Of a stretch of 64,000 nt of DNA, positions 1-64,000 are shown piece by piece (positions within the stretch are counted from its first letter, which is position 1; each line of letters starts with the position of its first letter). The translations under genes were made by a program, and so were the position numbers. A model generated the notes under the pieces. That model was given only the letters and a program-made list of their open reading frames with translations. It searched no databases and was not told where the DNA came from. This stretch comes from Dehalococcoidia bacterium. GTDB lineage: Bacteria > Chloroflexota > Dehalococcoidia > Bin125. The stretch is from positions 31,764-95,763 of the forward strand of contig CBDBNA010000010.1 in NCBI GenBank assembly GCA_965207695.1, given 5' to 3'.

Positions 1-2
1 AG

Positions 3-719
3 GGCGCCGATGTCGTCGTCGCCGACCTCGACGCCGAACAGGGCGAGGAGACGGTGCGGCTCGTCCGCGCGGCCGGCCGCGACGCCCGCTTCGTCCGCAC
101 CGACACGACCAGCGAGGCGGACTGTCTGGCGATGGTGCAGGCCGCCGTCGACGCGTTCGGCGGCGTGGACGTCTGCGTGGCCGCGGCGGGCATCGGCTTT
201 GGCGGCTACGTGAGCGGTAAGCAATGGCGCAGAGAGGGCTCGCCCGCCGACTGGCACGTCACGCGGCAGTCGCTGGACCACTGGCGGGAGGTGCTCGACG
301 TCAACCTGACCGGCGTCATGCTGACCGATCGCGCCGTCGCGCGGCGGATGATCGACCAGGGCCGCGGCGGGTCGATCATCAACATCGCCTCGATCTACGC
401 GAAGCGCGCCCCCGCGAGCAGCTCGGCGTACGCCGTCTCCAAGGCCGGTGTGTGGATGCTGACCAAGGTCGCGGCGCTGGAACTCGTGAAGGATCGGATC
501 CGCGTCAACGCGATCGGCCCCGGCTACATCGAGACGCACATGACGTTCGCCGCCCAGGAGAGCGAGGAGTTGATGCGCAGCCTGCTCGCCGACGTGCCCA
601 TGGGCCGCCTGGGCCGGCCGCGCGACATCGCCGACGCGGCGCTCTTCCTCGCCTGCGACGAATCATCCTACTTCACCGGCGAGATCCTGCACCCGGACGG
701 GGGCTACTTCACGGAGTAG
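3..719 (+). CDS. short-chain dehydrogenase/reductase (SDR), N-terminus off the window edge
   Basis: Open from nt 3 in frame with track ORF 54..719 (GADVVVADLDAEQGEETVRLV...). SDR signatures NIASI, Y-x3-K (SAYAVSKAG), NAIGPGYIET, LFLACDESSYFTGE. Confidence 0.9.
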   Translation, partial: GADVVVADLDAEQGEETVRLVRAAGRDARFVRTDTTSEADCLAMVQAAVDAFGGVDVCVAAAGIGFGGYVSGKQWRREGSPADWHVTRQSLDHWREVLDVNLTGVMLTDRAVARRMIDQGRGGSIINIASIYAKRAPASSSAYAVSKAGVWMLTKVAALELVKDRIRVNAIGPGYIETHMTFAAQESEELMRSLLADVPMGRLGRPRDIADAALFLACDESSYFTGEILHPDGGYFTE

Positions 720-741
720 CCGGCACACGGCCGATAGGGGG

Positions 742-1182
742 CTAGCCGCCCTCCGCCGCATCCTCGGCGGCGGCTTGGCCGTCGCTGAAGCCCTCCGCGA
801 AGGACGCATCGACCTCCGCCTCGGTCGCCTCCGGGTCGAAGGCGCCGAAGGTCGTGCCGAGCAGCAGCGCCAGCACCACGCCCAGCACGAAGGAGCTGCC
901 CAGCACCACCGATCGACGTCGCAGCACGGACGACGGTTCTGGCGGGGCCTCGGGCAACTCCTCCAGCGAGGCCGCCCCCCCGCCGACCTCGGGCTGCACG
1001 GCGGCGCGCTGGGCCGGCCGGGAGCGACGCGGACGCGGCGCCGGCCCGCCGTCCCCGGAGCGGCGCAGCGCCTCGAAGGAGCGTGCGTCGCCGGGATCCC
1101 ACAGGTAATCCGTGGAGTCCGGCCCCGCTTCGGCCTCGGGCCGGCCCAGGAGCGCGCGCAGTCGCTGCTGCCAGCCCGACAT
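742..1182 (-). CDS. hypothetical small membrane protein
   Basis: Last 146 codons of track ORF 742..1911. ATG at 1182 follows GGGGGAGG. The rest of the long ORF is an antisense shadow of the PTE gene. One hydrophobic helix (VVLGSSFVLGVVLALLLGTTFGAF). No family recognised. Confidence 0.55.
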   Translation of the reverse strand: MSGWQQRLRALLGRPEAEAGPDSTDYLWDPGDARSFEALRRSGDGGPAPRPRRSRPAQRAAVQPEVGGGAASLEELPEAPPEPSSVLRRRSVVLGSSFVLGVVLALLLGTTFGAFDPEATEAEVDASFAEGFSDGQAAAEDAAEGG

Positions 1183-1294
1183 CGCTACCTCCCCCCGGGC
1201 CCGGTGGTCGCGGCCATTGGGCAATGCTAGGGCTAGACTGCGCCCCGGGCACACGGCGGCGCGACCGCCCCGGCGGCGGTCCGCACGCGGAGGG

Positions 1295-2251
1295 ATGGCA
1301 GCCATGTCCACGGTCAACGGGGTTCTCGGCCCCATCGACAGCGCCGATCTCGGCTTCACGCTGATGCACGAGCACGTGGCCGTCGCCTCGGCCGGCTTCT
1401 GGCAGGCCTGGCCCGAGCTGTTCGGCGGGCGCGAGGCGTGCATCGAGCGGATCGGCGGCATCCTCGCCGAGGCCAAGGCCGGCGGCGTCGAGACGTTCGT
1501 CGACGTGACGACCATCGACCTCGGCCGCGACATCCGCCTGATCCGCGACGTCGCCGAGCGCTCGGGCATGAACATCGTCGCCTGCACCGGCCACTGGCTC
1601 GATCCGTCGCGCTCGATGGCCGCCCGCACCGTCGAGGAGTTGATGGCGCTGTTCGTCAAGGAGATCGAGCAGGGCATCGAGGGCACGACGATCAAGGCGG
1701 GCATCCTCAAGCTCGCCAACGACGACACGCCGCAGCTTTCCCGCTTCGGCGAGAAGGCGGCGCGGGCCGTCGCGCGGGCGCATCTGGCGACCGGCGTCCC
1801 GATCACGACGCACGCCGGCGCCAAGCTGGAGATCGGCTTCCGCCAGGCGGAGGTCTTCGAGGAGGAGGGCGTCGACCCCGGCCGCGTGATCATCGGCCAC
1901 AGCGACGACACCGACTCGATGCACTACCTCACCGGCCTCATGGACCGGGGCTACTGGGTGGGCCTGGACCGCCTGCCCATGCACGACCCGCCCTTCGCCG
2001 TCCGGGCCGGCACCTGCGCCGCCCTGATCGAGCGGGGCTACGCGGACCAGTTGGTCCTCTCGCACGACTACCCGCTCGACATCCAGCTGGCGCCGACGGC
2101 GTTCCGGGACGAGGAGTGGGGCCCGATGAACCCCGACGGCATCCGGTTCATCCAGCGGCGCTTCCTGCCCGGCCTGCGCGAGCGCGGCGTCGGCGCGGCG
2201 GTCTGCGAGCAGCTCACCGTCGAGAACCCGCGCCGCTTCTTCGAGGGCTGA
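1295..2251 (+). CDS. phosphotriesterase-family (PTE/Php-like) metal-dependent hydrolase
   Basis: Track ORF 1112..2251 trimmed to ATG 1295 (alternative ATG 1304) next to GGAGGG. HxH metal motif (LMHEHV) and PTE-like TIM-barrel sequence through VLSHDYP. Confidence 0.85.
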   Translation: MAAMSTVNGVLGPIDSADLGFTLMHEHVAVASAGFWQAWPELFGGREACIERIGGILAEAKAGGVETFVDVTTIDLGRDIRLIRDVAERSGMNIVACTGHWLDPSRSMAARTVEELMALFVKEIEQGIEGTTIKAGILKLANDDTPQLSRFGEKAARAVARAHLATGVPITTHAGAKLEIGFRQAEVFEEEGVDPGRVIIGHSDDTDSMHYLTGLMDRGYWVGLDRLPMHDPPFAVRAGTCAALIERGYADQLVLSHDYPLDIQLAPTAFRDEEWGPMNPDGIRFIQRRFLPGLRERGVGAAVCEQLTVENPRRFFEG

Positions 2252-2282
2252 GCCGCCACAGCGCGGCGGGAGGAGACGAGCG

Positions 2283-3467
2283 ATGGGCATCATGGACGGC
2301 GTCACGGCCGTCGAGCTGGGGGTCTGGGTGGCGGGCCCCGCGGTCGGCGGCGTCCTGGCCGATTGGGGCGCGGACGTCGTCAAGGTGGAGGGGCTGGATG
2401 CCGACCCCTTCCGCGGCGCCCTCGCCGAGGTCGCCGACTTCTCCGCCGCCTTCGATCTGGACAACCGCGGCAAGCGCGCGCTGGCCATCGACTGGCGCAG
2501 CGACGAAGGCGCGGCGATCGTGGGCCGGCTGGCCGACCAGGCGGACGTCTTCGTCACCAACCTGCGCCCAGGCGGGCTCGCCCTGGCCGGCCTCGATTAC
2601 GAGACGCTGCGCGCCCGCAACCCCCGCCTGATCTACGCGTCGGTCACCGGCTACGGCCTGCACTCCAGCGAGGCCGACCGCCCCGCCTTCGACATCGGCG
2701 CGTTCTGGTCGCGCGCGGGCATCGCCCACCTGGTCGGGCGGCCCGGCGGGGAGCCGGGTGGGATCCGCCCCGGCTTGGGGGACCACACCGCCGCGATGCA
2801 GGCGCTGGCCGGCATCACGGCGGCGCTCTACCACCGCGAGCGCACGGGCGAGGGGCAGCAGGTGCGCGTCTCGCTGCTGCGCGCCGGCGCCTACACCATC
2901 GGCTGGGACATCAGTTCGGCGCTGACCGGCGCGGGGGTCATGCCCCTCCATCGCGACCAGCACCCCAACCTGCTGATCGCCCCGTTCCGCACGCGCGACG
3001 GCGGCTACATGCAGTTGCTGATGATGCAGGGCGACCGCTTCTGGCCGCAGTTCTGCCGCGCCGTCGCGCGCCCCGAGTGGGAGCACGACCCGCGCTTCGC
3101 GACGCTCGCCGACCGGGCCGAGAACGCCGTGCCGCTGGACGAAGCGATGACCGCGGTGATGGCGCAGAAGACGCGCGACGAATGGGCCGCGATCTTCGAC
3201 CGCGAGGGCGTCTGGTGGGCCCCGGTCCAGACGATGGACGAGGTCATCGCCGATCCGGGCATGGCCGAGGCGGGCGCCTGGGCGTCGCAGCCCCGACCCG
3301 AGGGTGATGCGCGGGTCGTCGCCTCCCCCGTCGATTTCGGCGAGACGCCCTGGGCGCTGCGCGGTCCGGCCCCGGAGTTCGGCCAGCACACCGAGGAGAT
3401 CCTGCTCGAACTCGGCTACGACTGGGACGGGATCATCGGCCTGAAGGACCGCGGCCTGATCCCCTGA
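2283..3467 (+). CDS. family III CoA-transferase (CaiB/BaiF)
   Basis: ATG 2283 after GGGAGGAG. N-terminal GVWVAGPAVGGVLADWGADVVKVE is typical of family III CoA-transferases. 394 aa. Confidence 0.9.
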   Translation: MGIMDGVTAVELGVWVAGPAVGGVLADWGADVVKVEGLDADPFRGALAEVADFSAAFDLDNRGKRALAIDWRSDEGAAIVGRLADQADVFVTNLRPGGLALAGLDYETLRARNPRLIYASVTGYGLHSSEADRPAFDIGAFWSRAGIAHLVGRPGGEPGGIRPGLGDHTAAMQALAGITAALYHRERTGEGQQVRVSLLRAGAYTIGWDISSALTGAGVMPLHRDQHPNLLIAPFRTRDGGYMQLLMMQGDRFWPQFCRAVARPEWEHDPRFATLADRAENAVPLDEAMTAVMAQKTRDEWAAIFDREGVWWAPVQTMDEVIADPGMAEAGAWASQPRPEGDARVVASPVDFGETPWALRGPAPEFGQHTEEILLELGYDWDGIIGLKDRGLIP

Positions 3468-3559
3468 CCGGGGCGGACGTCGCGTTCGCCCGCGCCCTAT
3501 CCTCATGACGGCCGCCGCGCGCAGGACGCGAGGGCACGACGCCAGGGGAGGACCGCCCG

Positions 3560-3859
3560 ATGGACGCCGCGACCGAACAGTACCCCGTCCGACTTCAGAT
3601 CGATCTCAGCGAGCGCGGCAACCGGCTCACGACCCTGTTCCGGCTCCTCCTGGCGATCCCGCACCTCATCGTGCTGAACGTGGTCGGCATCCTCGTGGAG
3701 CTCTTGGTGATCGTGCTCTGGGTCGTGATCGTCATCACGGGCAGGCGGCCGGCGGGGCTCGCGGGAATCCTCGTGTACGTCCTGCGCTGGTGCACCCGCG
3801 TCAACGCGTACCTGCTGCTGCTGACCGACGAGTACCCGCCCTTCAACGGCGACGAGTGA
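3560..3859 (+). CDS. DUF4389-like small membrane protein
   Basis: ATG 3560 after GGGGAGGA. YPVRLQIDLSERGNRLTTLFRLLLAIPHLIV plus a second hydrophobic helix matches my recollection of DUF4389. Confidence 0.7.
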   Translation: MDAATEQYPVRLQIDLSERGNRLTTLFRLLLAIPHLIVLNVVGILVELLVIVLWVVIVITGRRPAGLAGILVYVLRWCTRVNAYLLLLTDEYPPFNGDE

Positions 3860-3884
3860 CGCGCGCCGGCCCACCGCGCGGGCG

Positions 3885-4883
3885 CTACCCGACCAGGGCG
3901 CGCAGGATCTCCATCCGGCGCTCGGGCGTCGCGCCTTCCACCCGCACCTCGTGCAGGTCGGCGCCGGACGCCGCCTGCGCCTCGATCCGCGCCAGGCAGT
4001 CGTCGAGTGAGCCGCTGTAGAGGAACTCGGGCGCGATCGGCGCGGCCAGCTCGGCCGCGGCGGCGGGCCCCTCGTCCCGCCAGGCCTGCTGGATCGCCGC
4101 CGCCTCCTCGCCGAAGCCCTGCCGGACGAACTGCCGCGCGTAGAGCGGCCCGTTGCGCGCCGCCGAGAAGGCCAGCCCCGCGGCCGACTGCGCCCGCGAC
4201 CGCGCCAGCCGCTCCGCATCCTCGACGACCGTCACCATGCCGGGCGCGCGCACGGTGAACGCCGCCGGGTCGCGTCCGGCCGCCGCCGCCCAGCCGCGCG
4301 CGGCGGCGATCTCGGCCGCCAGCCGGTCGCGGGGGATCCAACTCGGCAGCCAGCCCTCCGTCTCCTCCGCCGTCATGCGCACCATGCCGGGGTGCAGCGT
4401 GGCCAGGTAGATCGGCGGCGACGGCTGCACCGGCCGCGCGCCCATCACCAGCGCGCGCCGGACGGGGAAGCGCGGCCCCGGATGGTCGAAGCGTTCCTTC
4501 GACCAGTAGGCGCGCAGCAGCGCGATCGTCTCCCGGATACGCGCCTTCGGCGCCTCGAAGGGCAGCCCGTAGAAGCGCTCGATCATCCCCGGGCCGCTCG
4601 CGCCGAGCCCCACGATGACCCGCCCGCCCGAAAGCTCATCGATCGTCGCGAAGTGCTGCGCCAGGGCGCCCGGCGTGCGCGAGTACACGTTGACGACGCT
4701 GGTCCCCAGCTTCACGCGTTGCGTCCCGCGGGCCAGCAGCGCCAGCCCCGAGAAGGCGTCGTGGCCGAAGCCCTCGGCCAACCACAGCGACTCGACGCCG
4801 GCCTCGTCGGCGGCGCGGGCCAGCGCGAGGAACTCGTCGATCCGCGTGGGATCCCAGTCCAGTCTGACGCAGATGCGGCGCAC
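3885..4883 (-). CDS. LLM-class (luciferase-like) flavin/F420-dependent oxidoreductase
   Basis: GTG 4883 after AAGGGAG. ESLWLAEGFGHDAFSGLALLA and GRVIVGLGASGP are typical of luciferase-like monooxygenases. Confidence 0.85.
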   Translation of the reverse strand: MRRICVRLDWDPTRIDEFLALARAADEAGVESLWLAEGFGHDAFSGLALLARGTQRVKLGTSVVNVYSRTPGALAQHFATIDELSGGRVIVGLGASGPGMIERFYGLPFEAPKARIRETIALLRAYWSKERFDHPGPRFPVRRALVMGARPVQPSPPIYLATLHPGMVRMTAEETEGWLPSWIPRDRLAAEIAAARGWAAAAGRDPAAFTVRAPGMVTVVEDAERLARSRAQSAAGLAFSAARNGPLYARQFVRQGFGEEAAAIQQAWRDEGPAAAAELAAPIAPEFLYSGSLDDCLARIEAQAASGADLHEVRVEGATPERRMEILRALVG

Positions 4884-4913
4884 GGCGGCGCTCCCTTCTC
4901 CCGTCCCGATCGA

Positions 4914-5665
4914 TCAGGGCCAGCGGGCGCGGGCGATCTCATCCTCCAGGTGCAGCGGCTCCAGGCCGAGCGGGGCCAGCAACGGCGACGGCGCGCCCAG
5001 ACGCCAGGCCGGCATCGCGCGGGGGAAGTCGGCCGCCGTGGGCTCCTGCCGGCCCAGGACGAGCATCGGGATGGCCGGCAGGCGCTCCTGGAGGAAGCGC
5101 AGGTTCTCGGCCTCGACGACCGCGGGGGCGAGCGCCGGAGAGGAGGCGTAGCCGCTGACGACGATCAGCGCCACGTCGAGGCCCCGCCGCTCCGCCGCCT
5201 CGACGCTCAGCAGCGTGTGGTTGAGCGTGCCCAGCGCCGGCCGCACGACCAGCACCAGCGGAGCCGGCATTGATGCCGCCAGATCGGCCATGTCGGTTTC
5301 GTCGGTGATCGTGACGAGCAGCCCGCCGGCGCCCTCGACGAACGTCACGTCGTGCGCCTCTCCGATCGCGCGGCAGTCGCGCAGCGCCTCCTCGACCGAG
5401 AGCGTGACGCCCGCCCGACGCGCCGCGATCGACGGGGCGAGCGGCTCGGGCAGGGTCGACAGCGTGCGCAGCGTGGCCGCATCGCCCAGGGCCGCGCGGT
5501 ACATGGCCTCGTCGCCCTCGCGGGCAGGGTCGGTGGCGCCGGTCTGGAACGGCTTGACGAGCGCCACGCGCCGCCCGGCCCGTTGCAGCGCCCAGCCCAG
5601 CCAGGCCGTCGCGACGGTCTTGCCGGCGTCGGTGTCGGTGCCGGTGACGAAGTACAGCTCGCCGC

Positions 5666-5669
<4 letters not shown>
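4914..5669 (-). CDS. bioD: dethiobiotin synthetase
   Basis: FVTGTDTDAGKTV P-loop typical of BioD. GTG 5669 overlaps the bioF stop (GTGA). Confidence 0.9.
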
Positions 5670-6844
<1,175 letters not shown>

Positions 6845-8358
6845 GGGCCACCGCCTCGCAGATCTGGGCGAGTTCGCCGGCTTCGATCGAGAGGGGCGGC
6901 ATCAGGATCACGACGTCGCCCAGCGGGCGCAGCAGCACGTCGCGATCGCGCGCGGCCATGCAGACCTGCGCGCCCATCCGCGCCGCCGCCGGGAAGGGCG
7001 TGCGCGACGCCCGGTCGGCCACCAGTTCGATGCCGACCATCAGCCCCTGCTGCCGCACCTCGCCGACCTGCGGGTGGCCGGCGACGCGCTCCGCCAGCAG
7101 CGACTCCAGCTGGCCCGCCCGCTCGCGCGCCCGGCCCAGCACGTCCTCGCTCGCGAACACGTCGAAGTTGGCCAGGGCGGCCGCCGCGCAGATGGGATTC
7201 CCGGCGTAGGTGTGCCCGTGGTAGAAGGTGCGCTGGTTGCCGGGGTCGTAGAAGTTGGCGTAGACGCGCTCCGTCGCGACGGTCGCCGAGAGCGGCAGGT
7301 AGCCGCCGGTGATGCCCTTGCCCAGCGCCATGATGTCGGGCGTGACGCCCTCCAGGTCGCAGGCGAACATCTGGCCGGTGCGCCCGAAGCCGGTCGCGAC
7401 CTCGTCGGCGATCAGCAGCACGTCGAACTCGTCGCAGAGGCGGCGCACGCCGGCCAGGTGGCCCTCGCCGGAGACGATCATCCCGCCCGCGCCCTGCACG
7501 CGCGGCTCGATGATGACCGCCGCGCTCTCATTGGCGTGCCGCTCGAGCAGCGATCGCAGCGAGTCCAGCGATCGCTGCGTGGCCTCGGCGCGCGTCGTGC
7601 CCGGCGCCATGCCGAAGGCGTAGGGGCTGTCGAAGCGCAGCGGCTCGAACAGCAGCGGCGCGTAGGGGTCGCGGAAGCGGCCCGGCCCGCCCAGGCTCAC
7701 GCCGCCGATCGTGTCGCCGTGGTAGGCGTGCTCCAGCGCGATGATGCGGCGGCGCTCCGACTTCCCGGCGTTGGCCCAGAACTGCACCGCCATCTTCAGC
7801 GCCACCTCGACGGCGCTGGCGCCGTTCTCGCTGAAGAAGCTGCGCGTCAGGCCGGGCGGCAGCAGCGACGGCAGCCGCTCCGCCAGCTCGATCGCGCGCG
7901 GATGGCTGACGCCCAGCAGCGTGCTGTGCTGCAGCGTCGCCGCTTGCTCCTGGATCGCGCGCACGATCTCGGGGCGCCCGTGCCCGTGCACGTTGCACCA
8001 CAGCGAGGCCACGCCGTCGATGTAGGAGCGGCCGTCGGTCGCGATCAGCCGGTTGCCCTCGGCCCGCTCGACGACGAGCGCCGGGTCGGCGTCGAAGATC
8101 GCCATCTGCGTGAAGGGGTGCCAGACCGGGGAGTGGCCGGCGGGCGCGGTATCCACGGGTCGCGTCGTCCTTTCCGGCGCGCGGGCGGTCCTCTGGGACG
8201 CCCCGCCGCGCGGTCGAGCGGTCATGCTCCCCTAGTAATACTCGCAAGCGCGGATACTCGCTGCCCCGTCGCGAGCGGCGGCATGGGGTAGCATCCCGCC
8301 AGCGCGTCTCGGGATGGCCGGATGGACCGGCCGCCGCGACCGCGACGGGGAGCGCGCG

Positions 8359-9600
8359 ATGCCCGCAGCCCTCGACGGCGTCACCGTCCTCGACCTCAGC
8401 GAGTGGATCGCCGGGCCCTACGCGAGCAAGCTCTTCGCCGACGCGGGCGCCGACGTGATCAAGGTCGAGCGCCCCGGCGGCGACCCCAGCCGCGGCGTGG
8501 GTCCGTTCGCGGGCGGGACACCCCACCGCGAGAAGAGCGGCACGTTCTTCTACTTCAACACGGGCAAGCGCTCGGTCGTCCTCGACCTCAAGCAGCCGGC
8601 GGCGCGGGACGCCTTCCTGCGCCTCGTCGACCGGGCCGACATCGTCCTGGAGAGCTACCGCCCGGGGGTGCTCGACCGGCTCGGCGTCGGCTGGGAGCGC
8701 ATCCACGCGCGCAAGCCCGAGATCGCGCTGGTCTCGCTGGCCCCCTTCGGGCAGGACAGCCCCTACCGCGACTACAAGCTGACCGACCTGACGCTGTTCG
8801 GCATGTGCGGCGAGATGTACTCGATGGGCGTCGCGGAGGCGGAGCCGATGAAGATGTACGGCACCGCGGCCCTGGTGCAGTGCGGGGCCGCCGCCGCCGC
8901 CGCGGCCATGGGCGCCCTGACGGCCAGCGAGACGCAGGGCCTGGGCCAGCACGTCGACCTCGCCCTGGCCGACCTCCAGTTCAACGGCACCGACCGCCGC
9001 CACGCGGCCCAGATCGGCAACCAGTTCTCCGGGCGCAAGTCACTGCGCGCGTCGGGCGGGGGCGCCTTCCTGATCCTCGGCGGCGTCTACCACTGCGCCG
9101 ACGGCTACGTGCTGTTCGTCAGCGCCAACCAGCACCTGGACCGCGTGCGCGCGATGCTCGGTCACCCGGCCTGGCTCGACGATCCGAAGTGGGACGACCC
9201 CGCCGCCCAGTTCGACCCCGACGTCATCGGCGAATTCGACGCCTACTTCCTGCCCTGGTGCCTGGATCGCACGAAGCGCGAGATCTGGGCGCTGGCCCGT
9301 GAGCACCGCGTGCTGTGCGGGCCGCTGTTCACCGTCGAGGAGCTCTACGCCGACGAGCACTTCCGCGGCCGCGGTCTGTTCACCGCCCTCGACCACCCCG
9401 ACGTCGGACGCGTCGAGGTGCCCGGCCGGGCCGTGCTGATGGGCGCGACGCCCTGGCGGATCAGCCGTCCCGCGCCGCGGCTGGGCCAGCACACGCGCGA
9501 GGTTCTCGGCGAAGCCGGCCTCGACGGCGGCGAGGTCGAGGCGCTGATCGCCTCCGGCGCGGCCGCGCCGTCCCCGACCAACGGAGCGGCGGCGTCGTGA
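8359..9600 (+). CDS. family III CoA-transferase (first of an adjacent pair)
   Basis: Track ORF 8314..9600 trimmed to ATG 8359 (MPAALDGVTVLDLSEWIAGPYASKLFADAGADVIKVE). Confidence 0.85.
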   Translation: MPAALDGVTVLDLSEWIAGPYASKLFADAGADVIKVERPGGDPSRGVGPFAGGTPHREKSGTFFYFNTGKRSVVLDLKQPAARDAFLRLVDRADIVLESYRPGVLDRLGVGWERIHARKPEIALVSLAPFGQDSPYRDYKLTDLTLFGMCGEMYSMGVAEAEPMKMYGTAALVQCGAAAAAAAMGALTASETQGLGQHVDLALADLQFNGTDRRHAAQIGNQFSGRKSLRASGGGAFLILGGVYHCADGYVLFVSANQHLDRVRAMLGHPAWLDDPKWDDPAAQFDPDVIGEFDAYFLPWCLDRTKREIWALAREHRVLCGPLFTVEELYADEHFRGRGLFTALDHPDVGRVEVPGRAVLMGATPWRISRPAPRLGQHTREVLGEAGLDGGEVEALIASGAAAPSPTNGAAAS

Positions 9601-10925
9601 GCGCGCCGCGGCCCCTGGAGGGCGTCCGCGTGCTGGACCTCTGCGTCGTCTGGGCCGGGACCTACGCGACCTGCATCCTGGCCGACCTCGGCGCCGAGGT
9701 GATCAAGCTCGAGAACGTGCACGTCTTCCCGCCCATGACCCGCGGCGGGCGGGCGCGGCCGCCGAAAGCGATGATGGCGGGCCACCTCGCCTGGGGCACG
9801 GGCTACCCCAACAACGAGCCCGGCCCGCGCCCCTGGAACTACTGCCCCACCTTCGTGCAGCTGTATCGCAACAAGAAGAGCGTCACGATCGACCTCACCA
9901 GCGCGCGGGGCAAGGAGCTGCTGCGCCCGCTGATCGAGGGGGCCGACGTCTTCGTCGAGAACAACGCCGTCGGCACGGCCGAGAAGCTGGGGCTGGACTA
10001 CGAGTCGCTCCGCGCGATCCGGCCCGACATCATCATGCTGCGCGCGCCGGGCTACGGCCTGACCGGACCCTATCGCGAGGCGCGCACGCTGGGCGCGCAC
10101 CTGGAGAGCGTGACCGGCCACACGCTGCTGCGCAGCTACCCCGATCGCGACCCCTCCGACACCAGCGCCATCTTCGCCGGCGACCACATGGCGGGGTCGC
10201 AGGGGGCGTTCGCCATCATGGCGGCGCTGCGGCACCGGCGCCGCACCGGCGAGGGCCAGTTGATCGAGCTGGCGCAGGCCGAAGCGGCCGCCCCGATGGT
10301 CGCGCAGGCCTACATGCACCAGGCCTTTCACGGCTCGCCGCCCGCGCCCGTGGGCAACCACTCGATCTACGGCTTCGCGCCGCACAACGTCTATCCCTGC
10401 CGCTCCCCGGGCGACGCGACGGACGGCGGCGACCGCTGGATCGCCATCACCGTCACCAGCGACGACGAGTGGCGCGCCCTGCGGACCGAGATGGGCTCGC
10501 CGCCCTGGGCCGACGCCTCGCTCGACGCGACCGCTGCCCGGCTCGCCCGCCAGGACGAGATCGACGCGGAGATCGCCGCCTGGACCCGCGACCAGGACGA
10601 CTACGACCTCTTCCACCGGCTGCAAGCGGCGGGCGTCCCGGCGGCGCCCATCCTGGAGGCCTCGCGCGTCTTCGACGACCCGCACGTCCAGGCCCGCGAG
10701 CTCAACTCGCCGCAGATGCTGCCCGACGGCCTGGGCCCCTACCTGTTCAACAACCCGCCCTACCGGTTCCCCGCCACGCCGCTGCGCCACGCGCGCCCCC
10801 CCGTCGCGCTGGGGCAGGACAACGAGTACGTCTACACGCAGTTGATCGGCCTCTCCCCGGCCGAGTACCAGGCCATCGTCGCCGCCGGCGACGCGGGAAC
10901 CGAGTTCGACGCGGATATTCCCTGA
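9597..10925 (+). CDS. family III CoA-transferase (second of an adjacent pair)
   Basis: GTG 9597 overlaps the upstream TGA (GTGA). EGVRVLDLCVVWAGTYATCILADLGAEVIKLE. The upstream part of track ORF 9315..10925 overlaps the previous gene. Confidence 0.85.
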   Translation: MSAPRPLEGVRVLDLCVVWAGTYATCILADLGAEVIKLENVHVFPPMTRGGRARPPKAMMAGHLAWGTGYPNNEPGPRPWNYCPTFVQLYRNKKSVTIDLTSARGKELLRPLIEGADVFVENNAVGTAEKLGLDYESLRAIRPDIIMLRAPGYGLTGPYREARTLGAHLESVTGHTLLRSYPDRDPSDTSAIFAGDHMAGSQGAFAIMAALRHRRRTGEGQLIELAQAEAAAPMVAQAYMHQAFHGSPPAPVGNHSIYGFAPHNVYPCRSPGDATDGGDRWIAITVTSDDEWRALRTEMGSPPWADASLDATAARLARQDEIDAEIAAWTRDQDDYDLFHRLQAAGVPAAPILEASRVFDDPHVQARELNSPQMLPDGLGPYLFNNPPYRFPATPLRHARPPVALGQDNEYVYTQLIGLSPAEYQAIVAAGDAGTEFDADIP

Positions 10926-10929
10926 GTCA

Positions 10930-10983
10930 GATCCCCTCTCACCTCTGGGGAGACGGTTAGGGGGGGTCCGGGTGAGGGGGATC
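10930..10983. repeat. imperfect inverted repeat of the CCCCTC/GAGGGG REP-like family
   Basis: GATCCCCTC(TC)ACC ... GGTGAGGGGGATC flank a GGGGAGA core, immediately downstream of the NYN gene. Confidence 0.5.
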
Positions 10984-10988
10984 CGGCG

Positions 10989-11615
10989 TTAGGCAGTCGT
11001 CCGCTGCGCCAGATCGAGCGGCGCGGACTCCCGTCCGGGCGCGAACTCGAAGCCGGGCCTGGACGGCTCCACGAACGTGACCGCGTCATAGAAGTCGTCC
11101 AGCGCGACGAAGACGCCGTTCTCCTCCGCCCACTGGCGCATGCGCTGGTTGCAGGAGTGCGCCCAGGACAGGATCTCCACCCGCCAGCCGCGCTTGTGCA
11201 TGCGCTCCAGCGTGCTGTGGAAGCCGGCCCCCTCGAGGTAGCCCGCGCCGTCGCCGGTGAGCAGCACCGCGATGCCCGGGTTCCCGTTGTGATCGAGCGC
11301 GTCTTCCAGCATCCGCAGTTGCAGCACGCGGTCGGGCATCTCCTGCTCACCGCGTTCCGGCCTGCCGCGGTCGAACGGCCGCACCTCCACGCCGGAGCCT
11401 TCGAGGCGGTTCCAGAGTTGGCGCATCTCCGGCGGGATCGAGCCGACGGCAACGGCATGCTGGACTTCCCGCCCCGCGTGCGCCAAGCGCAGCATCGCGT
11501 CGAAGTTGACCCGCACCAAGTAGCGCGCGCCGGGGCTGCTCTCGCGCTCCTCGGCGAGGCGCTGCGCTTCGTGGAAGATGTTCGAGTTGTCCCAGTAGAT
11601 GAAGACGCTGTTCAT
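10989..11615 (-). CDS. NYN-domain (LabA/DUF88-like) putative ribonuclease
   Basis: ATG 11615. FIYWDNSNIFHEA and LLTGDGAGY match the NYN/LabA PIN-like pattern. 208 aa. Confidence 0.75.
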   Translation of the reverse strand: MNSVFIYWDNSNIFHEAQRLAEERESSPGARYLVRVNFDAMLRLAHAGREVQHAVAVGSIPPEMRQLWNRLEGSGVEVRPFDRGRPERGEQEMPDRVLQLRMLEDALDHNGNPGIAVLLTGDGAGYLEGAGFHSTLERMHKRGWRVEILSWAHSCNQRMRQWAEENGVFVALDDFYDAVTFVEPSRPGFEFAPGRESAPLDLAQRTTA

Positions 11616-11659
11616 CGTCGCTCCGCGAACCGTTGCGGGATCAGCGTATCACCGGCTGG

Positions 11660-11960
11660 GCGCCGGTCCCCCTCACGCTCACCCTCTCCCCAGGGAGAGG
11701 GGATCGGACCTCACCCCCTGTCCCCCTCTCCATCCAGAAGGATGGAGAGGGGGAACGTGGAGGCGATCGTTGGGGATCCTTCCGGTCCCCCCTCTCCATT
11801 GCTCGGCAATGGAGAGGGGGTTAGGGGGTGAGGTTCGGGCGGTCGTTTGGGGGTGAGAGTTCGCGCGTGCCGGATCCCCCTCCCCCTCACCCTCACCCTC
11901 TCCCCCGCGGGGAGAGGGGATCGGAGGGAGAAGGAGAGGGGATTCCGAAGCCCCTCTGCG
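11660..11960. repeat. cluster of five REP-like hairpins sharing a CCCTCTCC/GGAGAGGG stem
   Basis: Hairpins at 11682-11701, 11722-11753 (14-bp perfect stem), 11788-11820 (15-bp stem), 11896-11918 and 11935-11957. Stems are conserved and loops differ. Flanked by CTCACCCTCACC-type tracts. Confidence 0.8.
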
Positions 11961-12048
11961 CGCCCGGCGGTAGCCACAGCGGCCCGATTCGGTTACTTGT
12001 GGCAGGCCCGACCCCATCCGGGGACACAGCCGAAAGGACGCAAGGATC

Positions 12049-12447
12049 ATGGGATACAAGATCACCACTGTGGACCACGTCGTGCTCGCCGTCAGCGACC
12101 TCGACGCCGCCATCGAGACGTGGCAGGACACGTACGGGCTGACGCTCAGCGACCGCCACGAGAGCCCCGGCGGCTTCGAGGCGGCGCTCTTCCCGATGGC
12201 GAACAGCCTGCTCGAACTGGTGCAGCCGATCGACGACAACCCGCGCAACCCCGTGCGCCTGCAGATCGATCGCAAGGGCGAGGGGCTGTTCATCCTCTCC
12301 CTGGGCGTCGACGACCTCGACGCCGCCGTGGCCGACCTGCGCGCCAAGGGCTGCGTCGTCACCGACCCCTCGGGCGACGAGCACCGCATCTCGTTCGTCA
12401 GCCCGAAGAACGCGCACGGCGCGCGCCTGCAACTGATCGAGCGCTAA
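12049..12447 (+). CDS. VOC/glyoxalase-fold protein (methylmalonyl-CoA epimerase-like)
   Basis: ATG 12049. VDHVVLAVSDLDAAIETW and LFILSLGVDDLDAAVADLRAKG are typical of the VOC fold. 132 aa. Confidence 0.8.
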   Translation: MGYKITTVDHVVLAVSDLDAAIETWQDTYGLTLSDRHESPGGFEAALFPMANSLLELVQPIDDNPRNPVRLQIDRKGEGLFILSLGVDDLDAAVADLRAKGCVVTDPSGDEHRISFVSPKNAHGARLQLIER

Positions 12448-12456
12448 AGGGCGGCT

Positions 12457-13899
12457 TCAGCCGGGCGACCCGTCGCGCAGCGATTCGAACGCGACCCGCA
12501 GCCGCGCGACGTCGGCGGCCGGGGGCTCCCGGCCCGCGTAGCGCTGCTCGTTGAAGCGCTCCGAGATCTCGCCCGGCAGCGGCGAGGCGTAAAGCCGTTC
12601 CAGCAGGGGCGCGAACTGGCGCGGCGTGCGCGCCGCCGGGCGCTTGGTCCCCCGGCGCTCCGCGTCGGCCAGCATCTCCAGGTAGAGCCCGCCGATGCCC
12701 GGCTCCGCCTCCGCGCTCCGCCGCGGGCGCAGGCGCCGGCCGAGCGTCCGCAGCCCCGACCAGAGGTCGCCGACCGGGTCCGCCTCCGACCAGAGCGACT
12801 CGCGCTCCTCGTCGGGCGCGCGCCGCCGCCGCCAGACCTGCCGGAAGAGCAGCGCCGCCAGGATCGTCACGCCCAGCACCAGGCCGATGCCGGCGAACAC
12901 CCGGAAGACCACCGCCCCGGCGCCGTTCCCGTCGCCCGTTTCCCGCTCGAAGTCGAACGCCCGCTGCCCTTCGGCCAGGCACTCCAGCTCGCCCAGCTCG
13001 TTGATGAAGCAGACCTCCTGCGGCGGGATCGGCGGCGCCCCCGAGCCGATCAACTGGCGCAGCGGCCAGAGCAGCGTCCACACGACCCACGCCACGCCCA
13101 TCGCGACGTTGCGCAGCAGCCAGCCGAGCGCGTCGGTCACGGGCTCCGCGGCGCCGCTGCCCGCCACGGCCGCGACGAGCAGCGTGACGACGAGCATGAA
13201 CACGACCGCCGCCACCAGCATCGCGCCGAGGGTCGAGGCGAACGTGAGGCCGACCGCGCCGAAGCTGCCCCCGGCGGTCAGCCGCTGGGCGTTGCGGAAC
13301 GCGACCGCCAGCAGGGCGACGGCCAGGAAGGCCATCGCGGCGATGCGCACGCGATCGAGGATCTGCGCCCCGTCGCCGATCAGGAAGCCGGCCGCGAAGA
13401 CGATCACGGCGACCGGCAGCAGCTGCGCCAGCGATCGCCCCGCCAGGTCGGAGGCGCCCAGGGCGACGCCCCGGAACCAGGCGAAGGCCAGCACGGCCAT
13501 CGCGAGCACGTGGTCGAGGCGCCGCGAGCCGCTCCAGGCGCCGCTCTCGGGGTCGCTGACGTCGGCGGCCCAGCCGAACGACCAGACCTGCCACGTCTCC
13601 GACAGGTCCACGCGTCCGACCACCTGCAGCGCCACGATCGATACGACGACGCCCAGCAGCCAGCGCCGTTCCGCGGGCAGGTCCGCCTCGCTCAGCCGGT
13701 GGGCGAACAGCGCGCCGGCCCCGAGCAGCACCAGCACCGCCGCCCCGGAGGGGACCTCACCGTGCGCCCCGACCGCCCGCGGGACGAAGCCCGCGACCAC
13801 GATGAGCAGCAGCCCTTCGAGTAGCACGACCGCCCCCGCCGCGACCGCGCCCCGCGCGTCGGCGTCCTCTCCCACCAGCCGGCGCAGCGCGGCGCTCAC
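12457..13899 (-). CDS. DUF4129-type polytopic membrane protein
   Basis: C-terminal 480 codons of track ORF 12457..15285. GTG 13899 overlaps the DUF58 stop (GTGA). Multiple TM helices, then a DUF4129-like tail (TPRQFAPLLERLY...ERFNEQRYAGREP). Confidence 0.7.
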   Translation of the reverse strand: MSAALRRLVGEDADARGAVAAGAVVLLEGLLLIVVAGFVPRAVGAHGEVPSGAAVLVLLGAGALFAHRLSEADLPAERRWLLGVVVSIVALQVVGRVDLSETWQVWSFGWAADVSDPESGAWSGSRRLDHVLAMAVLAFAWFRGVALGASDLAGRSLAQLLPVAVIVFAAGFLIGDGAQILDRVRIAAMAFLAVALLAVAFRNAQRLTAGGSFGAVGLTFASTLGAMLVAAVVFMLVVTLLVAAVAGSGAAEPVTDALGWLLRNVAMGVAWVVWTLLWPLRQLIGSGAPPIPPQEVCFINELGELECLAEGQRAFDFERETGDGNGAGAVVFRVFAGIGLVLGVTILAALLFRQVWRRRRAPDEERESLWSEADPVGDLWSGLRTLGRRLRPRRSAEAEPGIGGLYLEMLADAERRGTKRPAARTPRQFAPLLERLYASPLPGEISERFNEQRYAGREPPAADVARLRVAFESLRDGSPG

Positions 13900-15413
13900 G
13901 ACGGCGGCTCCTCGCGGCGCTGCCAGCGGCTGGTCCGCGCCCGCGGTCTCGCGCCCGCGGGACGGGACGCGGGGTCGGCGACGGCGGAGCGGCTGCCGAG
14001 GGACTCCCGGCGCTCCGGCATCCCCTCGGCGCCGTCGCCGGGCGGGCGGTCGAACAACTCGGGCGCGTCGGCCGGGATCCCGGGCGCGAAGGGCTGGTAG
14101 AAGCGGCGGCCCGTCAGCGCCGACCGCACGTCGTGAACCGGGACGCCCGCCGGCAGGCGCGGCGGATCGTCCGTCCCGGCCCAGACGACCGACACCGGCA
14201 GCCCGCGGTGCCGCAGGTCGGCCAGCGCCACGACGAGGGCCGGCGTCATGATCGCCGTGACGAGCGCCACGCTGCTGCCCTGCGGGACGCGGCGGCTCTC
14301 CTCCTGCAGCACCCGCTCGATCGGCGCCACGGCGTAGACGTCGACCATCGCCAGCGCCTCCAGGGCGCGGATCATCTGCGACTCCGCCCGGCCCATGGGC
14401 AGGCGGATCGTGCCGTCGCGGCCGGGGTAGGTGCAGTTGGCGACCAGGCCGAACGGGACACGCGCGTCGGCGTAGGCCGTCGCCAGCGACGCGCAGACCG
14501 CGACCGCGCGTTCGAACAGCTCGCCGTAGAAGCCCTGCCAGGCCTCCGGCATCGTCGCGACGTTGAGCGCCAGCAGCAGCGACGGCGAGCTGGCCGGGTC
14601 GAACGTCCGCGTCTGCAAGCGCTGCCGCCGGGCCGTGGCGCGCCAGTCGACCCGCCGCAGCGGGTCGCCGGTCTGGTAGTCGCGCAGGCCGCGCAGCCGT
14701 GCGGGGTCGTCGAAGAGCGGGTCGGCGCCGCGCTCCTCGCCCATCGGCCGCAGCGTCGGCAAGCCCAGCGGCTCCATCGGCAGGATCGGCGGGTAGACCC
14801 ACAGGCTCAGCGCCGTCGGCACGACGCGCTCCCGCGTGAAGAAGCCGAACAGGTCGCCCGCGCGCAGCGCCGTCCGCCCGAAGGCGAAGTAGCCGCGATG
14901 GTTCAGCGGGATCGTGTACTCCCAGGTCAGGCGTTCGTACCAGCGCAGGCCGGTCAGGCGGTCGAGGCGCCCCATCTTGGGCGTCCCGATGGGCTCCAGG
15001 TTGCGCCCGAGGGGGGGCAGCGCCTCGGGCACCTCGGTGCGCAGCGACAGCCAGGGCAGGGGCAGCAGCTTGCGGTTGGAGATGCGCATCCGGTAGCGGA
15101 TCGACTCGCCGACGAAGGCGTGGTCCTGCGACAACTCCTGCGCGACGTCGAGCCGGGTCAGCGCCAGCCGCCCCCACAGCCGCGCCAGCCAGCCCGCCAC
15201 GAAGACGCCCGAGCCCACCAGCGAGATGACGATCTCGCCCACCGCGATGCCGAGGATCACCGTCAGCAGCGAGAGCGCGATCCACGACTCGCGCAGCAGG
15301 CGGTTCTCGCTGGTGCGGACGAAGCGGCCGGGGTCGCTCGGGCGCGGGGGCTGTCGCCCGGCGGTCTCCTGGGGGAGCTCCGATCGCAGGCCCAGACCCC
15401 CGAAGGCCGCCAT
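13896..15413 (-). CDS. DUF58 (vWA-like) protein
   Basis: RRVDWRATARRQRLQTRTFDP signature region. ATG 15413 abuts the MoxR stop. Confidence 0.8.
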   Translation of the reverse strand: MAAFGGLGLRSELPQETAGRQPPRPSDPGRFVRTSENRLLRESWIALSLLTVILGIAVGEIVISLVGSGVFVAGWLARLWGRLALTRLDVAQELSQDHAFVGESIRYRMRISNRKLLPLPWLSLRTEVPEALPPLGRNLEPIGTPKMGRLDRLTGLRWYERLTWEYTIPLNHRGYFAFGRTALRAGDLFGFFTRERVVPTALSLWVYPPILPMEPLGLPTLRPMGEERGADPLFDDPARLRGLRDYQTGDPLRRVDWRATARRQRLQTRTFDPASSPSLLLALNVATMPEAWQGFYGELFERAVAVCASLATAYADARVPFGLVANCTYPGRDGTIRLPMGRAESQMIRALEALAMVDVYAVAPIERVLQEESRRVPQGSSVALVTAIMTPALVVALADLRHRGLPVSVVWAGTDDPPRLPAGVPVHDVRSALTGRRFYQPFAPGIPADAPELFDRPPGDGAEGMPERRESLGSRSAVADPASRPAGARPRARTSRWQRREEPPS

Positions 15414-16463
15414 TCAGCGCTCCACGGGCACGGGCACGCCGCGGATGATCGCCTCCAGCACGTCGGCGCTCGTGCGCGAGCGCAGGCGGCTCTGCGCGCC
15501 CAGCAGCAGCCGGTGCGGCAGCACGACGCGCGCCATCTCCTGCACGTCGTCGGGCAGGACGTAGCCGCGGCCGCGGATGGCGGCCAGCGCGCGGCTGGCG
15601 CGCAGCAGCCCCAGCGACGCGCGCGGGCTGGCGCCCAGCTCGAACGAGTCCTCCTCGCGCGTCGCCCGCACCAGGTCGACGATGTAGCCGCGCACCCGCT
15701 CGTGCACCTGCACCTGCTCGACCGCGCGGCTCAGGTCGCGCAGCGCGCCCGCCTCGACGACGGGCTCCAGCGCGTCGAGCGGCTGCGCCCGCTCGAAGCG
15801 GGCCAGGATGTCGTCCTCCTCCTCGGCGCTGGGATAGCCGATGCGCAGGCGCAGCATGAAGCGGTCGAGTTGCGCCTCCGGCAGCGGGAACGTGCCCTCG
15901 AGCTCGACCGGGTTCTGCGTCGCGATGACCAGGAAGGGGCGCTCCATGTGCCGTGTCTCGCCGTCGACGGTCAGCTGCCGCTCCTCCATCGCCTCCAGCA
16001 GCGCCGACTGCGTGCGCGGGCTGGCGCGGTTGATCTCGTCGGCCAGCACCAACTGGGCGAGCAGCGGTCCCGGGCGGAACTCGAATGCCCCCGTCGCCTG
16101 GTTGTAGATGTTGCTGCCGGTCACGTCGGCGGGCGTCAGGTCGGGCGTGAACTGGATGCGGCGGAAGCCCAGCCCCAGCGAGCGCGCGAACGACTTGGCC
16201 AGCACGGTCTTGCCCAGCCCCGGTACGTCGTCGAGGAGGATGTGCCCCTCCGACAGCAGCGCCACGATCGTGTGCTCCACGACCGCGTCCTTGCCGACGA
16301 TGACGCGCGCCACGTTCTCGCGGATGCGCGCCGCGGCCGCGGCCACCGCGGCCAACTCGGGCGCGGCGGCCGTCTCACCGCCGGCGGCGGTCGCGCCGTC
16401 GCTCTGCGCCGATGCCGCCGCGCTCGCGGCCGGCGCCTCCCATCGGGATCCCGCCTCCGCCAT
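15414..16463 (-). CDS. MoxR-family AAA+ ATPase
   Basis: Walker A DVPGLGKTVLAK, Walker B VLADEINRA, FLVIATQNP. Trimmed to ATG 16463 after GGGGAGG because the upstream 83 codons run over the divergent SDR start. Confidence 0.9.
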   Translation of the reverse strand: MAEAGSRWEAPAASAAASAQSDGATAAGGETAAAPELAAVAAAAARIRENVARVIVGKDAVVEHTIVALLSEGHILLDDVPGLGKTVLAKSFARSLGLGFRRIQFTPDLTPADVTGSNIYNQATGAFEFRPGPLLAQLVLADEINRASPRTQSALLEAMEERQLTVDGETRHMERPFLVIATQNPVELEGTFPLPEAQLDRFMLRLRIGYPSAEEEDDILARFERAQPLDALEPVVEAGALRDLSRAVEQVQVHERVRGYIVDLVRATREEDSFELGASPRASLGLLRASRALAAIRGRGYVLPDDVQEMARVVLPHRLLLGAQSRLRSRTSADVLEAIIRGVPVPVER

Positions 16464-16602
16464 GCGGCCTCCCCTCGCTCGGCCCGCCGCCTCCGAGAGG
16501 TCGGCGCGCCGCGTCAGGTTACCAGCCTCGCGACGCCACACCTGCCCCAGCGTGTTCCCGACCCCGGACGATGGCGCTACCCTGCCGCGACGGAGGTGCG
16601 AC

Positions 16603-17343
16603 ATGGCCGGACGGCTCGACGGGAAGGTGGCGTTGATCACGGGGGGCGCGCGCGGGCAGGGCGCGGCCGAGGCGGCGCTGTTCGCCGAGGAGGGCGCGGC
16701 GGTCGTCATCACCGACGTACTCGACGCGGAGGGCCGGGCGACGGCCGCCTCGATCGACGGCTGCCGCTACCTGCATCAGGACGTGCGCGACGAGGATCGC
16801 TGGGCGGAAGTCGTGGCCGACGTGGTGGCGCAGGAAGGCAGCCTGACGGTGCTGATCAACAACGCCGGCATCTTCCCCGTCCAGTCGCTGATGGAGACGA
16901 GCCTGGAGGACTACCGCCGCGTGATCGACATCAACCAGGTCGGCGTGTACCTGGGCATGCGGGCGGTCGTGCCGGCCATGCGCGACGCCGGCGGCGGCTC
17001 GATCATCAACATCTCGTCGATCGCCGGCATGACCGCGACGCCGACCGCGTTCGGCTACGGCGCGAGCAAGTGGGCCGTCCGCGGCATGACGAAGTCCGCC
17101 GCGCACGACCTGGGGCCGGACAACATCCGCGTCAACTCCATCCACCCCGGCATCATCGAGACGCCCATGATCCACAACTTCGCGCAGTACGACGCGGACC
17201 CACAGTCGATCATCCGTACCATCCCGCTGGGGCGGGCGGGCGAGCCGGAGGACGTCGCGCGGCTGGCGCTCTTCCTCGCCTCCGACGAGAGCAGCTACGT
17301 CTCCGCCGGCGAATACATAATCGACGGCGCGTTCATGCGCTAG
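16603..17343 (+). CDS. SDR family oxidoreductase (hydroxysteroid dehydrogenase-like)
   Basis: ATG 16603 after GGAGG. TGGARGQG Rossmann motif, Y-x3-K (YGASKWA), IHPGIIETPM. Confidence 0.9.
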   Translation: MAGRLDGKVALITGGARGQGAAEAALFAEEGAAVVITDVLDAEGRATAASIDGCRYLHQDVRDEDRWAEVVADVVAQEGSLTVLINNAGIFPVQSLMETSLEDYRRVIDINQVGVYLGMRAVVPAMRDAGGGSIINISSIAGMTATPTAFGYGASKWAVRGMTKSAAHDLGPDNIRVNSIHPGIIETPMIHNFAQYDADPQSIIRTIPLGRAGEPEDVARLALFLASDESSYVSAGEYIIDGAFMR

Positions 17344-17352
17344 CCGCGTCGC

Positions 17353-18297
17353 TCAGACGCCGGCGACCTGCGGCGCGACCTCCTCCGCCAGCCAGGTGGG
17401 GATGTCGTCCTCGTCGTAGAGGAAGTGCTCCATCTGCACCTCGCGCAGGCCCCGTTCGCCCAGCGCGCCCAGCCACTGCACGAACTCGTCGGTCCCGCCG
17501 ACGAAGCGGCCCTCGGCGGCCGCCTGTTCGCGGTAGGCGGCCGGGTCGCCGTCGACGCCGTTCAGTTCCATGACCCGCCTCGTGACGCGGTCCTGCACGG
17601 CCGCGGACGGCCCCGTGATGGCGAACATCATCATCGAGGGCCGGATCGTCGCCGGGTCGCGGCCCACGGTCTCGCAGTGCCGCGCCAGCACCGACCGCTT
17701 GCGCCCGAACTCCTCCGGCGACAGGCCGACGCTGTTCCACTCGACGGCGTGCTCGGCCACCATGCGCAGGATGCGGCGCTCGCCCATCCCGCCGATCAGG
17801 ATGGGCGGCGCGGGGTCGGGCTTGGGCAGGCAGTCGGCCTCGCGCACCTGGTAGTAGCGGCCGGCGTAGGTCGTGGGACCGGGCTGCCACAGCGCCCGGA
17901 TCAGCTCCAGCGACTCCTGCAGCCGGTCCATGCGCTCGCGCAGCGGCGGGAAGGGGATGCCGTAGGCGACGTGCTCGGGCTCGTGCCAGCCCGCGCCCAG
18001 CCCCATCACGAAGCGGCCGCCGCTGAGCAGCGAGATCTGCCCCGCCATGCGCGCTACGTCGACCGGCGTCCGGAACGTCATCGGCGTGACCAGCGGCCCG
18101 AAGCGCAGCGACGTCGTCTCCTGCGCGGCCATCACGAACGAGAGATAGGCCTCCAGCGAGTCGTGGGGCGCCCGGATCATGTAGTGGTCCGAGCGGAAGA
18201 CGCTGGGGAATTGCAGCCGCTCGGCCAGTTGCAGGATGTGCCGCCAGCGCTCCCAGGTCAGCCCGAACTGCCCCTCGACCATCAGACCGATGTCCAT
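17353..18297 (-). CDS. LLM-class F420/flavin-dependent oxidoreductase
   Basis: Track ORF 17353..18639 trimmed to ATG 18297 (MDIGLMVEGQFG...). GRFVMGLGAGW luciferase-like pattern. Confidence 0.85.
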   Translation of the reverse strand: MDIGLMVEGQFGLTWERWRHILQLAERLQFPSVFRSDHYMIRAPHDSLEAYLSFVMAAQETTSLRFGPLVTPMTFRTPVDVARMAGQISLLSGGRFVMGLGAGWHEPEHVAYGIPFPPLRERMDRLQESLELIRALWQPGPTTYAGRYYQVREADCLPKPDPAPPILIGGMGERRILRMVAEHAVEWNSVGLSPEEFGRKRSVLARHCETVGRDPATIRPSMMMFAITGPSAAVQDRVTRRVMELNGVDGDPAAYREQAAAEGRFVGGTDEFVQWLGALGERGLREVQMEHFLYDEDDIPTWLAEEVAPQVAGV

Positions 18298-18442
18298 CGC
18301 GAAGCCCGCCTCTCCCGCGCCCAACGGCGGCGCTCGCCCAATCCTCGACGACCGCTCGGCCGGTCGCAAGGCCGGGCCGCGGGGCCGCGCTGGAGAGATC
18401 GGCGGCCGTGGAGTAGCCTGCGGGCGGAAGCGGGAGGATCCC

Positions 18443-19663
18443 ATGACGACCGTCGAAGCCCCCACACCCATCGCCGACCCCAACGCCTGGCGCAGCGAGA
18501 CGCCCGGCACGGCCGATTGGCCGCGCACCGCCCGCGCGGGCGACCCCAACAAGTACTTCCTCCTCTCGACCGACTCGCACGCGCAGGAGCCGCTCGACCT
18601 CTGGGCGTCCCGCATCGAGCCGCAATACCGCGACCGCATCCCGCGGCAGATCGTCGATGAGGACGGCGTGCGCTGGCAGGTCGCCGAGGGCTACCGGCCC
18701 GTCAAGGTGCGCGACCTCCACCTGGAGGGCGAGGACCAACTCCGCACCGACGCCGGCTACGCGATCCCCGACCGCATCCGCGACCTCGACGAGGACGGCG
18801 TGGACGTGGAGTTGATCTTCCCCAACCGCGGCCTCGCCATGTACGCCACGCCCGACCCGCTGCTGGTGCAGGCGCAGTGCCGCATCTGGAACGATTATGC
18901 GTACGAGACCTTCTCGGGCTACCGCGACCGCATGGTCCCCGTGGCGGCGATCAGCCCGGCCGACATGGCGGGATCGCTGAAGGAGATCGAGCGCGCCGTC
19001 GATCGGGGCTTCCGCTGCGTCACGATGCCCAACCGCCCCATCTGGGGGGCGGGCGACGGATCGGAGTCGAACTACAACCTCAAGGAGTACGAGCCGCTCT
19101 GGGACGCGCTGCAGGACGCGGATCTGCCCGTCGCGATCCATATCTCCACCGGCAAGGACCCGCGCGGCGCGCGCGGGCGCGGCGGGGCCGTGATCAACTA
19201 CGCCGTGCACGCCCTGGGGCAGTCGCTGGAGCCGGTGGTGAACATCTGCGCCTCGGGCGTGCTGGAGAAGTACCCCCGCCTGCGCTTCGCGACGATCGAG
19301 GCCGGCATCGGCTGGATCGCCTGGGCCTGCACGGCCATGGACGAGGCCTACTTCAAGCACCACATGTACGCCTTCCCACGCATGGAAAGCCTCCCGAGCG
19401 AGCACTTCAAGCGCAGCTTCTTCGCCAGCTTCGGCGAGGACCCGCCCGGGCTGGCGCTGGGCCGGGAGTTCGGGCTGATGCAGACCTACATGTGGGCCAA
19501 CGACTACCCCCACGCCGAGGGCACTTGGCCGCACTCGGCGGAGGCGATCGAGCGCACCATGGGCCACCTCAGCGATGAGGAGCGCGCTCAGGTGCTGGGG
19601 CTCAACGCGCTGCGCTTCCTGGGCCTGGAGATCGGGCCCGACCGCCGCATCGTCTGCGGCTGA
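18443..19663 (+). CDS. amidohydrolase-2 family metal-dependent hydrolase/decarboxylase
   Basis: ATG 18443 after GGGAGG. LSTDSHAQEP, VAIHISTG and WANDYPHAEG metal-ligand-like motifs. Confidence 0.8.
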   Translation: MTTVEAPTPIADPNAWRSETPGTADWPRTARAGDPNKYFLLSTDSHAQEPLDLWASRIEPQYRDRIPRQIVDEDGVRWQVAEGYRPVKVRDLHLEGEDQLRTDAGYAIPDRIRDLDEDGVDVELIFPNRGLAMYATPDPLLVQAQCRIWNDYAYETFSGYRDRMVPVAAISPADMAGSLKEIERAVDRGFRCVTMPNRPIWGAGDGSESNYNLKEYEPLWDALQDADLPVAIHISTGKDPRGARGRGGAVINYAVHALGQSLEPVVNICASGVLEKYPRLRFATIEAGIGWIAWACTAMDEAYFKHHMYAFPRMESLPSEHFKRSFFASFGEDPPGLALGREFGLMQTYMWANDYPHAEGTWPHSAEAIERTMGHLSDEERAQVLGLNALRFLGLEIGPDRRIVCG

Positions 19664-19688
19664 GCCGCGGGCGGCGGCGCCGCCCCGA

Positions 19689-20795
19689 TCAGGTGCCGCT
19701 GGCCGGCGCCTCTCCCTCGATCCCGTCGATCCCCTCGGCGTCGCCGCCGGTCTCGCGCGGGCGGCTGTTGATGTACTCCACCAGCCCCGTCGCCACCGCC
19801 ACGATCGGCACGGCGATCGCCGCGCCGAGCACGCCCCAGACGATGGCCCCGGTCGTGACGGAGAGGATGATCACCATCGGGTGCAACTGCACCTGCCGTC
19901 CGACTAGCACCGGCGCGACCACGTTGCCCTCGAACTGCTGCACCGCCAGCACCGCCACGCCGACGAAGACCGCGCTGGTGAAGCCCTCCGAGACCAGCGC
20001 CACCAGGATCGCGACGATGCCCGCCGCCACCGCCCCCACGATGGGGATGAACGAGGCGAAGAAGGTGAGCACCGCCAGGGGCAGCACCAGCGGCACGCCG
20101 ATGATCAGCAGGGCGATGCCGATGAACGTGGCGTCGCAGAAGGCGACCGTCGCGGTGCCGCGGAAGTAGTGGCCCAGGATCGACCAGGCGTGCCCGCCGA
20201 CCAGGCGCACGTCGGTGCGGCGCCGCTCGGGGATGAGCCGCAGCGTCCACTCCCACATGCGGCGGCCGTCCTTGAGCGCGAAGAACAGCACGACGAGCGC
20301 CAGGATCGCCCCGGCGGCCAGTTCGATCGCCACCGACGCGCCGCTGAACACCCCGCCGAGGATGGTGTTGGTGTTGTTGCGCAGGTTGTCGAGCAGGTTG
20401 TCGATCGTGTTGTCGACGTCCTCGCGGGGGATGTCGAGCCGATCGACCACGAAGTCGCCGACCTCCTGGACGCCGCGCTCGAAGTTGATGTCCAGGCGGT
20501 CGAAGTCGGCGATCACCGTGCCGACGAGCGCGGCCGTGAGCCCCGCGATCACGGACAGGCCCAGCACGACCGCCACCAGCGCCGCGATCCAGCGGGGGAT
20601 GTGCCGCGAGTGGAGCCAATCGACCAGGGGGTTGAGTTGCGTCGCGACCAGGAGCCCCACGAAGAACGGGATCACGATGATGCGCAGTTGCGCCACGACG
20701 TAGGCGATGACGACGATCGCCGCGCCCACCAACAGCAACCGCCAAGCGATCGCCGCGGCGAGGCGCAGGGGTTCCGGGACGCTGCCCTCGGCCAT
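19689..20795 (-). CDS. AI-2E family (PerM/UPF0118) transporter
   Basis: 368 aa, about 8 hydrophobic helices. Sequence pattern typical of AI-2E transporters. ATG 20795. Confidence 0.85.
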   Translation of the reverse strand: MAEGSVPEPLRLAAAIAWRLLLVGAAIVVIAYVVAQLRIIVIPFFVGLLVATQLNPLVDWLHSRHIPRWIAALVAVVLGLSVIAGLTAALVGTVIADFDRLDINFERGVQEVGDFVVDRLDIPREDVDNTIDNLLDNLRNNTNTILGGVFSGASVAIELAAGAILALVVLFFALKDGRRMWEWTLRLIPERRRTDVRLVGGHAWSILGHYFRGTATVAFCDATFIGIALLIIGVPLVLPLAVLTFFASFIPIVGAVAAGIVAILVALVSEGFTSAVFVGVAVLAVQQFEGNVVAPVLVGRQVQLHPMVIILSVTTGAIVWGVLGAAIAVPIVAVATGLVEYINSRPRETGGDAEGIDGIEGEAPASGT

Positions 20796-20932
20796 GCCGC
20801 ACTCCCGCCCGTTGAACGCGGCGCTCAGTATCGCCCCCGGCCGTGCGCCTGTCGATTGCCGCGCGGGCGACTTCCGCCCCGCCGCCGCCGCCCCGATACT
20901 GGGGCGGCGACGCGGAGGGGGGCCGGATCGCC

Positions 20933-23356
20933 ATGAGCGCTGCGTTCGACGGGCTGCGGGTGGTCGATCTCTCCGACCGACTATCCGGGGCCTGGGCGGC
21001 CCGTCTGTTCGGGGATCTCGGCGCCGACGTCGTCCTCGCGGAGCCGCCGGAGGGCCACGCGCTGCGCCGCGAGCCCCCCTTCCTCGACGACCGCCCGGGG
21101 CCCGAGCGCTCGCTGCTGCACGCCTACGCCAACTGGAACAAGCGCTCCCAGGTCGTGCGGAGCGACGCCGACGCGGCGGGACTCGCCGCCGCCGCCGACG
21201 TCCTCGTCACGACCCAGGTCGCGCCCTGGCCGGCGCCCGTGGCCGCGGCGGTCGCGGCGCTGCCCGGCTCGGGCGTCCACCTGTCGATCACCGCGCACGG
21301 CCTCGAGGGGCCGCTGGCCGCCGCGCCGGGCGACCACCTCACGGCCTGCGCCCGCAGCGGCTGGTCGCACATCACGCGCTACGACGAGGAGCCGCCGCTG
21401 CAACTGCCCGTGCGCCAGACCGGCTACCTGGGCGGCGTGGCCGGCTTCAACGCCGCCGCCGCGGCGCTCTTCCGGCGCACGCAGGGCGGCGGCGGGCTGC
21501 GCGCCGACGTCAGCGAACTCGAGGCCGTCTGCGTCACGACGGCCCCCATCGGCCTCGGGGCGATCTTCTCCGGGCATCCGGAACTCGATTACGGCTGGGG
21601 CGGGCGCAAGCACCGCGGGCAGCCCTCGCAACTGGCCCAGGCCGCCGACGGGCTGATGAACCTCGGCGTCGGCGATTGGGCCCGCTACGCCGACGCGATG
21701 CGCTTCCTGGGGGCGCCCGACCTCGTGGACGACCCCGAGTACGCCCCCCTGCTGGGCCGCCACGGGACCGATCAGACGCGGCTGCGGCTGCGCCTCGGGG
21801 AGGTGATCGCCGACCGGTCCTGCGACGAACTGCTGCACGGGCTGCTCGAGATGCGCTGCATCGCCGGTGTGATGCGCGACATGCCGGCCTTGCGCGGCGA
21901 CGAGCAACTCAACGCGCGACAGTACTTCGTGGCGACCGAGGTCGAGGGGCGGCCGGCGCACGCCCCGGGCCCCATCGCGCGGATGCCGCAGATGCCGTCG
22001 ACCCTGCGCCGGCCCGCCCCCCGCCTCGGCCAGCACGACGGCGAGATCGGCCCGGCGGCGGCGCGACCGCCCCGCCCGGCCCCGTCGGCGGGCGCGGCCC
22101 CGGCCAACCTTCCCCTGGCGGGCGTGCGCGTGCTGGCCTTCACGCAGGCCTGGGCCGGCACCTGGGCGACGGACCAACTCGCCCTGCTGGGAGCGGACGT
22201 CGTGCAGATCGAAGCCCCCACCCGCCCCGACGTCTGGCGCGGCGCCGGGGCGCCCGTCCCCAGGGCGGTGCGGGATCCCGACGTCCGGCAGCACCGGCTG
22301 AACACGAACGCCGGCTACAACACCGTCAACCTCAACAAGCGCTCTCTGACGCTCGACCTGAAGCAGCCCCGCGGGCTGGAGATCTTCTGGCGGCTGCTGC
22401 CCAACTTCGACATCGTCGCCGACAACTTCAGCCCGCACGTGATGCCGAGCTGGGGCATCGACCTGGACACGCTCAACGCCAAACGGCCCGGGATCATCTG
22501 GGCCTCCGTCTCGGGATACGGCGCGACCGGCCCCTTCGCCGAGTACGGCGCGAACGGCGCGACGATCGAGCCGATGGCCGGCCTCTCCTCCATCCACGGC
22601 TACGAGGGCGACCCCGGCGCCAACACCGGCGCGCTGCTCCCCGACCCGGCCACGGGGTATTACTTCGCCGCCGCCATCCTCGGCGCGCTGTGCCGGCGCG
22701 AGCGGGAGGGCGGCCCCATCCGCATCGACGCGGCGATGCAAGAGATCGTCGCGCTGCAGGTCGGCGACGCGGTGCTGGAGTACGAGGCCAACGGCGTCGT
22801 GCGGCGCCCCGGCGGCAACCGGCACCCCCGCCACGCGCCGCACAACTTCTACGCCGCGATGGAGGGCGAGTGGCTGGCGCTGGCCGCCGAGTCGGACGCG
22901 GCGTTCGCCGCGCTCGCCGCGCACATCGGCCGGCCCGAACTGGCGGGGGACGCTCGCTTCGCCACCGAACCGGCGCGCAAGGCCAACGAAGCCGCCCTCG
23001 ACGAGATCGTCGGCGCCTGGTGCGCGGGCCAGGACGCCCGCCGCGCCGAGGCCGAACTGGCGGCGATCGGCGTCTGCGCCGCGCGGGCCGCCCGCCTGAG
23101 CGAGTGCTTCGGGGAGCCCAGCCCGCAGTTCCTCGAGCGTGGCTATCTACAGCGCGTCACGCACCCGGAGTCGGGCACGCACTGGATGCCGCTCGTCCCC
23201 TGGCGCATCGGCGGCGAGGCCATCCCCGCGCCGTCGCCCGCCCCCTGCTTCGGCGAGCACTCGCGCGAGATCCTGGCCCAGGAGCTCGGCCTCGGCGACG
23301 CGGCCTACGAGGAACTCCTCGCGGCCGGCGTCACCGGCGCCGTCCACGACGACTGA
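20933..23356 (+). CDS. tandem-fused double family III CoA-transferase
   Basis: ATG 20933 after GGAGGGGGG. Module 1 starts GLRVVDLSDRLSGAWAARLFGDLGADVV. A Pro/Ala linker follows. Module 2 starts near residue 397 with GVRVLAFTQAWAGTWATDQLALLGADVVQIE. Confidence 0.85.
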   Translation: MSAAFDGLRVVDLSDRLSGAWAARLFGDLGADVVLAEPPEGHALRREPPFLDDRPGPERSLLHAYANWNKRSQVVRSDADAAGLAAAADVLVTTQVAPWPAPVAAAVAALPGSGVHLSITAHGLEGPLAAAPGDHLTACARSGWSHITRYDEEPPLQLPVRQTGYLGGVAGFNAAAAALFRRTQGGGGLRADVSELEAVCVTTAPIGLGAIFSGHPELDYGWGGRKHRGQPSQLAQAADGLMNLGVGDWARYADAMRFLGAPDLVDDPEYAPLLGRHGTDQTRLRLRLGEVIADRSCDELLHGLLEMRCIAGVMRDMPALRGDEQLNARQYFVATEVEGRPAHAPGPIARMPQMPSTLRRPAPRLGQHDGEIGPAAARPPRPAPSAGAAPANLPLAGVRVLAFTQAWAGTWATDQLALLGADVVQIEAPTRPDVWRGAGAPVPRAVRDPDVRQHRLNTNAGYNTVNLNKRSLTLDLKQPRGLEIFWRLLPNFDIVADNFSPHVMPSWGIDLDTLNAKRPGIIWASVSGYGATGPFAEYGANGATIEPMAGLSSIHGYEGDPGANTGALLPDPATGYYFAAAILGALCRREREGGPIRIDAAMQEIVALQVGDAVLEYEANGVVRRPGGNRHPRHAPHNFYAAMEGEWLALAAESDAAFAALAAHIGRPELAGDARFATEPARKANEAALDEIVGAWCAGQDARRAEAELAAIGVCAARAARLSECFGEPSPQFLERGYLQRVTHPESGTHWMPLVPWRIGGEAIPAPSPAPCFGEHSREILAQELGLGDAAYEELLAAGVTGAVHDD

Positions 23357-23371
23357 GCGGCGCGGGGCGGC

Positions 23372-23583
23372 GATGGGGCCGTACACGCAACGCGCCCCCG
23401 ACTCACTGCTAGTGTCGGGGGCGCTGGCGGTAGCCGCCGGGCAGTCGTCTACCCTGCCCGGCGTTGAAGCCCGAGCCACCACCCGGGCCCGCCAGCACAG
23501 CTTAGCAGACGACGATCGCCCTGCGGGGGCGGGCGACGGAAAACGCGAGTAGGGCGACCGCGCAGGGCGACGCCGCGGCCGGC
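23372..23583 (-). repeat. structured repeat element A (paralog of B and C)
   Basis: 11-bp GC hairpin 23392-23424. Closing helix GCTGGCGG (23423-30) pairs with CCGCCAGC (23489-96). TGCTAAGCT box on the minus strand (23507-23499). 55/58 identical to 24733-24790. Confidence 0.6.
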
Positions 23584-24597
23584 TCAGCCGTCGGATTCCG
23601 CGGCCAGCGGCAGCCGGTAGAAGCGCGCGGCCGTGTCGTGGAACATCGCGACGCGTTCGTCGGCCGGGAAACCCGCGCTCAGCTTCTTGAACTGGTTCCA
23701 GAGCACGCCGTAGCTGCACGACGTCTTGTCGACCGGGAAGTTGCTCTCGAACATCGCGCGGTCGGGGCCGAACTGCTCGATGGCGTACTCGTACCAGCGC
23801 CGGTTCGTCGCCAGCAGGTCGTCCGAGGTGGGCGGGTCGGGCCGCTCGTGCCAGCCGAAGCCGTTGACGCGCATCTGGATGCCGCCCAGCTTCACGACGA
23901 CGTTCGGATGCGCCGCGATGGCGTCGATTTTCGGCCGCCAGGCGGCGAAGACCTCGTCCGCGTCCGCGTCGGCGACGATGGGGCCGCCGAGGTGGTTGAG
24001 GACCAGCGGCGTGTCGGGGAAGGCGGCCGCCAGGTCGGCGACGTCGGCCAGGTCGGTGTGCAGGATCCAGACCTCGAACGAGAGCCCGTAGCGGCGCAGG
24101 TGCGCGAACCCGCGCCGGAAGTCGGGGTCGATCAGCAGGTGCGGGCGGTACTCCGGCTGGCCGGGGATCGGGTGGTCGTCGGGCCCCGCCGCGCGATGCC
24201 GGACGCCGCGGAAGCGCTGCGGGCTGGCGGCGATCAGCGCCTCCAGCACGCCCGGCACGGCGTCGCCCAGCAACAGGTCGGCCGAGCCGACGATGCCGGC
24301 CGCGATGCGCGCCGGCCCCCAGCGGCCGCTCGCGCTCTGCGCGGCGACGCCCTGCACGAACTCCGCCTCGCCCACCGGCTTGAGCGCGTCGGGGCCGCCG
24401 GCGCGGTACATCGAGTTGCACTCGATGAAGACCGTCTGACGCACGTTGTGGGTGGCGGCGTCGGCCACGACCTCCTCGATCATGTAGCGGCTGCCGCCGG
24501 GCCGGTCCCAGAGGTGGTGGTGCGGATCGATGATCGGCAGGTCGGTCTCGATTGCATCTTCAACGGTGCGCGCCAGCCAGTCGTCGTTCTTCGCCAT
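23584..24597 (-). CDS. amidohydrolase (TIM-barrel, LigI/amidohydrolase-2-like)
   Basis: ATG 24597 after GGAGGA. IIDPHHHLWD metal motif, LVLNHLGGP. 337 aa. Confidence 0.85.
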   Translation of the reverse strand: MAKNDDWLARTVEDAIETDLPIIDPHHHLWDRPGGSRYMIEEVVADAATHNVRQTVFIECNSMYRAGGPDALKPVGEAEFVQGVAAQSASGRWGPARIAAGIVGSADLLLGDAVPGVLEALIAASPQRFRGVRHRAAGPDDHPIPGQPEYRPHLLIDPDFRRGFAHLRRYGLSFEVWILHTDLADVADLAAAFPDTPLVLNHLGGPIVADADADEVFAAWRPKIDAIAAHPNVVVKLGGIQMRVNGFGWHERPDPPTSDDLLATNRRWYEYAIEQFGPDRAMFESNFPVDKTSCSYGVLWNQFKKLSAGFPADERVAMFHDTAARFYRLPLAAESDG

Positions 24598-24663
24598 GGG
24601 ATTCCTCCATCGGTCTGCGGTACGGGTCGTGGCAGCCCGGAGGACGGCGTGCGTGACGGCGCG

Positions 24664-24681
24664 CCGGCTCCCGGGAGCCGG
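24664..24681. promoter_or_regulatory. 18-bp perfect palindrome CCGGCTCCCGGGAGCCGG next to a TATACT box, in the amidohydrolase 5' region
   Basis: The palindrome was read directly. On the minus strand TATACT (24689-24684) lies 2 nt upstream of it. No convincing -35. Confidence 0.35.
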
Positions 24682-24732
24682 TCAGTATACGGCCTGCGAG
24701 TCCTTGCGGGTCGGGCGCGTGGGCAGCCCGGC

Positions 24733-24900
24733 GATGGGGCCGCACACGCAATGCGCCCCCGACTCACTGCTAGTGTCGGGGGCGCTGGTGGAGACGGCCG
24801 CGACGCAGCACTAGGCCCACTGCCTCAACGCGTCGCGGCCATAAATCGCGGGGTAGCTCCCGCGCTCCACCAGCATCCTAGCAGACGGACGGGGGGGTCG
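24733..24900 (-). repeat. structured repeat element B
   Basis: Hairpin 24753-24785. Closing helix GCTGGTGGAG (24784-93) pairs with CTCCACCAGC (24865-74) and encloses two GC hairpins. TGCTAGGAT on the minus strand (24883-24875). Confidence 0.6.
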
Positions 24901-24907
24901 CGCGGCC

Positions 24908-25143
24908 GGGGGCCGTACAAACGACGCGCCCCCGGCGCTAGGCTCTGGGGGCGCGGGCTCGGAGTCGCCCCGGTCACCAGCCGGGGGGCGGCCACTGCTT
25001 GTCTACCACTCCCGCTGCGGGATTTACCTCCCCGCCGGCTCCGGCCTGCGCATTGTAGCAGCCCGGTGGCGCCGCCCGCGATGTCGACAGAGGGACGGCC
25101 CAGGGCGACCGGCCGGGGCGGGGCGCCGCTTGCCTCGTGCCCG
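24908..25143 (-). repeat. structured repeat element C (more diverged)
   Basis: GGGGCCGTACAA lead-in as in A and B. Hairpin CGCGCCCCC/GGGGGCGCG 24925-24955. TGCTACAAT on the minus strand (25060-25052). Starts right after the protease stop codon. Confidence 0.5.
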
Positions 25144-25500
25144 TCAGTACATGATCAGCTGGGCCGGGACGAGGCGCTGCCGCACCGGATCGACCGCGAG
25201 GCCGAGGCCCTCCAGCGTGTAGGCCCCCAGCAAGGGCGGCGCGTCGTCGTCGGCGAAGACCACGATCGTGACCTCGCGTTCGCCGTCGATGGCGACCCAG
25301 GCCCTGCCGTAGTCCAGCTCGACTTGGCGCCCGTCGGCCGGCGGGAAGCGGCGCCGGCCCGCCGGCTCGACGCCCACCTCCCGCAGCAGCGACGAGGGCA
25401 GCGTGGTGTAGGCGGCGCCGGTGTCGACGGTCGCCTCGATCTCCCGCGTCTTCCGCTCGTCCATGCCGGAGACCCGCAGCGGCGACGTGAAGGTTCCCAT
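25144..25500 (-). CDS. retropepsin-like (clan AA) aspartic protease, single domain
   Basis: ATG 25500. VDTGAAYTTLP active-site-like D-T-G-A motif. 118 aa. Sits 26 nt downstream of the oxidoreductase gene. Confidence 0.75.
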   Translation of the reverse strand: MGTFTSPLRVSGMDERKTREIEATVDTGAAYTTLPSSLLREVGVEPAGRRRFPPADGRQVELDYGRAWVAIDGEREVTIVVFADDDAPPLLGAYTLEGLGLAVDPVRQRLVPAQLIMY

Positions 25501-25526
25501 GCCGTGATCCTACCCCAAGGCGGCCC

Positions 25527-26522
25527 TCACAGCCGGACGATGGTCGTCCCCGTCGTCGCGCCGGCGAGCAGGTCGACGAACGCCTGCGGGGCGGCCTCGA
25601 GACCCTGGAATTCGCTGACGAGCAGCTTCAGTTGGCCGCTGCCGGCCCACTCGCGGATGTCCCGGCGGGCCGCCGCGTAGCGGTCCGCGTAATCGAAGAC
25701 CAGGAAGCCCTCCATGCGCACCCGGCTGCTGATCAGCAGGCCGGGGATGCCGCGCGGGGCCGGCGCGGGGTTCGCCGTGTCGTACTGGCTGACGACGCCG
25801 CAGCAGACGATCCGGCCCTTGGGATTCATGCGGCGCAGGGCGCTGCCCAGCACCTCGCCGCCGGTGTTGTCGAAGTACACGTCGACGCCGTCCGGCGTCG
25901 CCTCGCGGAAGGCCCCGCGGAAGCCGGGGTCCTTGTAGTCGAGGGCGGTGTCGAAGCCCAGCTCGTCGGTGAGCAAGGCGCACTTGGCGGGCGACCCGGC
26001 GACGCCGATCACGTGGCAGCCGCGCAGCTTCGCGATCTGCCCCACGATGTGGCCCACCGACCCCGCCGCGGCCGAGACGACCACGGTATCCCCCGGCTGC
26101 GGCGCGCCGACGTCGAGCAGGCCGAAGTAGGCGGTCAGGCCGTTGGTGCCCAGCCCGCCCAGTTGCAGCGCCGGGTCGGTGCCGGCCTCGACCGGCTCGA
26201 GGTCGGCCGCGTCGAGGACGGCGTAGTCCTGCCAGCCGGTGCGGCCCGCCACCAGGTCGCCGACGGCGTAGGCCGGGGCGTTCGACGCCTCGACCCGCGC
26301 CACGCCCGAGCCGTCCATGACCTCCCCCTCCCGGGCCGCCGCCGCGTAGCTGACGCCCTGCAGGCGGGCGCGCTGCCCGGCCCCGATCGTGATCGCGAGG
26401 GTGCGGCAGAGCACCTGCCCGTCGCCGGGCGTGGGCGCCGGACCGGTGCGCAGCGCGAAGTGGCTCGCCTGCAGCGGGCCGGCGGGGATCGACGCGATGG
26501 TCATCTGGCGGTTCTCGGGCAT
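25527..26522 (-). CDS. NADP-dependent oxidoreductase, MDR superfamily (YncB/CurA-like)
   Basis: ATG 26522 after GAGGA. AAGSVGHIVGQIAKLRG nucleotide-binding motif, GRIVCCGVVSQYD. Confidence 0.85.
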   Translation of the reverse strand: MPENRQMTIASIPAGPLQASHFALRTGPAPTPGDGQVLCRTLAITIGAGQRARLQGVSYAAAAREGEVMDGSGVARVEASNAPAYAVGDLVAGRTGWQDYAVLDAADLEPVEAGTDPALQLGGLGTNGLTAYFGLLDVGAPQPGDTVVVSAAAGSVGHIVGQIAKLRGCHVIGVAGSPAKCALLTDELGFDTALDYKDPGFRGAFREATPDGVDVYFDNTGGEVLGSALRRMNPKGRIVCCGVVSQYDTANPAPAPRGIPGLLISSRVRMEGFLVFDYADRYAAARRDIREWAGSGQLKLLVSEFQGLEAAPQAFVDLLAGATTGTTIVRL

Positions 26523-26638
26523 GACGTTCCTCACGGCCTCCGGCGGCGGCGTCGGCTCATCGGCCGGGGCGCCGCGCGGACGGGGCTGCCCGCAGGATAG
26601 GCGCCGACGCGCGCAGCGGGCGGCCTAGACTGACGGCG

Positions 26639-27376
26639 ATGCAAACATCCGTGACCATCGCGCCGCCGCGACTGCTCGACATCCCGGGCGGCAGCTTCAC
26701 CATGGGCCGCGCCGACCGGCGGCCCGACGAGCGGCCGCCGCATCGCGTGCGGGTGGCGCCGTTCCGGGCCGCCGCCGCGCCCGTCGGCAACGCCGAGTAC
26801 GCGCGCTTCGTGGAGGACGCCGGGCGCGAGCCGCCGCCCTTCTGGAACGCCGCCGCCTTCCGCGACCCGGCCCAGCCCGTCGTCGGCGTCTCCTGGTTCG
26901 ACGCCCGCGCCTACTGCGCCTGGCTCGCGCGGGCGACCGGCCTGCCCCTGCGCCTGCCCAGCGAGGCGGAGCGCGAGTGGGCCGCCATCGGCGGTTGCGA
27001 CCTCCGCGACGGCCCCGTCGATTGGCCCTGGGGCGATACAGACCCCGGCGCGCTGCCGCGGCTCGCCTTCATCGCCGCCTCCGATGCGCCGCACGTCCCG
27101 GCGCCGGCCTGCGCCAACGGCTACGGCCTGCGCTGCATGGCCGAGAACGTCCACGAGTGGTGCCTCGACGCGTACGAGCGCCGCTACTCCCCCGCGCGGG
27201 GAGGGGAGCCCCTGCCCATCGACCCCGCCCGCATCGACCCCGAGGGGCGGCGCGTCAGCCGCGGCGGCTCCTGGCGGCACCGGGTCAAGTTCACCCGCGT
27301 CGGCGCGCGCTCCAGCCTGCGCCCCGGCTTCCGCTACAACGACTACGGCTTCCGGGTCTACGCGGACGCCCAGTGA
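26639..27376 (+). CDS. formylglycine-generating-enzyme family (SUMF1/FGE-sulfatase domain) protein
   Basis: ATG 26639. PHRVRVAPF, VVGVSWFDARAYCAWL, NVHEWC, RVSRGGSW are hallmarks of the FGE fold. Confidence 0.85.
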   Translation: MQTSVTIAPPRLLDIPGGSFTMGRADRRPDERPPHRVRVAPFRAAAAPVGNAEYARFVEDAGREPPPFWNAAAFRDPAQPVVGVSWFDARAYCAWLARATGLPLRLPSEAEREWAAIGGCDLRDGPVDWPWGDTDPGALPRLAFIAASDAPHVPAPACANGYGLRCMAENVHEWCLDAYERRYSPARGGEPLPIDPARIDPEGRRVSRGGSWRHRVKFTRVGARSSLRPGFRYNDYGFRVYADAQ

Positions 27377-27386
27377 GTCCACCCGC

Positions 27387-28622
27387 GTGACGCGCCGCCA
27401 TCGCCCACCCACCTCCGGCCGTGCGTGGCCGCGGACGCTCGCGGCCTTCAACGTCCCCGACTTTCCGCAACTCTTCTTCTGCGGCGTCATCTGGAACTTC
27501 GCCCGCTGGATGAACCTCTTCCTCGTCCTCTTCCTGGCGTCCCAACTCACCGACTCTCCCCTGCTGTTGCAGATCATCGGGGCGTTGCTGTTCGCGCCCT
27601 TCCTGGTGGGCGGCGTGCTGGGCGGGGTCGTGTCGGACCGCTTCGACCGGTGCCTCACGGCGGTCGGCTACCTGCTCATCCTGACGCCGATCACGGCCGC
27701 CGTCGCCGTGCTCATCCTCACCGACAGCATCCGCTTCTGGATGCTGTACCCCTACAGCGTCGTCGCCGGGTCGAGTTGGGTGGTCGACCTCACGACCCGC
27801 CGGGCGCTCGTGGCGGACATCGTCGGCCCGGAGCACGTGACGAACGCCTTTTCGCTGGAAGCGTGGAGCAGTTCATTGGGGGGCGCCGTCGGGGCGCTGG
27901 CGGGCGGGGCGGTGATCACCCTGATCGGCATGGGCGAGGCCTACGTCGCGATCGTGGTCCTGCTCGTCGTCCCCATCGCGCTGCTGCTCTCGGTCGAATC
28001 GCCGCCCCGGATGCACACCACGGATGGGTCCTGGCGCGAGGACTTGCTCGCCAGCCTCGCCCTGCCGTTCCGCCTCCCGCCGCTGCTCAGCGTCCTCGGC
28101 GTGACGCTGGTGATGAATATGTTCTTCTTCCCGCACTTCTCCCTCGTGCCGGAGTTCGCCGAGGACCTGCACGTCAGCGCCTTCGCCACGGGCCTGCTCG
28201 CCGCGGCGAGCATGATCGGCTCGATGATCGCCACCCTCGTCATCGCCTCGCTGCACATTCCGCGCCGCGGCCTCACCTACGTCTGCGGGGCGCTGTTCGC
28301 CCTCGCCTTGCTGCCCGTCTTCGCCCTGGCCGGGGGTTACCCGCTGGCGCTCGTGGCGCTGCTCCTGGGCGGTCTGGGCTTGGGAGCCTTCGCCTCGATG
28401 CAGTTCACGCTCGTCGTCACCGTGGCCGGGCCGTCGGGGCACGGTCGGGCGCTGGGGCTCATGACGACCGTCATCGGCGTGGTGCCGTTCGGCAGCCTCC
28501 TGCTCGGGGTGGTCGCGGAGTCGATCGGCATCGGACCCGCCATCGCCGCGAGCGCCGCCGCCGGGATCGCCGTGCTGCTCCTGTGGATAATGCGCTGGCC
28601 GGCGTCGGTCCGCATCTCGTAG
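27387..28622 (+). CDS. MFS transporter
   Basis: Track ORF 27084..28622 overlaps the FGE gene. GTG 27387 is the first in-frame start after it. About 12 hydrophobic segments. Confidence 0.75.
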   Translation: MTRRHRPPTSGRAWPRTLAAFNVPDFPQLFFCGVIWNFARWMNLFLVLFLASQLTDSPLLLQIIGALLFAPFLVGGVLGGVVSDRFDRCLTAVGYLLILTPITAAVAVLILTDSIRFWMLYPYSVVAGSSWVVDLTTRRALVADIVGPEHVTNAFSLEAWSSSLGGAVGALAGGAVITLIGMGEAYVAIVVLLVVPIALLLSVESPPRMHTTDGSWREDLLASLALPFRLPPLLSVLGVTLVMNMFFFPHFSLVPEFAEDLHVSAFATGLLAAASMIGSMIATLVIASLHIPRRGLTYVCGALFALALLPVFALAGGYPLALVALLLGGLGLGAFASMQFTLVVTVAGPSGHGRALGLMTTVIGVVPFGSLLLGVVAESIGIGPAIAASAAAGIAVLLLWIMRWPASVRIS

Positions 28623-28683
28623 CGCCGCCTGGGATAGACTCATCGGACCCGCGCGAACGAAGTCAGGACTCCCCGGTCGCCGC

Positions 28684-31245
28684 ATGACGAAGCTATGGAC
28701 GCGCGCGCTCGTCTCGCTGGCCCTGCTCGGGGCGCTGGCCGCGTTCGCGACCCCCGGGCGGGCGCAATCCCCCGTCGACATCCCCGGCGCGACCGCCGTC
28801 GTCGAGGGGGTCTTTCCCGGCGATGGGCTGGGCCCGCTCGCCAGCGCCGACTTCGACGGCGACGGCGCCGACGACCTCCTGCTCGGCGCGCCCGGCGCGG
28901 GCGGCGGCGTCCTCTACGGGCTGCGCGGCCCGGTCTTCGCCGGCGATACGCCCCTCGGCCTGCGCGATGCGCCCGTGCTCGACCGCGGCGCGGAGGGGCA
29001 GGGCTTCGGCGCCGCGATCGCCGCCGGCGACATCGACGGGGACGGCATCGCCGACGCCCTGATCTGGAGCGCCACGGGCCCGCGCCGGATCCAGGTGCGG
29101 TTCGGCGGCCCCGGCTTCTTCGAGCCGTCCGGCGGCGGCGCCACGGCGCCACCCCACATCGTCCTCACCCCCCCGGAGCCGGTGCGCGCGCTGAGCGTCG
29201 CGGACCTGGACGGCGACGGCCACAACGACCTGATCACCGGCTCGCCCGACGACGCGGACGGCGGCGTCCGCTTCGGCCCCGCGTTCAACGGGATCGCCAT
29301 CCGCTTCGGCCCGTTCACGCCGCACACGCCGGGATCGCCGCTGCTGCGCCCCGCGCGGCGGGTCGAACTGCGCGTCGAGGGGGCGACGCGCGTGGGCCAC
29401 GCCATCCTGGCGGCCGACCTCACCGGCGACGGCGCCCCCGACCTCCTCCTCTCCGCCCTCGACGACGACGACGATCCGGTGCTGTTCGCCGTCGCCGGGC
29501 CGTTCGCGCGCGAGGATCGCACGCTGGACCTCGGCGACGAGGAGGACGTCCGCTTCACCGTCACCGACGTGGATTTCGCTCACGCCATCGCCTTCGGCGA
29601 CGCCGACCTCGACGACGCGCCCGACATCCTGGTGGGCTTCGAGGGCAACCGGCGGGTCTCGATCATCAGCGGCTTCGCGATCCCGCCCGCCGGCCCGACG
29701 CCGCTGCGCCGCATCGACCACGAGCGCCTCACCGGCCCGGCCGAGGTCGGGTTCGGGGCGCAGCTCGCCATCGCCGACCTCGACGGGGACGGGCTGGCCG
29801 ACGTCGTCGCCGGGGCGCCCCAGGGCAGCCCGCGCGGGGCGGTCGCCTTCCTCGCCGGGGCGGACCGCGACCCGGTGATCGGCGCCGTCGTGCCGAGCCA
29901 CGCGCCGCCGGGGTCGACGCTGCGCATCCGCGGGCACGGGCTGGCCGGCGCGATCGTGTTGTTCCGCGACGCGGAGGGCGAGTTCCTGATTCCGACCCGG
30001 CTGAGCTCGCGCCCCGGCGAAGTCCGTCTGCTCGCGCCGCGGCCCGACTCCGACGAGCCGTTCCTCCTGGACGTGATCGTGCGTCGCGACGAGGGCCGGA
30101 CCGAGCGCAAGGCGGCCTTCACGCTGCTGCCGCGCAGCGAGACCGTCGAGCTGCCGCCGGGCTGGAGCCTGCAAGGGTGGACGTCCGACTCGGCCATCGC
30201 CGCCGCGAGTTCCACCGAGGGCCATCCGATCGCGGCCATCTTCGCCTGGGACGCGCCCGCGGGGAGCTACTTCGCGTACGCGCCGGACCGGCCGACTCCG
30301 GCCGGGGAGGACTCCCGCATCCGCCTCGGGCAGGGACTCTGGCTGCTGGTGGACGACCTCACCGGCGCCCGCTGGCTGCGGCCGAGCTTCGCCGCCGCGC
30401 GCGTGCAGGAGCTCGTGGCCGGATGGAACCTGGTGATGTGGAGCGGCCCCAGCGGCACCCCGATCGCCGAGGCGGTGCACCCCATCGCGGAGGCGCTGCG
30501 GGGCCTGTACACCTGGGACGCGGACGCGCAGGACTACCGCACCTACGCCCCGGGCCGGCCGGCGCCGCCCGACGCGCCCCGCACGCTCGACTACGGCGAC
30601 GCGGTCTGGCTCCGGCTCGATGCACCCGCCGCCTGGCCGCAGCCCGCGGTGAGCGCGCCGCCCGTCGCGCGCAGCGTCGCCGAGGCGCGGGCCGCGACGG
30701 TGTTCCTCAAGCAGGGCACGCGCGAGTCGACCGGCTTCCTGATCGGCGAGAACCGCATCATGACGGCCGCGCACGGCGTCCAGAACGACCGCACGGTGCG
30801 CGTGATCTTCCCCGGCGGCGAGGAGCGGACCGCCCTCGTGGTCGCCGCCGACGGCCCGATGGACATCGCCGTGCTGGAGGTCGCGGGCGTCCCCGACGGC
30901 GTCACCCGGCTCGACTGGGAGACGGCCGCCAGCCCCGAGCCGATGACCGACGTCTGGTCCTGGGGCTTCCCGCTGGGCGACGTCTTCGGCGCCGAGACGA
31001 GCGTCAGCGTGGCGGGCGGGCTCGTCGCCGCCCACCAGCGCAACTTCCGCGACTTCCCCGTGCTGCAGACCGACGTCTCGGTCGTGACCGGCAGCAGCGG
31101 CTCCCCGCTCGTCACCGCCGACGGCCGCGTCGTCGGCGTGATCATCTCGTTCATCACGTCGGGCGGCGACGACGTGGAGGGGCTCAACCTCGCCGTCGAC
31201 ATCGCGGCGAACCGCGACCGCATCCGCGCGATGGTGGAGCGCTAG
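28684..31245 (+). CDS. secreted FG-GAP repeat protein with C-terminal trypsin-like serine protease domain
   Basis: Signal peptide MTKLWTRALVSLALLGALAAFATPGRAQ. Six DxDGDGxxD-type FG-GAP repeats. C-terminal S1 triad context TAAHGV / DIAVLEV / GSSGSPLV. Confidence 0.85.
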   Translation: MTKLWTRALVSLALLGALAAFATPGRAQSPVDIPGATAVVEGVFPGDGLGPLASADFDGDGADDLLLGAPGAGGGVLYGLRGPVFAGDTPLGLRDAPVLDRGAEGQGFGAAIAAGDIDGDGIADALIWSATGPRRIQVRFGGPGFFEPSGGGATAPPHIVLTPPEPVRALSVADLDGDGHNDLITGSPDDADGGVRFGPAFNGIAIRFGPFTPHTPGSPLLRPARRVELRVEGATRVGHAILAADLTGDGAPDLLLSALDDDDDPVLFAVAGPFAREDRTLDLGDEEDVRFTVTDVDFAHAIAFGDADLDDAPDILVGFEGNRRVSIISGFAIPPAGPTPLRRIDHERLTGPAEVGFGAQLAIADLDGDGLADVVAGAPQGSPRGAVAFLAGADRDPVIGAVVPSHAPPGSTLRIRGHGLAGAIVLFRDAEGEFLIPTRLSSRPGEVRLLAPRPDSDEPFLLDVIVRRDEGRTERKAAFTLLPRSETVELPPGWSLQGWTSDSAIAAASSTEGHPIAAIFAWDAPAGSYFAYAPDRPTPAGEDSRIRLGQGLWLLVDDLTGARWLRPSFAAARVQELVAGWNLVMWSGPSGTPIAEAVHPIAEALRGLYTWDADAQDYRTYAPGRPAPPDAPRTLDYGDAVWLRLDAPAAWPQPAVSAPPVARSVAEARAATVFLKQGTRESTGFLIGENRIMTAAHGVQNDRTVRVIFPGGEERTALVVAADGPMDIAVLEVAGVPDGVTRLDWETAASPEPMTDVWSWGFPLGDVFGAETSVSVAGGLVAAHQRNFRDFPVLQTDVSVVTGSSGSPLVTADGRVVGVIISFITSGGDDVEGLNLAVDIAANRDRIRAMVER

Positions 31246-31303
31246 CCCCCGGTCGGGGCGGACGGAGCGCCGCCGTCGGCGCGACTCTCACGTTAAGCGA
31301 GTC

Positions 31304-31849
31304 CTAGAGCCGCTCGGCAGTCCGTCGAGTCTCTGCTTCAAAGTCAAGGCCCAGGTAGGGCTGTGAGCGACGGGGTCGACGCTCGGCTGCCCGCATCAGT
31401 TCCCTCACGTCTGCTTCCCACCCTCGTCGGCCCGGGCGCACATGAATGTGGCGGACATTGCCCCACTCGGTCATCGCCACATGGCCGCGGTGCGTAACGA
31501 AAGTCGTCAGGCACCCCGAGCCATAAAGGAGTTCGGCTCTGTCTGGCCAAACGTCCATCGCGATCCGAGCGGCCTCCTGCTCGGCCAAGTGTGAGGCCAC
31601 TCGTTCGATGACCGCCTTCTTGATCGGTGAAAGCTCGTCACTGGCGCCCTGCGAGTTGGCCGAGAGAGACTCGACTGCAGCTTTGAGTGCCGAAAGGCGC
31701 GCGTCCAGAACGTCCGCCTTTGCGTCGATCGCACGATCGGTCTCTGCAATCCCGTCGTCATCAAGCACGACCTTCGGCCGACGCAATCCCAGCGATAGGA
31801 GAGCCGCAGCAGCGACCACGACGGTTACCGCGATCCACAAGACTTCCAC
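31304..31849 (-). CDS. hypothetical membrane-anchored coiled-coil protein (island gene C)
   Basis: GTG 31849 lies 1 nt after the upstream TGA. N-terminal helix VLWIAVTVVVAAAALLSLGL, then a charged helical segment and a ~90-aa tail. No family recognised. Lower GC. Confidence 0.55.
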   Translation of the reverse strand: MEVLWIAVTVVVAAAALLSLGLRRPKVVLDDDGIAETDRAIDAKADVLDARLSALKAAVESLSANSQGASDELSPIKKAVIERVASHLAEQEAARIAMDVWPDRAELLYGSGCLTTFVTHRGHVAMTEWGNVRHIHVRPGRRGWEADVRELMRAAERRPRRSQPYLGLDFEAETRRTAERL

Positions 31850-31850
31850 A

Positions 31851-32114
31851 TCAGGCCTCTTGTCTTGGTGACTCGCTCAGGTTCTTGACCACCTGTTGGA
31901 GTTCGTCGATTTGGTCGAGAAGTCTATCGTACCTTCTGTCGAGCGAACGGCGCTGTTCCTTCAACTCAGCGATCAACGCGAGGTTAGCTCGCTCGGTCGG
32001 GTTTCCCCGGTGGCGCAAGATCCGGTCGAGGATGATCCACGACACGGCGAAGAACCCCAGGACGCCGCCAGCATCGCTGAAGCCGAATCTCCCCGTCTCG
32101 GCTAGAACTTCCAC
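31851..32114 (-). CDS. hypothetical small membrane/coiled-coil protein (island gene B)
   Basis: GTG 32114 shares 1 nt with the upstream TAG. GGVLGFFAVSWIILDRIL helix, then heptad-like ELKEQRRSLDRRYDRLLDQIDELQQVVKNL. No family recognised. Confidence 0.5.
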   Translation of the reverse strand: MEVLAETGRFGFSDAGGVLGFFAVSWIILDRILRHRGNPTERANLALIAELKEQRRSLDRRYDRLLDQIDELQQVVKNLSESPRQEA

Positions 32115-32767
32115 TACTCGATCCAGCGTTCAGAGTTGAAGGCAGCGCGAAGGAGCTCAAGTTCCTCGCGCGCGCGCCCAATGACGTCGGCAATCGCCTG
32201 AAGCTCCTGAGAGTTGAACTCGAGGGTAAGAGAATCAGGGCTCCCATCATCAGTGACATAGTCGATCTGAAGCTGTCCCATCGCGTGCTGGGCAACAACG
32301 GTGTCCGCGCTTGTAATCACAGGTCGAACGTTCCACTGGATGCGCATGTCCATGAACCCGGCGCCGATCGCACTCTTCGCAGTCTCCTCAGCGATCGCGA
32401 CCTCATCTGCCTCCGTCGGACTGAAGAACTCGAGAAGCGCGGCGATTCGAGAATCGAGTGCCTCTGAGTCGACGTTGAGCCGCTCCGCATGCTCGCGAAG
32501 TTCACCCACGACTTCTTCGTCAGTGACTCGCCTGGCCAACCGCCGGAGGAAGAGGAACGATGCGACAGTTGCAGCGTCCGACACTTCGTCAACCGTGACG
32601 CCGGATGATTCCGCGAGGTCTTCCCACTCAGACTCGGGAACACTCCGAAGCTCCGACCGGTTGCGTGCTGTGAATGCCGCGAGAACATCCGGTGGCGCTT
32701 CAAGAAAGCACTTCAGGTCATCTAGGAACGGGCGATTGCTGCCAAGTCGCGGACCAACTAGGGACAT
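32114..32767 (-). CDS. hypothetical acidic soluble protein (island gene A)
   Basis: Track ORF 32114..32821 (GTG) trimmed to ATG 32767, 10 nt after GGGAGA. 217 aa. No family recognised. Lower GC. Confidence 0.55.
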   Translation of the reverse strand: MSLVGPRLGSNRPFLDDLKCFLEAPPDVLAAFTARNRSELRSVPESEWEDLAESSGVTVDEVSDAATVASFLFLRRLARRVTDEEVVGELREHAERLNVDSEALDSRIAALLEFFSPTEADEVAIAEETAKSAIGAGFMDMRIQWNVRPVITSADTVVAQHAMGQLQIDYVTDDGSPDSLTLEFNSQELQAIADVIGRAREELELLRAAFNSERWIE

Positions 32768-32847
32768 CTTCGGAGTCTCCCGTGCGCTGACTGGTGCTCC
32801 TGGATTCCGCCGCGCAACCACAAGCGCGAGACTTGAGGCATGGTATC

Positions 32848-33501
32848 TTACACCAGCCCGGCCAGGGCGCGGCAGATCGACCGCATCAGTTCCACCTCGG
32901 CCGCGGCGATCTCCTCCCGGCCGCCGAAGAAGACCGACGCCCGCAGCAGCGACGCCTCGCCGTCGCCGCCGAACACGGCCGTCGCGACCTCGAGCACCAG
33001 CGTCTTCGGATCCTGCAGCAGCTCCAGGATGGGGTCGCGCAGCAGCCGCATCGCGTTGAGCGCGTCCGCCGCCGCGACGGCCTGCGGCGCGGCGACGTCC
33101 GACTCGTCCATCGTCGCTTGCCAGTGGAAGGCGTGGGCGCGCCCCAGCCCGCCGAATTCGCGCTGCGCGACGACCTTGCCCGGCAGCCCCCAGCCCGCCG
33201 CGATCGACCCCGGCCGCCCCTCGCGCCGCACGAGGAAGTGGAAGCCCACCGCCGCCGAGCGCACGAAGTGGCCGTCGCCGCCGCCCTCCGAGGTGACGCG
33301 CACGAAGTCGGGCGGGCCACCCTCGCCGACCCGCACGAGGCCGCGGTCGGCGACGTGGGCCCGCAGCCCGGCGGCCCGCTCGGGCGCGTCCCCGGCGACG
33401 ACTTCCGCCGCCAGACCGGCCCCGGCCAGCGGCGCGAGCAGCCCCTCGGCCAGCGAGGACCGCGCCGGGGCCGCGCGCTGGAAGAGCCGGCGCAGGATCA
33501 T
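32848..33501 (-). CDS. hypothetical protein downstream of serS
   Basis: ATG 33501, 25 nt after the serS stop. High-GC3 codon usage like its neighbours. 217 aa. No family recognised. Confidence 0.6.
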   Translation of the reverse strand: MILRRLFQRAAPARSSLAEGLLAPLAGAGLAAEVVAGDAPERAAGLRAHVADRGLVRVGEGGPPDFVRVTSEGGGDGHFVRSAAVGFHFLVRREGRPGSIAAGWGLPGKVVAQREFGGLGRAHAFHWQATMDESDVAAPQAVAAADALNAMRLLRDPILELLQDPKTLVLEVATAVFGGDGEASLLRASVFFGGREEIAAAEVELMRSICRALAGLV

Positions 33502-33526
33502 CGTGGCCCCGTCCTTCGCGGCGGCG

Positions 33527-34813
33527 CTATTCGCCCGCGTCCGCCGGCGGCGTGATCTGCATCAGCCGCCCCATCCGGTGCTGCAGCACGTCGGGCACGT
33601 TCACGCCGCCGTCCTCGCGCTGGTACGTCTCCAGGATCGCCGCCAGCACGCGCGTCATGCCGAAGCTGCTGCCGTTCAGCGTGTGCACGAACGACGTCGC
33701 CGACCCGCCCTCGGGCCGGAAGCGGGTGTTGGCCCGCCGGGCCTGGAAGTCGAGGCAGTCGCTGATGCTGCTCACCTCCAGCCACTCGGCCGCGCCCGGC
33801 GCCCACACCTCGAGGTCGTACGAGATCGCCGCGCCGAAGCCGAGGTCGCCGCTGCAGAGCTGCAGCACGCGGTAGGTCAGGCCCAGGTCGCGCAGCAGGC
33901 CCTCGGCGTGCGCGACCATCTCCTCCAGCGCCGCCGCCGACCCCTCGGGCGTCGTGAACTGGTACATCTCCACCTTCTCGAACTGGTGCACCCGCTTGAT
34001 GCCGCGCACGTCGCGGCCGGCGCTCATCTTCTCGCGGCGGAAGCAGGGCGTATGCGCCGTGTAGCGCAGCGGCAGCGACGCCGCGTCGAGGATCTCGTCG
34101 CGGTGCAGGCTGGTCAGCGGCACCTCCGCCGTGGGGACCATGTAGTAGTCCTCCTCGGCGTCGCGGTACAGGTTGTCGTGGAACTTCGGCAGCTGCCCCG
34201 AGGCGAACATCGCCTCCTCGCGCACCATGTTGGGCAGGTACCAGGGCTCGTAGCCCGCCTCCTCGTTCTGTTCGAGGAGGTGGTTGATCAGCGCCCGCTG
34301 CAGGCGCGCCCCCTGGCCGCGCAGGGCGTACATCCGCGTGCCCGCCATCGCCGCCGCGCGGTCGATCTCCAGGATGCCCAGCGCCGCGCCGACCTCCCAG
34401 TGCGGCCTGGGCTCGAAGCCGAAGGCGCGCGGCAGCCCCACCGTGCGCAGCACCGGGTTGTCGGCCTCGCCGGCCCCGACGGGCGTGTCGGGGTGCAGCC
34501 GGTTGGGGAACTGGGCCAGCAGGTCGTGCAGCGCGGCGTCGACTTCGCGGCGGCGCGCGTCCAGCGCGTCGATGCGCCCCGCCCCGGCGCGCTGGGCCGC
34601 GATCAGCGCCTCGCGCGCGGCCGCGTCGGGCGCCCGGCCGATCGCCTTGCCGGCCCGGTTGCGCTCCGCCCGCAGCTGCTCGACCTCCGTCAGGATCGAG
34701 CGCCGCTCGCGGTCGAGCGCGAGCACCTCGTCGACCGGCGCCGCCGCGCCGCGCCGCGCCAGCATCTCCCGCACCTCGTCGGGCGCCTCGCGGATCCACT
34801 GCAGCGAGAGCAC
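33527..34813 (-). CDS. serS: seryl-tRNA synthetase
   Basis: N-terminal coiled-coil arm plus class II core (TAEVPLT, HTPCFRRE). GTG 34813 after GAGGGGAGG. Confidence 0.95.
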   Translation of the reverse strand: MLSLQWIREAPDEVREMLARRGAAAPVDEVLALDRERRSILTEVEQLRAERNRAGKAIGRAPDAAAREALIAAQRAGAGRIDALDARRREVDAALHDLLAQFPNRLHPDTPVGAGEADNPVLRTVGLPRAFGFEPRPHWEVGAALGILEIDRAAAMAGTRMYALRGQGARLQRALINHLLEQNEEAGYEPWYLPNMVREEAMFASGQLPKFHDNLYRDAEEDYYMVPTAEVPLTSLHRDEILDAASLPLRYTAHTPCFRREKMSAGRDVRGIKRVHQFEKVEMYQFTTPEGSAAALEEMVAHAEGLLRDLGLTYRVLQLCSGDLGFGAAISYDLEVWAPGAAEWLEVSSISDCLDFQARRANTRFRPEGGSATSFVHTLNGSSFGMTRVLAAILETYQREDGGVNVPDVLQHRMGRLMQITPPADAGE

Positions 34814-34825
34814 GTCGACCTCCCC

Positions 34826-35301
34826 TCAGCCGTCCTGCGCGCGCGCGATCGCGGCGAGGCCGAGCACCCGTACATCTTCGGCGATCTCGACGGCTCGGTC
34901 ATCGGGCGGCGCCGGCAGCGGCCGGTTCTCCCGCAAGTCCCGCGCCGTGACCCAGACCCAGCCGTCGCGGACGGGCTGATCGGGCGGCCGCGGGCGCGTG
35001 AAGTAGATGCAGTCGATGTGCTGGTGCGGCCCGTCGATCGGGTGGCCGGGGATGTCCTCGACCATGATCGTGACCGGCGGCGGCAGCTGGGGCGGCTCCG
35101 CGTAGTCGAAGCGCGCCCGCGACGGCAGCAGCGCGACCGTCAGGCCCGTCTCCTCCAGCACCTCGCGGTGGACCGCCTCGACCGGATCCTCGTCCGCCTC
35201 GACGTGCCCGCCCGGCGGCAGCCACATGCCGTTGCCCGCGTGCCAGTGCAGCAGCGTCGCGCCGTCGCGCGAGACGAAGGCCGAGACCGTGAAGTGGCGG
35301 A

Positions 35302-35305
<4 letters not shown>
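34826..35305 (-). CDS. NUDIX hydrolase
   Basis: Nudix box [26 protein letters not shown] 35305 overlaps the upstream stop (ATGA). Confidence 0.85.
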
Positions 35306-36417
<1,112 letters not shown>

Positions 36418-36420
36418 CCC

Positions 36421-36450
36421 TTGACGAACGGATGTGCTAACCGCTATTGT
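36421..36450 (+). promoter_or_regulatory. sigma70-like promoter TTGACG-18 nt-TATTGT
   Basis: Hexamers read directly. The same architecture and downstream box recur at 44808-44836. Confidence 0.5.
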
Positions 36451-36456
36451 CCAGTC

Positions 36457-36665
36457 ATGGCACGCATATCGCGTGTCACAGCAACCCGCCGTCCCGCCCG
36501 CGCGAGCCGACGGGGCCCATGAAAGATCGTGAAAGATCGTGAAAGATCAGGCAAGTTCGTGCAGCTTCCTGCGCCCCAATGCGCCCCCATGCGCCCCCAT
36601 GCACGCCCGTGACCCCACTTGACCGCCCCTGACCTGCCAGGAACCCCAATGACCATGGGGTTTTC
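36457..36665 (+). ncRNA. candidate structured leader or sRNA (copy 1) with C-rich 10-nt periodic body
   Basis: Promoter upstream. Conserved box 36463-36490. Hairpin AACCCCA/TGGGGTT 36642-36662 followed by TTCC. Paralog at 44843-45012. No known RNA family recognised. Confidence 0.35.
36520..36659 (+). repeat. 14 head-to-tail 10-nt units phased on TG(A/C)
   Basis: TGAAAGATCG TGAAAGATCG TGAAAGATCA GGCAAGTTCG TGCAGCTTCC TGCGCCCCAA TGCGCCCCCA TGCGCCCCCA TGCACGCCCG TGACCCCACT TGACCGCCCC TGACCTGCCA GGAACCCCAA TGACCATGGG. Confidence 0.85.
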
Positions 36666-36716
36666 CTCATCGACCGCTCCTCCCGACGCACGGGAGAAAA
36701 AAATCGAGGCCTACAC

Positions 36717-37517
36717 ATGACCACTCTCACCCCCAACCAAACCCCGAATCCCGACCCGAATCCCGAGCCGCAGCCCACGCCCATCGCCGAGCGCGTGTCC
36801 GCCAACCGCTGGCGCGACTCGGCCCGTATCCGGGAGCGCCTCATGAAGGTCGCCGGCCTGCGCCAGCGCGGCCTCAGCCAGACGGCCATCGCCAACCGGC
36901 TCGGCGTCTCCGAAGCCACCGTCTCGCGCGACCTGCGGCGCCTGCATCTCCTCTGGCGTCAGGAGCACGCCCACCTCGCCAACGCCGAGCGCCTGCGCTC
37001 CCTCGCCAGCCTCCGCGAGGCCGAGCGCTTCTGCTGGCGGCAGATCGATTCCCACTATGCGGACGGCGATCGGGTTCCGGAATTGAGCGGCGTCATCAGC
37101 AACCTCACGGGCGTCGCGCGCGAGATCCGCATGCTCCTCAAGCACGCCCGGCCCCCCCAGCCCCACGACTACTGGGGCTACGAGGACCCCATGACCCCGC
37201 TGCGCATGCGCGAAGCGCTGGAGGAACGCTACCAGCCGCCGGACAAGGTCGTCCTCGGTCTGCTGCCCTACGAGGACGACCCGCCCGAGGACGACCCCGA
37301 GCTGGCCGACGACCCCGAACTGGCCGTGTACCGCAAGATCAACACCGGCCTGGCGGATTTGGAACTCGCGGTCGACGCCGACGTCGCTCCCGAGGCATTG
37401 GAGCGCCGCTTGAAGGAGATGAGCAGCCATGTCGCACTCCTGCGCCAGTTGCAGGGCGGCGACGGCGGCGGCGCGAGCCGCAACGGGGTCTCCGTCGGTT
37501 TCGAAGACGATGAGTAG
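36717..37517 (+). CDS. HTH-domain protein (sigma70 region 4 / terminase-small-subunit-like HTH plus acidic tail)
   Basis: ATG 36717 after GAGG. GLSQTAIANRLGVSEATVSRDLRRL helix-turn-helix. High GC3. Acidic DDPPEDDPELADDPEL tail. 266 aa. Confidence 0.7.
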   Translation: MTTLTPNQTPNPDPNPEPQPTPIAERVSANRWRDSARIRERLMKVAGLRQRGLSQTAIANRLGVSEATVSRDLRRLHLLWRQEHAHLANAERLRSLASLREAERFCWRQIDSHYADGDRVPELSGVISNLTGVAREIRMLLKHARPPQPHDYWGYEDPMTPLRMREALEERYQPPDKVVLGLLPYEDDPPEDDPELADDPELAVYRKINTGLADLELAVDADVAPEALERRLKEMSSHVALLRQLQGGDGGGASRNGVSVGFEDDE

Positions 37518-37541
37518 CGCGGCGGGACGAGCCGCGGCCCC

Positions 37542-39056
37542 CTACGTGCGCCGCCGCAGCAAGGGGAACAGGATCACGTCCCGGATCGACTCCGAGTCGG
37601 TCAGCAGCATGACGAGGCGGTCGATGCCCAGGCCCAGGCCGCCGGTGGGCGGCATGCCGTGCTCCAGCGCGACGAGGAAGTCCTCGTCGACCAGTTCCGC
37701 CTCGTCGTCGCCGGCGCGGGCCAGCGCCAGCTGGGCGTCGAAGCGCTCGCGCTGGTCGACCGGGTCGTTGAGTTCGCTGTAGGCGTTGCCGATCTCCCAG
37801 CCGGCGGCGAAGGCCTCGAAGCGCTCCACCAGCGACGGATCGTCCGGGTGCCGCTTGGCCAGCGGCGAGATCTCGACCGGGTAGTCGAGCAGGAAGGTCG
37901 GCTGGATGAGATGGGGCTGCACGGTCGCCGTGACCAGCGCGTCGAGCAGCTTGCCCCAGTTCGCCTGCTCGGGGACGGCGACGCCCTTTTCCCGCAGCAG
38001 CGCCGTCATCGAGGCCGCGTCGCGGTAGTCGAAGAAGTCGACGCCGGCGTACTCCCGCAGGGCGTCGCGCATCGTCAGCCGCCGCCAGGGCGGCGCGAGG
38101 TCGAGCTGCTCGCCGCGGATGCGCACCGAGGTGGCGCCCAGCACCTCCTGCGCGACCGCCGCCACGAGGTCCTCGACCATCCGCGCGACGTCGTGGTAGT
38201 CGGCGTAGGCCTGGTACGACTCGAGCATCGTGAACTCGGGGTTGTGGCGGGTCGAGACGCCCTCGTTGCGGAAGATGCGGCCCAACTCGTAGACGCGGTC
38301 GAGCCCGCCGACGATGAGGCGCTTGAGGTGCAACTCGAGCGCGATGCGCAGGTAGCGGTCCTCGCCGAGCGCGTTGAGGTGGGTCGCGAAGGGGCGCGCC
38401 GCCGCGCCCCCGGCCTCGGCCTGCAGGACCGGCGTCTCGACCTCCAGGAAGCCGCGCGACTCCATGAAGCGCCGCACCGCCGCGACGATGCGCGACCGCT
38501 GCACCAGCACGGCCCGCGAGTCCTCGTTGGCCTGCAGGTCGAGGTAGCGCTGGCGGTAGCGGGCCTCCACGTCCTGCAGGCCGTGGAACTTCTCGGGCGG
38601 CGGCCGCAGCGCCTTGGTCAGCAGCCGCAGCTCCGCCGTATCGACGGACACTTCGCCCGTGCGCGTGCGCAGCATCGCGCCGGCCGCCTCGACGAAGTCG
38701 CCCAGGTCGAGGGAGGCCAGCAGGGCCCAGCCGTCGCCCAGCTGGTTGCGGCGGCACATGAGCTGCACCGCGCCCGAGCCGTCGCGCAGGTCGAGGAAGG
38801 CCAGCTTGCCCAGCCGGCGCAGGTTCGTGATCCGGCCCGCGACCCGCACCGACGGCGCCTCCGCGTCCGCGCCGGCGGCCTCGAACGCCTCGAAGCGCGA
38901 GCGCGCCTCGGCGATGCGCGCCGGCGGTCCGCCGCCCCGCGCGGGGTAGGGATCGACGCCGGCCGCGCGCAGCGCGTCGGCCTTTTCGAGGCGCTGCCGG
39001 CGCAATTCCAGCAGGCGCTCGCTGGGCTGCCCGGGCTGGGGACGATCGTCAGACAT
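37542..39056 (-). CDS. lysS: lysyl-tRNA synthetase (class II)
   Basis: Last 504 codons of the 1196-aa track ORF. ATG 39056. OB-fold N-domain plus class II motifs (YELGRIFRNEGVSTRHNPEFT, GLGLGIDRLVM). Confidence 0.95.
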   Translation of the reverse strand: MSDDRPQPGQPSERLLELRRQRLEKADALRAAGVDPYPARGGGPPARIAEARSRFEAFEAAGADAEAPSVRVAGRITNLRRLGKLAFLDLRDGSGAVQLMCRRNQLGDGWALLASLDLGDFVEAAGAMLRTRTGEVSVDTAELRLLTKALRPPPEKFHGLQDVEARYRQRYLDLQANEDSRAVLVQRSRIVAAVRRFMESRGFLEVETPVLQAEAGGAAARPFATHLNALGEDRYLRIALELHLKRLIVGGLDRVYELGRIFRNEGVSTRHNPEFTMLESYQAYADYHDVARMVEDLVAAVAQEVLGATSVRIRGEQLDLAPPWRRLTMRDALREYAGVDFFDYRDAASMTALLREKGVAVPEQANWGKLLDALVTATVQPHLIQPTFLLDYPVEISPLAKRHPDDPSLVERFEAFAAGWEIGNAYSELNDPVDQRERFDAQLALARAGDDEAELVDEDFLVALEHGMPPTGGLGLGIDRLVMLLTDSESIRDVILFPLLRRRT

Positions 39057-39169
39057 GGGACGCTGCCATGGACCTACCTTGCTCCCCGGCCGCATCGAGC
39101 ACAAGCCCCGCCGGAACGACGACGGGCGCCCCGCGGCGCCCAGGTGCATCGCCGGGGCGAAGCCCGCCG

Positions 39170-39646
39170 TCAGTCGATCGACTCGATGGTCATCTTGATC
39201 TGGCCGGCGGGGGCCGCGACCTCGACGGTGTCGCCGGCGCGGTGGCCCAGCAGCGCCTGCCCCACGGGCGACTCGTCGCTGACGAAGCCGTGCGCCGGGT
39301 CGACCTCGACCGCGCCCACGATGGTGAAGCGCTGCGACTTGCGCCCCATCTTCACCGAGACGGTCGCGCCCACGTGCACGACGTCGGAGGCGCGCGCGCC
39401 CTCCTCGTCGATCAGCGTCGCGTTGGCCAGGATGTCCTCCAGCGTGCGGATGCGCCCTTCGATGAAGGCCTGCTCGTTCTTGGCGCCCTCGTACTCGCCG
39501 TCGGTCTGGGAGCCGGGCGACTCCTCGAGCGTGTCGTGGATCAGCGCCGCGGCCGAGGGGCGCTTGTTGGTGAGCAGGTCGTCGAGTTCGCGGCGCAGGC
39601 GCTCCATCCCTGCCGCGGTCACCGGCATCGGTTTGCGGGCTGCCAT
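39170..39646 (-). CDS. greA: GreA-family transcript cleavage factor homolog (standard length)
   Basis: 158 aa. N-terminal coiled coil (MERLRRELDDL...GRIRTLE) plus C-terminal FKBP-like domain (SPVGQALLGHRAGD). Confidence 0.85.
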   Translation of the reverse strand: MAARKPMPVTAAGMERLRRELDDLLTNKRPSAAALIHDTLEESPGSQTDGEYEGAKNEQAFIEGRIRTLEDILANATLIDEEGARASDVVHVGATVSVKMGRKSQRFTIVGAVEVDPAHGFVSDESPVGQALLGHRAGDTVEVAAPAGQIKMTIESID

Positions 39647-39857
39647 CTGCGGCTCCTCCCCACGATGCAGCGTTCCCGGCGGCCCGCGCGGGCGCGCGCC
39701 GGCGGGAACGGAGCGGGGCGATCACGCCGCGGCGTCGCCGCGTCGGCGTGACGCTCCGCCTGATCGGCTGTTGAGTGCCAGAATTATACCCGAGGCGCGC
39801 CGCGGCCGGGCGGGGCGGTCCGATCGGCCCGGTATGCCGATCCTGAGGCGCCGTCGT

Positions 39858-39884
39858 TGCATAAGATGGCGCTGCATAAGATGG
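39858..39884 (+). promoter_or_regulatory. two identical 12-nt direct repeats TGCATAAGATGG, 15 nt apart, upstream of htrA-like gene
   Basis: 39858-39869 and 39873-39884 are 12/12 identical. Each carries a TAAGAT -10-like hexamer. AT-rich island in a GC-rich spacer. Confidence 0.4.
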
Positions 39885-39950
39885 GGCGGGCGCCGCGGGC
39901 GTTCGCGGGGTGGGCAACCGGACGCGCGGCCCGGTCGTAGCGAGAACGGC

Positions 39951-41066
39951 ATGCGACTCACCATCTTCGCTTCGCTGTTGGTCGGGCTGCTCGCGGGCGT
40001 CGTCGGGGCGCTGGTCGTCACGCTTGCGGTGGGCGGCGACGACGCGGAGACCGAGCAGGCCGTCGCCGCCCTCGAAGCGCACCTCGACCGCATCGCCGGC
40101 GCCCAGGAGCTGGCCGCCGAGGCCGCCGCGCTGCGCGAGGACGTCCAGGGCCTGCTGAATGCCGTCGCGCCCTCGGTGGTCCTGATCACGACGGAGTACG
40201 AGGATACGGCGGGCTCGCGCGGGGCGATCGGCACCGGCGTCGTGCTCGACGACCGGGGCCACGTCGTCACGAACGCGCACGTCGTGCGCGACGCCAGCCG
40301 GATCGAACTGAGCTTCGCCGACGGCAGCATCCGGCTGGCGGAATTCGTGGGCGGCGACAGCCCCTTCACCGACCTGGCCGTGGTGCGCACCGACCCGGCC
40401 GGCCTCGTGCCGGCGCGGTTCGCCTCCTCGAGCGACCTGCGGATCGGGGATCCGGTGCTCGCCTTCGGCAACGCCCTGGGCAACGACGTCTCGCTCACGC
40501 GCGGCGTCGTCAGCAACCCCCGGGCGCGCTTCATCAACGCGGACAGCGAGCGCCACGACTTCATCCAGACCGACGCGCCCGTGAACCCCGGCAACAGCGG
40601 CGGGCCGCTCCTCGCCGACGACGGCTCCGTGGTGGGCATCGTCACCCAGGTCGTCACGCAGACCCGCGACGGGCAGATGGTGCAGGGGGTCGGCTTCGCG
40701 CTGCCCAGCGACCGCGTCCTGCCGGTGGCCGAGCGGATCATCGCGGAGGGCGGCGACTTCCCCCGCCCCGACTTCGGCGTCGTGCGGCAGCGCTCGTTGG
40801 ATGCGTTCGTCGCCGAGCAGTTCGGCGCGCCCGTGGCGGAGGGGGCTCTCCTGATCGAGCTGCTGCGCTCGAGCGTCTTCGCCGACGCCGGCATCCGTCC
40901 AGGCGACGTAATCCTCAGCCTGAACGGCTTCAGCGTCACGCCGGAGACGCCCTACTTCCACGTCCTGCGGCAACTGGAACCGGGGCAGCCCGTGGACGTT
41001 GTCTATGTCGATCAGGACGGCGACGAGCGCGCGGTCGAGGTCGTGCCGGTGCGGCGGCGGCGCTGA
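39951..41066 (+). CDS. HtrA/DegP-family serine protease with PDZ domain
   Basis: C-terminal 371 codons of track ORF 37659..41066. ATG 39951. TM anchor, triad context VVTNAHVV / DLAVV / GNSGGPL, PDZ (GIRPGDVILSLNG). Confidence 0.9.
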   Translation: MRLTIFASLLVGLLAGVVGALVVTLAVGGDDAETEQAVAALEAHLDRIAGAQELAAEAAALREDVQGLLNAVAPSVVLITTEYEDTAGSRGAIGTGVVLDDRGHVVTNAHVVRDASRIELSFADGSIRLAEFVGGDSPFTDLAVVRTDPAGLVPARFASSSDLRIGDPVLAFGNALGNDVSLTRGVVSNPRARFINADSERHDFIQTDAPVNPGNSGGPLLADDGSVVGIVTQVVTQTRDGQMVQGVGFALPSDRVLPVAERIIAEGGDFPRPDFGVVRQRSLDAFVAEQFGAPVAEGALLIELLRSSVFADAGIRPGDVILSLNGFSVTPETPYFHVLRQLEPGQPVDVVYVDQDGDERAVEVVPVRRRR

Positions 41067-41167
41067 TCGTCCGCGCCCGCGCGACCGTTGCCGGTAGGCT
41101 GATCCGGCGGCGGCCGCGCCCTCCACCATCACGGGGCCGCCGCCCCGCGCAGGGACATTAGGACATA

Positions 41168-42982
41168 ATGAGCGACGGCCCCTCCATGAGCGACGGTCCC
41201 TTCGCCCGGCGGCGCCGCCGCCGCGGCGGCGGCCGTGACGCGCCGTCCCCCCAGGAGGCGCCGCCCCCGGCGGAGCCCCTGCTGCGCCGCGGGCCCATCG
41301 GCGTGCGGCCCTCGGGGCGCCGGGGCGGGTCGCGGCGCGGCCCCGACTTCGGGCTGCTGCTCGTCGGCCTCGCCGTGCTCGGGCTGGCCGCCGCGCTGGT
41401 GGTGCTCTTCCTGCCGCCGCTCGCCCTGCTGGAGGACGAATCCGATCCGGCCGATGAGGAGGCCGCCGCGGCCCAGGCGCAGGCCGCCCCCGTGGTCACG
41501 GCGCTGACGCCCGGCACCGGCGTCGCGGTCAGCCTGCTCGAAACCATCCCGGAGGTGCCGGACAGCCTGCGCCCCATGAGTCCGATCTACGGCGTCGACA
41601 TCCCCGTCACCGTTCTGGGGCCCTACGTCCTCACCCTGCGCCTCAACGCCGAGACCCAGGACCAGCGCAACCTGGGCGCCTACACCTACGAGGACGGCGG
41701 CTGGCACCGCCTGGGCCCGGCGCTGCTCACGCCCGACGGGGCCGCCGCCAGCGTCGAACTGATTTCGCCGCCGGCGAACATCGCCATCCTGCGGCGGCTG
41801 CAGTTCCGCGACATGGTCACCGGCCGCCTGCCCGCCGGGCAGGAGCTGCACCCCGAGGCCGCGAACACCATCACGATCATCAACCCCATCAGCTACGTCC
41901 CGGCCGAGGACGGCTCGCTGCTGTCGCTGGGGCAGGTCGAGAGCCTGCCGCCCGGCATCACGCAGGCCGTCTATCCGGTCGTGCTGGCCCAACTGGCCGA
42001 CGCGGACACGATCAACACCGTCCTCGCGTCGGAGCAGCTGCGCCGGCAGCACAAGAACAACATCCTGCTGATGGTCCAGACCGGCCGCTTCGACGGCGTG
42101 GATATCGACTACCAGTACATCGCGGCCCCCCTGCGGGAGGAGTTCACGGAGTTCATCACCGAACTCGCCGACCAGCTCCACCGCGACGACCGCGGCATCA
42201 TGATCAGCGTCCCCATGCCCACCCGCGACGCCAGCGGCCTCAACCTGGGCGCGTACGACCTGGCCGCGCTGGGGGCGGCCGTCGATCGCATCAAGCTGGT
42301 GCCGCCGCAGGACCAGTCGATCTTCCGCGAGTCCCTCGTGGCGACGCTGCCCGCCGTCCTCAACCGCGTCCCGCGCGAGAAGCTGCTGCTGACGGTCTCG
42401 CCGCACAGCGTCCAGAAGACCATCAGCGGGACGCAGGCGCTGACCCAGCGCGTCGCGCTGGGGCTGGCCTCGCGCCTGGCGGTGCGCGAGACGGGCCCGC
42501 TCATCGCGGGGCAGCGCGTGCGGCTCGTCGGCGACAACATCTTCCAGGACGGCGGCGCGAGCGGGCTCTTCTGGGACCGCTTCGCCAACATGGTCTCCTA
42601 CGTGTATCCCGACGCGGCCGGCAACAACGTCACCGTCTGGGTGGAGAACCGCTTCAGCCTGGCCTTCAAGCTCGACCTCATCGAGGAGTTCCGGCTGGGC
42701 GGCATCGCGATCGACGATGTCTCGGCCAACCCCGGACACGCCAACATCTGGCCCGTGATCACGCAGTTCCTGGAGGCGGGGACGGTCAATCTGGTGCGCC
42801 CCAACGCGGAGTTGCTCGTGCCGATCTGGGAGGTCGAGGCCGGCGACCTGACGGGGTCTGGCGTGGCCGGCTGGGTCGTCTGGAACACGCCCACCGTGCC
42901 CGGCGACTACGCGACGCGCCTCATCGTCTCCGACGGGGACGTGCGGGTCGGCAGCCAGATCGATGTCACGCTGGAGCCCTGA
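41168..42982 (+). CDS. membrane-anchored GH18-like (chitinase/YaaH-like) protein with substituted catalytic Glu
   Basis: ATG 41168. Arg-rich N-terminus plus TM helix. GH18 DxxDxDxE box reads FDGVDIDYQ (Q316). Confidence 0.75.
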   Translation: MSDGPSMSDGPFARRRRRRGGGRDAPSPQEAPPPAEPLLRRGPIGVRPSGRRGGSRRGPDFGLLLVGLAVLGLAAALVVLFLPPLALLEDESDPADEEAAAAQAQAAPVVTALTPGTGVAVSLLETIPEVPDSLRPMSPIYGVDIPVTVLGPYVLTLRLNAETQDQRNLGAYTYEDGGWHRLGPALLTPDGAAASVELISPPANIAILRRLQFRDMVTGRLPAGQELHPEAANTITIINPISYVPAEDGSLLSLGQVESLPPGITQAVYPVVLAQLADADTINTVLASEQLRRQHKNNILLMVQTGRFDGVDIDYQYIAAPLREEFTEFITELADQLHRDDRGIMISVPMPTRDASGLNLGAYDLAALGAAVDRIKLVPPQDQSIFRESLVATLPAVLNRVPREKLLLTVSPHSVQKTISGTQALTQRVALGLASRLAVRETGPLIAGQRVRLVGDNIFQDGGASGLFWDRFANMVSYVYPDAAGNNVTVWVENRFSLAFKLDLIEEFRLGGIAIDDVSANPGHANIWPVITQFLEAGTVNLVRPNAELLVPIWEVEAGDLTGSGVAGWVVWNTPTVPGDYATRLIVSDGDVRVGSQIDVTLEP

Positions 42983-42985
42983 GCG

Positions 42986-43590
42986 ATGGCGGTGACGCCC
43001 ATCGTGCGGCTGACCGGCGGCGCGTACGGGGGCCGGCGGCTGCGCGGCGCGGCGGGGGCGACGCGGCCCGCCACGGCCCGGCTGCGCCGCTCGATCTTCG
43101 ACCGCCCCGACGTGCAGGCCGCGCTCGGGGGCCCGGTCCTCGACCTCTACGCGGGGGCGGGCCTGCTGGGCCTCGAGGCGCTGAGCCGCGGCGCCCCGCG
43201 CGTCGACTTCGTCGAGCGCGACCGCGCGGCCTGCGCCGTCATCCGGGCGAACCTCGAGAGCCTGGGCGGCGGGCCGCGGGCCGAACTGCACTGCCGCTCC
43301 TCCGAGCGGACGCTGGCCGCGTTGCCGCCGGGCTACACGCTCTGCTTCGCCGACCCGCCCTACGCCGTCGATGCGACGCCCGTGCTCCGGGAGCTGCTGC
43401 GGCGGGGGCTGCTGCACCCCGACGGGCTGCTGCTCTGGCGCTATCCTCGGGCGCGCCCCGCGCCGGTGGATGTCCTTGGGCACTCTCTGGTCCGGGTCGA
43501 CCAGCGTCGCTATGGTGACGCCGTCCTCGATACGTTCGCCGCCGCCGACGGCCATGCCGCGCCGCCGGAGGGCGGGAGAGGAGGCCCGTG

Positions 43591-43591
<1 letters not shown>
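42986..43591 (+). CDS. rsmD: 16S rRNA (guanine966-N2)-methyltransferase
   Basis: SAM motif LDLYAGAGLLGLEALSRGA and FADPPYA (DPPY). ATG 42986. Confidence 0.85.
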
Positions 43592-44079
<488 letters not shown>

Positions 44080-44156
44080 CGCGGCGCGCGCCCGCGGGCG
44101 CTACGCTGGAGACGGCGGGTCGCGGGGGCGTCCCCCGCCCGAGCGGAGTTGCCGTC

Positions 44157-44750
44157 ATCGACCTCCTGGAACTGATCGATCGCCTGGAAGAGACCGTCCT
44201 CAGCGGCCGCGCCGCCCGCTTCGGCGGCGGCTGGATCGTGAACCGCGACGTGCTGCTCGACGTCGTCGACCGCATGCGCGCCGCCGTCCCGCGGGAGGTC
44301 GAGGAGGCCCGCGCGATCCTGCGCGAGCGGCAGACCGTGCTCAACAAGGCCGACGAGGAAGCGCTCATCATCACGAACCGGGCCCGCGACGAGGCCGAGC
44401 ACCGGCTCAACGCGCACGACCTCGTGATCGAGGCGCAGCGCCGCGCCGCCGACGTCATGGAGAAGGCCGCCACCGAGGCCCGCGACCTGCGCGCCGCCGC
44501 CCGCGGCGACGCCGCCGGCATCCGCTCCGACGCCACCACCCAGGCCGTCGAGCAGGCGCTGGAAGCCGACCGCTACTCGCTCGACATGCTGCGCCGCCTG
44601 GAGGCGCAACTGACGTCGATCGAGTCCAGCGTGCGCGCCGGCATCGATCAGCTCGACCAGAAGATCCAACGCGAGGAAGAGATCGCGGGCGCCGACGCCC
44701 GCGACGCCCGCATCATCGCCGAGCGCGAGCGCGAACGCGGCCGCGCCTGA
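44157..44750 (+). CDS. coiled-coil protein (V-ATPase subunit H/G-like annotation class), apparent non-canonical start
   Basis: Reading frame of track ORF 43371..44750. No ATG/GTG/TTG lies between the coaD stop and the conserved-looking N-terminus. ATC 44157 sits 8 nt after GGAG and would give MDLLELIDRLEE. Confidence 0.55.
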   Translation: MDLLELIDRLEETVLSGRAARFGGGWIVNRDVLLDVVDRMRAAVPREVEEARAILRERQTVLNKADEEALIITNRARDEAEHRLNAHDLVIEAQRRAADVMEKAATEARDLRAAARGDAAGIRSDATTQAVEQALEADRYSLDMLRRLEAQLTSIESSVRAGIDQLDQKIQREEEIAGADARDARIIAERERERGRA

Positions 44751-44807
44751 CCGCCCCGCCTCCCTCCAGGGCCTGTTCGCATGGCACGGGAGCTCCGGCG
44801 GGACGGC

Positions 44808-44836
44808 TTGACTCCCCTCATACGATCCGCTAAATT
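44808..44836 (+). promoter_or_regulatory. sigma70-like promoter TTGACT-17 nt-TAAATT
   Basis: Hexamers read directly. Paralog of 36421-36450. Conserved box begins 12 nt after the -10 in both copies. Confidence 0.5.
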
Positions 44837-44842
44837 GAATTC

Positions 44843-45012
44843 AACGACCGCACATCGCGTGTCAGTCAACCCGACCGACGCCCCGCAGACCCGGCTGAGT
44901 GCGTGCAAGCTCGTGACGGATTTCGCTCCCCGATGCTCCCCCATGCGCGCCCATGCCGCCCGATGATTCGCCGTGACCGGTCAAGATCCCGAATGAACCT
45001 GGCGGGTTTCGC
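44843..45012 (+). ncRNA. candidate stand-alone sRNA or protein-binding element (copy 2)
   Basis: Lies between convergent genes, with no downstream CDS. Box 44849-44876. Ten phased 10-nt units. Ends GGGTTTCGCC (copy 1 ends GGGGTTTTCC). Confidence 0.35.
44904..45003 (+). repeat. 10 head-to-tail 10-nt units phased on TG
   Basis: TGCAAGCTCG TGACGGATTT CGCTCCCCGA TGCTCCCCCA TGCGCGCCCA TGCCGCCCGA TGATTCGCCG TGACCGGTCA AGATCCCGAA TGAACCTGGC. Confidence 0.75.
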
Positions 45013-45142
45013 CTCGCCGCCTCCGGCCGGGCGCCCGGCGGACGCGGGAAGAACAAGCACCTTGCGTCTTGGGGCCCAGGATCCCCCTCGGCGCCGGTTT
45101 CCTCGCTCCACGCCGATGCCCCGGCGCCGACGGGGACAGGTC

Positions 45143-47620
45143 CTAGCTCACGACGAAGTTCACCAGCCGGTCGGGCACGTGCACGACCTTGCGCAGCGTC
45201 TTGCCGGCCAGGTGCCGCTGCACGCCGTCCGCGGCGGCGGCCTCCGCCTGCGCGGCCGCCGCGTCGAGCCCGGCGGCCGTCTGCAGCTGGCCCCGCACCT
45301 TGCCGTTCACCTGGACCACCAACGTCACCGTCTCCGACTCGAGCAGGGCCGCGTCGTACGACGGCCAGGACTGGGCGTGCACGGAGTACTCGCGGCCCAG
45401 CTGCTCCCACAGCTCCTCCGCGACGTGGGGGGCGGCCGGCGCCAGGCAGAGCAGCAGCGCCGTCACGGCGTCGTCCCAGGCCGCCCCGTCCACCGGGCCG
45501 CGCTCCGGCTCCTTCGCGAGCGCGTTGGTGAACTCCATCATCGCCGCGAGCATGGTGTTGAAGCGGAACGCCTCGATGTCCTCCGTGACCTTCGCGACCA
45601 TCGCGTGCCGCAGCCGCCCGATACGTTCGGCGCTGTCCGCGTCCGCCGCGCGGTCCGGCTGCAACCGGACCAGCGTCCAGATCCGGTTCAGCCAGCGCGA
45701 GTGCCCCTGGATGCTGGAGTCGTCCCAGTCGCCGCCGCGGTCCCAGGGGCCGAGGAACAGCAGGTACAGGCGCACCGCGTCGGCGCCCAGCTTGGCCACC
45801 CACTCGTCCGGGTTGACGACGTTGCCGCGGCTCTTCGACATCTTCGCGCCGTCTTTGGTGATCGTGCCCTGGTTGAACAGCCGCGTGAACGGCTCATCGA
45901 CCGGCACCAGGCCCATGTCGCGGCAGGCCCGCGTGAAGAAGCGGGCGTAGAGCAGGTGCATCACGGCGTGCTCGGCGCCGCCGGTGTACTGGTCGATGGG
46001 GAGCCACTGCTTCGCCAACTCCGGCGAGATCGGCGCGCTGTCGTTGTGCGGATCGATGTAGCGGAAGAAGTACCACGACGAGCACATGAAGGTGTCCATC
46101 GTGTCCGTCTCGCGGGTGCCCGCTTCGCCGCAGCCCGGACACTCCGCGTTGAGGAAGTCTTCGTTCGTCGCGAGCGGCGACTGGCCCGTGGGCAGGAACT
46201 CCGTCACCTCGGGCAGCAGGACGGGCAGTTGCTCCTCGGGCACCGGCACGGCGCCGCAGGAGGGGCAGTGGATGACCGGGATGGGCGCCCCCCAGTAGCG
46301 CTGCCGGCTGATCAGCCAGTCGCGCAGCCGGTAGTTCACCGACGGCCCGCCCGCTCCCCGCTCCGCGAGCGCCGCCGGGATCGCCTCTTGCGCCTCGGCC
46401 ACCGTGAGCCCGTCGAACGGGCCGGAGTTCACCAGCCGGCCGTCGCCGACGTAGGCCTCCGACAGCGGTGCGCCGTCCCACTCCGGTCCGGCGATGACGA
46501 CCGGGATCTCCAGCCCGTAGTGCTCCGCGAAGGCGAAGTCGCGGTCGTCGTGCGCGGGCACGCCCATGACGGCGCCGTGGCCGTAGCCCAGCAGGACGTA
46601 GTCGGCGATCCAGATGGGGATGCGGGCGCCGGTGAAGGGGTGCAGCGCGTAGGCGCCGGTCGCAACGCCCGTCTTGGGGCGCTCGGTGGACTGCCGCTCG
46701 ATCTCCGACGCGAGGCGCGTGCGCCGGACGTAGTCCTCCACCGCCGCGCGCTGGGCGTCGGTCGTGATCTGCGCCACCAGCGGGTGCTCGGGGGCCAGCG
46801 CCATCGACGTCGTGCCGAAGACCGTATCGGCGCGCGTCGTGAAGACCGTGATCGCGTCGCCGGCCTCGACGGGCGACTCCAGCGGGAAGCGGATCTCCGC
46901 GCCGTCGGAGCGGCCGATCCAGTGGGTCTGCATCGCGCGGATGCGCTCCGGCCACTCGATCTGCGAGAAGTCCAGCAGCTCTTCGGCGTACCGCGTGATG
47001 CGGAAGAACCACTGCTCCAGGTCGCGCATCTCCACGATCGCGTCGCAGCGTTCGCAGTGCCCCACCGCGTCGTCGCCGCGCAGCACCTGTTCGTTCGCGA
47101 GCACCGTCTGGCAGCCCGAGCACCAGTTGGCCGGCGCCATCGCGCGGTAGGCCAGGTCGTGCTTCAGGAGTTGCAGGAACAGCCACTGCGTCCAGCGGTA
47201 GTACTCGGGGTCCGAGGTGATGATCTCCCGCGACCAGTCGAAGCTGGCGCCCATCGTCTTGAGCTGCGCGCGCATCCGATCGACGTTGGCGTAGGTCCAG
47301 CGATGCGGGTGCGTGCCGTCGCGGATGGCGGCGTTCTCGGCCGGCAGCCCGAAGGCGTCGAAGCCGATGGGGAAGAGCACGTTCTTGCCCCGCATGCGCT
47401 GGTAGCGCGCGGCGACGTCGGGCGGGGCGATGGCGAACCAGTGCCCGATGTGCAGGTCCCCGCTGGTGTAGGGGAACATGGTCAGCAGGTAGTAGGGCTC
47501 GCGCGGGTCCGCGTCGGGCGTCTCGTAGAGGCGATCCGCCGCCCAGCGCGTCTGCCACTTCGGCTCGATCGCGGCGGGGTCGTAGCGGTCCGGCGTCGCC
47601 GCCGGCGTCGAACTCGTCAT
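45143..47620 (-). CDS. leuS: leucyl-tRNA synthetase
   Basis: 825 aa. HIGH (GDLHIGHW) and KMSKS (GAKMSKSRGN) motifs. ATG 47620. Confidence 0.95.
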   Translation of the reverse strand: MTSSTPAATPDRYDPAAIEPKWQTRWAADRLYETPDADPREPYYLLTMFPYTSGDLHIGHWFAIAPPDVAARYQRMRGKNVLFPIGFDAFGLPAENAAIRDGTHPHRWTYANVDRMRAQLKTMGASFDWSREIITSDPEYYRWTQWLFLQLLKHDLAYRAMAPANWCSGCQTVLANEQVLRGDDAVGHCERCDAIVEMRDLEQWFFRITRYAEELLDFSQIEWPERIRAMQTHWIGRSDGAEIRFPLESPVEAGDAITVFTTRADTVFGTTSMALAPEHPLVAQITTDAQRAAVEDYVRRTRLASEIERQSTERPKTGVATGAYALHPFTGARIPIWIADYVLLGYGHGAVMGVPAHDDRDFAFAEHYGLEIPVVIAGPEWDGAPLSEAYVGDGRLVNSGPFDGLTVAEAQEAIPAALAERGAGGPSVNYRLRDWLISRQRYWGAPIPVIHCPSCGAVPVPEEQLPVLLPEVTEFLPTGQSPLATNEDFLNAECPGCGEAGTRETDTMDTFMCSSWYFFRYIDPHNDSAPISPELAKQWLPIDQYTGGAEHAVMHLLYARFFTRACRDMGLVPVDEPFTRLFNQGTITKDGAKMSKSRGNVVNPDEWVAKLGADAVRLYLLFLGPWDRGGDWDDSSIQGHSRWLNRIWTLVRLQPDRAADADSAERIGRLRHAMVAKVTEDIEAFRFNTMLAAMMEFTNALAKEPERGPVDGAAWDDAVTALLLCLAPAAPHVAEELWEQLGREYSVHAQSWPSYDAALLESETVTLVVQVNGKVRGQLQTAAGLDAAAAQAEAAAADGVQRHLAGKTLRKVVHVPDRLVNFVVS

Positions 47621-47815
47621 GGCGCTCCGCTCCCCGGCCGGGCGTTCGGTGGGGTACCGCGATTATGCGGAGCCCCCGGATCGATGGTCAATGCATGCGA
47701 GGCGGCGGCCGGGCCGGCAGCACATGGGGCGCGGGCGCTGCCCGTAGCCGTGCGACGCCGTTAGTCTGGCCGCAGCGCGCCCCCGATCGGGCCGCTCGAA
47801 GGAGGTAGACCGCAC

Positions 47816-48322
47816 ATGACCGAAGAAGCCGCTCCGCTCGTGGGCATCGTGATGGGCTCGCAGTCCGACTGGCCCACCATGCAGGCGACCGCCGACACGC
47901 TCGACGGGCTCGGCATCGCCTGGGAGGCGCGCGTCCTCTCCGCCCACCGCACCCCCGATGAGACGGCGGAGTGGGCCGCCACGGCCCGCGAGCGGGGGCT
48001 GCGTGTGCTCATCGCCGCCGCTGGCGGCGCGGCCGCCCTGCCCGGCGCCGTGTCCGCCAAGAGCACCCTGCCCGTGATCGGCGTGCCGATGGAGGGCTGG
48101 GCCCTCAAGGGGCAGGACGCGATGCTCTCGATGGTGCAGATGCCGCCCGGCATCCCCGTGGGCGTCGTCGCGATCGGCAAGCCCGGCGCGACCAACGCCG
48201 CCCTGCTGGCCGCCGCGATCCTCGCCGTGACCGACGCCGGCGTCGCGCAGGCGCTGGACGCCTACCGCGCCAAGCGCGCCCGCCAGATCCTCGACAACCC
48301 CGACCCCAGCAAGGCCGGATAG
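47816..48322 (+). CDS. purE: N5-carboxyaminoimidazole ribonucleotide mutase
   Basis: ATG 47816 after GAAGGAGG. GSQSDWPTM, SAHRTP, AAGGAAALPG. Confidence 0.9.
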   Translation: MTEEAAPLVGIVMGSQSDWPTMQATADTLDGLGIAWEARVLSAHRTPDETAEWAATARERGLRVLIAAAGGAAALPGAVSAKSTLPVIGVPMEGWALKGQDAMLSMVQMPPGIPVGVVAIGKPGATNAALLAAAILAVTDAGVAQALDAYRAKRARQILDNPDPSKAG

Positions 48323-48325
48323 GGA

Positions 48326-49057
48326 TCAGCCCGATCGCCGCCGGAAGCGGAGGTAGACCTCGCCGTCGTCCGGGTTCGGGATCGCCGACACCAAACCGAA
48401 GCGCTTAATCGACTCCGGCGTCGAGACGCGCGGGCCCTCGACGGGCGTCGGCGCGCCGCCCCCGACGATCACGCCGCTCATGGTTAGGAAGTACTCGTCG
48501 ACCATGTCGTGCTCGAACAGGCGGCCCAGGATCGCGGGCCCGCCCTCCGCGAGCAGCAGCGTCGCCCCCAGGTCGTCGTGCATGTGCCGCACCATCGCGG
48601 GCGCCGCCGACGCATCGGGGACGACCACCACACGGCGTCCCGTCGCCGCGACCGCCCGCCGCCGATCGTCGGGCGCCGCGTCGGACAGGTACACGACCGC
48701 CTCGAAGTCGCGCGCCGTGAAGAAGGGCCGGTCGAGGGGCAGGTCGGCCGAGCGGCTCAGCACCGCCGCGATCGGCGCCGGCGATTTGCCCCGCTCGCGG
48801 CGCAGCTCCGTCAGCCGCCGCGAGCCGAGCCGCGACGACGTGCCGCTCGCGCGCAGCGTGCCGGCCCCGTTCAGCACGACGTCGGCGTGCACGCGCAACT
48901 CCCGCATCAGCCGCTGGTCGGTCGCGGAGCCGAGCCCCCGCTCGGTTTCGCCCAGCACGACCTTGCCGTCGGCCGACATCACCATGTTCGTGATCACGTA
49001 GGGGCGGCCCAGGCCGCTGGGGATCGGGAAGCGGAGCGACGTATAGTCGGGTTGCAT
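48326..49057 (-). CDS. RibD C-terminal-domain (dihydrofolate-reductase-like) reductase
   Basis: Trimmed to ATG 49057. RPYVITNMVMSADGKV, VVLNGAGTLRA, LLLAEGGPAILG. Confidence 0.8.
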   Translation of the reverse strand: MQPDYTSLRFPIPSGLGRPYVITNMVMSADGKVVLGETERGLGSATDQRLMRELRVHADVVLNGAGTLRASGTSSRLGSRRLTELRRERGKSPAPIAAVLSRSADLPLDRPFFTARDFEAVVYLSDAAPDDRRRAVAATGRRVVVVPDASAAPAMVRHMHDDLGATLLLAEGGPAILGRLFEHDMVDEYFLTMSGVIVGGGAPTPVEGPRVSTPESIKRFGLVSAIPNPDDGEVYLRFRRRSG

Positions 49058-49100
49058 GTCCGCATCGTAGCCAGCCCCGTGGCCGGTCCGGCCGCCGGAC

Positions 49101-49748
49101 GTGTGCGAGAAGGGAGCGCGCGCCATCGCCGCCGCCGACGATCCCCGCGCCACGCTCGACGCGCTGCGGCGCTACCCGCGCCGGGTCACGCTGCGGGCCA
49201 AGGACGGCCACGTCCAGCGCGTCACGCTGCGCCTGACGCGCCCCGGCGACCGCGCCGCCATCGACGAGGTCGTGGCGCGGCTGCCCGGCGACGATCTGCT
49301 CTTCGCGCGCGCCTACCTGACCCAGGACGGGCTCACGATCGACTGGATCGCCGACGCCGACGCCTTCTGGACGATGGCCGTCGTCGCCGAGCGGCGCGGC
49401 GCGATCGTGGGCTTCGCGCACCTGCACGCCGATCCCACCCCGCGCGGCCGCAACCACAAGCGCCCGCCCGCCGACATCCAATTCGTCGTCGCGACGGAGA
49501 TGCGGGGCCGCGGTCTCGGCGCCGTGCTGGCCGGCGAGTGCCTCTGGATCGCCGACCGGCTGGGTCTGCCCGAGGTGCAGGCGCGCGTGACCAGCGGCCA
49601 GCCCGCCGCGCGATCGGTGCTCGAGCGCCTGGGCTTCGTGCCGGCGGCGATGCTCCACGGCGGCGCGATCACGGCCGGCGGCCGGCCAAGGCACGTGATC
49701 GTCATGCGGCACAGCGCCGGGCCGCCGGCCGGCGGAGAGGGGCAGTAG
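49101..49748 (+). CDS. GNAT family N-acetyltransferase
   Basis: Acetyl-CoA motif EMRGRGLGAVL. Start GTG 49101 is uncertain. Confidence 0.7.
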   Translation: MCEKGARAIAAADDPRATLDALRRYPRRVTLRAKDGHVQRVTLRLTRPGDRAAIDEVVARLPGDDLLFARAYLTQDGLTIDWIADADAFWTMAVVAERRGAIVGFAHLHADPTPRGRNHKRPPADIQFVVATEMRGRGLGAVLAGECLWIADRLGLPEVQARVTSGQPAARSVLERLGFVPAAMLHGGAITAGGRPRHVIVMRHSAGPPAGGEGQ

Positions 49749-49765
49749 GCGGGCCCCCGACGGGG

Positions 49766-50581
49766 CTAGCGGAAGGGGCGGTCGCCCTTGATCGTGACCC
49801 GGATGCCGCTGCGCGTCTCCGGGTGGTAGTCCCAGACCGCCATGTGCTGGGTGCAGCGGTTGTCCCACATCGCGACGGAGTTCGCCTCCCACTGGAAGCG
49901 GCACTGGAAGTTCACGTCCTGCACGTGGTCGAAGAGGAAGTCGAGGCAGGCGCGGCTCTCGCGCCGGGAGAGCTCGATGATGCGCTTCGTGAAGCCCTCG
50001 TTGACGTACAGCGCCTTGCGCCCCGTCACGGGGTGGGTGCGCACGACCGGATGCACCGCGCGCGGCGACTCGCGCTGCGGCGGGTGGGCGCCGTAGTAGC
50101 CCTCGTAGTTCGCCACGTGCCGCGCGGTGAGCGGATCGAGGAAGGCCTGCATGGCCGGCGACAGGGCCTCGTAGGCCTCGTACATGTTCGACCAGCAGGT
50201 ATCCCCGCCGCGACTGGGCACGCGGTGCAGGTGGAGGATGCTGCCCATCGGCGGCTCCTCGTCGGCGGACACGTCGGAGTGCCAGCGCTCGCCGTTGACG
50301 CGGTGCGAATCCGCGTCGGTGTGGATGACCATCAGGGCCGGGTCGCCGCCGGCGTAGGGCGCGGCCGGGTGGATGTGCAGCTGCCCGAAGCGGCGCCCCA
50401 GGGCCAGGTGCTGCTCGGGCGTCATCGGCTGGTCCCGGAAGAACAGCACCAGGTGGTCCATCCAGGCCCGGTTGATCGTTGCGAAGGTGGCGTCGTCGAG
50501 CGGCTGCGTCAGGTCGACGCCGTCCACGACCGCGCCGATCGTCGGCGTGAGCGGCTCCACCCGGATCTCATCACGCGACAT
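49766..50581 (-). CDS. TauD/TfdA-family Fe(II)/2-oxoglutarate dioxygenase
   Basis: Trimmed to ATG 50581 after GAGGGGGA. HxD iron motif (RWHSDVS). Taurine-dioxygenase-like throughout. Confidence 0.9.
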   Translation of the reverse strand: MSRDEIRVEPLTPTIGAVVDGVDLTQPLDDATFATINRAWMDHLVLFFRDQPMTPEQHLALGRRFGQLHIHPAAPYAGGDPALMVIHTDADSHRVNGERWHSDVSADEEPPMGSILHLHRVPSRGGDTCWSNMYEAYEALSPAMQAFLDPLTARHVANYEGYYGAHPPQRESPRAVHPVVRTHPVTGRKALYVNEGFTKRIIELSRRESRACLDFLFDHVQDVNFQCRFQWEANSVAMWDNRCTQHMAVWDYHPETRSGIRVTIKGDRPFR

Positions 50582-50630
50582 CGCGGTCCCCCTCGCGCGG
50601 TGGCTGCTGCCCACTCGCCGTGACGGCGCC

Positions 50631-52319
50631 TCAGGAGCCGATCAGCCCCTCTTGGGGCATGGTCCAGGGCAGATTGTAGAACGGCGCGAACTGCGGCGCG
50701 CGCGGGATCGGCATCTCACCGAAGGGCACATCGATGATCACCGGCGCCTCGCGTTCCAGCGCCCGCGGAATCAGCGTCTCCAGCTGCACGGGGTCGTCCG
50801 CCCGCATGCCGACCGCCCCGAAGGACTCGGCGAACTTGACGAAGTCCGGGTTGTGCAGGTCGGTCCCGTACGTGCCGCCGAACCCGTCGTCCAGGTCGCG
50901 GGCGACGTTGCCGTAGGAGTCGTTCCTGAAGACCACGGTCACGACGTTGATCCCGTATTGCATCGCCGTGGCGAGTTCGGAGGCGTTGAACATGAACCCG
51001 CCGTCTCCGGCCATGCAGATGACCGGCCGGTCGGGCTGCGCGACCTTCGCGCCCAGGGCGGTCGGGAACGCGTAGCCGAGGTTGAAGGAGTACCCGGAGT
51101 CGATGTAGGTCTTCGGCTGGCTCACCTGGTAGTGGGTGCGCGCGTAGTAGCCGAACTGCGTCACATCCCAGACGATGAACGCGTCCCCCGGGATGCCGCG
51201 TTGCATCGCCTCCAATACGGCGAACTGGGGCTCCTTGAGCCGGATGTCGTAGTAGGCGATGAGGCTGCGGGCCGCGGCGACCGCTTCCGCCGGTGACGGG
51301 CGCTCGTTCGCCCCGGCGTCGATGAGGAACGGGAGCAACGCCTCGATCGTCGCTCTGGCGTCGCCGTGCAGGGGGATGGTGTTGGCCTGCACCCGGGTGA
51401 GGTCGCTGTCGTCGATGTTGATGTTGACCAGCGTGGAGGCCTCGCCGGCCGGATTCCCCAGCGAGAATCGCGCACCGATCCCGATCACGACATCGGCCGC
51501 CTGCATCACCTCGAACAACTGGTTCATCTCCTGCCTCTCGCCCCGGGGGCTGAAGCAGGAGCCGTATGACAGCGGGTGGTCGTCGGGGATGGTTCCCTTC
51601 CCGCCGCTGGACGTAACGACCGGGATATTCGTGGCTTCCGCGAGCTTGACGAGGGACGCCTCCGCGTCCGACCGCGCGACGCCGCCGCCGGCGAGAATGA
51701 CGGGCGTACTGGCCCGCGCGATGATCGCGGCGGCCTCGCGGAGATCGTTCGGGTTGGGCACGATGCGCGGCGCGCGCGCGGGAGTCCGCAATTGGACTTC
51801 CTCCCGCTCCACGCCGGCCTCCGGCGGCATCTCGATCAGAACGGGGCGCGGGCGGCCCGTGCGCATCTGGCGGAACGCTTCGAACACGGCATCCGGAACT
51901 TCGCGGGGTCTGGCGGCCTGCCGCTGCCACTTGGTCACGGAGCGCACCGTGCTGCCTTGGTCGGCGATTTCGTGCACGGCGCCCAGGTTCTTGCCGATCA
52001 GGGCCCGTGGGATCTGCCCCGCAATCAGCAGGACGGGCGTGGAGCGGGAGTAGGCGTTCGTCAGGCCGGCGGCGGTGTTGTATACGCCCGCGCCCGGAAC
52101 GACCAGGGCCACGCCGGGCTTCCCCGACGCGCGCGCATAGCCGTCCGCCATGTAGGTGGTGGCCTGTTCGTGCCGGGTCGTGACCAGGCGGATGCCCGGC
52201 TCTTCCCGCAGCGCGGCGACGATCCCGTAGATCTGGATCCCCGGGATGCCAAAGACGACCTCGACGCCTTCCCCGGCGAGCGACTTGACCAAGGCCTCGC
52301 CGCCGCTCATCACGACCAT
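50631..52319 (-). CDS. thiamine-diphosphate-dependent enzyme (acetolactate-synthase-like)
   Basis: 562 aa. N-terminal Pyr domain (GIPGIQIYGIV) and ThDP motif GDGGFMFN...N. ATG 52319. Confidence 0.85.
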   Translation of the reverse strand: MVVMSGGEALVKSLAGEGVEVVFGIPGIQIYGIVAALREEPGIRLVTTRHEQATTYMADGYARASGKPGVALVVPGAGVYNTAAGLTNAYSRSTPVLLIAGQIPRALIGKNLGAVHEIADQGSTVRSVTKWQRQAARPREVPDAVFEAFRQMRTGRPRPVLIEMPPEAGVEREEVQLRTPARAPRIVPNPNDLREAAAIIARASTPVILAGGGVARSDAEASLVKLAEATNIPVVTSSGGKGTIPDDHPLSYGSCFSPRGERQEMNQLFEVMQAADVVIGIGARFSLGNPAGEASTLVNINIDDSDLTRVQANTIPLHGDARATIEALLPFLIDAGANERPSPAEAVAAARSLIAYYDIRLKEPQFAVLEAMQRGIPGDAFIVWDVTQFGYYARTHYQVSQPKTYIDSGYSFNLGYAFPTALGAKVAQPDRPVICMAGDGGFMFNASELATAMQYGINVVTVVFRNDSYGNVARDLDDGFGGTYGTDLHNPDFVKFAESFGAVGMRADDPVQLETLIPRALEREAPVIIDVPFGEMPIPRAPQFAPFYNLPWTMPQEGLIGS

Positions 52320-52461
52320 GCGTCACCTGCTCCATCCACTGAGCCCGTGCGTGCGCGCGAACGCGGTGGCACGACGGCGCCGACGGCCGTGGGTTCACCG
52401 CGGGGGCGCGACCGGGACTCTCCGAGCCCAGCGCACTCACCGCGCCCAGCCGACCCCGCGA

Positions 52462-52593
52462 TCAAGACAGGCGACCGCGTTGGGCTGGGTGGGGGAAGAG
52501 TTGGGGCGGGCTCGGCCGCGTCAGGTCGACGCCGTCCACGACCGCGCCGATCGTCGGCGTGAGCGGCTCGACCCGGATCTCATCACGCGACAT
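52462..52593 (-). pseudogene. 43-codon stub duplicating the 5' end of the TauD-like gene
   Basis: 52518-52593 equals 50506-50581 (76 nt, 1 synonymous difference). Own RBS GGAGGAGG and ATG 52593. Diverges after codon 25. TGA at 52462. Confidence 0.6.
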
Positions 52594-52695
52594 AGCGGCC
52601 TCCTCCGCCCGGCGGACTTGTTCCGCAGGCTACGACATTGGGACGCGGTGGGGATACGCTGCTCCCGCGACGGCAGTGCTTGGAGGGTATGGACC

Positions 52696-54693
52696 ATGTG
52701 GGGAAGCTCGCGACGGTTGCCGGGAAGCGGTTCGGGTTCGCATCACCGAAGGCAGGGGCCGGGAGGGCGCCCGATCCGGACCGGCTGGTGGACGCTGACG
52801 GCGCTGGCGATCCTGGCGGCGATGTTCGCGGTCGCGTGCCGCGACGACGCCCCCGAGGCGGACGAGGCCGCCGCCCAGGCAGAGGTGGCTGTCACCGAGA
52901 CGGACGTGGAGGCCGCCCTGCCAGACGCGGAGGCCGACCAGTCGGACGCGGAGGCCGACCAGCCGGACCCGGAGGCCTCCCAGCCGGACGTCGTGGCGGA
53001 GTTGCGGGCGAACGCGGCGGCGTTCGAGTACGGCATCGGCACGCCGGGCGGCCGCCTGACGTACGCCACGATCGCGGATCCGCTGACCTTCAATCTCGCC
53101 CTCGCGAACGATGCGGGGTCGGCCTCGTACCTGGGCTACCTGTTCGAGGGGCTGACGGAGATCTCCTGGCTGACGGACGAGGTGGAGCCGGCGCTGGCGG
53201 AGTCGTGGGAGCACTCGGACGACGGGCTCACCTGGACGTTCCACCTGCGCCGCGACGTCACCTGGCACGATGGGGAGCCGTTCACCGCCGCCGACGTGGA
53301 GTTCACGTTCAACCGCATCATCTACAACGACGACATCCCCGCCAATAGTCGCGCGGCCTTCACCTTCCGCTTCCCCGACCCGGAGACCGGGGAGTGGCGC
53401 GAGGCGCCGATGACGGTGACCACCATCGACGACTACACCGTGCAGTACGTGCTGCCGGTGTCCTTCGCGCCGTTCCTGCGCTCCATGGGCCAGGCGATCT
53501 TCCCCAAGCACCTCCTGCAGGAGGCGGTCGACGCCGGCACGTTCAATGAGACGTGGGGGCTCGACACGCCGCCGTCGGAGATCATCGGCACGGGCCCGTT
53601 CACCATCGAGGAGTACGTGCCAGGCGACCACATCACCTTGCGCCGCTACGAGCACTATTGGATGCGGGACGCCGAGGGCAACTCGCTGCCGTACCTGGAC
53701 ACGGTGCACTACCGCATCGTGCCCGACCTCGCCGCGGAACTGGCCGTGTTCCAGTCCGGCGAGGCCGACTATCACGGCGTGCTGGGGGAGGAGTACGCGG
53801 AGCTGGAGGCGCTCCAGGAGGAGGGCAACTTCACGATCTACCGGCGCGGGCCGGCATTCGGGACCACCTTCCTGGCGTTCAACATGAACCCGGGCGCCAA
53901 CGCGGAATCGGGCGCCGCCTACGTCGCGCCGGAGAAGCTGGCCTGGTTCAGCAACGTCGACTTCCGGCGGGCGGTGGCCTACAGCATCGACAAGCAGGCC
54001 ATCATCGCGGACGTGCTGCACGGGCAGGGCTATCCGCAGTGGGCGTCGGTCAGCCCCGCGGCGGGGGATTTCCACAACCCCGACGTGCGCCGCTACGAGT
54101 ACGACCCCGACCAGGCCCGCGCCATCCTCGACGACCTGGGCTGGGTGGACGGCGACGGCGACGGCGTGCGCGAGGATGGCGACGGCAATCCCATCCGCTT
54201 CGCGCTGATCACGAACAGCGGCAACAACGTGCGGGAACAGGTCACCGTGCGCATCCAGCAGGGCCTCGAGGCGATCGGCATCCAGGCCGACTACGAGGCC
54301 GTCGAGTTCGGCGACATGGTGACGGCGCTGGTGAGCACCTACGAGTGGGAGACGCTCGTCGTGGGGTTCACCGGCGGGACGGACCCGTACGGCGGCATCG
54401 TCTTCTGGCACAGCAGCGAGGACCTGCATCTTTGGCATCCCAACCAGGCCGAGCCGGCCACGGACTGGGAGGCGGAGATCGACGACCTGTACGTGCGCGG
54501 CAGCCAGGAATTGGACCGCGCGGAGCGCGTGGCGCTGTACCACCGGGCGCAGGCGATCGCGGCCGAGAACGTGCCCGTCGTCTACACGACGCTGCCGGAG
54601 CGTCTGGGCGCCGTGCGCAACGTCTTCGGCAACACGACGCCGACCCTCTACGGGCTGTGGGATGTGCGCTACCTCTATCGGACCGACGGCTAG
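52696..54693 (+). CDS. ABC transporter substrate-binding lipoprotein, family 5 (peptide/nickel-type)
   Basis: Track ORF 52246..54693 trimmed to ATG 52696, 8 nt after GGAGGG. Lipobox FAVAC. SBP_bac_5-like body (LTWTFHLRRDVTWHDGEPFTAADV). Confidence 0.85.
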   Translation: MWGSSRRLPGSGSGSHHRRQGPGGRPIRTGWWTLTALAILAAMFAVACRDDAPEADEAAAQAEVAVTETDVEAALPDAEADQSDAEADQPDPEASQPDVVAELRANAAAFEYGIGTPGGRLTYATIADPLTFNLALANDAGSASYLGYLFEGLTEISWLTDEVEPALAESWEHSDDGLTWTFHLRRDVTWHDGEPFTAADVEFTFNRIIYNDDIPANSRAAFTFRFPDPETGEWREAPMTVTTIDDYTVQYVLPVSFAPFLRSMGQAIFPKHLLQEAVDAGTFNETWGLDTPPSEIIGTGPFTIEEYVPGDHITLRRYEHYWMRDAEGNSLPYLDTVHYRIVPDLAAELAVFQSGEADYHGVLGEEYAELEALQEEGNFTIYRRGPAFGTTFLAFNMNPGANAESGAAYVAPEKLAWFSNVDFRRAVAYSIDKQAIIADVLHGQGYPQWASVSPAAGDFHNPDVRRYEYDPDQARAILDDLGWVDGDGDGVREDGDGNPIRFALITNSGNNVREQVTVRIQQGLEAIGIQADYEAVEFGDMVTALVSTYEWETLVVGFTGGTDPYGGIVFWHSSEDLHLWHPNQAEPATDWEAEIDDLYVRGSQELDRAERVALYHRAQAIAAENVPVVYTTLPERLGAVRNVFGNTTPTLYGLWDVRYLYRTDG

Positions 54694-54723
54694 CCGGGGC
54701 GGCGCGAGGCAAGGAGAGAGATC

Positions 54724-55146
54724 ATGACCCTCAGCACCTACCTGCACTTCAACGGGAACTGCCGCGAGGCGTTCGAGTTCTACCGATCGGTCTTCGGCGG
54801 TGAGTTCGAGATGCTCTCCACCTTCGCCGAGATGCCCCCGGACGTGAGCGTCCCGGAGGATGAGCGCGACAACGTCATGCACGTGTCGTTCCCGATCGGG
54901 TCGAGCGTGCTGATGGGCAGCGACATGCCCGCGACGTTCGGCCCGCCCACGGAGATCGGGACCAACTTCGCGATCACGTATTCCGCCACCAGCCGGGAGG
55001 AGACCGACGACCTCTTCGCCAAGATCTCCGAGGGTGGCGTCGTCACGATGCCGCTGGCCGACATGTTCTGGGGCGCGTACTTCGGCGCCTGCACCGACAA
55101 GTTCGGCATCAACTGGCAGTTCGACTGCGAGCAGCAGGCGCCGTAG
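54724..55146 (+). CDS. PhnB/YjdN-like VOC-fold protein
   Basis: ATG 54724 after AAGGAGAG. YLHFNGNCREAFEFY and DKFGINW are typical of the PhnB-like family. Confidence 0.8.
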   Translation: MTLSTYLHFNGNCREAFEFYRSVFGGEFEMLSTFAEMPPDVSVPEDERDNVMHVSFPIGSSVLMGSDMPATFGPPTEIGTNFAITYSATSREETDDLFAKISEGGVVTMPLADMFWGAYFGACTDKFGINWQFDCEQQAP

Positions 55147-55291
55147 CGAGCGTCGCGCCGTGGCGTCGTACTCCCGCTCCGGGGACGGTTGGGAGAGGGC
55201 CGCCGCACGTACAATGACACGGAAGCCTTAGCCCGGCACGCCACGATCGAAGGGCGGCCTGACGGGGCTGAGTTCTCCGGCGCCAATCGGA

Positions 55292-55777
55292 GTGGTTGTG
55301 CGACATTCCAGATGGTTCGTCCCCCTGATTGTGTCGGTGCTCTTGCTCACCACGCTGGCTTGTGGCGCCGACTCCGGTGCTGCGAAAACTACTCAAGCAG
55401 GTGAGGAGTTGTTCGTTGCGAACTGCGCCGTCTGTCACGGACAGGGAGGTGAGGGGCAACGCGATTGGCGGGTCAGGAAGCCCGATGGAACGTTGCCGGC
55501 GCCACCGCTGAACGGCGACGGGCACACGTGGCACCACGCCGACGGGCTCCTGTATCGCATCGTCAGCGAGGGTGGGAATCTGTTTGAAGATGCGAATTCC
55601 TCCGCCTTCAAGAGCGCCATGCCGGCGTTCGGCGATCGGCTGACCCACGAGGAGATCATCGCGGTGCTCACCTACGTGAAGAGCCTCTGGGCGGACAAGA
55701 CCGACCTCGGATTCTCGATCAGTGAGTCCCAGGCCCTGGTGAGCGAGCAGGATCCGTTCCCGCCGGGCGGGGAGTAG
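55292..55777 (+). CDS. c-type cytochrome (class I), probable lipoprotein
   Basis: CAVCH heme-binding motif and distal Met region (KSAMPAFG). Lipobox LTTLAC. GTG start. Lower-GC segment. Confidence 0.8.
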   Translation: MVVRHSRWFVPLIVSVLLLTTLACGADSGAAKTTQAGEELFVANCAVCHGQGGEGQRDWRVRKPDGTLPAPPLNGDGHTWHHADGLLYRIVSEGGNLFEDANSSAFKSAMPAFGDRLTHEEIIAVLTYVKSLWADKTDLGFSISESQALVSEQDPFPPGGE

Positions 55778-55938
55778 ACAGCTGACCGTTGGACTCGAGT
55801 TGAGCGGCGTTCCGCCAAGCTCAGTCGCACGTGTTCATCGTGACCCGGCGGGCGAGAGCCTGAGCCCCGACGGCCGCGAGGATGTGAATCCGGCCACCGG
55901 GAAGGTCGCGGCGACCCGAACGCGATGACGGCGCCGGC

Positions 55939-57105
55939 TCACCACCTGGAGGACTCTTCCGCATGGACGTGGTCCGGCAGCCGGTAGGTGATCCCCGCCT
56001 CGTCGACCGTCGAGACATCGAGCATGGCGCTCAGCTTGTTGGTTCTCCGGGCGCGACTCTTGAACAGCCGGTTCATGTAGTCGTCGTACCGGTTCTGCAT
56101 GCGGAACCACCAGAGCACCCCGAAGGTCGGGTAGCGCGGGAACATGAGCTGGTCGGCGACCTGCGGTCCGATGAGCGCGCGCGAGACCCGGAAGACGTAG
56201 TGCGCCAGCTTCCGGCGGGCGGCCGGTTCGGTGATCCCCGCGATCAACGGAGAGGAGTTGACCAGCGCATTCGCCAGGGAAATCGACTCGAGTTCGGCAT
56301 CGGGCTCGCAGGCCAGGCCGATCTCGAAGGTCTCCAGGGCATCCGATTCCTCGTGGAACAGGATCGTCTCGGGGATGCCCATGAGATGACCGGAGTAGCG
56401 CCAGACCTGCATGAAGCTGGCGCGCTCTTCGTCGTCGAACTGGGCGCCGAGGCGCTCCAGGTGTTTCAGGGACCTCGCGGAGAACGCGGTGATCGCGAAG
56501 CCCGTGTGGGCGGCGCTGACCGGCGTGCCCCAGGCGTCATGGTCCCAGTCGTCCGAGGCGTCCAGCAGGCGCCTGACCATCGCATGGACCAGCCGGATGC
56601 GCACGGACAGCTTCCATCCATCGCCGTCTCTGTCGAGGCCGCCGGGGAGGAAGATTTCCACCATGTGGCGGTTGTTCTGTCTCAGCCGTCGAATGCCCTG
56701 ATCTCGCACCTTCCCCGTGATGAAGAAGGACTTGGCGATATTCGTGGCGAATCCCTCCACCAAGGTGCCGCCCACCATCGCCCCCAGCACCAACTGCGAG
56801 TTGCGGTGGAACATGCGGATGCCGGGGCGGTGCCCGGGCAGGTCGAGCCAGTCGGGCGGCACCGCGCAGGACTCGAAGAACGCCCGCAGGACGGCCGGCG
56901 CGTCCCGCAGCGCGCGTTCGTCGCCGTCCATGCCGATCTGGATCAGCCTGCCCAACTCCTCCTGGCCGAGAGGGGCAAGCTCCTCCAGCAGTTCGTCGGC
57001 TTCAGGGTCGCCGACGACCGTATGAGCGATGTACTTCCGCGCCCGTTCCGGATCGAGCGCCCGGGCCGCCTCGTAGCCCGTCGTGTAGGCCGATGGGATC
57101 TTCAC
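55939..57105 (-). CDS. MpaB/DUF2236-family oxygenase
   Basis: GTG 57105 after GAGGGG. RIRLVHAMVRR and surrounding pattern are typical of DUF2236. 388 aa. Lower-GC segment. Confidence 0.8.
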   Translation of the reverse strand: MKIPSAYTTGYEAARALDPERARKYIAHTVVGDPEADELLEELAPLGQEELGRLIQIGMDGDERALRDAPAVLRAFFESCAVPPDWLDLPGHRPGIRMFHRNSQLVLGAMVGGTLVEGFATNIAKSFFITGKVRDQGIRRLRQNNRHMVEIFLPGGLDRDGDGWKLSVRIRLVHAMVRRLLDASDDWDHDAWGTPVSAAHTGFAITAFSARSLKHLERLGAQFDDEERASFMQVWRYSGHLMGIPETILFHEESDALETFEIGLACEPDAELESISLANALVNSSPLIAGITEPAARRKLAHYVFRVSRALIGPQVADQLMFPRYPTFGVLWWFRMQNRYDDYMNRLFKSRARRTNKLSAMLDVSTVDEAGITYRLPDHVHAEESSRW

Positions 57106-57139
57106 GATTCTCGCCCCTCATCGGCCCGATTTCCCCTGC

Positions 57140-57148
57140 ATTCTAGCA
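57140..57148 (-). promoter_or_regulatory. extended -10 box TGCTAGAAT upstream of the MpaB-like gene
   Basis: Read on the minus strand, about 35 nt upstream of the start codon. Same TGcTAnnnT form as in elements A, B and C. Confidence 0.4.
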
Positions 57149-57215
57149 CTCATTGCCCGCGTCGAGAGGTCCGCACCAGGCGGGCGGATCGGCTCAGTTC
57201 TGTCTACCGTGAAGT

Positions 57216-57292
57216 GTGGTGGAGCTGGGGGGACTCGAACCCCCGGCCTTCTGACTGCCAGTCAGACGCTCTCCCAACTGAGCTACAGCCCC
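57216..57292 (-). tRNA. tRNA-Ala (anticodon GGC), CCA encoded
   Basis: Minus-strand read GGGGCTGTAGCTCAGTTGGGAGAGCGTCTGACTGGCAGTCAGAAGGCCGGGGGTTCGAGTCCCCCCAGCTCCACCA. Folds as a cloverleaf with G3:U70 and anticodon loop CTGGCAG. Confidence 0.95.
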
Positions 57293-57305
57293 AGACAGCG
57301 GGGCC

Positions 57306-57335
57306 ATCGTAGACACGGCCGCCGGGGACCGGCAA
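57306..57335 (-). promoter_or_regulatory. candidate tRNA-Ala promoter TTGCCG-18 nt-TACGAT
   Basis: Minus-strand hexamers at 57335-57330 and 57311-57306. The -10 ends 13 nt before the mature tRNA 5' end. Confidence 0.35.
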
Positions 57336-57416
57336 TCCGGCGGCCGGCCGGTCGGCGCTTGACCCCCCGCCGGGGGCAGCGGAGCATCGGCGGGACGGTG
57401 AGTCCGGAGGCCGGCA

Positions 57417-58670
57417 ATGACGGACGCGATCCCCCCCGACAGCGCAGGTGGCCCGCCGCTGGCGCTGTCGCGGCTCCGCGTCCTCGACCTGTCGCGGCTC
57501 GCGCCCGGCCCCTACTGCACGATGTTGCTGGGCGACTTGGGGGCCGACGTCCTCGTCATCGACGACGCACGCGACGTCCGGGCGGAGCCAGCGGCCGCGC
57601 CGCACGATGAGACCGCGCTGCGCCGCGCCGCCTCCGACGCGACCCTGCGCCGCAACAAGCGATCGCTGGCCCTCAACCTCAAGACCGAAGCCGCCCGCCA
57701 GGTCTTCTACCGCCTGGCGGACGAGGCCGACATCGTGCTGGAGGGATTCCGGCCCGGCGTCGTGAAGCGCTTGGGCGTCGACTACGACACCCTGGCCGCC
57801 CGCAACCCGCGCCTGATCTACTGCTCGCTGAGTGGCTACGGGCAGACCGGGCCCTACGCCGCCCACGTGGGCCACGACATCAACTACATCGCGACCAGCG
57901 GCGCGCTCGCGGCCTCCGGCAGCGACGCGCCCGGCCCCGAGGGGCCCGGCCGGCCCGCGATCCCGCTCAACCTCCTGGCCGACTTCGCGGGCGGGGGCCT
58001 GATGGCCGCCTTCGCCATCCTCGCCGCGGTCGTCGCGCGCGAGCACACGGGCCGGGGACAGTACATCGACCTCGCCATGTCGGACGGCGTGCTGTCGCTG
58101 CTGACCGCGCCGATGGCGGCGCACTTCGCGATCGGAACCGACCTGGCGCCGCGCAGCTACGTGCTCAACGGCGGCGCGCCCTACTACGACGTCTACCGCA
58201 CGTCCGACGGCCGCTGGTTCAGCCTCGGCGCGGTCGAGCCGAAGTTCTTCGCCAACCTCTGCACCGCGGTCGATCGGGAGGATCTGATCCCGCTGCAGAA
58301 CGACGACGATCCCGCCGCCCGCTCCCGGCTGCGCGACGCGTTGGATGCCATCTTCCGGACTCGCACGGCCGAGGAGTGGTTCGCGCTGCTGAACCAGACC
58401 GACGTCTGCGCCGCTCCCGTGCTCACCCCGGCGGAGGCCGCCGCCGATCCACACAACCTCGCCCGCGAGATGATCCTCGACGCGCCCCGCCCGGACGGCT
58501 CCGGCGAGACGATGCGTCAGGTCGGGATCGCCGCGAAGCTCGGCGCGACCCCCGGCCGCGTGCGAGCCCCGGCCCCCACCCCCGGCCGCGATACCGACGC
58601 CGTGCTGCGGGATCTGGGCATGGATGACGCCGCAATCGCGGCGCTGCGGGAGTCGGGGGCCGTGGCCTGA
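57417..58670 (+). CDS. family III CoA-transferase (CaiB/BaiF; racemase-like)
   Basis: ATG 57417, 6 nt after GGAGG. LRVLDLSRLAPGPYCTMLLGDLGADVLVID. 417 aa. Confidence 0.9.
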   Translation: MTDAIPPDSAGGPPLALSRLRVLDLSRLAPGPYCTMLLGDLGADVLVIDDARDVRAEPAAAPHDETALRRAASDATLRRNKRSLALNLKTEAARQVFYRLADEADIVLEGFRPGVVKRLGVDYDTLAARNPRLIYCSLSGYGQTGPYAAHVGHDINYIATSGALAASGSDAPGPEGPGRPAIPLNLLADFAGGGLMAAFAILAAVVAREHTGRGQYIDLAMSDGVLSLLTAPMAAHFAIGTDLAPRSYVLNGGAPYYDVYRTSDGRWFSLGAVEPKFFANLCTAVDREDLIPLQNDDDPAARSRLRDALDAIFRTRTAEEWFALLNQTDVCAAPVLTPAEAAADPHNLAREMILDAPRPDGSGETMRQVGIAAKLGATPGRVRAPAPTPGRDTDAVLRDLGMDDAAIAALRESGAVA

Positions 58671-58681
58671 GCGGTCGGCGG

Positions 58682-60004
58682 TCAGGCGTCCGGGCCGCCC
58701 TCCAGGCCCGACTCCAGGGGCCCGCCGAGGGCGTGCTCGGCCATGCGCGGCAGGCCGAGCGGCTCGGCCGCCAGCGGGTGCGCCCGGTGTACGCGCAGCC
58801 AGAGGAGCCCGCTGATCAGCGACAGCCCGCCGACCAGCGCCGCCGCGACCGCGAACGTCGCCGGGAGGTCGATCCGGTCCGCCACCAGTCCCAGCACCGG
58901 CATGATGGGGACCAGCGCGACGCTGTAGACCATCAGGTTCAGCGACAGCACGGTCGCGCGCTGGTCCGACGGGACGCGGTGGTTGATGTACCCGATCGTG
59001 AGCGGCCCGCTCACCGACCGGGCCAGCGGGATCAGCGCGATGAAGGCCAGGGCGCCGATGTGGTCCCACGCCGCCGCGCCCGCGAAGCCGATCGTCGCCA
59101 GCAGCGCGACGATGGCCAGCGCCCCCGGCGTGCCGCCCAGCCGCAGCAGCCGGAAGGCGAGCAGTCCGCCCAAGGCCGATCCCAGCCACATCGGCACCTG
59201 CAGCAGCGAGAACTCCCAGCCGATCGTGACGTCGTGACTGAGGAGGAACGGCTGGATCAGGATGATCATCACCATCGGGCAGGTGGTCAGGACGCCTCCC
59301 AGCGGCATCAGGGCCAGCACGGCCGGCCGCTCGCGGATGGTCCGCGCCGCCTCGCGGATGCCCCGCAGGTAGGACGCTGGCGCCGCGCCCGTCTCGTGAT
59401 GGGGCGGCTCGCGGAACAGCGCCGTCGTGATCGCCAGCAGCGCCATCGTGCCGGCGCTCAGGAAGATCGTCGCCTGCATCCCCACCACGCCGGCCACCGG
59501 CCCCCCGGCCAGCGTGGCGGCGAGCACGCCCGCCGCGCTCAGCGCGGCGCCCCGCCCGGCGATGCGTTCGAATTCCCGCTCCCGCCGCAACTGGCGCAGC
59601 GTGTCGTAGAGCAGGGCGGCGTCGGCGCCCGAGGTGAACGTCAGCGCGGTCGCCCAGAGCATGTACGAGCCCAGGATGAGCGGGATGGTGTCGGCGAGGC
59701 CGAAGGCGAACATGGCGACCGTCGTCGTCACCGCGCCCAGGAGCAGCGACACGCGCCGCCCCCAGCGGTCGGCGACGGCGCCCGTCGGCACTTCGGCCAG
59801 CGTCGCCATGAGCCAGAAGGGCGACTCGATGAGTGCGACCTGCCCCACACTGAGCCCGCGGTCGAGCAGCAGGAACGCGACGAAGATGGGGATCAGCAGC
59901 CACATCTCGGAGAGCAGCTTGAACACGTAGTAGACGCGGAGGTTGCGCTCATAGGCGCGGCGCAGGTCGGGCGGGGGCGGCGAAACGCGGGCGCGCGAGG
60001 ACAT
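58682..60004 (-). CDS. MFS transporter
   Basis: Trimmed to ATG 60004. 12 hydrophobic segments and the AVADRWGRR loop motif. Confidence 0.8.
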   Translation of the reverse strand: MSSRARVSPPPPDLRRAYERNLRVYYVFKLLSEMWLLIPIFVAFLLLDRGLSVGQVALIESPFWLMATLAEVPTGAVADRWGRRVSLLLGAVTTTVAMFAFGLADTIPLILGSYMLWATALTFTSGADAALLYDTLRQLRREREFERIAGRGAALSAAGVLAATLAGGPVAGVVGMQATIFLSAGTMALLAITTALFREPPHHETGAAPASYLRGIREAARTIRERPAVLALMPLGGVLTTCPMVMIILIQPFLLSHDVTIGWEFSLLQVPMWLGSALGGLLAFRLLRLGGTPGALAIVALLATIGFAGAAAWDHIGALAFIALIPLARSVSGPLTIGYINHRVPSDQRATVLSLNLMVYSVALVPIMPVLGLVADRIDLPATFAVAAALVGGLSLISGLLWLRVHRAHPLAAEPLGLPRMAEHALGGPLESGLEGGPDA

Positions 60005-60085
60005 GCGGCCCATCGTATGGGCCGCTTCCGCCCCGCCCAATCGCCCGCCCCGCTATCCTCCCGTGCGACCCCAGAGGAGTTCCCC

Positions 60086-61510
60086 GTGGCGCCGCACCCC
60101 TTGGACCCGATCTTTCGTCCCCGCTCCGTGGCCGTCGTCGGCGCGTCGAGCAAACGTGGTCCGGCGAGCTTCGTCGATCACCTGATCGAGCAGGGCTGCC
60201 CGCGGGTGTATCCGGTCAACCCGCGGGGCGGCGTGATCGCGGGCCTGCCCGTCCACCCGACGCTGGCGAGCATTCCCGGCCCGGTCGACCACGTCATCTC
60301 GTCGATCCCGGCCAACCTGGTGGAGCCGATGCTGGAGGAGGCCGGCGCGAAGGGCGTCCGCAGCATCCACTTCTTCACGGCGGGCTTCGCCGAGACCGGC
60401 GAGGCCGATCGGCTGGCCCTGCAGGACCGCATCGTGCGGCGCGCCAAGGAGCTGGACATCCGCCTCGTGGGCCCCAACTGCCTGGGCCTCTACGTGCCCG
60501 CCAGCGGCCTCACTTTCGCCGGCGGCTGCGCGAAGGAGAGCGGCCCCGTGGCGTTCTGGGCGCAGAGCGGTACCAACGCCAACACGGCCATCTACGACGG
60601 CCAATTGCGCGGGCTGCGCTTCTCGAAGGTGGTCTCGTTCGGCAACGCCGTCGACGTGAACGCGGCCGAGCTCTGCCGCTACGCGCTCGCCGACCCGGAG
60701 ACCGAGATCGTGGGGACGTACATCGAGGGGCTGCCCGACGCGCGCGACCTGTTCGCCGCGCTGCGGGCGCTGGCCGCCGAGAAGCCGGTCGCGCTGCTGA
60801 AGGGCGGCATGACGCAGGCCGGTGCGCGCTCCACCCGGTCGCACACCGCCTCCCTGGCCGGCAGCGCCGAGATCTGGCGGGCCGCCGCCGCCCAGGTCAA
60901 CGCCGTCCTCGTCGACCGCATGGAGGAGGCGATCGACATGCTGGTCGGCTGGCGATTCGGCGCCGTGCCGCGGGGCGGCCGGGTGGCCCTGGTGGTCGGG
61001 GGCGGCGGGGTGTCCGTGCAGGGCTCCGACGACATCGCCGCCACCGGTCTCACCCTGCCCGACCTCAGTTCCGCCACGGCGGAGGCCCTGCGCGAGATCA
61101 CGCCGATCGCGGGGACCAGCATCCGCAACCCCGTCGATACGCAGGCGCTGTGGCGGGGCGTGGGCCTCGCCCCGACGCTGGAAGCCATCGCCGCGGACGA
61201 CCACCTCGATGCGCTGATCGTCCAGGCCGGCCACGGCTGGGGCGCCGTCTCGAGCCCCGGCGATGCCCACAAGCGACAAGCGCGTCTGCTGTCCGAACTG
61301 GAGCAGGCCACGCCCCGGCTGACCGAGATCGGCAAGCCGGTCGCGGTGGTGGTCCCCTCGTCGCACGAGCCCGCCAGCGCGCGGCTGAACGGTGAGCTGA
61401 TGCAACGGATCGTCGCGGCCGGCTACCCGGCGTTCGGCAGCATCCCGGCCGCCGCGCGCACCCTGCAGCGGCTCAATCGCTGGCGCGCGCGGCGCGAGGC
61501 CCGCGGCTGA
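60086..61510 (+). CDS. CoA-binding / NDP-forming acyl-CoA synthetase alpha-like protein
   Basis: GTG 60086, 6 nt after GAGGAG. SVAVVGASSKRG CoA-binding Rossmann, GPNCLGL, SHTASLAG (phospho-His loop-like). No ATP-grasp part seen. Confidence 0.8.
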   Translation: MAPHPLDPIFRPRSVAVVGASSKRGPASFVDHLIEQGCPRVYPVNPRGGVIAGLPVHPTLASIPGPVDHVISSIPANLVEPMLEEAGAKGVRSIHFFTAGFAETGEADRLALQDRIVRRAKELDIRLVGPNCLGLYVPASGLTFAGGCAKESGPVAFWAQSGTNANTAIYDGQLRGLRFSKVVSFGNAVDVNAAELCRYALADPETEIVGTYIEGLPDARDLFAALRALAAEKPVALLKGGMTQAGARSTRSHTASLAGSAEIWRAAAAQVNAVLVDRMEEAIDMLVGWRFGAVPRGGRVALVVGGGGVSVQGSDDIAATGLTLPDLSSATAEALREITPIAGTSIRNPVDTQALWRGVGLAPTLEAIAADDHLDALIVQAGHGWGAVSSPGDAHKRQARLLSELEQATPRLTEIGKPVAVVVPSSHEPASARLNGELMQRIVAAGYPAFGSIPAAARTLQRLNRWRARREARG

Positions 61511-61518
61511 GCGCCGGC

Positions 61519-62337
61519 TCAGGCCGGCGGCGGCAGTTCGCGCCGCATGCGACGCACCGCCCGGGGGAAGCGGGCGGGCGTCCGGGACGACTTGCGACAG
61601 GTCACCATCGAGAGCTGCAGCGGCGCGCCCGGCCACGTCACCGCCTGCGCGGCGGGCGGCTCCGCCCCCAGGGCGGCGGCGACCCGGGCCGCGTCGGGCA
61701 TCCATCGTGACGCGCCGGGCCCGGCGAACACGGCCGCCAGGCCGCCCACCTGCACCAGCGGCAGCAGGATCTCCAGCGCGACGGGCAGCTTGGCCAGCGC
61801 CCGGCCCATCGCGCAGGCGTACCGCTCCCGCCCTTCGTCGCCGTCGGCGGCGAAGACTTCGCCCCGCTCCTCCACGACGCGCACGTTGCGCAATCCCAGG
61901 TCGTCCACCAAGGCCCGCAGGTAGTCCGCCCGGCGCGTCCGCGCCTCGACCAGCGTCACCTCGCGGTCGCCGGCGAGGATGGCGATCGGCAGGCCCGGGG
62001 CGCCGCCGCCCGACCCCACCTCCGCGATGGGGCCGTCCGGGACCGTCGCGGCGATCGCCCGCCACCCCGCCAGCGGCTCGGCGACGTGCCGCTGCGCCGC
62101 CTCGCGTGGGTCGCGGATCGTGGTCAGGCCCAGCCGGTCGTTCTCCCGCAGCAGCGTCGCGACGAAGTGCACCAGCTGGCCGGGCGTCCGGCTCGCGCCG
62201 GCCGCGTCGCCGTCGAGGCCCACGGCGGCGAGCGCCTCGTCAACCGCCTGCCCGACGTCGAGCTGCGCGCCGGCGTCCGCCCCGGCGGGCGCCGTGGCCG
62301 GACTCGGGCAACCGGGCGCGTCCGTGCTCCGTCGCAT
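61519..62337 (-). CDS. rsmG: 16S rRNA (guanine527-N7)-methyltransferase
   Basis: C-terminal 272 codons of track ORF 61519..63111. ATG 62337 after GGGGAG. EVGSGGGAPGLPIAI SAM motif. Confidence 0.85.
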   Translation of the reverse strand: MRRSTDAPGCPSPATAPAGADAGAQLDVGQAVDEALAAVGLDGDAAGASRTPGQLVHFVATLLRENDRLGLTTIRDPREAAQRHVAEPLAGWRAIAATVPDGPIAEVGSGGGAPGLPIAILAGDREVTLVEARTRRADYLRALVDDLGLRNVRVVEERGEVFAADGDEGRERYACAMGRALAKLPVALEILLPLVQVGGLAAVFAGPGASRWMPDAARVAAALGAEPPAAQAVTWPGAPLQLSMVTCRKSSRTPARFPRAVRRMRRELPPPA

Positions 62338-62397
62338 TGAACTGCTCCCCATAACGTCCGTTACGATGGTAGGAGCGCACGCACGCGAGGGAGACAT

Positions 62398-63324
62398 ATG
62401 ACTGACATGGACCGTGTCGCCGACGCCGACGCCCCCGAGACCGCCAACGTGGAAGGGGCGCCCCCCGAGGGGCTCGAGGAAGAGATCATCGAGGGCGAAC
62501 CCGGCGGGGACGCGGACACCGGCGCCGTCACGCTCGGCCGCGCCGCCTCGATGTATTTCAGCGCCAACGCCAAGAAGCTCAATCAGCGGCAGCGCGTCGC
62601 CGTCACCCGCTTCGTCTCCTGGGGTGGCAGTGACCGGAACCTGGACAGTCTCACCGCCCATCAGATGAGCCTCTTCCAGGAGGCGCAGGGCGCGAACGTC
62701 GCCGACCTGAGCGACCGGCTGCAGCCGGTCAAGGCCTTCCTTTCCTACGCCAAGAAGAAGGACTGGATGGAGACCAATCTCAGCGTGCACCTGCGCGTCA
62801 AGCGCCCCGTGCGGCGGCGCACGGATCCCAACGGCGCCGCCCAGCCGAGCGCCGAGGACGTCGTCGAGATGACCGCCGAGGGGCTTGAGCTCGCCCGCAG
62901 CGAGCTCGACCGCCTGCGCGGCGAGCGCCCCAACATCGCCCGAAAGCTGGAAGCCGCGATGCTGGACAAGGACTTCCGCGAGAACGCGCCGCTGGATGCG
63001 GCCCGCGACGAGCAGGCCCACCTGGAAGCCCGCATCCGCGACCTGGAGCACCAGGTCGCCCACGCGCGCGTCAGCAACGCCTCGTCGCAGGCCAACGACG
63101 GCCGCGTGCACCTAGGCAGCAGCGTCAGCGCGACGAATCTTGTAAGCAACAAGACCGTTGAGTACACTCTCGTCGGCCAAAACGAGGTGGACGCGGCGGC
63201 CGGGCGGATTTCCATCGCCAGCCCGGTCGGGCGGGCGCTCGTGGGCGCCGCCGCCGGCGACGAGGTCGAAGTGGAAGCCCCGTCCGGGACGATCCGCTTC
63301 CTCGTGGGCGAGGTTTCCGGCTAG
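62398..63324 (+). CDS. GreA/GreB-family factor with ~150-aa N-terminal extension
   Basis: ATG 62398 after GAGGGAGA. C-terminal 160 aa align to GreA (DFRENA...DEQAHLEARIRDLE; SPVGRALVGAAAGD). N-terminal part is acidic plus an integrase SAM-like-looking segment. Confidence 0.8.
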   Translation: MTDMDRVADADAPETANVEGAPPEGLEEEIIEGEPGGDADTGAVTLGRAASMYFSANAKKLNQRQRVAVTRFVSWGGSDRNLDSLTAHQMSLFQEAQGANVADLSDRLQPVKAFLSYAKKKDWMETNLSVHLRVKRPVRRRTDPNGAAQPSAEDVVEMTAEGLELARSELDRLRGERPNIARKLEAAMLDKDFRENAPLDAARDEQAHLEARIRDLEHQVAHARVSNASSQANDGRVHLGSSVSATNLVSNKTVEYTLVGQNEVDAAAGRISIASPVGRALVGAAAGDEVEVEAPSGTIRFLVGEVSG

Positions 63325-63434
63325 CCTTCCGGGTACTTTGGCCCGGCCGTCGCGCGTGCGCGACGCCGGGTCACCCGACCCGGCGGCCCACCGCCGCCCG
63401 CGGCCGGGCGCCCGGCGATGAGGAGTGTCGGCCC

Positions 63435-64000
63435 ATGACCAGCAGCAGCGTCCCCGCGGTCGAGTTCACGATCGGCAACCCCCAGCTCGATTCGGGTCTG
63501 CGCGGCTTCCCCGTCGGCACCTGCTGGACCAGCCAGGTCGACCCTCAGATCGGCGTCACCTACGTCGGCTACCCCATCGCCGAGCTCGCCTACATGCCGC
63601 CCGAGTCGGTGATCTACCTGCTCTTCAACAAGGAACTGCCCAGCGCCGACGAGGCGCGCGCCTTCGCCGCCGACCTCGCCGCCCGCTCGGCGGTGGACCC
63701 GCTCGTGTTCGAGGTGCTGCGCACGCTGCCCAAGCAGGGGCACCCCATGGACTGGCTGGCCGTCGCGCTGACGCTGCTGAGCATGACCGGCAAGGACGGC
63801 GACTACCGGGAGGACGCGCTCAACATGATCGCGCGCGTCCCGGCCTGCCTGGCGGCGATCTTCCGCATCCGCGAGGGTTGGGGGGATCTGATCGACTCCG
63901 ACCCGTCGCTGGGCTACGTCGAGAACTTCGTCCACATGCTGGGCGTGCCCGGCACCGACGAAGCCGCCCTGGCGAAGCTGCTGCGTATCTACTACGTCCT
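63435..64000 (+). CDS. citrate synthase family protein, 3' end off the window edge
   Basis: ATG 63435, 9 nt after AGGAG. Own translation MTSSSVPAVEFTIGNPQLDSGLRGFPVG...LGYVENFVHML, open to the window end. Not in the ORF track because no stop is reached. Confidence 0.85.
   Translation, partial: MTSSSVPAVEFTIGNPQLDSGLRGFPVGTCWTSQVDPQIGVTYVGYPIAELAYMPPESVIYLLFNKELPSADEARAFAADLAARSAVDPLVFEVLRTLPKQGHPMDWLAVALTLLSMTGKDGDYREDALNMIARVPACLAAIFRIREGWGDLIDSDPSLGYVENFVHMLGVPGTDEAALAKLLRIYYV

Follow-up and report, generated by a model that had tools for sequence, protein, structure and literature searches.

We read a low-GC region of the window, the whole 64-kb stretch of DNA that we analyzed, as a 1.6-kb cassette inserted in the final codons of the conserved gene orf215, downstream of serS. 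The explanation we favor, with a probability of roughly 0.55 that covers the insertion as well, is a mobile accessory cassette whose gene A encodes a COMMD-like ring that is docked at the membrane by the products of genes B and C and has a strain-specific role. In eukaryotes, COMMD proteins make up the ring at the core of the Commander complex. Prokaryotic relatives came to light only in 2024–2026, and two papers state their function to be unknown (PMC13392464, PMC12962969): the family of COMMD-like proteins and ring structures, for example PDB 9q6a from a Flavobacteriaceae bacterium, were described by Liu et al. (Nat Commun 2026, PMC13392464), and homologues from Asgard archaea were described as well (PMC12962969). 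The published neighborhoods gave no predicted interacting partner for these proteins (PMC13392464, PMC12962969).

Table 1. Features of the cassette and its borders, in coordinates of the window.
Feature	Position	Residues	Strand	Description	Basis
Gene A	32767-32114	217 aa	minus	acidic, COMMD-like	
Gene B	32114-31851	87 aa	minus	one hydrophobic helix	
Gene C	31849-31304	181 aa	minus	N-terminal membrane anchor	
Predicted helical N-terminal (HN) domain of A	32363-32767	~1-135	minus		AF2
Predicted COMM-type C-terminal domain of A	32117-32362	~136-217	minus		AF2, profile
Leader	32768-32847		minus	orf215 stop to gene A; conserved CTTG(C/T)G motif and GGGAG ribosome-binding site	six-carrier alignment
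Stem-loop	31283-31311		minus	conserved, spans the gene C stop codon	RNAalifold, six carriers
Right junction	31246-31282		none	degenerate copy of the original orf215 3' tail, displaced by the insertion	

An earlier note on this DNA had placed three head-to-tail open reading frames, A, B, and C, on the minus strand, and we recovered their coordinates exactly. Its description of a compact, translationally coupled unit is borne out by the shared or adjacent stop and start codons: the GTG of gene B (32114) overlaps the stop of gene A by one G (TAGTG), and the GTG of gene C (31849) lies one nucleotide past the TGA of gene B. Gene A starts at an ATG (32767) with GGGAG 9 nt upstream; an alternative GTG start at 32821 lacks a Shine–Dalgarno sequence. 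Comparisons between carriers of the cassette gave dN/dS values of 0.13–0.47 for gene A, 0.26–0.49 for gene C, and 0.12–0.36 for gene B, where the one exception (0.94) came from the nearly identical pair of the window and carrier locus L002. All three genes are under purifying selection, with dN/dS below 0.5 in each informative comparison. The reading frame of gene B was intact in 10 of 10 carrier loci examined, as was that of gene C in all five from which the full gene was extracted. We conclude from the coupling, the intact reading frames, and dN/dS that the three low-GC genes are real genes.

No family had been recognized for any of the three proteins, a judgment that proved wrong for A, which structure and profile methods place among the prokaryotic COMMD-like proteins. 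The AF2 model of A contains nine helices within residues 1–135 (pLDDT 70–93), followed by strands at 164–171 and 177–184 and a helix at 186–212 (pLDDT 35–53). This C-terminal part has two clear strands rather than the three of a COMM domain, and the expected first strand appears as a single strand/bridge residue near 142 with low pLDDT; low confidence for this part of a monomer model is expected because the COMM domain folds as an obligate dimer. When the model was compared with the PDB using Foldseek, the top 10 matches were all COMMD or COMMD-like chains (E 8.7e-5 to 1.7e-3, probability 0.99–1.00), and nothing outside COMMD-type chains was found at E < 0.05. The alignments cover the full length of A, with low TM-scores (0.27–0.40). 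The isolated HN domain of COMMD9 (4oe9) aligned with A over 108 columns at a TM-score of 0.50, a weak match (E 0.6).

Profile searches pointed in the same direction. An hmmsearch of the PDB with a 12-sequence profile of the A family (A4) matched 9za1 (E 1.1e-4) and 9q6a (E 3.2e-3), and 13 of the 16 matches listed were COMM-domain proteins, with human COMMD2, COMMD4, COMMD8, COMMD9, and COMMD10 as weak matches; the alignments to 9za1, 9q6a, COMMD8, COMMD2, and COMMD9 cover the C-terminal region of A. The Pfam COMM_domain was the commonest weak match within the family (4 of 12 members, best E 0.011), and COMM_HN matched one member weakly. Neither A alone nor its close family alone matched Pfam COMM or COMMD entries of the PDB; the COMM matches needed the 12-sequence profile, and we regard a calmodulin match of the five-sequence close-A profile against the PDB as due to chance. 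The wide A-family alignment has no conserved stretch. The COMMD likeness of A is not visible by eye and requires structure or profile methods. From the predicted structure and the profile comparisons, we conclude that this bacterial protein is probably related to the COMMD (Commander) proteins of eukaryotes, having both a predicted HN domain and significant similarity to the prokaryotic COMMD-like proteins. Like these, it would pair a helical N-terminal domain with a strand-plus-long-helix C-terminal domain in a protein of ~200–230 aa, is present in single copy at its locus, and has very low identity to the eukaryotic proteins. A is acidic, as the earlier note held, with 42 D+E against 20 K+R. 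Its sub-family is small, with only ~10 representatives at 50% identity among 1.84 billion.

The N termini of B and C are indeed alike, both beginning GTGGAAGT (M-E-V-L), and in each protein a single hydrophobic helix precedes a charged helical segment, as had been noticed by eye. In B, the hydrophobic segment (residues 15–33, Kyte–Doolittle 19-residue mean 1.66) includes an Asp and barely reaches the threshold for a membrane helix; it is followed by a basic patch (RILRHRG) and then a heptad-like charged helix, and the only Pfam matches of B are weak and of coiled-coil type. In C, the segment comprises residues 1–24 (mean 2.47) and is followed by RRPK. Beyond this anchor, the AF2 secondary structure suggests two long helices and a small strand-rich C-terminal part, taken from a poor model (pLDDT 46).

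The same arrangement recurs in distant bacteria. Homologues of A at 21–25% identity occur in a metagenome-assembled genome labelled Clostridiales and in an unassigned metagenome contig. At locus L017, open reading frames of 216, 65, and 176 aa follow one another with 2 and 4 nt between them, and at L020, L021, and L022 the corresponding sizes are 227, 72, and 169 aa (A homologue MBS3957278.1, labelled Clostridiales bacterium); at L016 and L018, the contig ends after the A homologue and a B-like open reading frame. A B-like open reading frame thus follows the distant A homologue at L016, L017, L018, L020, L021, and L022, and a C-like one (169–181 aa, with an N-terminal anchor) follows B at L017, L020, and L022. 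The recurring order is A, a protein of ~65–87 aa with one hydrophobic helix, and an N-terminally anchored protein of ~170–180 aa. When the B and C families of the window were aligned with B and C of the distant loci using hhalign, the matches were insignificant except for a weak one to B of L016 (E 3e-4, probability 40%); judging by sequence, the distant B and C appear to share only their order, size, and architecture with those of the window. In L022, the module is followed 1 kb downstream by an IS110 transposase. At a further distant homologue, P0023, one gene of 133 aa follows instead of B and C.

The low GC of the block had been noted from hand counts, and the real contrast is larger than those counts implied. 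The cassette has 58–63% GC against 72–80% in adjoining genes and forms the deepest GC trough of the window. GC3 is 0.65, 0.73, and 0.68 for genes A, B, and C, compared with 0.97 for the protease gene, 0.96 for orf215, 0.99 for serS, and 0.92 for the NUDIX gene; all other credible open reading frames of the window (at least 100 aa) have GC3 of at least 0.85, with the exception of one cytochrome c gene at 0.78. Across all carriers, GC3 of the cassette is 0.62–0.74, as against 0.92–0.99 in the flanks, and the trio-type module is also AT-richer than its neighbors in the distant hosts. The composition of the cassette is foreign.

We found the same cassette at exactly the same site in contigs of at least eight independent samples or metagenome assemblies. 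An assembly chimera was considered and rejected, since the independent samples share identical junctions. The carriers belong to high-GC Chloroflexota/Dehalococcoidia, and the sample names hint at sponge metagenomes. Five related Chloroflexota/Dehalococcoidia genomes (L010–L014), including a complete chromosome and a 2.65-Mb contig, have an empty site, with 0–40 bp between orf215 and the protease gene and no cassette. L010 is empty despite a SerS that is 99% identical, and both sub-clades contain carriers and empty sites. The cassette is therefore an insertion/deletion polymorphism, accessory and dispensable.

Its alleles are also divergent in patches. Between the window and carrier L007, identity was 88–96% over 32850–32300 and 80–93% over 31660–31460, and only 62–81% over 32250–31700; between the window and L002 the pattern was the opposite, with 89–100% in the middle segment and 66–78% outside it. 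Throughout these comparisons of the window, L007, and L002, the flanks were 92–100% identical, while divergent cassette segments fell to 62–76%. Between L007 and the clade-2 carrier L006, identity in the middle of gene A (88–93%) exceeded that of the flanks (69–85%). We conclude that the cassette alleles are recombinant mosaics and that exchange reaches between clades. The N-terminal three quarters of A have been shuffled apart from B, which argues against tight co-adaptation of that part with B. Atypical composition, five empty sites, and mosaic alleles together mark a horizontally acquired accessory island, in line with what the earlier note had proposed. Among relatives the block is syntenic where present, absent elsewhere, and never host-like, rather than syntenic and compositionally host-like in all of them, the outcome that the note had set against its own proposal.

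Small strain-variable genomic islets that are exchanged through flanking homologous recombination are a general concept, and the cassette resembles them in its fixed site between conserved genes, presence or absence among close relatives, divergent alleles, sharp recombination breakpoints, GC below that of the host, and lack of mobility genes of its own. It differs from them in content, which is a COMMD-like gene with two genes for membrane proteins and not surface-polysaccharide, restriction, or known defense genes.

The junctions bear on a different proposed origin, in which a prophage or other integrative element left the trio behind as a remnant, as a lysis, superinfection-exclusion, or moron cassette sitting at an attachment site within the orf215 3' end. 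Such a remnant would account for the insertion in the 3' end of a gene and the displacement of a copy of this end, for the short direct repeat that the junctions carry, for the low GC, and for the sizes of B and C, which are like those of holins or exclusion proteins. The right junction of the window looks, by eye, like the orf215 tail of the empty-site locus L011; in L006, a 9-nt string, GCCCTGGCG, is found at both junctions, and the right junction of this carrier matches the empty-site sequence of L013. The direct repeat is real in L006 and degenerate elsewhere, so target duplication and microhomology are not distinguishable. A 13-nt inverted repeat near both cassette ends in L002 was treated as chance; it overlaps the region of ribosome binding, and the same scan found it in neither the window nor L006. 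Against a remnant, there is no integrase, transposase, or other phage gene in or adjoining the cassette of the window, no tRNA or Rfam family at the cassette, and no match below E 0.1 in PHROGs for A, B, or C. We found no A in IMG/VR and JGI contigs, none by tblastn in 50,697 phage records (INPHARED), no match for A and three distant homologues in INPHARED phages and PLSDB plasmids, and none below E 0.1 in a structural search of BFVD. With neither phage homologues nor adjacent integration genes, and with three genes that are intact and under purifying selection in every carrier over ~0.3–0.5 synonymous substitutions per site, unlike decay, we consider a phage-derived remnant very unlikely.

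The cassette may have its own expression signals. The leader may hold a promoter of the cassette's own, and no sigma-70 consensus promoter was found at the cassette. The stem-loop at the end of gene C has nine pairs, each present in five or more of the six carriers, with a compensatory change at one pair only. It has no T-run, the terminator scan called neither it nor any other terminator at the cassette, and it may serve as a terminator or RNA stabilizer.

Searches of Pfam, PADLOC, PHROGs, and NCBIfam with A, B, and C gave nothing usable, and no defense, phage, or toxin–antitoxin family was matched by the trio in any of them. The candidate roles named in the earlier note, abortive infection, a toxin–antitoxin-like module, and phage lysis, gained no direct support. 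These results weigh on two rivals to a docked COMMD-like ring. In the first, the cassette would serve anti-phage defense or abortive infection, with A as a cytoplasmic sensor or scaffold and B and C as effectors that attack the membrane once infection occurs. Many defense effectors are small membrane proteins. The presence or absence of the cassette among relatives, the GC of the trio below that of the host in three unrelated hosts, and the deep allelic divergence and recombination, as at loci under frequency-dependent selection, are all consistent with such a role, as is a second variable spot a few kb off in relatives, with Peptidase_M78/HTH and EMARD_N/DUF7380 genes. However, none of the three proteins has a match in PADLOC-DB v2 at E ≤ 1, the trio contains no nuclease, NTPase, protease, or other sensor or enzyme domain, no recognized defense genes surround the cassette in the window, dN/dS is below 0.5 with no positive selection seen at the gene level, and the literature searched holds no paper with both "COMMD" and "phage defense". 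We regard a defense role as possible, though unlikely.

The second rival is a toxin–antitoxin-like addiction module, in which B, C, or both would be toxic and the acidic A would neutralize them. To this we give little credence. A compact coupled operon, an acidic soluble protein beside small hydrophobic ones, and a patchy distribution would fit, but the module has three genes rather than two, the predicted fold of A is that of a scaffold that forms rings and includes no DNA-binding domain of an antitoxin, toxin–antitoxin families are not matched in Pfam, NCBIfam, or PADLOC, and clean loss in five lineages speaks against strong addiction.

In the docked-ring explanation that we prefer, A would be cytoplasmic. 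To judge from the bacterial and archaeal relatives with solved structures, its COMM domain would mediate assembly of a homo-octameric or homo-decameric ring. B and C would each span the membrane once, and the basic residues directly after each anchor suggest a cytoplasmic location for the helical or coiled-coil part. The overlap of stop and start codons implies that A, B, and C are made in fixed proportion. B and C would tether or dock the ring to the inner face of the membrane, and the functional entity would be a ring complex bound to the membrane, in which A, B, and C are presumed to be in contact. The cassette is gained, lost, and reshuffled among strains and species by recombination; because it is dispensable and exchanged in this way, its role would be strain-specific (conflict, envelope, or niche) and not housekeeping. 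Any cellular role of the trio is at this stage a predicted one.

A further rival is a non-essential, lineage-specific envelope or cell-biology function, such as membrane organization or a secretion accessory. In Myxococcota, COMMD-like genes are found in the vicinity of T6SS-like genes, and the chlamydial CT584 is related (PMC13392464); the trio would parallel these secretion-system neighborhoods. It is also under purifying selection and lies downstream of serS and orf215 on the same strand. Neither the window nor its relatives have secretion-system genes close to the trio, however, and foreign composition with inter-clade exchange would be unusual for lineage-specific cell-biology genes, which makes this function decidedly unlikely in our view.

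The docked ring also invites comparison with the CCC sub-complex of Commander (the COMMD1–10 ring with CCDC22 and CCDC93), which likewise combines COMMD-type protein with two helical or coiled-coil proteins, presumably at a membrane. Unlike CCDC22 and CCDC93, B and C are very short proteins (87 and 181 aa) with membrane anchors and show no detectable similarity to them, and a ring of A would be homomeric, unlike the COMMD1–10 ring; published searches found no prokaryotic CCDC22 or CCDC93 homologues. The resemblance, drawn by analogy, is one of logic only and not evidence of descent. A broader proposal, which we put forward as doubtful, is that prokaryotic COMMD-like rings are tethered to the membrane in complex with two small coiled-coil membrane proteins dedicated to them, that a mobile module carries this system, and that it is a counterpart in logic, conceivably a forerunner, of the COMMD–CCDC22–CCDC93 core.

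The published contexts of COMMD-like genes are T6SS-like or DNA-related genes (PMC13392464), unlike the coupled three-gene mobile cassette in which A sits, and the main text of the two papers mentions no Chloroflexota examples or membrane-protein partners (PMC13392464, PMC12962969). Among small islets that lack mobility genes, the locus offers a clean natural case of gain, loss, and recombination across species in uncultivated Dehalococcoidia, and the composition of the islet has not moved toward the extreme GC of the host. The trio gives a first clue to the partners of bacterial COMMD-like proteins: the recurring A-B-C arrangement suggests that they act at the membrane and makes B and C candidate partners. 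If the tethered-ring reading is true, the trio would for the first time define a set of partners for the bacterial COMMD-like proteins and open their function to experiment.

The earlier note described three coupled minus-strand genes, and their coordinates and coupling proved exact in the sequence (table). Gene A has an alternative longer start, a GTG at 32821, without a ribosome-binding site. The protein properties described there also hold: A is strongly acidic (D+E = 42 vs K+R = 20), B has a single hydrophobic stretch (residues 15–33) barely at the classical membrane-helix threshold, and the N-terminal anchor of C is clear (residues 1–24). B and C have a common N-terminus (GTGGAAGT), and basic residues lie immediately past both anchors (RRPK in C, RILRHRG in B). 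Long helices are predicted for C, and the sequence of B is heptad-like.

Features of the cassette, its surroundings, and related loci
Sequence	Feature	Coordinates	Strand	Details
Window	convergent protease	28684–31245	+	FG-GAP repeats and trypsin, 853 aa
Window	gene C	31849→31304	−	181 aa; GTG start one base past the TGA of B
Window	gene B	32114→31851	−	87 aa; GTG start, its G the last G of the TAG of A
Window	gene A	32767→32114	−	217 aa; ATG start, GGGAG 9 nt upstream
Window	orf215	32848–33501	−	217 aa; directly downstream of serS; GC3 0.96
Window	Glu-Pro protein	35302–36417	−	371 aa
Window	second variable spot	36350–37517		HTH protein at 36717–37517
Window	second protease	37659–41066	+	trypsin and PDZ, 1135 aa
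L001	second variable spot	4242–5411		Peptidase_M78/HTH
L004	second variable spot	2293–3910		EMARD_N and DUF7380
L005	second variable spot	4426–4806		HTH_38
L005	serS and gene A	5766–8471		4x coverage; each broken into several ORFs
L010	orf215/protease gene ends	8430–8445		shared palindromic CTAG end; opposite-strand stop codons overlap
L022	trio	6268–7712		
L022	DUF6338 membrane protein, IS110-family transposase	8058–9815		

Direct family scans of A, B, and C (Pfam, PADLOC, PHROGs, NCBIfam) found nothing. An AlphaFold model of A (mean pLDDT 65), for which five sequences were used, is confident in a helical N-terminal domain (residues 1–125, pLDDT 71–93) and of low confidence in a C-terminal strand-strand-helix part. 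In a Foldseek search of the PDB with this model, COMMD chains filled the top ten places (E 9e-5 to 2e-3, probability 0.99–1.00), drawn from the human CCC/Commander ring (8f2r, 8p0w, 8esd) and a bacterial COMMD-like octamer (9q6a), with no non-COMMD match below E 0.05. The TM-scores were low (0.27–0.40), which is consistent with differently oriented domains and poor modelling of the COMM part. A search of 1.84 billion representatives, run exhaustively with an HMM, recovered distant relatives of A, and a 12-sequence profile matched 9za1 (“COMM domain-containing protein”, E 1.1e-4), 9q6a (E 3.2e-3), and, weakly, human COMMD4, 8, 10, 2, and 9; COMM-domain proteins made up 13 of 16 among the PDB matches listed. 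The Pfam COMM_domain was the commonest weak match among family members. From the Foldseek matches, the independent profile matches, and these weak Pfam matches, we conclude that A is a predicted prokaryotic COMMD-like protein, of the family described by Liu et al. 2026 (PMC13392464) and Köstlbacher et al. 2026 (PMC12962969), both of which state that its function is unknown.

The lower GC reported for the operon was borne out, with a stronger contrast than the hand counts had given: cassette GC is 58–63% vs 72–80% in the surroundings, the deepest trough within the 64-kb window. GC3 is 0.65 in A, 0.73 in B, and 0.68 in C vs 0.92–0.99 in four neighbouring genes; across the rest of the 64 kb, credible ORFs of at least 100 aa all have GC3 of at least 0.85, except a cytochrome c gene (0.78). 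Trio GC3 stays at 0.62–0.74 in all carriers where sequence was extracted. Cassette GC3 is still near 0.65–0.7 in hosts at 0.92–0.99, despite carrier separation of dS about 0.3–0.5.

Homologues of the trio are extremely rare: in a 5.8-billion-protein collection, A has six clusters, C has four, and B has three (the A and B counts include the window's own sequence), all from metagenome assemblies. Carrier contigs keep a constant order of NUDIX, serS, orf215, A, B, C, the convergent FG-GAP/trypsin protease, an MFS transporter, and an FGE-sulfatase gene. The three genes are intact wherever extracted, except A in the low-coverage contig L005, where the splits in serS and A are probably sequencing or assembly frameshifts and not real pseudogenes. 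Pairwise dN/dS is 0.13–0.47 for A, 0.12–0.36 for B (leaving out the nearly identical pair of the window and carrier L002), and 0.26–0.49 for C; A, B, and C are protein-coding genes under purifying selection. Immediately upstream of NUDIX-serS is a second variable spot, with different gene content in relatives, and in the window it coincides with a local GC dip (0.64–0.68). Nearby, the Glu-Pro protein carries ~50 Glu-Pro dipeptide repeats past a hydrophobic N-terminus, its only Pfam match being a low-complexity one to trypanosome PARP, and the two proteases, both very large and of secreted type, lie <10 kb apart.

The conserved gene orf215, which matched no Pfam family, occurs in every relative, whether or not the cassette is there. 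Scanning GTDB species representatives for it returned five Chloroflexota/Dehalococcoidia MAGs; the trio is absent from all five, and orf215 and the protease gene abut, 0–40 bp apart. These empty sites are not assembly gaps, because one of the five is a complete chromosome and another a 2.65-Mb contig. One of them, L010, is 99% identical to the window in SerS and 97% in orf215; there the ends of orf215 and the protease gene share a palindrome (table). Both sub-clades of the group contain carriers and empty sites. The insertion point is the last codons of orf215: in the clade-2 carrier L006, both junctions carry GCCCTGGCG and the one on the right matches the empty-site sequence, and by eye the window's right junction (31246–31282) is similar to the orf215 tail at the L011 empty site. 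The cassette site holds neither an integrase nor a transposase gene, nor a tRNA or known RNA. In both clades, a 1.6-kb unit without mobility genes sits within the same handful of codons, for which flank-mediated homologous recombination is the simplest candidate cause.

Comparison with two carriers revealed a mosaic. Against L007, identity is 91–100% in the flanks (orf215/protease), 88–96% at 32850–32300, 62–81% at 32250–31700 (the final ~45 codons of A, the whole of B, and C as far as codon ~50), and 80–93% at 31660–31460. Against L002, the flanks are 88–99% identical, falling to 77% in the segment over the left junction, and the cassette is 66–76% at 32850–32300, 89–100% at 32200–31660, and 71–78% at 31612–31460. 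Thus, two deeply diverged allele classes have recombined to give the window cassette, with breakpoints near 32250 and 31650. Synonymous divergence from L002 tells the same story (dS 0.06 in serS, 1.15 in A, 0.016 in B), although flank synonymous sites are constrained by extreme GC3 and absolute dS is not strictly comparable; the abrupt identity switches inside the cassette are independent of this caveat. Between L007 and L006, mid-A is 88–93% identical and the flanks only 69–85%, which indicates exchange between clades. The block co-inherited across the breakpoints (A from ~45 codons before its end, the whole of B, and C as far as codon ~65) may, we speculate, hold mutually adapted surfaces.

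The trio recurs at distant loci. On L017, a 216-aa A homologue (P0017, 25% identical to A) is followed, with gaps of 2 and 4 nt, by a 65-aa protein with one hydrophobic helix and a 176-aa protein with an N-terminal anchor and charged helix. The same architecture occurs on L020, L021, and L022 (227, 72, and 169 aa), where the A homologue P0018 (MBS3957278.1, labelled Clostridiales bacterium) is 21% identical to A. On L016 (P0016) and L018 (P0017), a B-like ORF follows the A homologue and the contig end cuts the locus; the A homologue P0023 precedes just one gene, of 133 aa. Except for B of L016, the B and C proteins of distant loci have no significant sequence similarity to those of the window; conservation is in order, size, coupling, and architecture. 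On L017 and L020, the module is AT-richer than its neighbours, as in the window. On L022 (118 kb, labelled Clostridiales bacterium), a DUF6338 membrane protein and, 1 kb downstream of the trio, an IS110 transposase follow.

Basic residues past a membrane anchor mark the cytoplasmic side (the positive-inside rule), which suggests an N-out/C-in topology for B and C. By analogy with solved relatives, which form homo-octameric or homo-decameric rings (PMC13392464), A may assemble as a cytoplasmic ring. B and C would hold this ring at the membrane through a putative contact, in one A-B-C complex; the proposal draws on the rings of relatives, the basic post-anchor residues, the helices of C and heptads of B, and the overlapping stop/start codons, read directly from the sequence. 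The trio parallels, in logic only, the CCC core of eukaryotes, in which a COMMD ring is joined by the coiled-coil proteins CCDC22 and CCDC93; B and C have no detectable similarity to these two proteins, homologues of which published searches did not find in prokaryotes.

A joins a recently described family as a new member. New here are its coupling in one operon to two membrane-protein genes, the recurrence of this operon in distant phyla, and mobile-islet behaviour, none of which was found in the literature covered, including the main texts of PMC13392464 and PMC12962969. The earlier note had proposed a horizontally acquired conflict cassette; PADLOC, PHROGs, NCBIfam, phage, plasmid, IMG/VR, and BFVD searches found no defence, phage, or toxin-antitoxin signatures for the trio. 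In populations the cassette is accessory, exchanged, deeply diverse in its alleles, and non-ameliorated, and this behaviour favours a strain-specific or conflict-type role.

Follow-up and report, generated by a model that had tools for sequence, protein, structure and literature searches.

The window, a 64,000-nt stretch of Dehalococcoidia DNA, carries an element in which a promoter, a box at a fixed distance, a tandem array of 10-nt units and a hairpin are conserved together as one unit. The anatomy of this element, its conservation pattern and the strand-specific nature of the constraint are clear, and they favour a role at RNA level, as an attenuator or sRNA platform, over a pure DNA iteron. 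The design suggests a docking site for an RNA-binding factor of ring shape, Rho being the best candidate, and we give a probability of about one in three to the reading that the array forms the core of a transcribed, unstructured RNA acting as a factor-dependent attenuator before an HTH gene, with the units as a periodic Rho-loading site. We infer Rho as the factor, a role for pausing and the function of the element in its narrow, uncultured clade. The parts of the copy next to the HTH gene (copy A) are as follows.

36421 to 36450, plus strand: copy A promoter (−35 TTGACG at 36421-36426, 18-nt spacer, −10 TATTGT at 36445-36450)
36463 to 36473, plus strand: box CGCAYATCGCG, at ~+6 to +17 of the transcript
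36474 to 36519, plus strand: GC-rich 5′ spacer with a local hairpin (RNA fold)
36520 to 36659, plus strand: copy A array, 14 back-to-back 10-mers
36520 to 36549, plus strand: variable part of the array, 3 × (G)TGAAAGATC (TRF: 2.9 exact copies)
36550 to 36569, plus strand: junction units GGCAAGTTCG TGCAGCTTCC, with a small hairpin GCAG-cuuc-CUGC
36570 to 36639, plus strand: C-rich part of the array, the proposed binding platform, 7 units (5-7 in relatives)
36640 to 36664, plus strand: hairpin 1, from the last two units, plus UUUU (AACCCCA 36642-36648 / TGGGGTT 36656-36662, then TTCC)
36680 to 36703, plus strand: hairpin 2 (CUCCCG-acgca-CGGGAG) plus an A-run
36706 to 36709: RBS GAGG, followed by the ATG of the HTH gene at 36717
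36717 to 37517, plus strand: HTH gene, 266 aa, with an HTH, a coiled-coil hairpin and an acidic tail

Twelve of the 14 units open with TG(A/C), the exceptions being GGCAAGTTCG and GGAACCCCAA. The first three units read TGAAAGATC(G/A), and TGCGCCCCCA is present twice. In-phase TG was counted in every 140-nt frame of the window on both strands, and more than 5 of 14 were found at only two sites, copy A (12) and ~44844-45053 (8). Among 20,000 mononucleotide shuffles of the array segment, the top in-phase count was 6, obtained once. The periodic signal in the array is strong and 10 is its sole fundamental period, as period 5 just contains 10. For copy A, the coordinates and strings given by an earlier, sequence-only reading all agree with ours. 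Its description of the array as exact 10-nt units holds for unit length in this copy, but L003, L007, L010 and L015 each carry a single 1-nt register slip.

That reading had also proposed a sigma70-like promoter, TTGACG-18-TATTGT, and this is indeed the only sigma70-type match in 35800-37800 (a single match in 2 kb, with 0.0 expected from shuffles). The predicted transcription start lies near 36457, placing the array downstream, at ~+63 to +200. Of 19 aligned copies, 16 retain TTGAC and all have CCGCTA(−10). The copy A box, CGCATATCGCG, begins at 36463, 12 nt past the −10. The spacing between the box and the start of the −10 is exactly 18 nt in all 16 copies measured, and the CGC/GCG core of the box is invariant. 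In leader-type copies only, the box widens into a 5-bp hairpin (CCCGC/GCGGG or CACGC/GCGTG). The box may be an operator bound by the HTH protein or a 5′ RNA motif. The 5′ spacer sequence differs between leader-type and stand-alone copies.

Hairpin 1 takes its 5′ arm and loop from the last two array units; it is a 7-bp AACCCCA/TGGGGTT stem running into TTCC whose arms and coordinates had been given correctly before, and the pyrimidine tract UUUUCCUCAUC after it reaches 36671. Over 16 distinct copies, 84.8% of cells in hairpin 1 are paired, a level matched by 0 of 500 shuffles, and five copies have a U:G pair within it. Since a hairpin kept through U:G pairs is functional only in plus-strand RNA, this supports an RNA reading of the element. 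A stricter terminator scan did not call hairpin 1 a canonical terminator because it is followed by just 4 U. Every leader-type copy retains hairpin 2, L005 and the distant L059-L061 among them, and in stand-alone copies its place is taken by a stem of other sequence. By direct sequence reading, the junction hairpin survives two-sided changes (GCAG/CUGC, GCAA/UUGC, UGCA/UGCA, GCGC/GUGC).

The search for further copies in this genome and its relatives that the sequence-only reading had suggested returned no fewer than 20 copies, spread over 13 or more assemblies of one high-GC Dehalococcoidia clade. This clade is a narrow, uncultured group of Chloroflexota. One copy per genome heads the same HTH gene, and two MAGs have three further stand-alone copies each. 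The second copy in the window (copy B) is of the latter type.

44802 to 45068, plus strand: copy B, stand-alone paralogue
44808 to 44813 and 44831 to 44836: copy B promoter, −35 TTGACT and −10 TAAATT
44849 to 44859: copy B box
44904 to 45003: copy B array, ten units
~44988 to 45006: copy B hairpin 1, then UUU
~45034 to 45048: copy B hairpin 2

Copies A and B share 75% column identity (nhmmer E = 3e-45), and 8 of the 10 copy B units open with TG. Copy B is flanked by a plus-strand ORF ending at 44750 and a convergent leucyl-tRNA synthetase gene (45143-47620), and is orthologous to L009 and L011. One genome-scan match in a Clostridia MAG (L013), which has no array, was discarded as a chance match.

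Across copies the unit number ranges from 10 to 17 and array lengths differ in steps of ~10 nt. The distance from box to hairpin runs from 124 to 207 nt, with a remainder modulo 10 of 4-7 in 16/16 copies. The variable-part unit is present in 0 to 8 copies in relatives, and in one clade GTGCACACTC ×4 is substituted for it. Of 15 orthologous HTH leaders, 14 contain the array in phase, an outcome that favours function; arrays missing or unphased in orthologous loci had been expected of slippage debris. In the L005 lineage, both the array and hairpin 1 are lost, and the promoter, box, hairpin 2 and HTH gene are retained. Judging from this joint loss, the array and hairpin 1 appear to behave as one module.

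The units are not conserved evenly. Phased UG identity between units is 86-93% (~90%) at every evolutionary depth, with the G better kept than any other base (93% overall, 100% within arrays). Identity of the filler between units falls to 41%, while its composition is held (A+C ~77%, G 3-19%), A/C-rich on the transcribed strand. The constraint on the filler is thus one of strand-specific composition, not of sequence, and the RTGM motif is invariant across clades with differing filler. A functionless 10-nt minisatellite, expanded in a dispensable spacer and now decaying, would account for the whole-unit number changes between close relatives, for the youngest units being identical within a copy and for the one lineage that is viable without an array. 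Neutral decay, however, would hit all ten positions equally, and the contrast between UG (0.86-0.93) and filler (0.41), with composition maintained, makes this explanation highly improbable. The C-rich units are, moreover, 74-78% identical between genomes whose HTH proteins share just 48-68%, and the array persists in the distant relatives L059-L061.

The HTH protein itself is rare, with 12 homologues among 5.8 billion proteins. Pfam gives weak HTH_38/HTH_23 matches only; PDB sequence search, Foldseek, NCBIfam and PHROGs gave no relative beyond generic HTH, and there was no match to Rep, ParB or terminase families. An AF2 model predicts a 3-helix HTH (residues 36-77) and long helices (66-142), the HTH fold being of the ordinary DNA type, nearest to GerE, DeoR and NarL. 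Its recognition helix, VS..T[IV]SRDLRRL, is invariant across clades, as are Trp and Arg residues around the HTH. Neighbours of the copies include lysyl- and leucyl-tRNA synthetase, rsmD, coaD and purE, and synteny with the lysyl-tRNA synthetase gene is conserved. The setting is chromosomal and housekeeping, neither phage nor plasmid.

One could suppose that molecules of the HTH/coiled-coil protein assemble head-to-tail along a single helix face, reading one RTGM per turn, and block or slow polymerase past their own promoter (autoregulation) and about three paralogous promoters (a regulon). The HTH gene adjoins the array in 14/15 orthologous leaders, the unit period is near the helical repeat, the box-hairpin distance is quantised, and RTGM and the recognition helix are both invariant although the filler differs by clade, so that binding of the array by the HTH protein is possible. 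There is precedent in OmpR- and ParR-type proteins, which bind tandem 10-bp direct repeats head-to-tail along DNA, and GTGAAAGAT repeats occur in an iteron-like setting on an unrelated high-GC contig. Like OmpR/PhoB sites and ParR-parC, the array consists of contiguous direct repeats of about one turn beside a gene for a DNA-binding protein. The OmpR/PhoB and ParR-parC sites are found at promoters, upstream of them or on plasmids and have no strand composition constraint, whereas this array is transcribed, chromosomal and followed by a conserved RNA hairpin. A constraint of the filler towards A/C on the transcribed strand, with none on its sequence, is not predicted by contacts to double-stranded DNA, and the strict period of 10.0, not 10.5, would produce a drift of ~240 degrees across 14 units. 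The array, at +63 to +200, does not cover the promoter; stand-alone copies have strong promoters and U:G-paired hairpins; the gene, promoter and box persist in L005 without an array; and the box, at its fixed distance, is the better operator candidate. We regard a DNA operator array as rather unlikely. The first proposal of the sequence-only reading, an iteron, centromere-like or pac-like array, is likewise weakened by the chromosomal context among housekeeping neighbours, the downstream position, the A/C strand asymmetry of a filler that is nearly random in sequence and the complete promoters of stand-alone copies; what stands of it is the invariance of the HTH helix and RTGM.

Its second proposal, a C-rich RNA of ~210 nt, fares better as an attenuating leader, given the conserved transcription unit, the strand-specific filler, the unfoldable array, the U:G-paired hairpin and the joint loss. 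The part of it that invoked a sponge for a G-rich RNA is unsupported, because it is the phased UG that is conserved and not the C-runs. The minimum free energy (MFE) of the C-rich part is −7.2 kcal/mol against a background of −22.4 ± 6, and six-unit segments of leader-type copies range from −5 to −12 on the same scale. The whole array gives −33.5, against −62.6 ± 10.1 for 140-nt genomic windows, of which 0.5% are less stable. The arrays are less foldable than 99.3-99.5% of genomic windows.

These properties can be compared with those of Rho loading sites. Each protomer of Rho accommodates 10 nt of rut RNA (5 bound and 4-5 of linker), the functional length of rut is 60 nt per hexamer with A and C favoured at most positions, a synthetic [AAACCCAAUC]6 functions as rut, the connector to the channel ligand requires at least 10-11 nt and may be structured, and the channel ligand is pyrimidine-rich (bioRxiv 10.1101/2022.08.29.505764; PMC12360218). 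The best rut predictors are YC dimers at regular spacing and C>G bubbles (PMC6144790). Copy A combines these traits, with C>G skew over 60-90 nt, little structure and regular YC dimers spaced within the ~10-13 nt expected of rut sites. YC occurs in 14/14 copy A units (at unit positions 7-8 in 10 of them), in 13-14 of the 14 units of the two leader copies closest to the window, and in at least 64% of the units of any copy. The exact-10-nt YC chain of 8 in copy A is the longest in the window, which is partly a consequence of its repeat nature. The C-rich part (36570-36639) is 53% C and 20% G, its C-G skew being at the 99.9th percentile of the window's 60-nt windows, and the strongest C>G bubble in the 64 kb, 36537-36831, continues over the opening 100 nt of the ORF. 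For C>G skew, each leader-type copy ranks between the 96.6th and 99.9th percentile, and in every copy 5-7 C-rich units (mode 6) precede hairpin 1.

On the Rho reading, RNA polymerase would initiate near 36457 and transcribe the 14 units in strict 10-nt register. The last ~six C-rich units (36570-36639, ~60-70 nt) would then form a periodic Rho-utilisation site, with each protomer of the hexamer taking one 10-nt unit. Hairpin 1 would be the connector and the pyrimidine tract UUUUCCUCAUC would enter the central channel, so that transcription would end ahead of the HTH start codon unless Rho were limiting or blocked. Stand-alone copies (e.g. 44802-45068) would produce an equal RNA without a gene and could terminate before the convergent gene, or could serve as decoys or trans-acting ligands for the shared factor. 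The phased (R)UG may contribute through pausing. The elemental-pause signal is G−10 / Y−1 G+1 (PMC12288461; PMC4457086), and a YG with a 10-nt period would by geometry place this minimal signal, with G at −10 and Y−1/G+1, at each unit. By this geometry the signal falls at 12/14 units, and pausing there may slow polymerase so that the factor catches up. As the motif is not enriched (14 per 140 nt in the array versus 10 ± 3.1, the 86th percentile, in a window of 72% G+C), the pause argument depends on phasing alone.

The element resembles Rho rut attenuators in having a 5′ leader with at least 60 nt of unstructured, A/C-rich and G-poor RNA, about six units at 10 nt for each binding subunit with regular YC dimers, as in rut sites and [AAACCCAAUC]6, and a structured connector before a pyrimidine tract, with a C>G bubble into the ORF. 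Natural rut sites, by contrast, have no sequence repeats and no phased motif, where the array has UG each 10 nt; the array is also partly purine-rich, is directly followed by a hairpin and U-tract and has stand-alone copies. The Rho reading leaves UG as the top conserved feature unexplained, G being a disfavoured base in rut sites. Skew of C over G is much weaker in stand-alone copies (53rd to 97.6th percentile; L009 at the 53rd and L010 at the 66th both fold better), GTGAAAGATC units are rich in purines, and termination from the hairpin and U's without Rho is conceivable. The agreement with six units is post hoc, the actual range being 5-7, and Rho is a universal factor, so the tie of the array to a clade-specific HTH gene is explained by descent only. 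A motif search of the window and of the relatives' loci found no rho gene, as expected for so little DNA. We also considered a bolder and improbable version of the Rho reading, in which the array is a natural molecular ruler with one Rho protomer per repeat; stand-alone RNAs would act as sponges or trans activators of Rho, setting termination genome-wide, and the HTH leader would read the termination level.

In a rival reading, a sequence-specific oligomeric RNA-binding ring or filament would read one RUGM per subunit each 10 nt of the unstructured leader, in the manner of TRAP. The reader could be the adjacent HTH/coiled-coil protein, and stand-alone copies would be protein sponges. In the Bacillus trp leader, 11 (G/U)AG triplets are bound by an 11-mer TRAP ring, a pattern of short conserved motif, fixed period and free spacers which the array resembles, as it does in its leader location and in repeats that extend into the terminator element. 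Of the traits of the TRAP/HutP type, a motif, a period and the overlap with hairpin 1 are present: UG is 86-93% identical despite filler decay, and since hairpin 1 includes the last units, its formation would be governed by binding. This view is also favoured by the joint loss of array and hairpin in L005, the UG phase kept in several stand-alone copies without C>G skew, the clade-specificity of both protein and array with one copy always gene-linked, and the invariant Trp/Arg around the HTH of a protein whose modelled long helical hairpin may suit oligomerisation. Against it, no candidate protein with a known RNA-binding fold was found, the sole linked protein having the DNA-type HTH and no TRAP-like gene being linked. 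An alternative antiterminator pairing was looked for and none was found; RNAalifold recovers, besides hairpin 1, only the 3-bp box core and weak long-range pairs. The period is 10 nt (5-6 for TRAP) with a RUGM motif, the variable number of 10 to 17 units is a poor fit to a ring of fixed size, and the C>G skew and its extension into the ORF are left unaccounted for. We consider TRAP-like attenuation possible, though doubtful.

A base-pairing sRNA family appears less plausible still. Here GCUCCCC and CCCCCA seeds would pair with G-rich Shine-Dalgarno regions, in the way of other multi-copy sRNAs with C-rich motifs, and the 10-nt register would be a mere trace of seed multiplication. Stand-alone copies, which number about three in each of the two sampled MAGs, do have their own promoter and terminator-like hairpin, GCUCC(C) recurs in them, at times in the loop of a local helix, and some fold better than leader copies. 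But UG is conserved instead of the C-runs, GTGAAAGATC and GTGCACACTC units, being purine-rich, do not resemble seeds, copy A is a leader joined to an ORF, and there is no Rfam relative. The 6C, RsaE/RoxS, LhrC and CcsR sRNAs also have paralogous copies per genome, C-rich motifs and their own promoter and terminator, with C-motifs that lie in hairpin loops in no register. A sponge of the CsrB/RsmZ type, with numerous GGA motifs in its hairpin loops, was not indicated, since GGA motifs are absent from the units and the units are unstructured. The gene order, promoter, tandem repeats, terminator and protein gene, recalls type III toxin-antitoxin systems, whose ToxI repeats of ~36 nt form pseudoknots and are cut by the toxin. 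ToxIN-like systems combine repeats of ~34-45 nt with an endoribonuclease of the ToxN or AbiEii type encoded past the terminator; in the present element the units are 10 nt and unstructured, and the downstream protein has an HTH only and is not a ToxN-type nuclease.

In an Rfam 15 covariance scan, the gathering threshold was reached only by a tRNA elsewhere, and with relaxed thresholds copies A and B gave best E values of 0.04-0.2 to unrelated families, in keeping with the earlier statement that no known RNA family matches. Single-sequence fold z-scores were −1.6 and +0.8. In public metagenomes, a scan for the promoter-box pattern returned nothing and an 18-mer of two units gave 40 unrelated matches, mostly low-GC; a viral scan gave no match. 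Several other candidates were set aside. A leaderless small ORF, from an ATG at the predicted start in many copies to the first TGA of the array, has no ATG in L001, L002, the L004 group or copy B, and 1-nt indels break its frame in L010 and L015. A minus-strand ORF (36444-36656, 70 aa) cannot keep its frame because the unit numbers, 10 to 17, are not multiples of three. Pairing of GAAAGAUCGUGA with the 16S rRNA 3′ end was rejected by direct reading, as the central GGAGG is absent and the GTGCACACTC clade has no counterpart. DnaA boxes, GATC/SeqA clusters, A-tract curvature and G-quadruplex/i-motif sequences occur in some copies only and are not conserved across clades; the shortness of the units and the lack of associated genes speak against CRISPR, TIGR and box C/D-like arrays.

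We know of no described leader RNA built of UG-phased 10-nt units. Bacterial tandem repeats of 20-21 and 52 nt have constant length and variable sequence, and their authors were undecided between protein polymerisation on DNA and small RNAs; those repeats differ in length and taxa and have no defined promoter, hairpin or linked gene, all three of which the present element has (PMC8161180).

Rut sites are notoriously hard to define. If the Rho reading is true, a natural RNA displaying the cryo-EM geometry of 10 nt per protomer and six protomers would be a clean model of RNA reading by Rho or another ring factor, and would show that simple unit duplication suffices for such a site to evolve. If the ruler version is true, it would be the first Rho-regulating RNA with ring-matched repeats, to be compared with CsrB for CsrA and 6S RNA for RNA polymerase. 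If the partner is not Rho, the family points to an oligomer that binds RNA or DNA in steps of 10 nt in poorly studied Chloroflexota. In either case, similar platforms may be screened for by a fixed-period dinucleotide, filler constrained in composition only and whole-unit length changes.

The sequence-only reading had described the region 36421-36717 in strings and positions, and re-reading of the sequence confirmed all of them. The element at this place (copy A), which leads the HTH gene at 36717-37517 (+), is made up as follows.

Features of copy A, as read from the sequence
36421-36450 (+), promoter, TTGACG-18-TATTGT
from 36463 (+), box, CGCATATCGCG
36520-36659 (+), array of 14 contiguous 10-mers, TG(A/C) opening 12 of the 14
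36642-36662 (+), hairpin 1, AACCCCA/TGGGGTT, then TTCC
36706 and 36717 (+), start signals of the HTH gene, GAGG and ATG

The promoter is the sole sigma70-type match within 2 kb (0.0 in shuffles). Hairpin 1 was not called by a stricter terminator scan, because it is followed by only four U. In-phase TG dinucleotides were counted in all 140-nt frames on both strands of the window; the background reached at most 5/14, copy A gave 12/14, and 10 was the only fundamental period giving a signal. One other locus rose above the background (44844-45053, 8/14) and is a homologue of the copy A element. This copy B shares the −35, the −10 and the box, at equal distance; its array of ten units keeps the TG register, and two hairpins come after it, the first with U's and the second with an A-run. 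Its neighbours are a plus-strand ORF ending at 44750 and a convergent leucyl-tRNA synthetase gene, so that copy B leads no gene. A profile search of the window with the element returned exactly two copies, 36417-36718 and 44802-45068.

The family is small. The 266-aa HTH protein has just 12 homologues among 5.8 billion proteins, one bearing the name of a Chloroflexi MAG. The element stands directly upstream of the HTH gene in 9/9 fetched homologue-bearing contigs, in several of which that gene is convergent with a lysyl-tRNA synthetase gene, as in the window. Five Dehalococcoidia/Chloroflexota MAGs yielded 11 true copies in a promoter-to-box pattern search; one further match, L013, was a chance match. 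Two MAGs carry four copies apiece, of which three stand alone and one is a leader. Stand-alone copies occupy orthologous places, copy B and its counterparts L009 and L011 all adjoining the leucyl-tRNA synthetase gene, and as their downstream part aligns to the HTH gene start, they seem to be ancient duplications that took in the leader plus the first HTH codons. No family member was found in JGI metagenomes and viral contigs. Neither the gathering threshold nor relaxed ones gave an Rfam match, in keeping with the earlier failure to match a known RNA family, and the element belongs to no curated one.

Several features of the surroundings were recorded. After the A-run, the stand-alone copies have a conserved tail, CUUGCAUCUUGAGGCCC..GACCCCCCUCCGCGCCGG (45060-45143 in the window; same place in L009 and L011), which aligns with the HTH gene start region. 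In the orthologues linked to leucyl-tRNA synthetase, a GCGCCGG...CCGGCGC stem comes next and abuts the convergent gene's stop codon, and each of the three has an open putative TTG ORF of the same length, 25 codons. The minus-strand ORF 35302-36417 starts 4 nt upstream of the copy A −35, in divergent transcription; at 35959-36126 it contains 28 near-perfect CTCAGG hexamers, a long Pro-Glu repeat on the coding strand. Its first residues look like a lipoprotein signal, and its only Pfam match, the acidic repeat family PF05887, is below cutoff. The lysyl-tRNA synthetase ORF 37542-41132 (−) reads as 1196 aa with Pfam domains on residues 762-1191 only, its orthologues have 504-505 aa, and its GC3 is 0.81 versus about 0.95 in neighbouring genes; it is probably over-extended, and 39.1-41.1 kb may hold other genes. 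Tandem repeats of 21 and 42 nt at 52853-52990 fall in a family 5 solute-binding protein gene (52246-54693), in its N-terminal stretch before the domain, and probably code for a low-complexity acidic linker. The window also has four family III CoA-transferase genes (e.g. 2283-3467, 9315-10925, 20843-23356 with its domain duplicated, and 57417-58670), two Amidohydro_2 genes, a luciferase-like monooxygenase, a TauD dioxygenase and a phosphotriesterase, a content resembling what is reported for aerobic, SAR202-like Chloroflexota. Elsewhere, two assemblies (L001 397-1701; L057 1-608) have an AAA_15/AAA_21/DUF3696 ATPase gene upstream of the element in divergent orientation, an arrangement absent from the window; the gene is accompanied by two small ORFs of 63 and 93 aa, the former called at this place in locus L002 too. 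Locus L060 has a reverse-transcriptase (RVT_1) gene at 1-837 (−), about 660 nt upstream of the HTH leader, and its spacer, like that of L059, has copies of a repeat with CCTGAGC(C/T)TGTCGAAG at about 1100-1260.

When the copies are printed in rows of ten, the TG of nearly every one stays at phase 0 through 8 to 13 units, as far as the hairpin loop, and the filler varies between units and between clades: GTGAAAGATC occurs 0 to 8 times per array, GTGCACACTC four times in another clade, and TGCGCCCCCA, TGACCCCACT and similar units in the 3′ part. A logo built on 183 units (122 distinct) reads Y7 C8 R9 U0 G1 M2, with G1 at 93% and U0 at 80%; A and C dominate the other positions, where G is 3-19%, position 5 excepted. 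UG and filler identities are 0.92 and 0.78 between orthologous leader copies, 0.91 and 0.57 between leader and stand-alone copies, and 0.86 and 0.41 between units within one array. Two distinct constraints thus act on the array, one on the phased UG and one that concerns only the composition of the transcribed strand. The spacing between the −10 start and the box is exactly 18 nt in all copies measured. The box-to-hairpin distance ranges from 124 to 207 nt and modulo 10 is always 4-7, thus array length changes by whole units; four copies have a single 1-nt slip.

The array itself is unfolded (MFE −33.5 kcal/mol versus −62.6 ± 10.1 for genomic windows of equal length), and consensus folding gave no conserved alternative pairing. 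Hairpin 1 is conserved, with 84.8% of cells paired over 16 distinct sequences, a level that none of the shuffles attains, and the U:G pairs in five stand-alone copies work only in plus-strand RNA. A small hairpin at the array-part junction, read from the sequences, is kept despite changes on both sides (GCAG/CUGC, GCAA/UUGC, UGCA/UGCA, GCGC/GUGC). The box folds to a 5-bp hairpin in leader-type copies only, and we therefore read it as a sequence element, perhaps an operator of the HTH protein. Locus L005 has the HTH gene with promoter, box, hairpin 2 and start region, while array and hairpin 1 are both gone; these two behave as one dispensable module, as would an attenuator.

In cryo-EM complexes, Rho takes 10 nt of rut RNA per protomer, five bound and four to five as linker, with A and C preferred and a functional length of 60 nt; a synthetic [AAACCCAAUC]6 functions as a rut site, in trans too, and the connector to the pyrimidine-rich channel ligand has to be at least 10-11 nt long, structure allowed (bioRxiv 10.1101/2022.08.29.505764; PMC12360218). 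Rut sites are best predicted by C>G bubbles, little structure and YC dimers at regular spacing (PMC6144790). This work fits the array well. The C-rich part has 5-7 units (mode 6) in every copy, and the purine-rich part is freely variable. The C-rich 60 nt of every leader-type copy have a C-G skew at the 96.6th to 99.9th percentile and an MFE of −5 to −12 versus −22.4 ± 6. No C>G bubble in the window is stronger than the one in which copy A lies (36537-36831), and it extends into C-rich codons of the HTH protein's disordered N-terminus. All 14 units of copy A have a YC, as do most units in each of the other copies, and the longest exact-10-nt YC chain in the window, eight, is in copy A. The 21-nt hairpin 1 would be the Rho connector and the UUUUCCUCAUC after it the channel ligand. 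We put the probability that the array is a Rho-platform attenuator at roughly one in three.

The phased UG is left unexplained by the Rho model. An elemental pause signal has G-10 with Y-1 G+1 (PMC12288461; PMC4457086); 10-nt-periodic YG would meet it at every unit, and Rho acts at pauses. The motif occurs 14 times per 140 nt in the array versus 10 ± 3.1 in this 72% G+C DNA, and being so common leaves the phasing alone to carry the pause argument. The stand-alone copies are also unexplained; in several the skew is gone (53rd to 91st percentile) and folding is more stable, with the UG register kept. For such reasons there are still serious rivals: sequence-specific RNA binding by a TRAP-like protein, an operator in DNA for the HTH protein, or action at both levels at once.

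For an operator speak the adjoining HTH gene, a unit period near the helical repeat, and the invariance across clades of both the recognition helix and RTGM. Yet the A/C-only filler is confined to one strand, the period is strictly 10.0, the array lies downstream of the start site, stand-alone copies have full promoters and RNA-type hairpins, and L005 has lost its array. The protein is itself uninformative on DNA versus RNA: over about 35 residues it has a generic three-helix HTH (GerE/DeoR/NarL-like), then a long helical hairpin, a disordered acidic linker and C-terminal helices, and searches found no family or structural relative. Our conclusion is that selection acts on RNA or on the single strand, at least for the filler.

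The HTH gene has in-frame tandem repeats of 12 nt (CCCGAATCCCGA; 36743-36770), in C-rich N-terminal codons inside the C>G bubble continuing from the array, and of 18 nt (37290-37326), in the acidic linker. Two metagenome contigs of 64-66% G+C (L048, L052) have six or more copies of GTGAAAGAT, irregularly spaced around an AT-rich stretch with an inverted copy; these sites look like replication-origin iterons unrelated to the element family, and show that this 9-mer can be used as a DNA site in other settings. Short exact GTGAAAGATC tandems, of up to five units in L056, occur in low-GC contigs (L056 and L017, of one metagenome series with 43-46% G+C; also L021, L024, L049 and L029), where neither promoter-box nor hairpin context was found.

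Among known systems, the element most resembles a Rho-dependent leader attenuator in its working, but its repeat is truly tandem and keeps a phased dinucleotide, a hairpin and U-tract come after the array, and stand-alone paralogues exist. With type III antitoxin arrays it has in common the order promoter, repeats, terminator, gene, and like the TRAP leader it repeats a motif at a set period, though the defining features of both are absent. It also recalls the constant-length, variable-sequence tandem repeats noted in Firmicutes (PMC8161180). Tempered as it is by a narrow, uncultured host range and an inferred mechanism, the interest of the element is real.

Follow-up and report, generated by a model that had tools for sequence, protein, structure and literature searches.

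The phased 10-nt array that lies between convergent genes near 45 kb of the window (the whole 64,000-nt stretch of DNA that was analysed) probably forms part of a MITE-like element that has captured the 5' region of an HTH gene, and the array itself, a ladder of TG dinucleotides, would most likely act as a phased array in double-stranded DNA. What is said below about the function of the ladder and of the element is inferred throughout.

The insertion beside leuS and its sister copies

The copy of the array examined here (copy 2) occupies the gap between a plus-strand gene that ends at 44750 and leuS, which is encoded on the minus strand, has its stop codon at 45143-45145, and was identified by Pfam as the gene for leucyl-tRNA synthetase. 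The following features were placed in this gap.

44766-44769, no strand: left target-site copy, now CCAG (a decayed CTAG); homology with the related locus L001 ends at 44764
about 44769-44782, plus strand: left terminal inverted repeat GGCCTGTTCGCAT, decayed, matching GGCCTGTTCACA of the sister copies L010 and L011
44808-44836, plus strand: sigma-70-type promoter TTGACT-17-TAAATT, with a conserved CCGC before the -10
44849-44864, plus strand: box CGCACATCGCGTGTCA, an imperfect palindrome just 3' of the predicted start site
44904-45003, plus strand: ten 10-nt units, 8 of which begin TG, with the consensus T-G-M-n-n-n-n-Y-C-R
44988-45009, plus strand: closing hairpin CCCG...CGGG and then TTT, a weak counterpart of the CCCCA...TGGGG-TTTT of other copies
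45026-45040, plus strand: GC-rich palindrome GCCGGGCGCCCGGCG, followed by a decayed A-run at 45047-45057; the sisters have a GC hairpin and A7-8
45060-45087, plus strand: remnant of the ribosome-binding and start region of the HTH gene (CTTGCGTCTTGGGGCCCAGGATCCCCC), which aligns to AATCTTGCA...GAGGCC...(A/G)TGACC of the gene-linked copies
45082-45136, no strand: right-end hairpin with 16-nt arms, 94% complementary, and a 23-nt loop, just 3' of leuS (minus strand)
45130-45142, minus strand: right terminal inverted repeat, decayed, reverse complement GACCTGTCCCCGT
45143-45146, no strand: right target-site copy CTAG, of which 45143-45145 is the TAG stop codon of leuS

The preliminary description, which covered 44808-45012, had reported a promoter, a box and a 10-nt array repeating those of a locus near 36.4 kb (copy 1), and each of these components was recovered. 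The promoter at 44808-44836 was the sole promoter-like match in 44600-45300, where shuffles lead to an expectation of 0.0, and its counterpart at copy 1 is TTGACG-18-TATTGT (36421-36450). The copy-2 box starts 12 nt past the -10, as had been said, and the sequence shared by the two boxes, CGCAYATCGCGTGTCA, is found without mismatch at just two places in the 64 kb, 36463 and 44849, the copy-1 box being CGCATATCGCGTGTCA (36463-36478). The proposed phasing was also supported, since 8 of the 11 TG dinucleotides of copy 2 fall in one phase, which was reached by 0 of 5000 dinucleotide-preserving shuffles; the lag-10 autocorrelation was 0.47 vs 0.27 +/- 0.04 (z = 4.7), and copy 1 gave z = 10.2. The units correspond one for one between the copies and the ends match, as described, and the statement that no CDS lies downstream of copy 2 was correct, the next feature being the leuS stop codon. 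The similarity continues beyond 44808-45012 on both sides: an nhmmer profile of the sister copies had only two matches in the window, one at 44765-45146 (E = 6e-93) and a weaker one at 36423-36711 (E = 1e-42).

The limits of copy 2 were set by comparison with L001, which is collinear with the window at 88-93% identity. Local alignments carried the homology up to 44764 and resumed it from 45143, with flanks about 95% identical around the insertion site, and where the window has an insertion of 378 bp (44765-45142), the syntenic site in L001 has one base.

To find sister copies, the promoter and box common to both loci were combined into one search pattern, TTGAC-N14/15-CCGCTA-N16-CGCNNATCGCG, with which species-representative genomes were scanned. 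The census returned 14 loci, three of them chance matches (L004, L006, L014), and all the real matches were in MAGs labelled Dehalococcoidia or Chloroflexota; the same pattern gave chance matches only or none in JGI metagenomes and IMG/VR. The window's own sequence is present in sponge metagenomes, and the family is restricted to a handful of genomes from uncultured Chloroflexota associated with sponges. Copies upstream of an HTH gene were designated class A, and those like copy 2, with no gene attached, class B. In each of two related genomes, one gene-linked copy was accompanied by at least three of class B, in support of the earlier proposal of an element present at least twice. Class-B copies resemble one another over about 420 nt, are only about 70-75% alike, and share derived features absent from gene-linked copies, and they stand among genes that are related neither to each other nor to those of the window. 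Six of the seven lie between convergent gene ends, and at several of these convergent sites the neighbour's TAG stop falls within the flanking CTAG. The source runs contained at least two further element fragments, one of which shares the left flank of L010.

The ends were best preserved in two of the sister copies. Those of L010 (CTAGAGCCTGTTCACA / TGTGAACAGGCCCTAG) are 16 nt long and 94% complementary, the end arms of L011 are 18 nt long and 94% complementary, and both copies have the layout CTAG-GGCCTGTTCACA ... TGTGAACAGGC-CTAG. Inverted repeats are partial in L012 and L013 and no terminal inverted repeats were found in L008/L016; clean repeats are present in only 2 of the 7 class-B copies. 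At the left target-site position, where the window copy has CCAG, L010, L011 and L013 read CTAG, and CTAG flanks were recorded for L010 (both sides), L012, L013 and the right side of the window copy. By comparison with the empty site, the window is longer by an amount that fits an element plus 4 bp; a 4-bp CTAG and a 2-bp TA duplication are indistinguishable here. Class-B elements measure about 373-420 bp, and no ORF is conserved among the copies. Neither the rest of the window nor the loci used for comparison contained a match to the element ends, nothing homologous to them was found in the DNA around the gene-linked copy, and matches of the HTH gene to IS630 and IS21 N-termini were far below cut-off. 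The preference for a CTAG target is, at most, consistent with a derivative of the IS5 or IS630 family.

Since the L001 site is empty, the ends are inverted repeats flanked by CTAG, and copies stand at unrelated loci, we have filed 44770-45142 as a putative MITE-like, non-autonomous element of about 373 bp. It would have inserted into a CTAG overlapping the leuS stop codon, and duplication of the target would have regenerated the stop. The discrete insertion, the inverted-repeat ends and the CTAG flanks, together with conservation of TG above the other unit positions, are not those of a neutral segmental duplicate, in agreement with the preliminary description. Its proposal of a self-contained functional element held in part: copy 2 is self-contained and has no CDS downstream, but the mobile element within which it sits had gone unrecognised. 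The hairpin at 45082-45136, which is partly the right end of the element, could also act as a 3' stem-loop of the leuS mRNA.

The HTH gene and its leader

The features of the gene-linked copy and of the HTH gene that follows it are listed below.

36421-36716, plus strand: gene-linked (class A) copy, with promoter 36421-36450, box 36463-36478 and array 36520-36659
36642-36664, plus strand: hairpin of the class A copy, followed by T4
36680-36696, plus strand: invariant hairpin CTCCCGACGCACGGGAG in the class A leader
36717-37517, plus strand: HTH gene, 266 aa, the 5' region of which is the putative source of the element's cargo

Sequence comparison showed homology between the interior of the element and the 5' part of the HTH gene, from the promoter through the leader and the ribosome-binding region to the first ~20 codons. 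Class-A copies matched the class-B profile over positions ~46-406 of 428, a span that takes in the -35, the leader and the start of the CDS and leaves out the element ends, and in L001 the profile extended ~80 nt into the HTH CDS. In class-B copies the ribosome-binding and start region reads AATCTTGCA...GAGGCC...(A/G)TGACC, after which the right end of the element takes over. The promoter architecture TTGAC-N14/15-CCGCTA was found in all family members, and promoter, box and 10-nt array precede the HTH homologues examined, apart from L005, in which the array is absent. The earlier opinion that copy 2 does not look like a gene-specific leader was not supported, as its interior derives from the leader of the HTH gene at 36717, which is conserved across the homologues examined.

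The HTH gene has conserved neighbours with housekeeping roles, in the order serS-NUDIX-HTH-lysS-greA in the window and in L001, and in the order HTH-MazG-Lit-rpoD-dnaG in more distant relatives. The simplest history would be a single capture of the 5' region of the HTH gene between transposon ends, followed by spread; its direction (capture from a host gene, and not an HTH gene once carried on the element) is inferred from synteny and parsimony only. The cargo would consist of the host gene's promoter, its leader of about 250 nt and the first ~20 codons, with no transposase remains, and one progenitor carrying this cargo would have spread to several loci, mostly between convergent genes. A leader peptide was considered and rejected, because the ATG near the start site, which begins a short frame in some copies, is missing in copy 2 of the window and in L002, and is followed immediately by a stop in L003.

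The HTH protein had only 12 close homologues in a large protein collection. Its AlphaFold model (mean pLDDT 68) comprises a three-helix HTH, a long helical hairpin and a disordered acidic tail. Searches against Pfam, PHROGs and NCBIfam gave only generic HTH matches below cut-off, a PDB sequence search gave nothing, and with Foldseek the model had no counterpart in PDB or BFVD at E below 0.01. Remote homologues match phrog_645, the label of which, "Rnase E", we distrust. A small-terminase-like HTH protein was rejected as an identification, there being no significant match and the gene sitting among housekeeping genes.

Several further observations were made at the HTH loci. A hairpin that lies 20-35 nt ahead of the HTH start codon, (C)TCCCG-ACGCA-CGGGA(G), is near-invariant in L001-L003, L005 and L023-L027, and the mobile copies carry a different GC hairpin in its place. 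The C-terminal half of the HTH gene and the leader are only 43-85% identical to L001, whereas the adjoining lysS is 90-100% identical, which marks gene and leader as a local divergence hotspot. Directly upstream of copy 1, on the minus strand (35302-36417), lies a gene whose product contains a long (Pro-Glu)n repeat, specified by 28 tandem units of 6 nt (tandem repeat 35959-36126); this gene is absent at the syntenic site of L001, which has about 185 nt instead. A window-specific segment of about 1.6 kb (31281-32858) also breaks the collinearity with L001. Upstream of the gene-linked leader, a repeat GTCCATCCTGAGCCTGTCGAAG...GGGGTGAGGT is present in 1-2 copies at L024 (780-990), L025 (830-940) and L027 (780-990), and L025 has a reverse-transcriptase gene near the leader locus. 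The more distantly related HTH locus L020 has a TATACT -10-like hexamer followed by a perfect 14-bp palindrome, GGAACATATGTTCC (5640-5680), which stands in the position of the box and has ATAT at its centre, as the box does.

Conservation of the TG ladder and its possible roles

Nearly all TG-to-TG gaps are 10 in the leaders of HTH homologues whose proteins are as little as 41-49% identical, while the unit sequences themselves vary among these leaders (e.g., TGAAAGATCG, TGCACACTCG, TGACCCCNNN). Across six independent class-B copies, the T and G positions of the unit are 0.87 and 1.00 identical, vs 0.57-0.80 for the others. Gains and losses of whole units are frequent. In a related strain from another sponge metagenome (run X4), the element occupies the same site but is longer by a single 10-nt unit, GCGCGCCGGC, inserted after 44944, and the orthologous mobile copies L008 (6064-6130) and L016 (2408-2500) differ by four TGAAAGATCG units within flanks that are 92-99% identical, genomes so close that the pair is silent on selection. 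Slippage by whole units keeps the phase mechanically, and phase taken by itself is therefore weak evidence of selection. L001, L011 and L008/L016 show phase shifts of 1-2 nt; in the last pair a 9-nt unit is followed by an 11-nt unit and the phase is restored. L005 retains promoter and box with no array, indicating that the array is dispensable in some lineages. In L023 about eight 11-nt units (TGGACCCCGGG-like, 430-560) stand directly upstream of the -35 of the homologous promoter, the last of them running into the TTGACG hexamer, with a related unit TGGACCCC/TGCACTCC. On this pattern of conservation, the TG ladder is an old, constrained cis-element of the HTH leader.

The reading of the ladder that we prefer, close to the protein-loading DNA site suggested in the preliminary description, is that of a putative phased binding platform for the HTH protein. 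The preference for a DNA platform was based on the architecture, on a domain of the oligomerisation type, and on the array of L023, which lies outside the transcript. The ladder would act as double-stranded DNA, a helically phased array on which an oligomerising HTH protein would polymerise beside its own promoter, so regulating itself. The mobile copies would be additional promoter-plus-operator modules that titrate the HTH protein or place neighbouring DNA under its control; their internal promoter would, at copy 2, probably yield a short non-coding transcript towards the 3' end of leuS, and this transcript would stop or be blocked within the element. A role at the DNA level is favoured by a transcript that is not more structured than shuffles. 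Against it stand a strict period of 10.0 nt over 100-140 bp, which is shorter than the B-DNA repeat, and the composition of the gene-linked array, C-rich and G-poor on the transcribed strand. The 10.0-nt period and the C-richness would fit a role at the level of transcription at least as well.

In such a role, consensus pauses placed every 10 nt would slow the polymerase and favour termination, by Rho or at the closing hairpin, before the HTH gene is reached; we consider a pause ladder or Rho-type attenuator of this kind, although it is the main alternative, rather unlikely. The consensus pause acts on RNA polymerases from bacteria to mammals and has upstream and downstream fork-junction elements (PMC6336406), and the formula of the elemental pause is G-10Y-1G+1 (PMC6062546). 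Each TG of the ladder would supply Y-1/G+1 of one site, and its G would be G-10 of the next. The sequence pattern G-10/Y-1/G+1 is present at every in-phase TG pair, and the period is exactly 10 nt, the distance from G-10 to G+1, in all transcribed arrays, so that a double role of every ladder G would explain the strict integer period; the C-rich class A leader, with C/G ratios of 1.1-2.3 in its arrays and modest structure, also fits. In addition, the unit junction Y-C-R-T-G resembles the CGTG end of ops-type pauses, and in every case the array is preceded by the promoter and followed by a hairpin with T3-5. In the mobile copies, such a ladder would stop the element's promoter from reading into the neighbours. 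However, the related array of L023, upstream of the -35 and with its 11-nt period, cannot pause that transcript, class-B arrays are not C-rich (C/G 0.9-1.25), position -11 is T and not G, and distant homologues have lost the T-run that follows the hairpin. Moreover, the pause consensus comes from the polymerases of other organisms and may not be that of Chloroflexota. That the ladder is an undescribed cis-device, acting either as an HTH filament platform or as a pause ladder, which a transposon captured together with the promoter and spread, is possible, and we advance it only tentatively.

The preliminary description had suggested a stand-alone sRNA as one form that the element might take. 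An RNA of roughly 170-200 nt would then present a phased UG array with a trans-acting function, such as that of a sponge that takes up an RNA-binding protein. A promoter with an AT-rich -10 is retained in 7 of 7 class-B copies in a 73% G+C genome, and TG is conserved in copies with no gene to regulate. The closing hairpin (4-5 bp and T3-5) is conserved in close copies, its stem changing from CCCC/GGGG to CCCG/CGGG in copy 2 of the window and in L026; it fails the criteria of the terminator scan, however, and no other terminator passes. Nor did the transcript behave as a structured RNA. In copy 2 its fold was no better than that of shuffles (z = +0.8), with z from -1.6 to +0.4 in class B and from -3.2 to +0.4 in the whole family. 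Covariation between the copies, which had been named as a check on the element, did not exceed shuffles in the 5' hairpin of the box despite an exchange of CA/TG to CC/GG seen by eye, in a count for which the box core was fixed by the census search pattern. At the gathering score, Rfam found only a tRNA in the whole window (57220-57292, minus strand), and at E up to 10 nothing relevant in 44700-45200, the best score being 22.7 bits vs a gathering score of 45. In the sequencing runs searched, the locus was in no identifiable RNA run. On balance, an sRNA appears unlikely.

The remaining alternative is that copy 2 is a neutral relic, a decaying duplicate or dead transposon whose similarity reflects ancestry and whose phase has been kept by slippage of whole units. 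Copy 2 does show decay, in its inverted repeats, in the loss of TGAAAGATCG units and in its weakened hairpin and A-run, and both the unit-sized indels between strains and close genomes and the 1-2-nt phase breaks of some copies could be read in the same way. But in six independent copies, which resemble one another at no more than about 70-75%, TG stands clearly above the other unit positions in conservation, the promoter hexamers and the box are intact in all six, and the ladder persists through the deep divergence of the gene-linked copies. We consider a relic very unlikely.

Comparison with known systems

Considered as a MITE, the element belongs to a known kind, varied; new biology may lie in the conserved ladder. 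The exact 10-nt spacing of TG has been kept across HTH homologues that are less than half identical and in mobile copies that have no gene, and no described RNA family or operator type to which the ladder was matched accounts for it. If the interpretation is right, a bacterial MITE with the promoter and leader of a regulator as its interior would be a clear case of regulatory sequence mobilised and multiplied. On the more tentative reading of the ladder as an undescribed cis-device, it would also be a bacterial counterpart of Pack-type elements, one that reshapes the set of sites available to a regulator. To our knowledge, such mobilised regulatory sequence, although much discussed for eukaryotes, has rarely been documented in bacteria.

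Bacterial MITEs include the Correia elements of Neisseria, RUP, ERIC and Nezha, and promoter-carrying examples are known. Like these, the element at leuS is non-coding and under 0.5 kb, has inverted repeats and a short, TA-containing target duplication, exists in many copies that are mostly intergenic and near gene ends, and may carry a promoter and hairpins that affect neighbouring transcripts. Unlike them, it has an interior made up of a host gene's promoter, leader and codons, and not a collapsed transposase gene or a bare hairpin; its copy number is low, its copies are old (about 70-75% alike), and no parent IS was identified. IS5-group and IS630 elements use a CTAG target and, in the ISfinder descriptions, duplicate either 4 bp (CTAG) or 2 bp (TA). 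Insertion at CTAG, CTAG on both sides and ends that start with GG are shared with these families, but no transposase gene is linked to the element ends. The plant Pack-MULEs likewise have inverted-repeat ends around a captured fragment of a host gene that was then multiplied; here, in contrast, the host is bacterial and the captured piece is regulatory (promoter and leader), not exonic.

For the ladder, we know of no conserved tandem ladder of 8-20 pause sites, and known pauses are single sites. What the ladder has in common with elemental and ops pauses is TG with a G exactly 10 nt upstream and the CGTG junction (PMC6336406, PMC6062546). Under the preferred reading as a binding platform, the closest parallels would be with iteron and centromere arrays. 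These include ParR-parC of R1 and pSK41, the omega repressor heptads of pSM19035, and TubR-tubC, which combine cooperative binding with autoregulation. The ladder resembles them in its contiguous short direct repeats of about one helical turn and in its position next to the promoter of a gene for a small, putatively oligomerising DNA-binding protein, with binding predicted in the present case. It differs in that its units are heterogeneous, keeping only TG and Y-C-R, and in that the array is transcribed and has no partition NTPase nearby.
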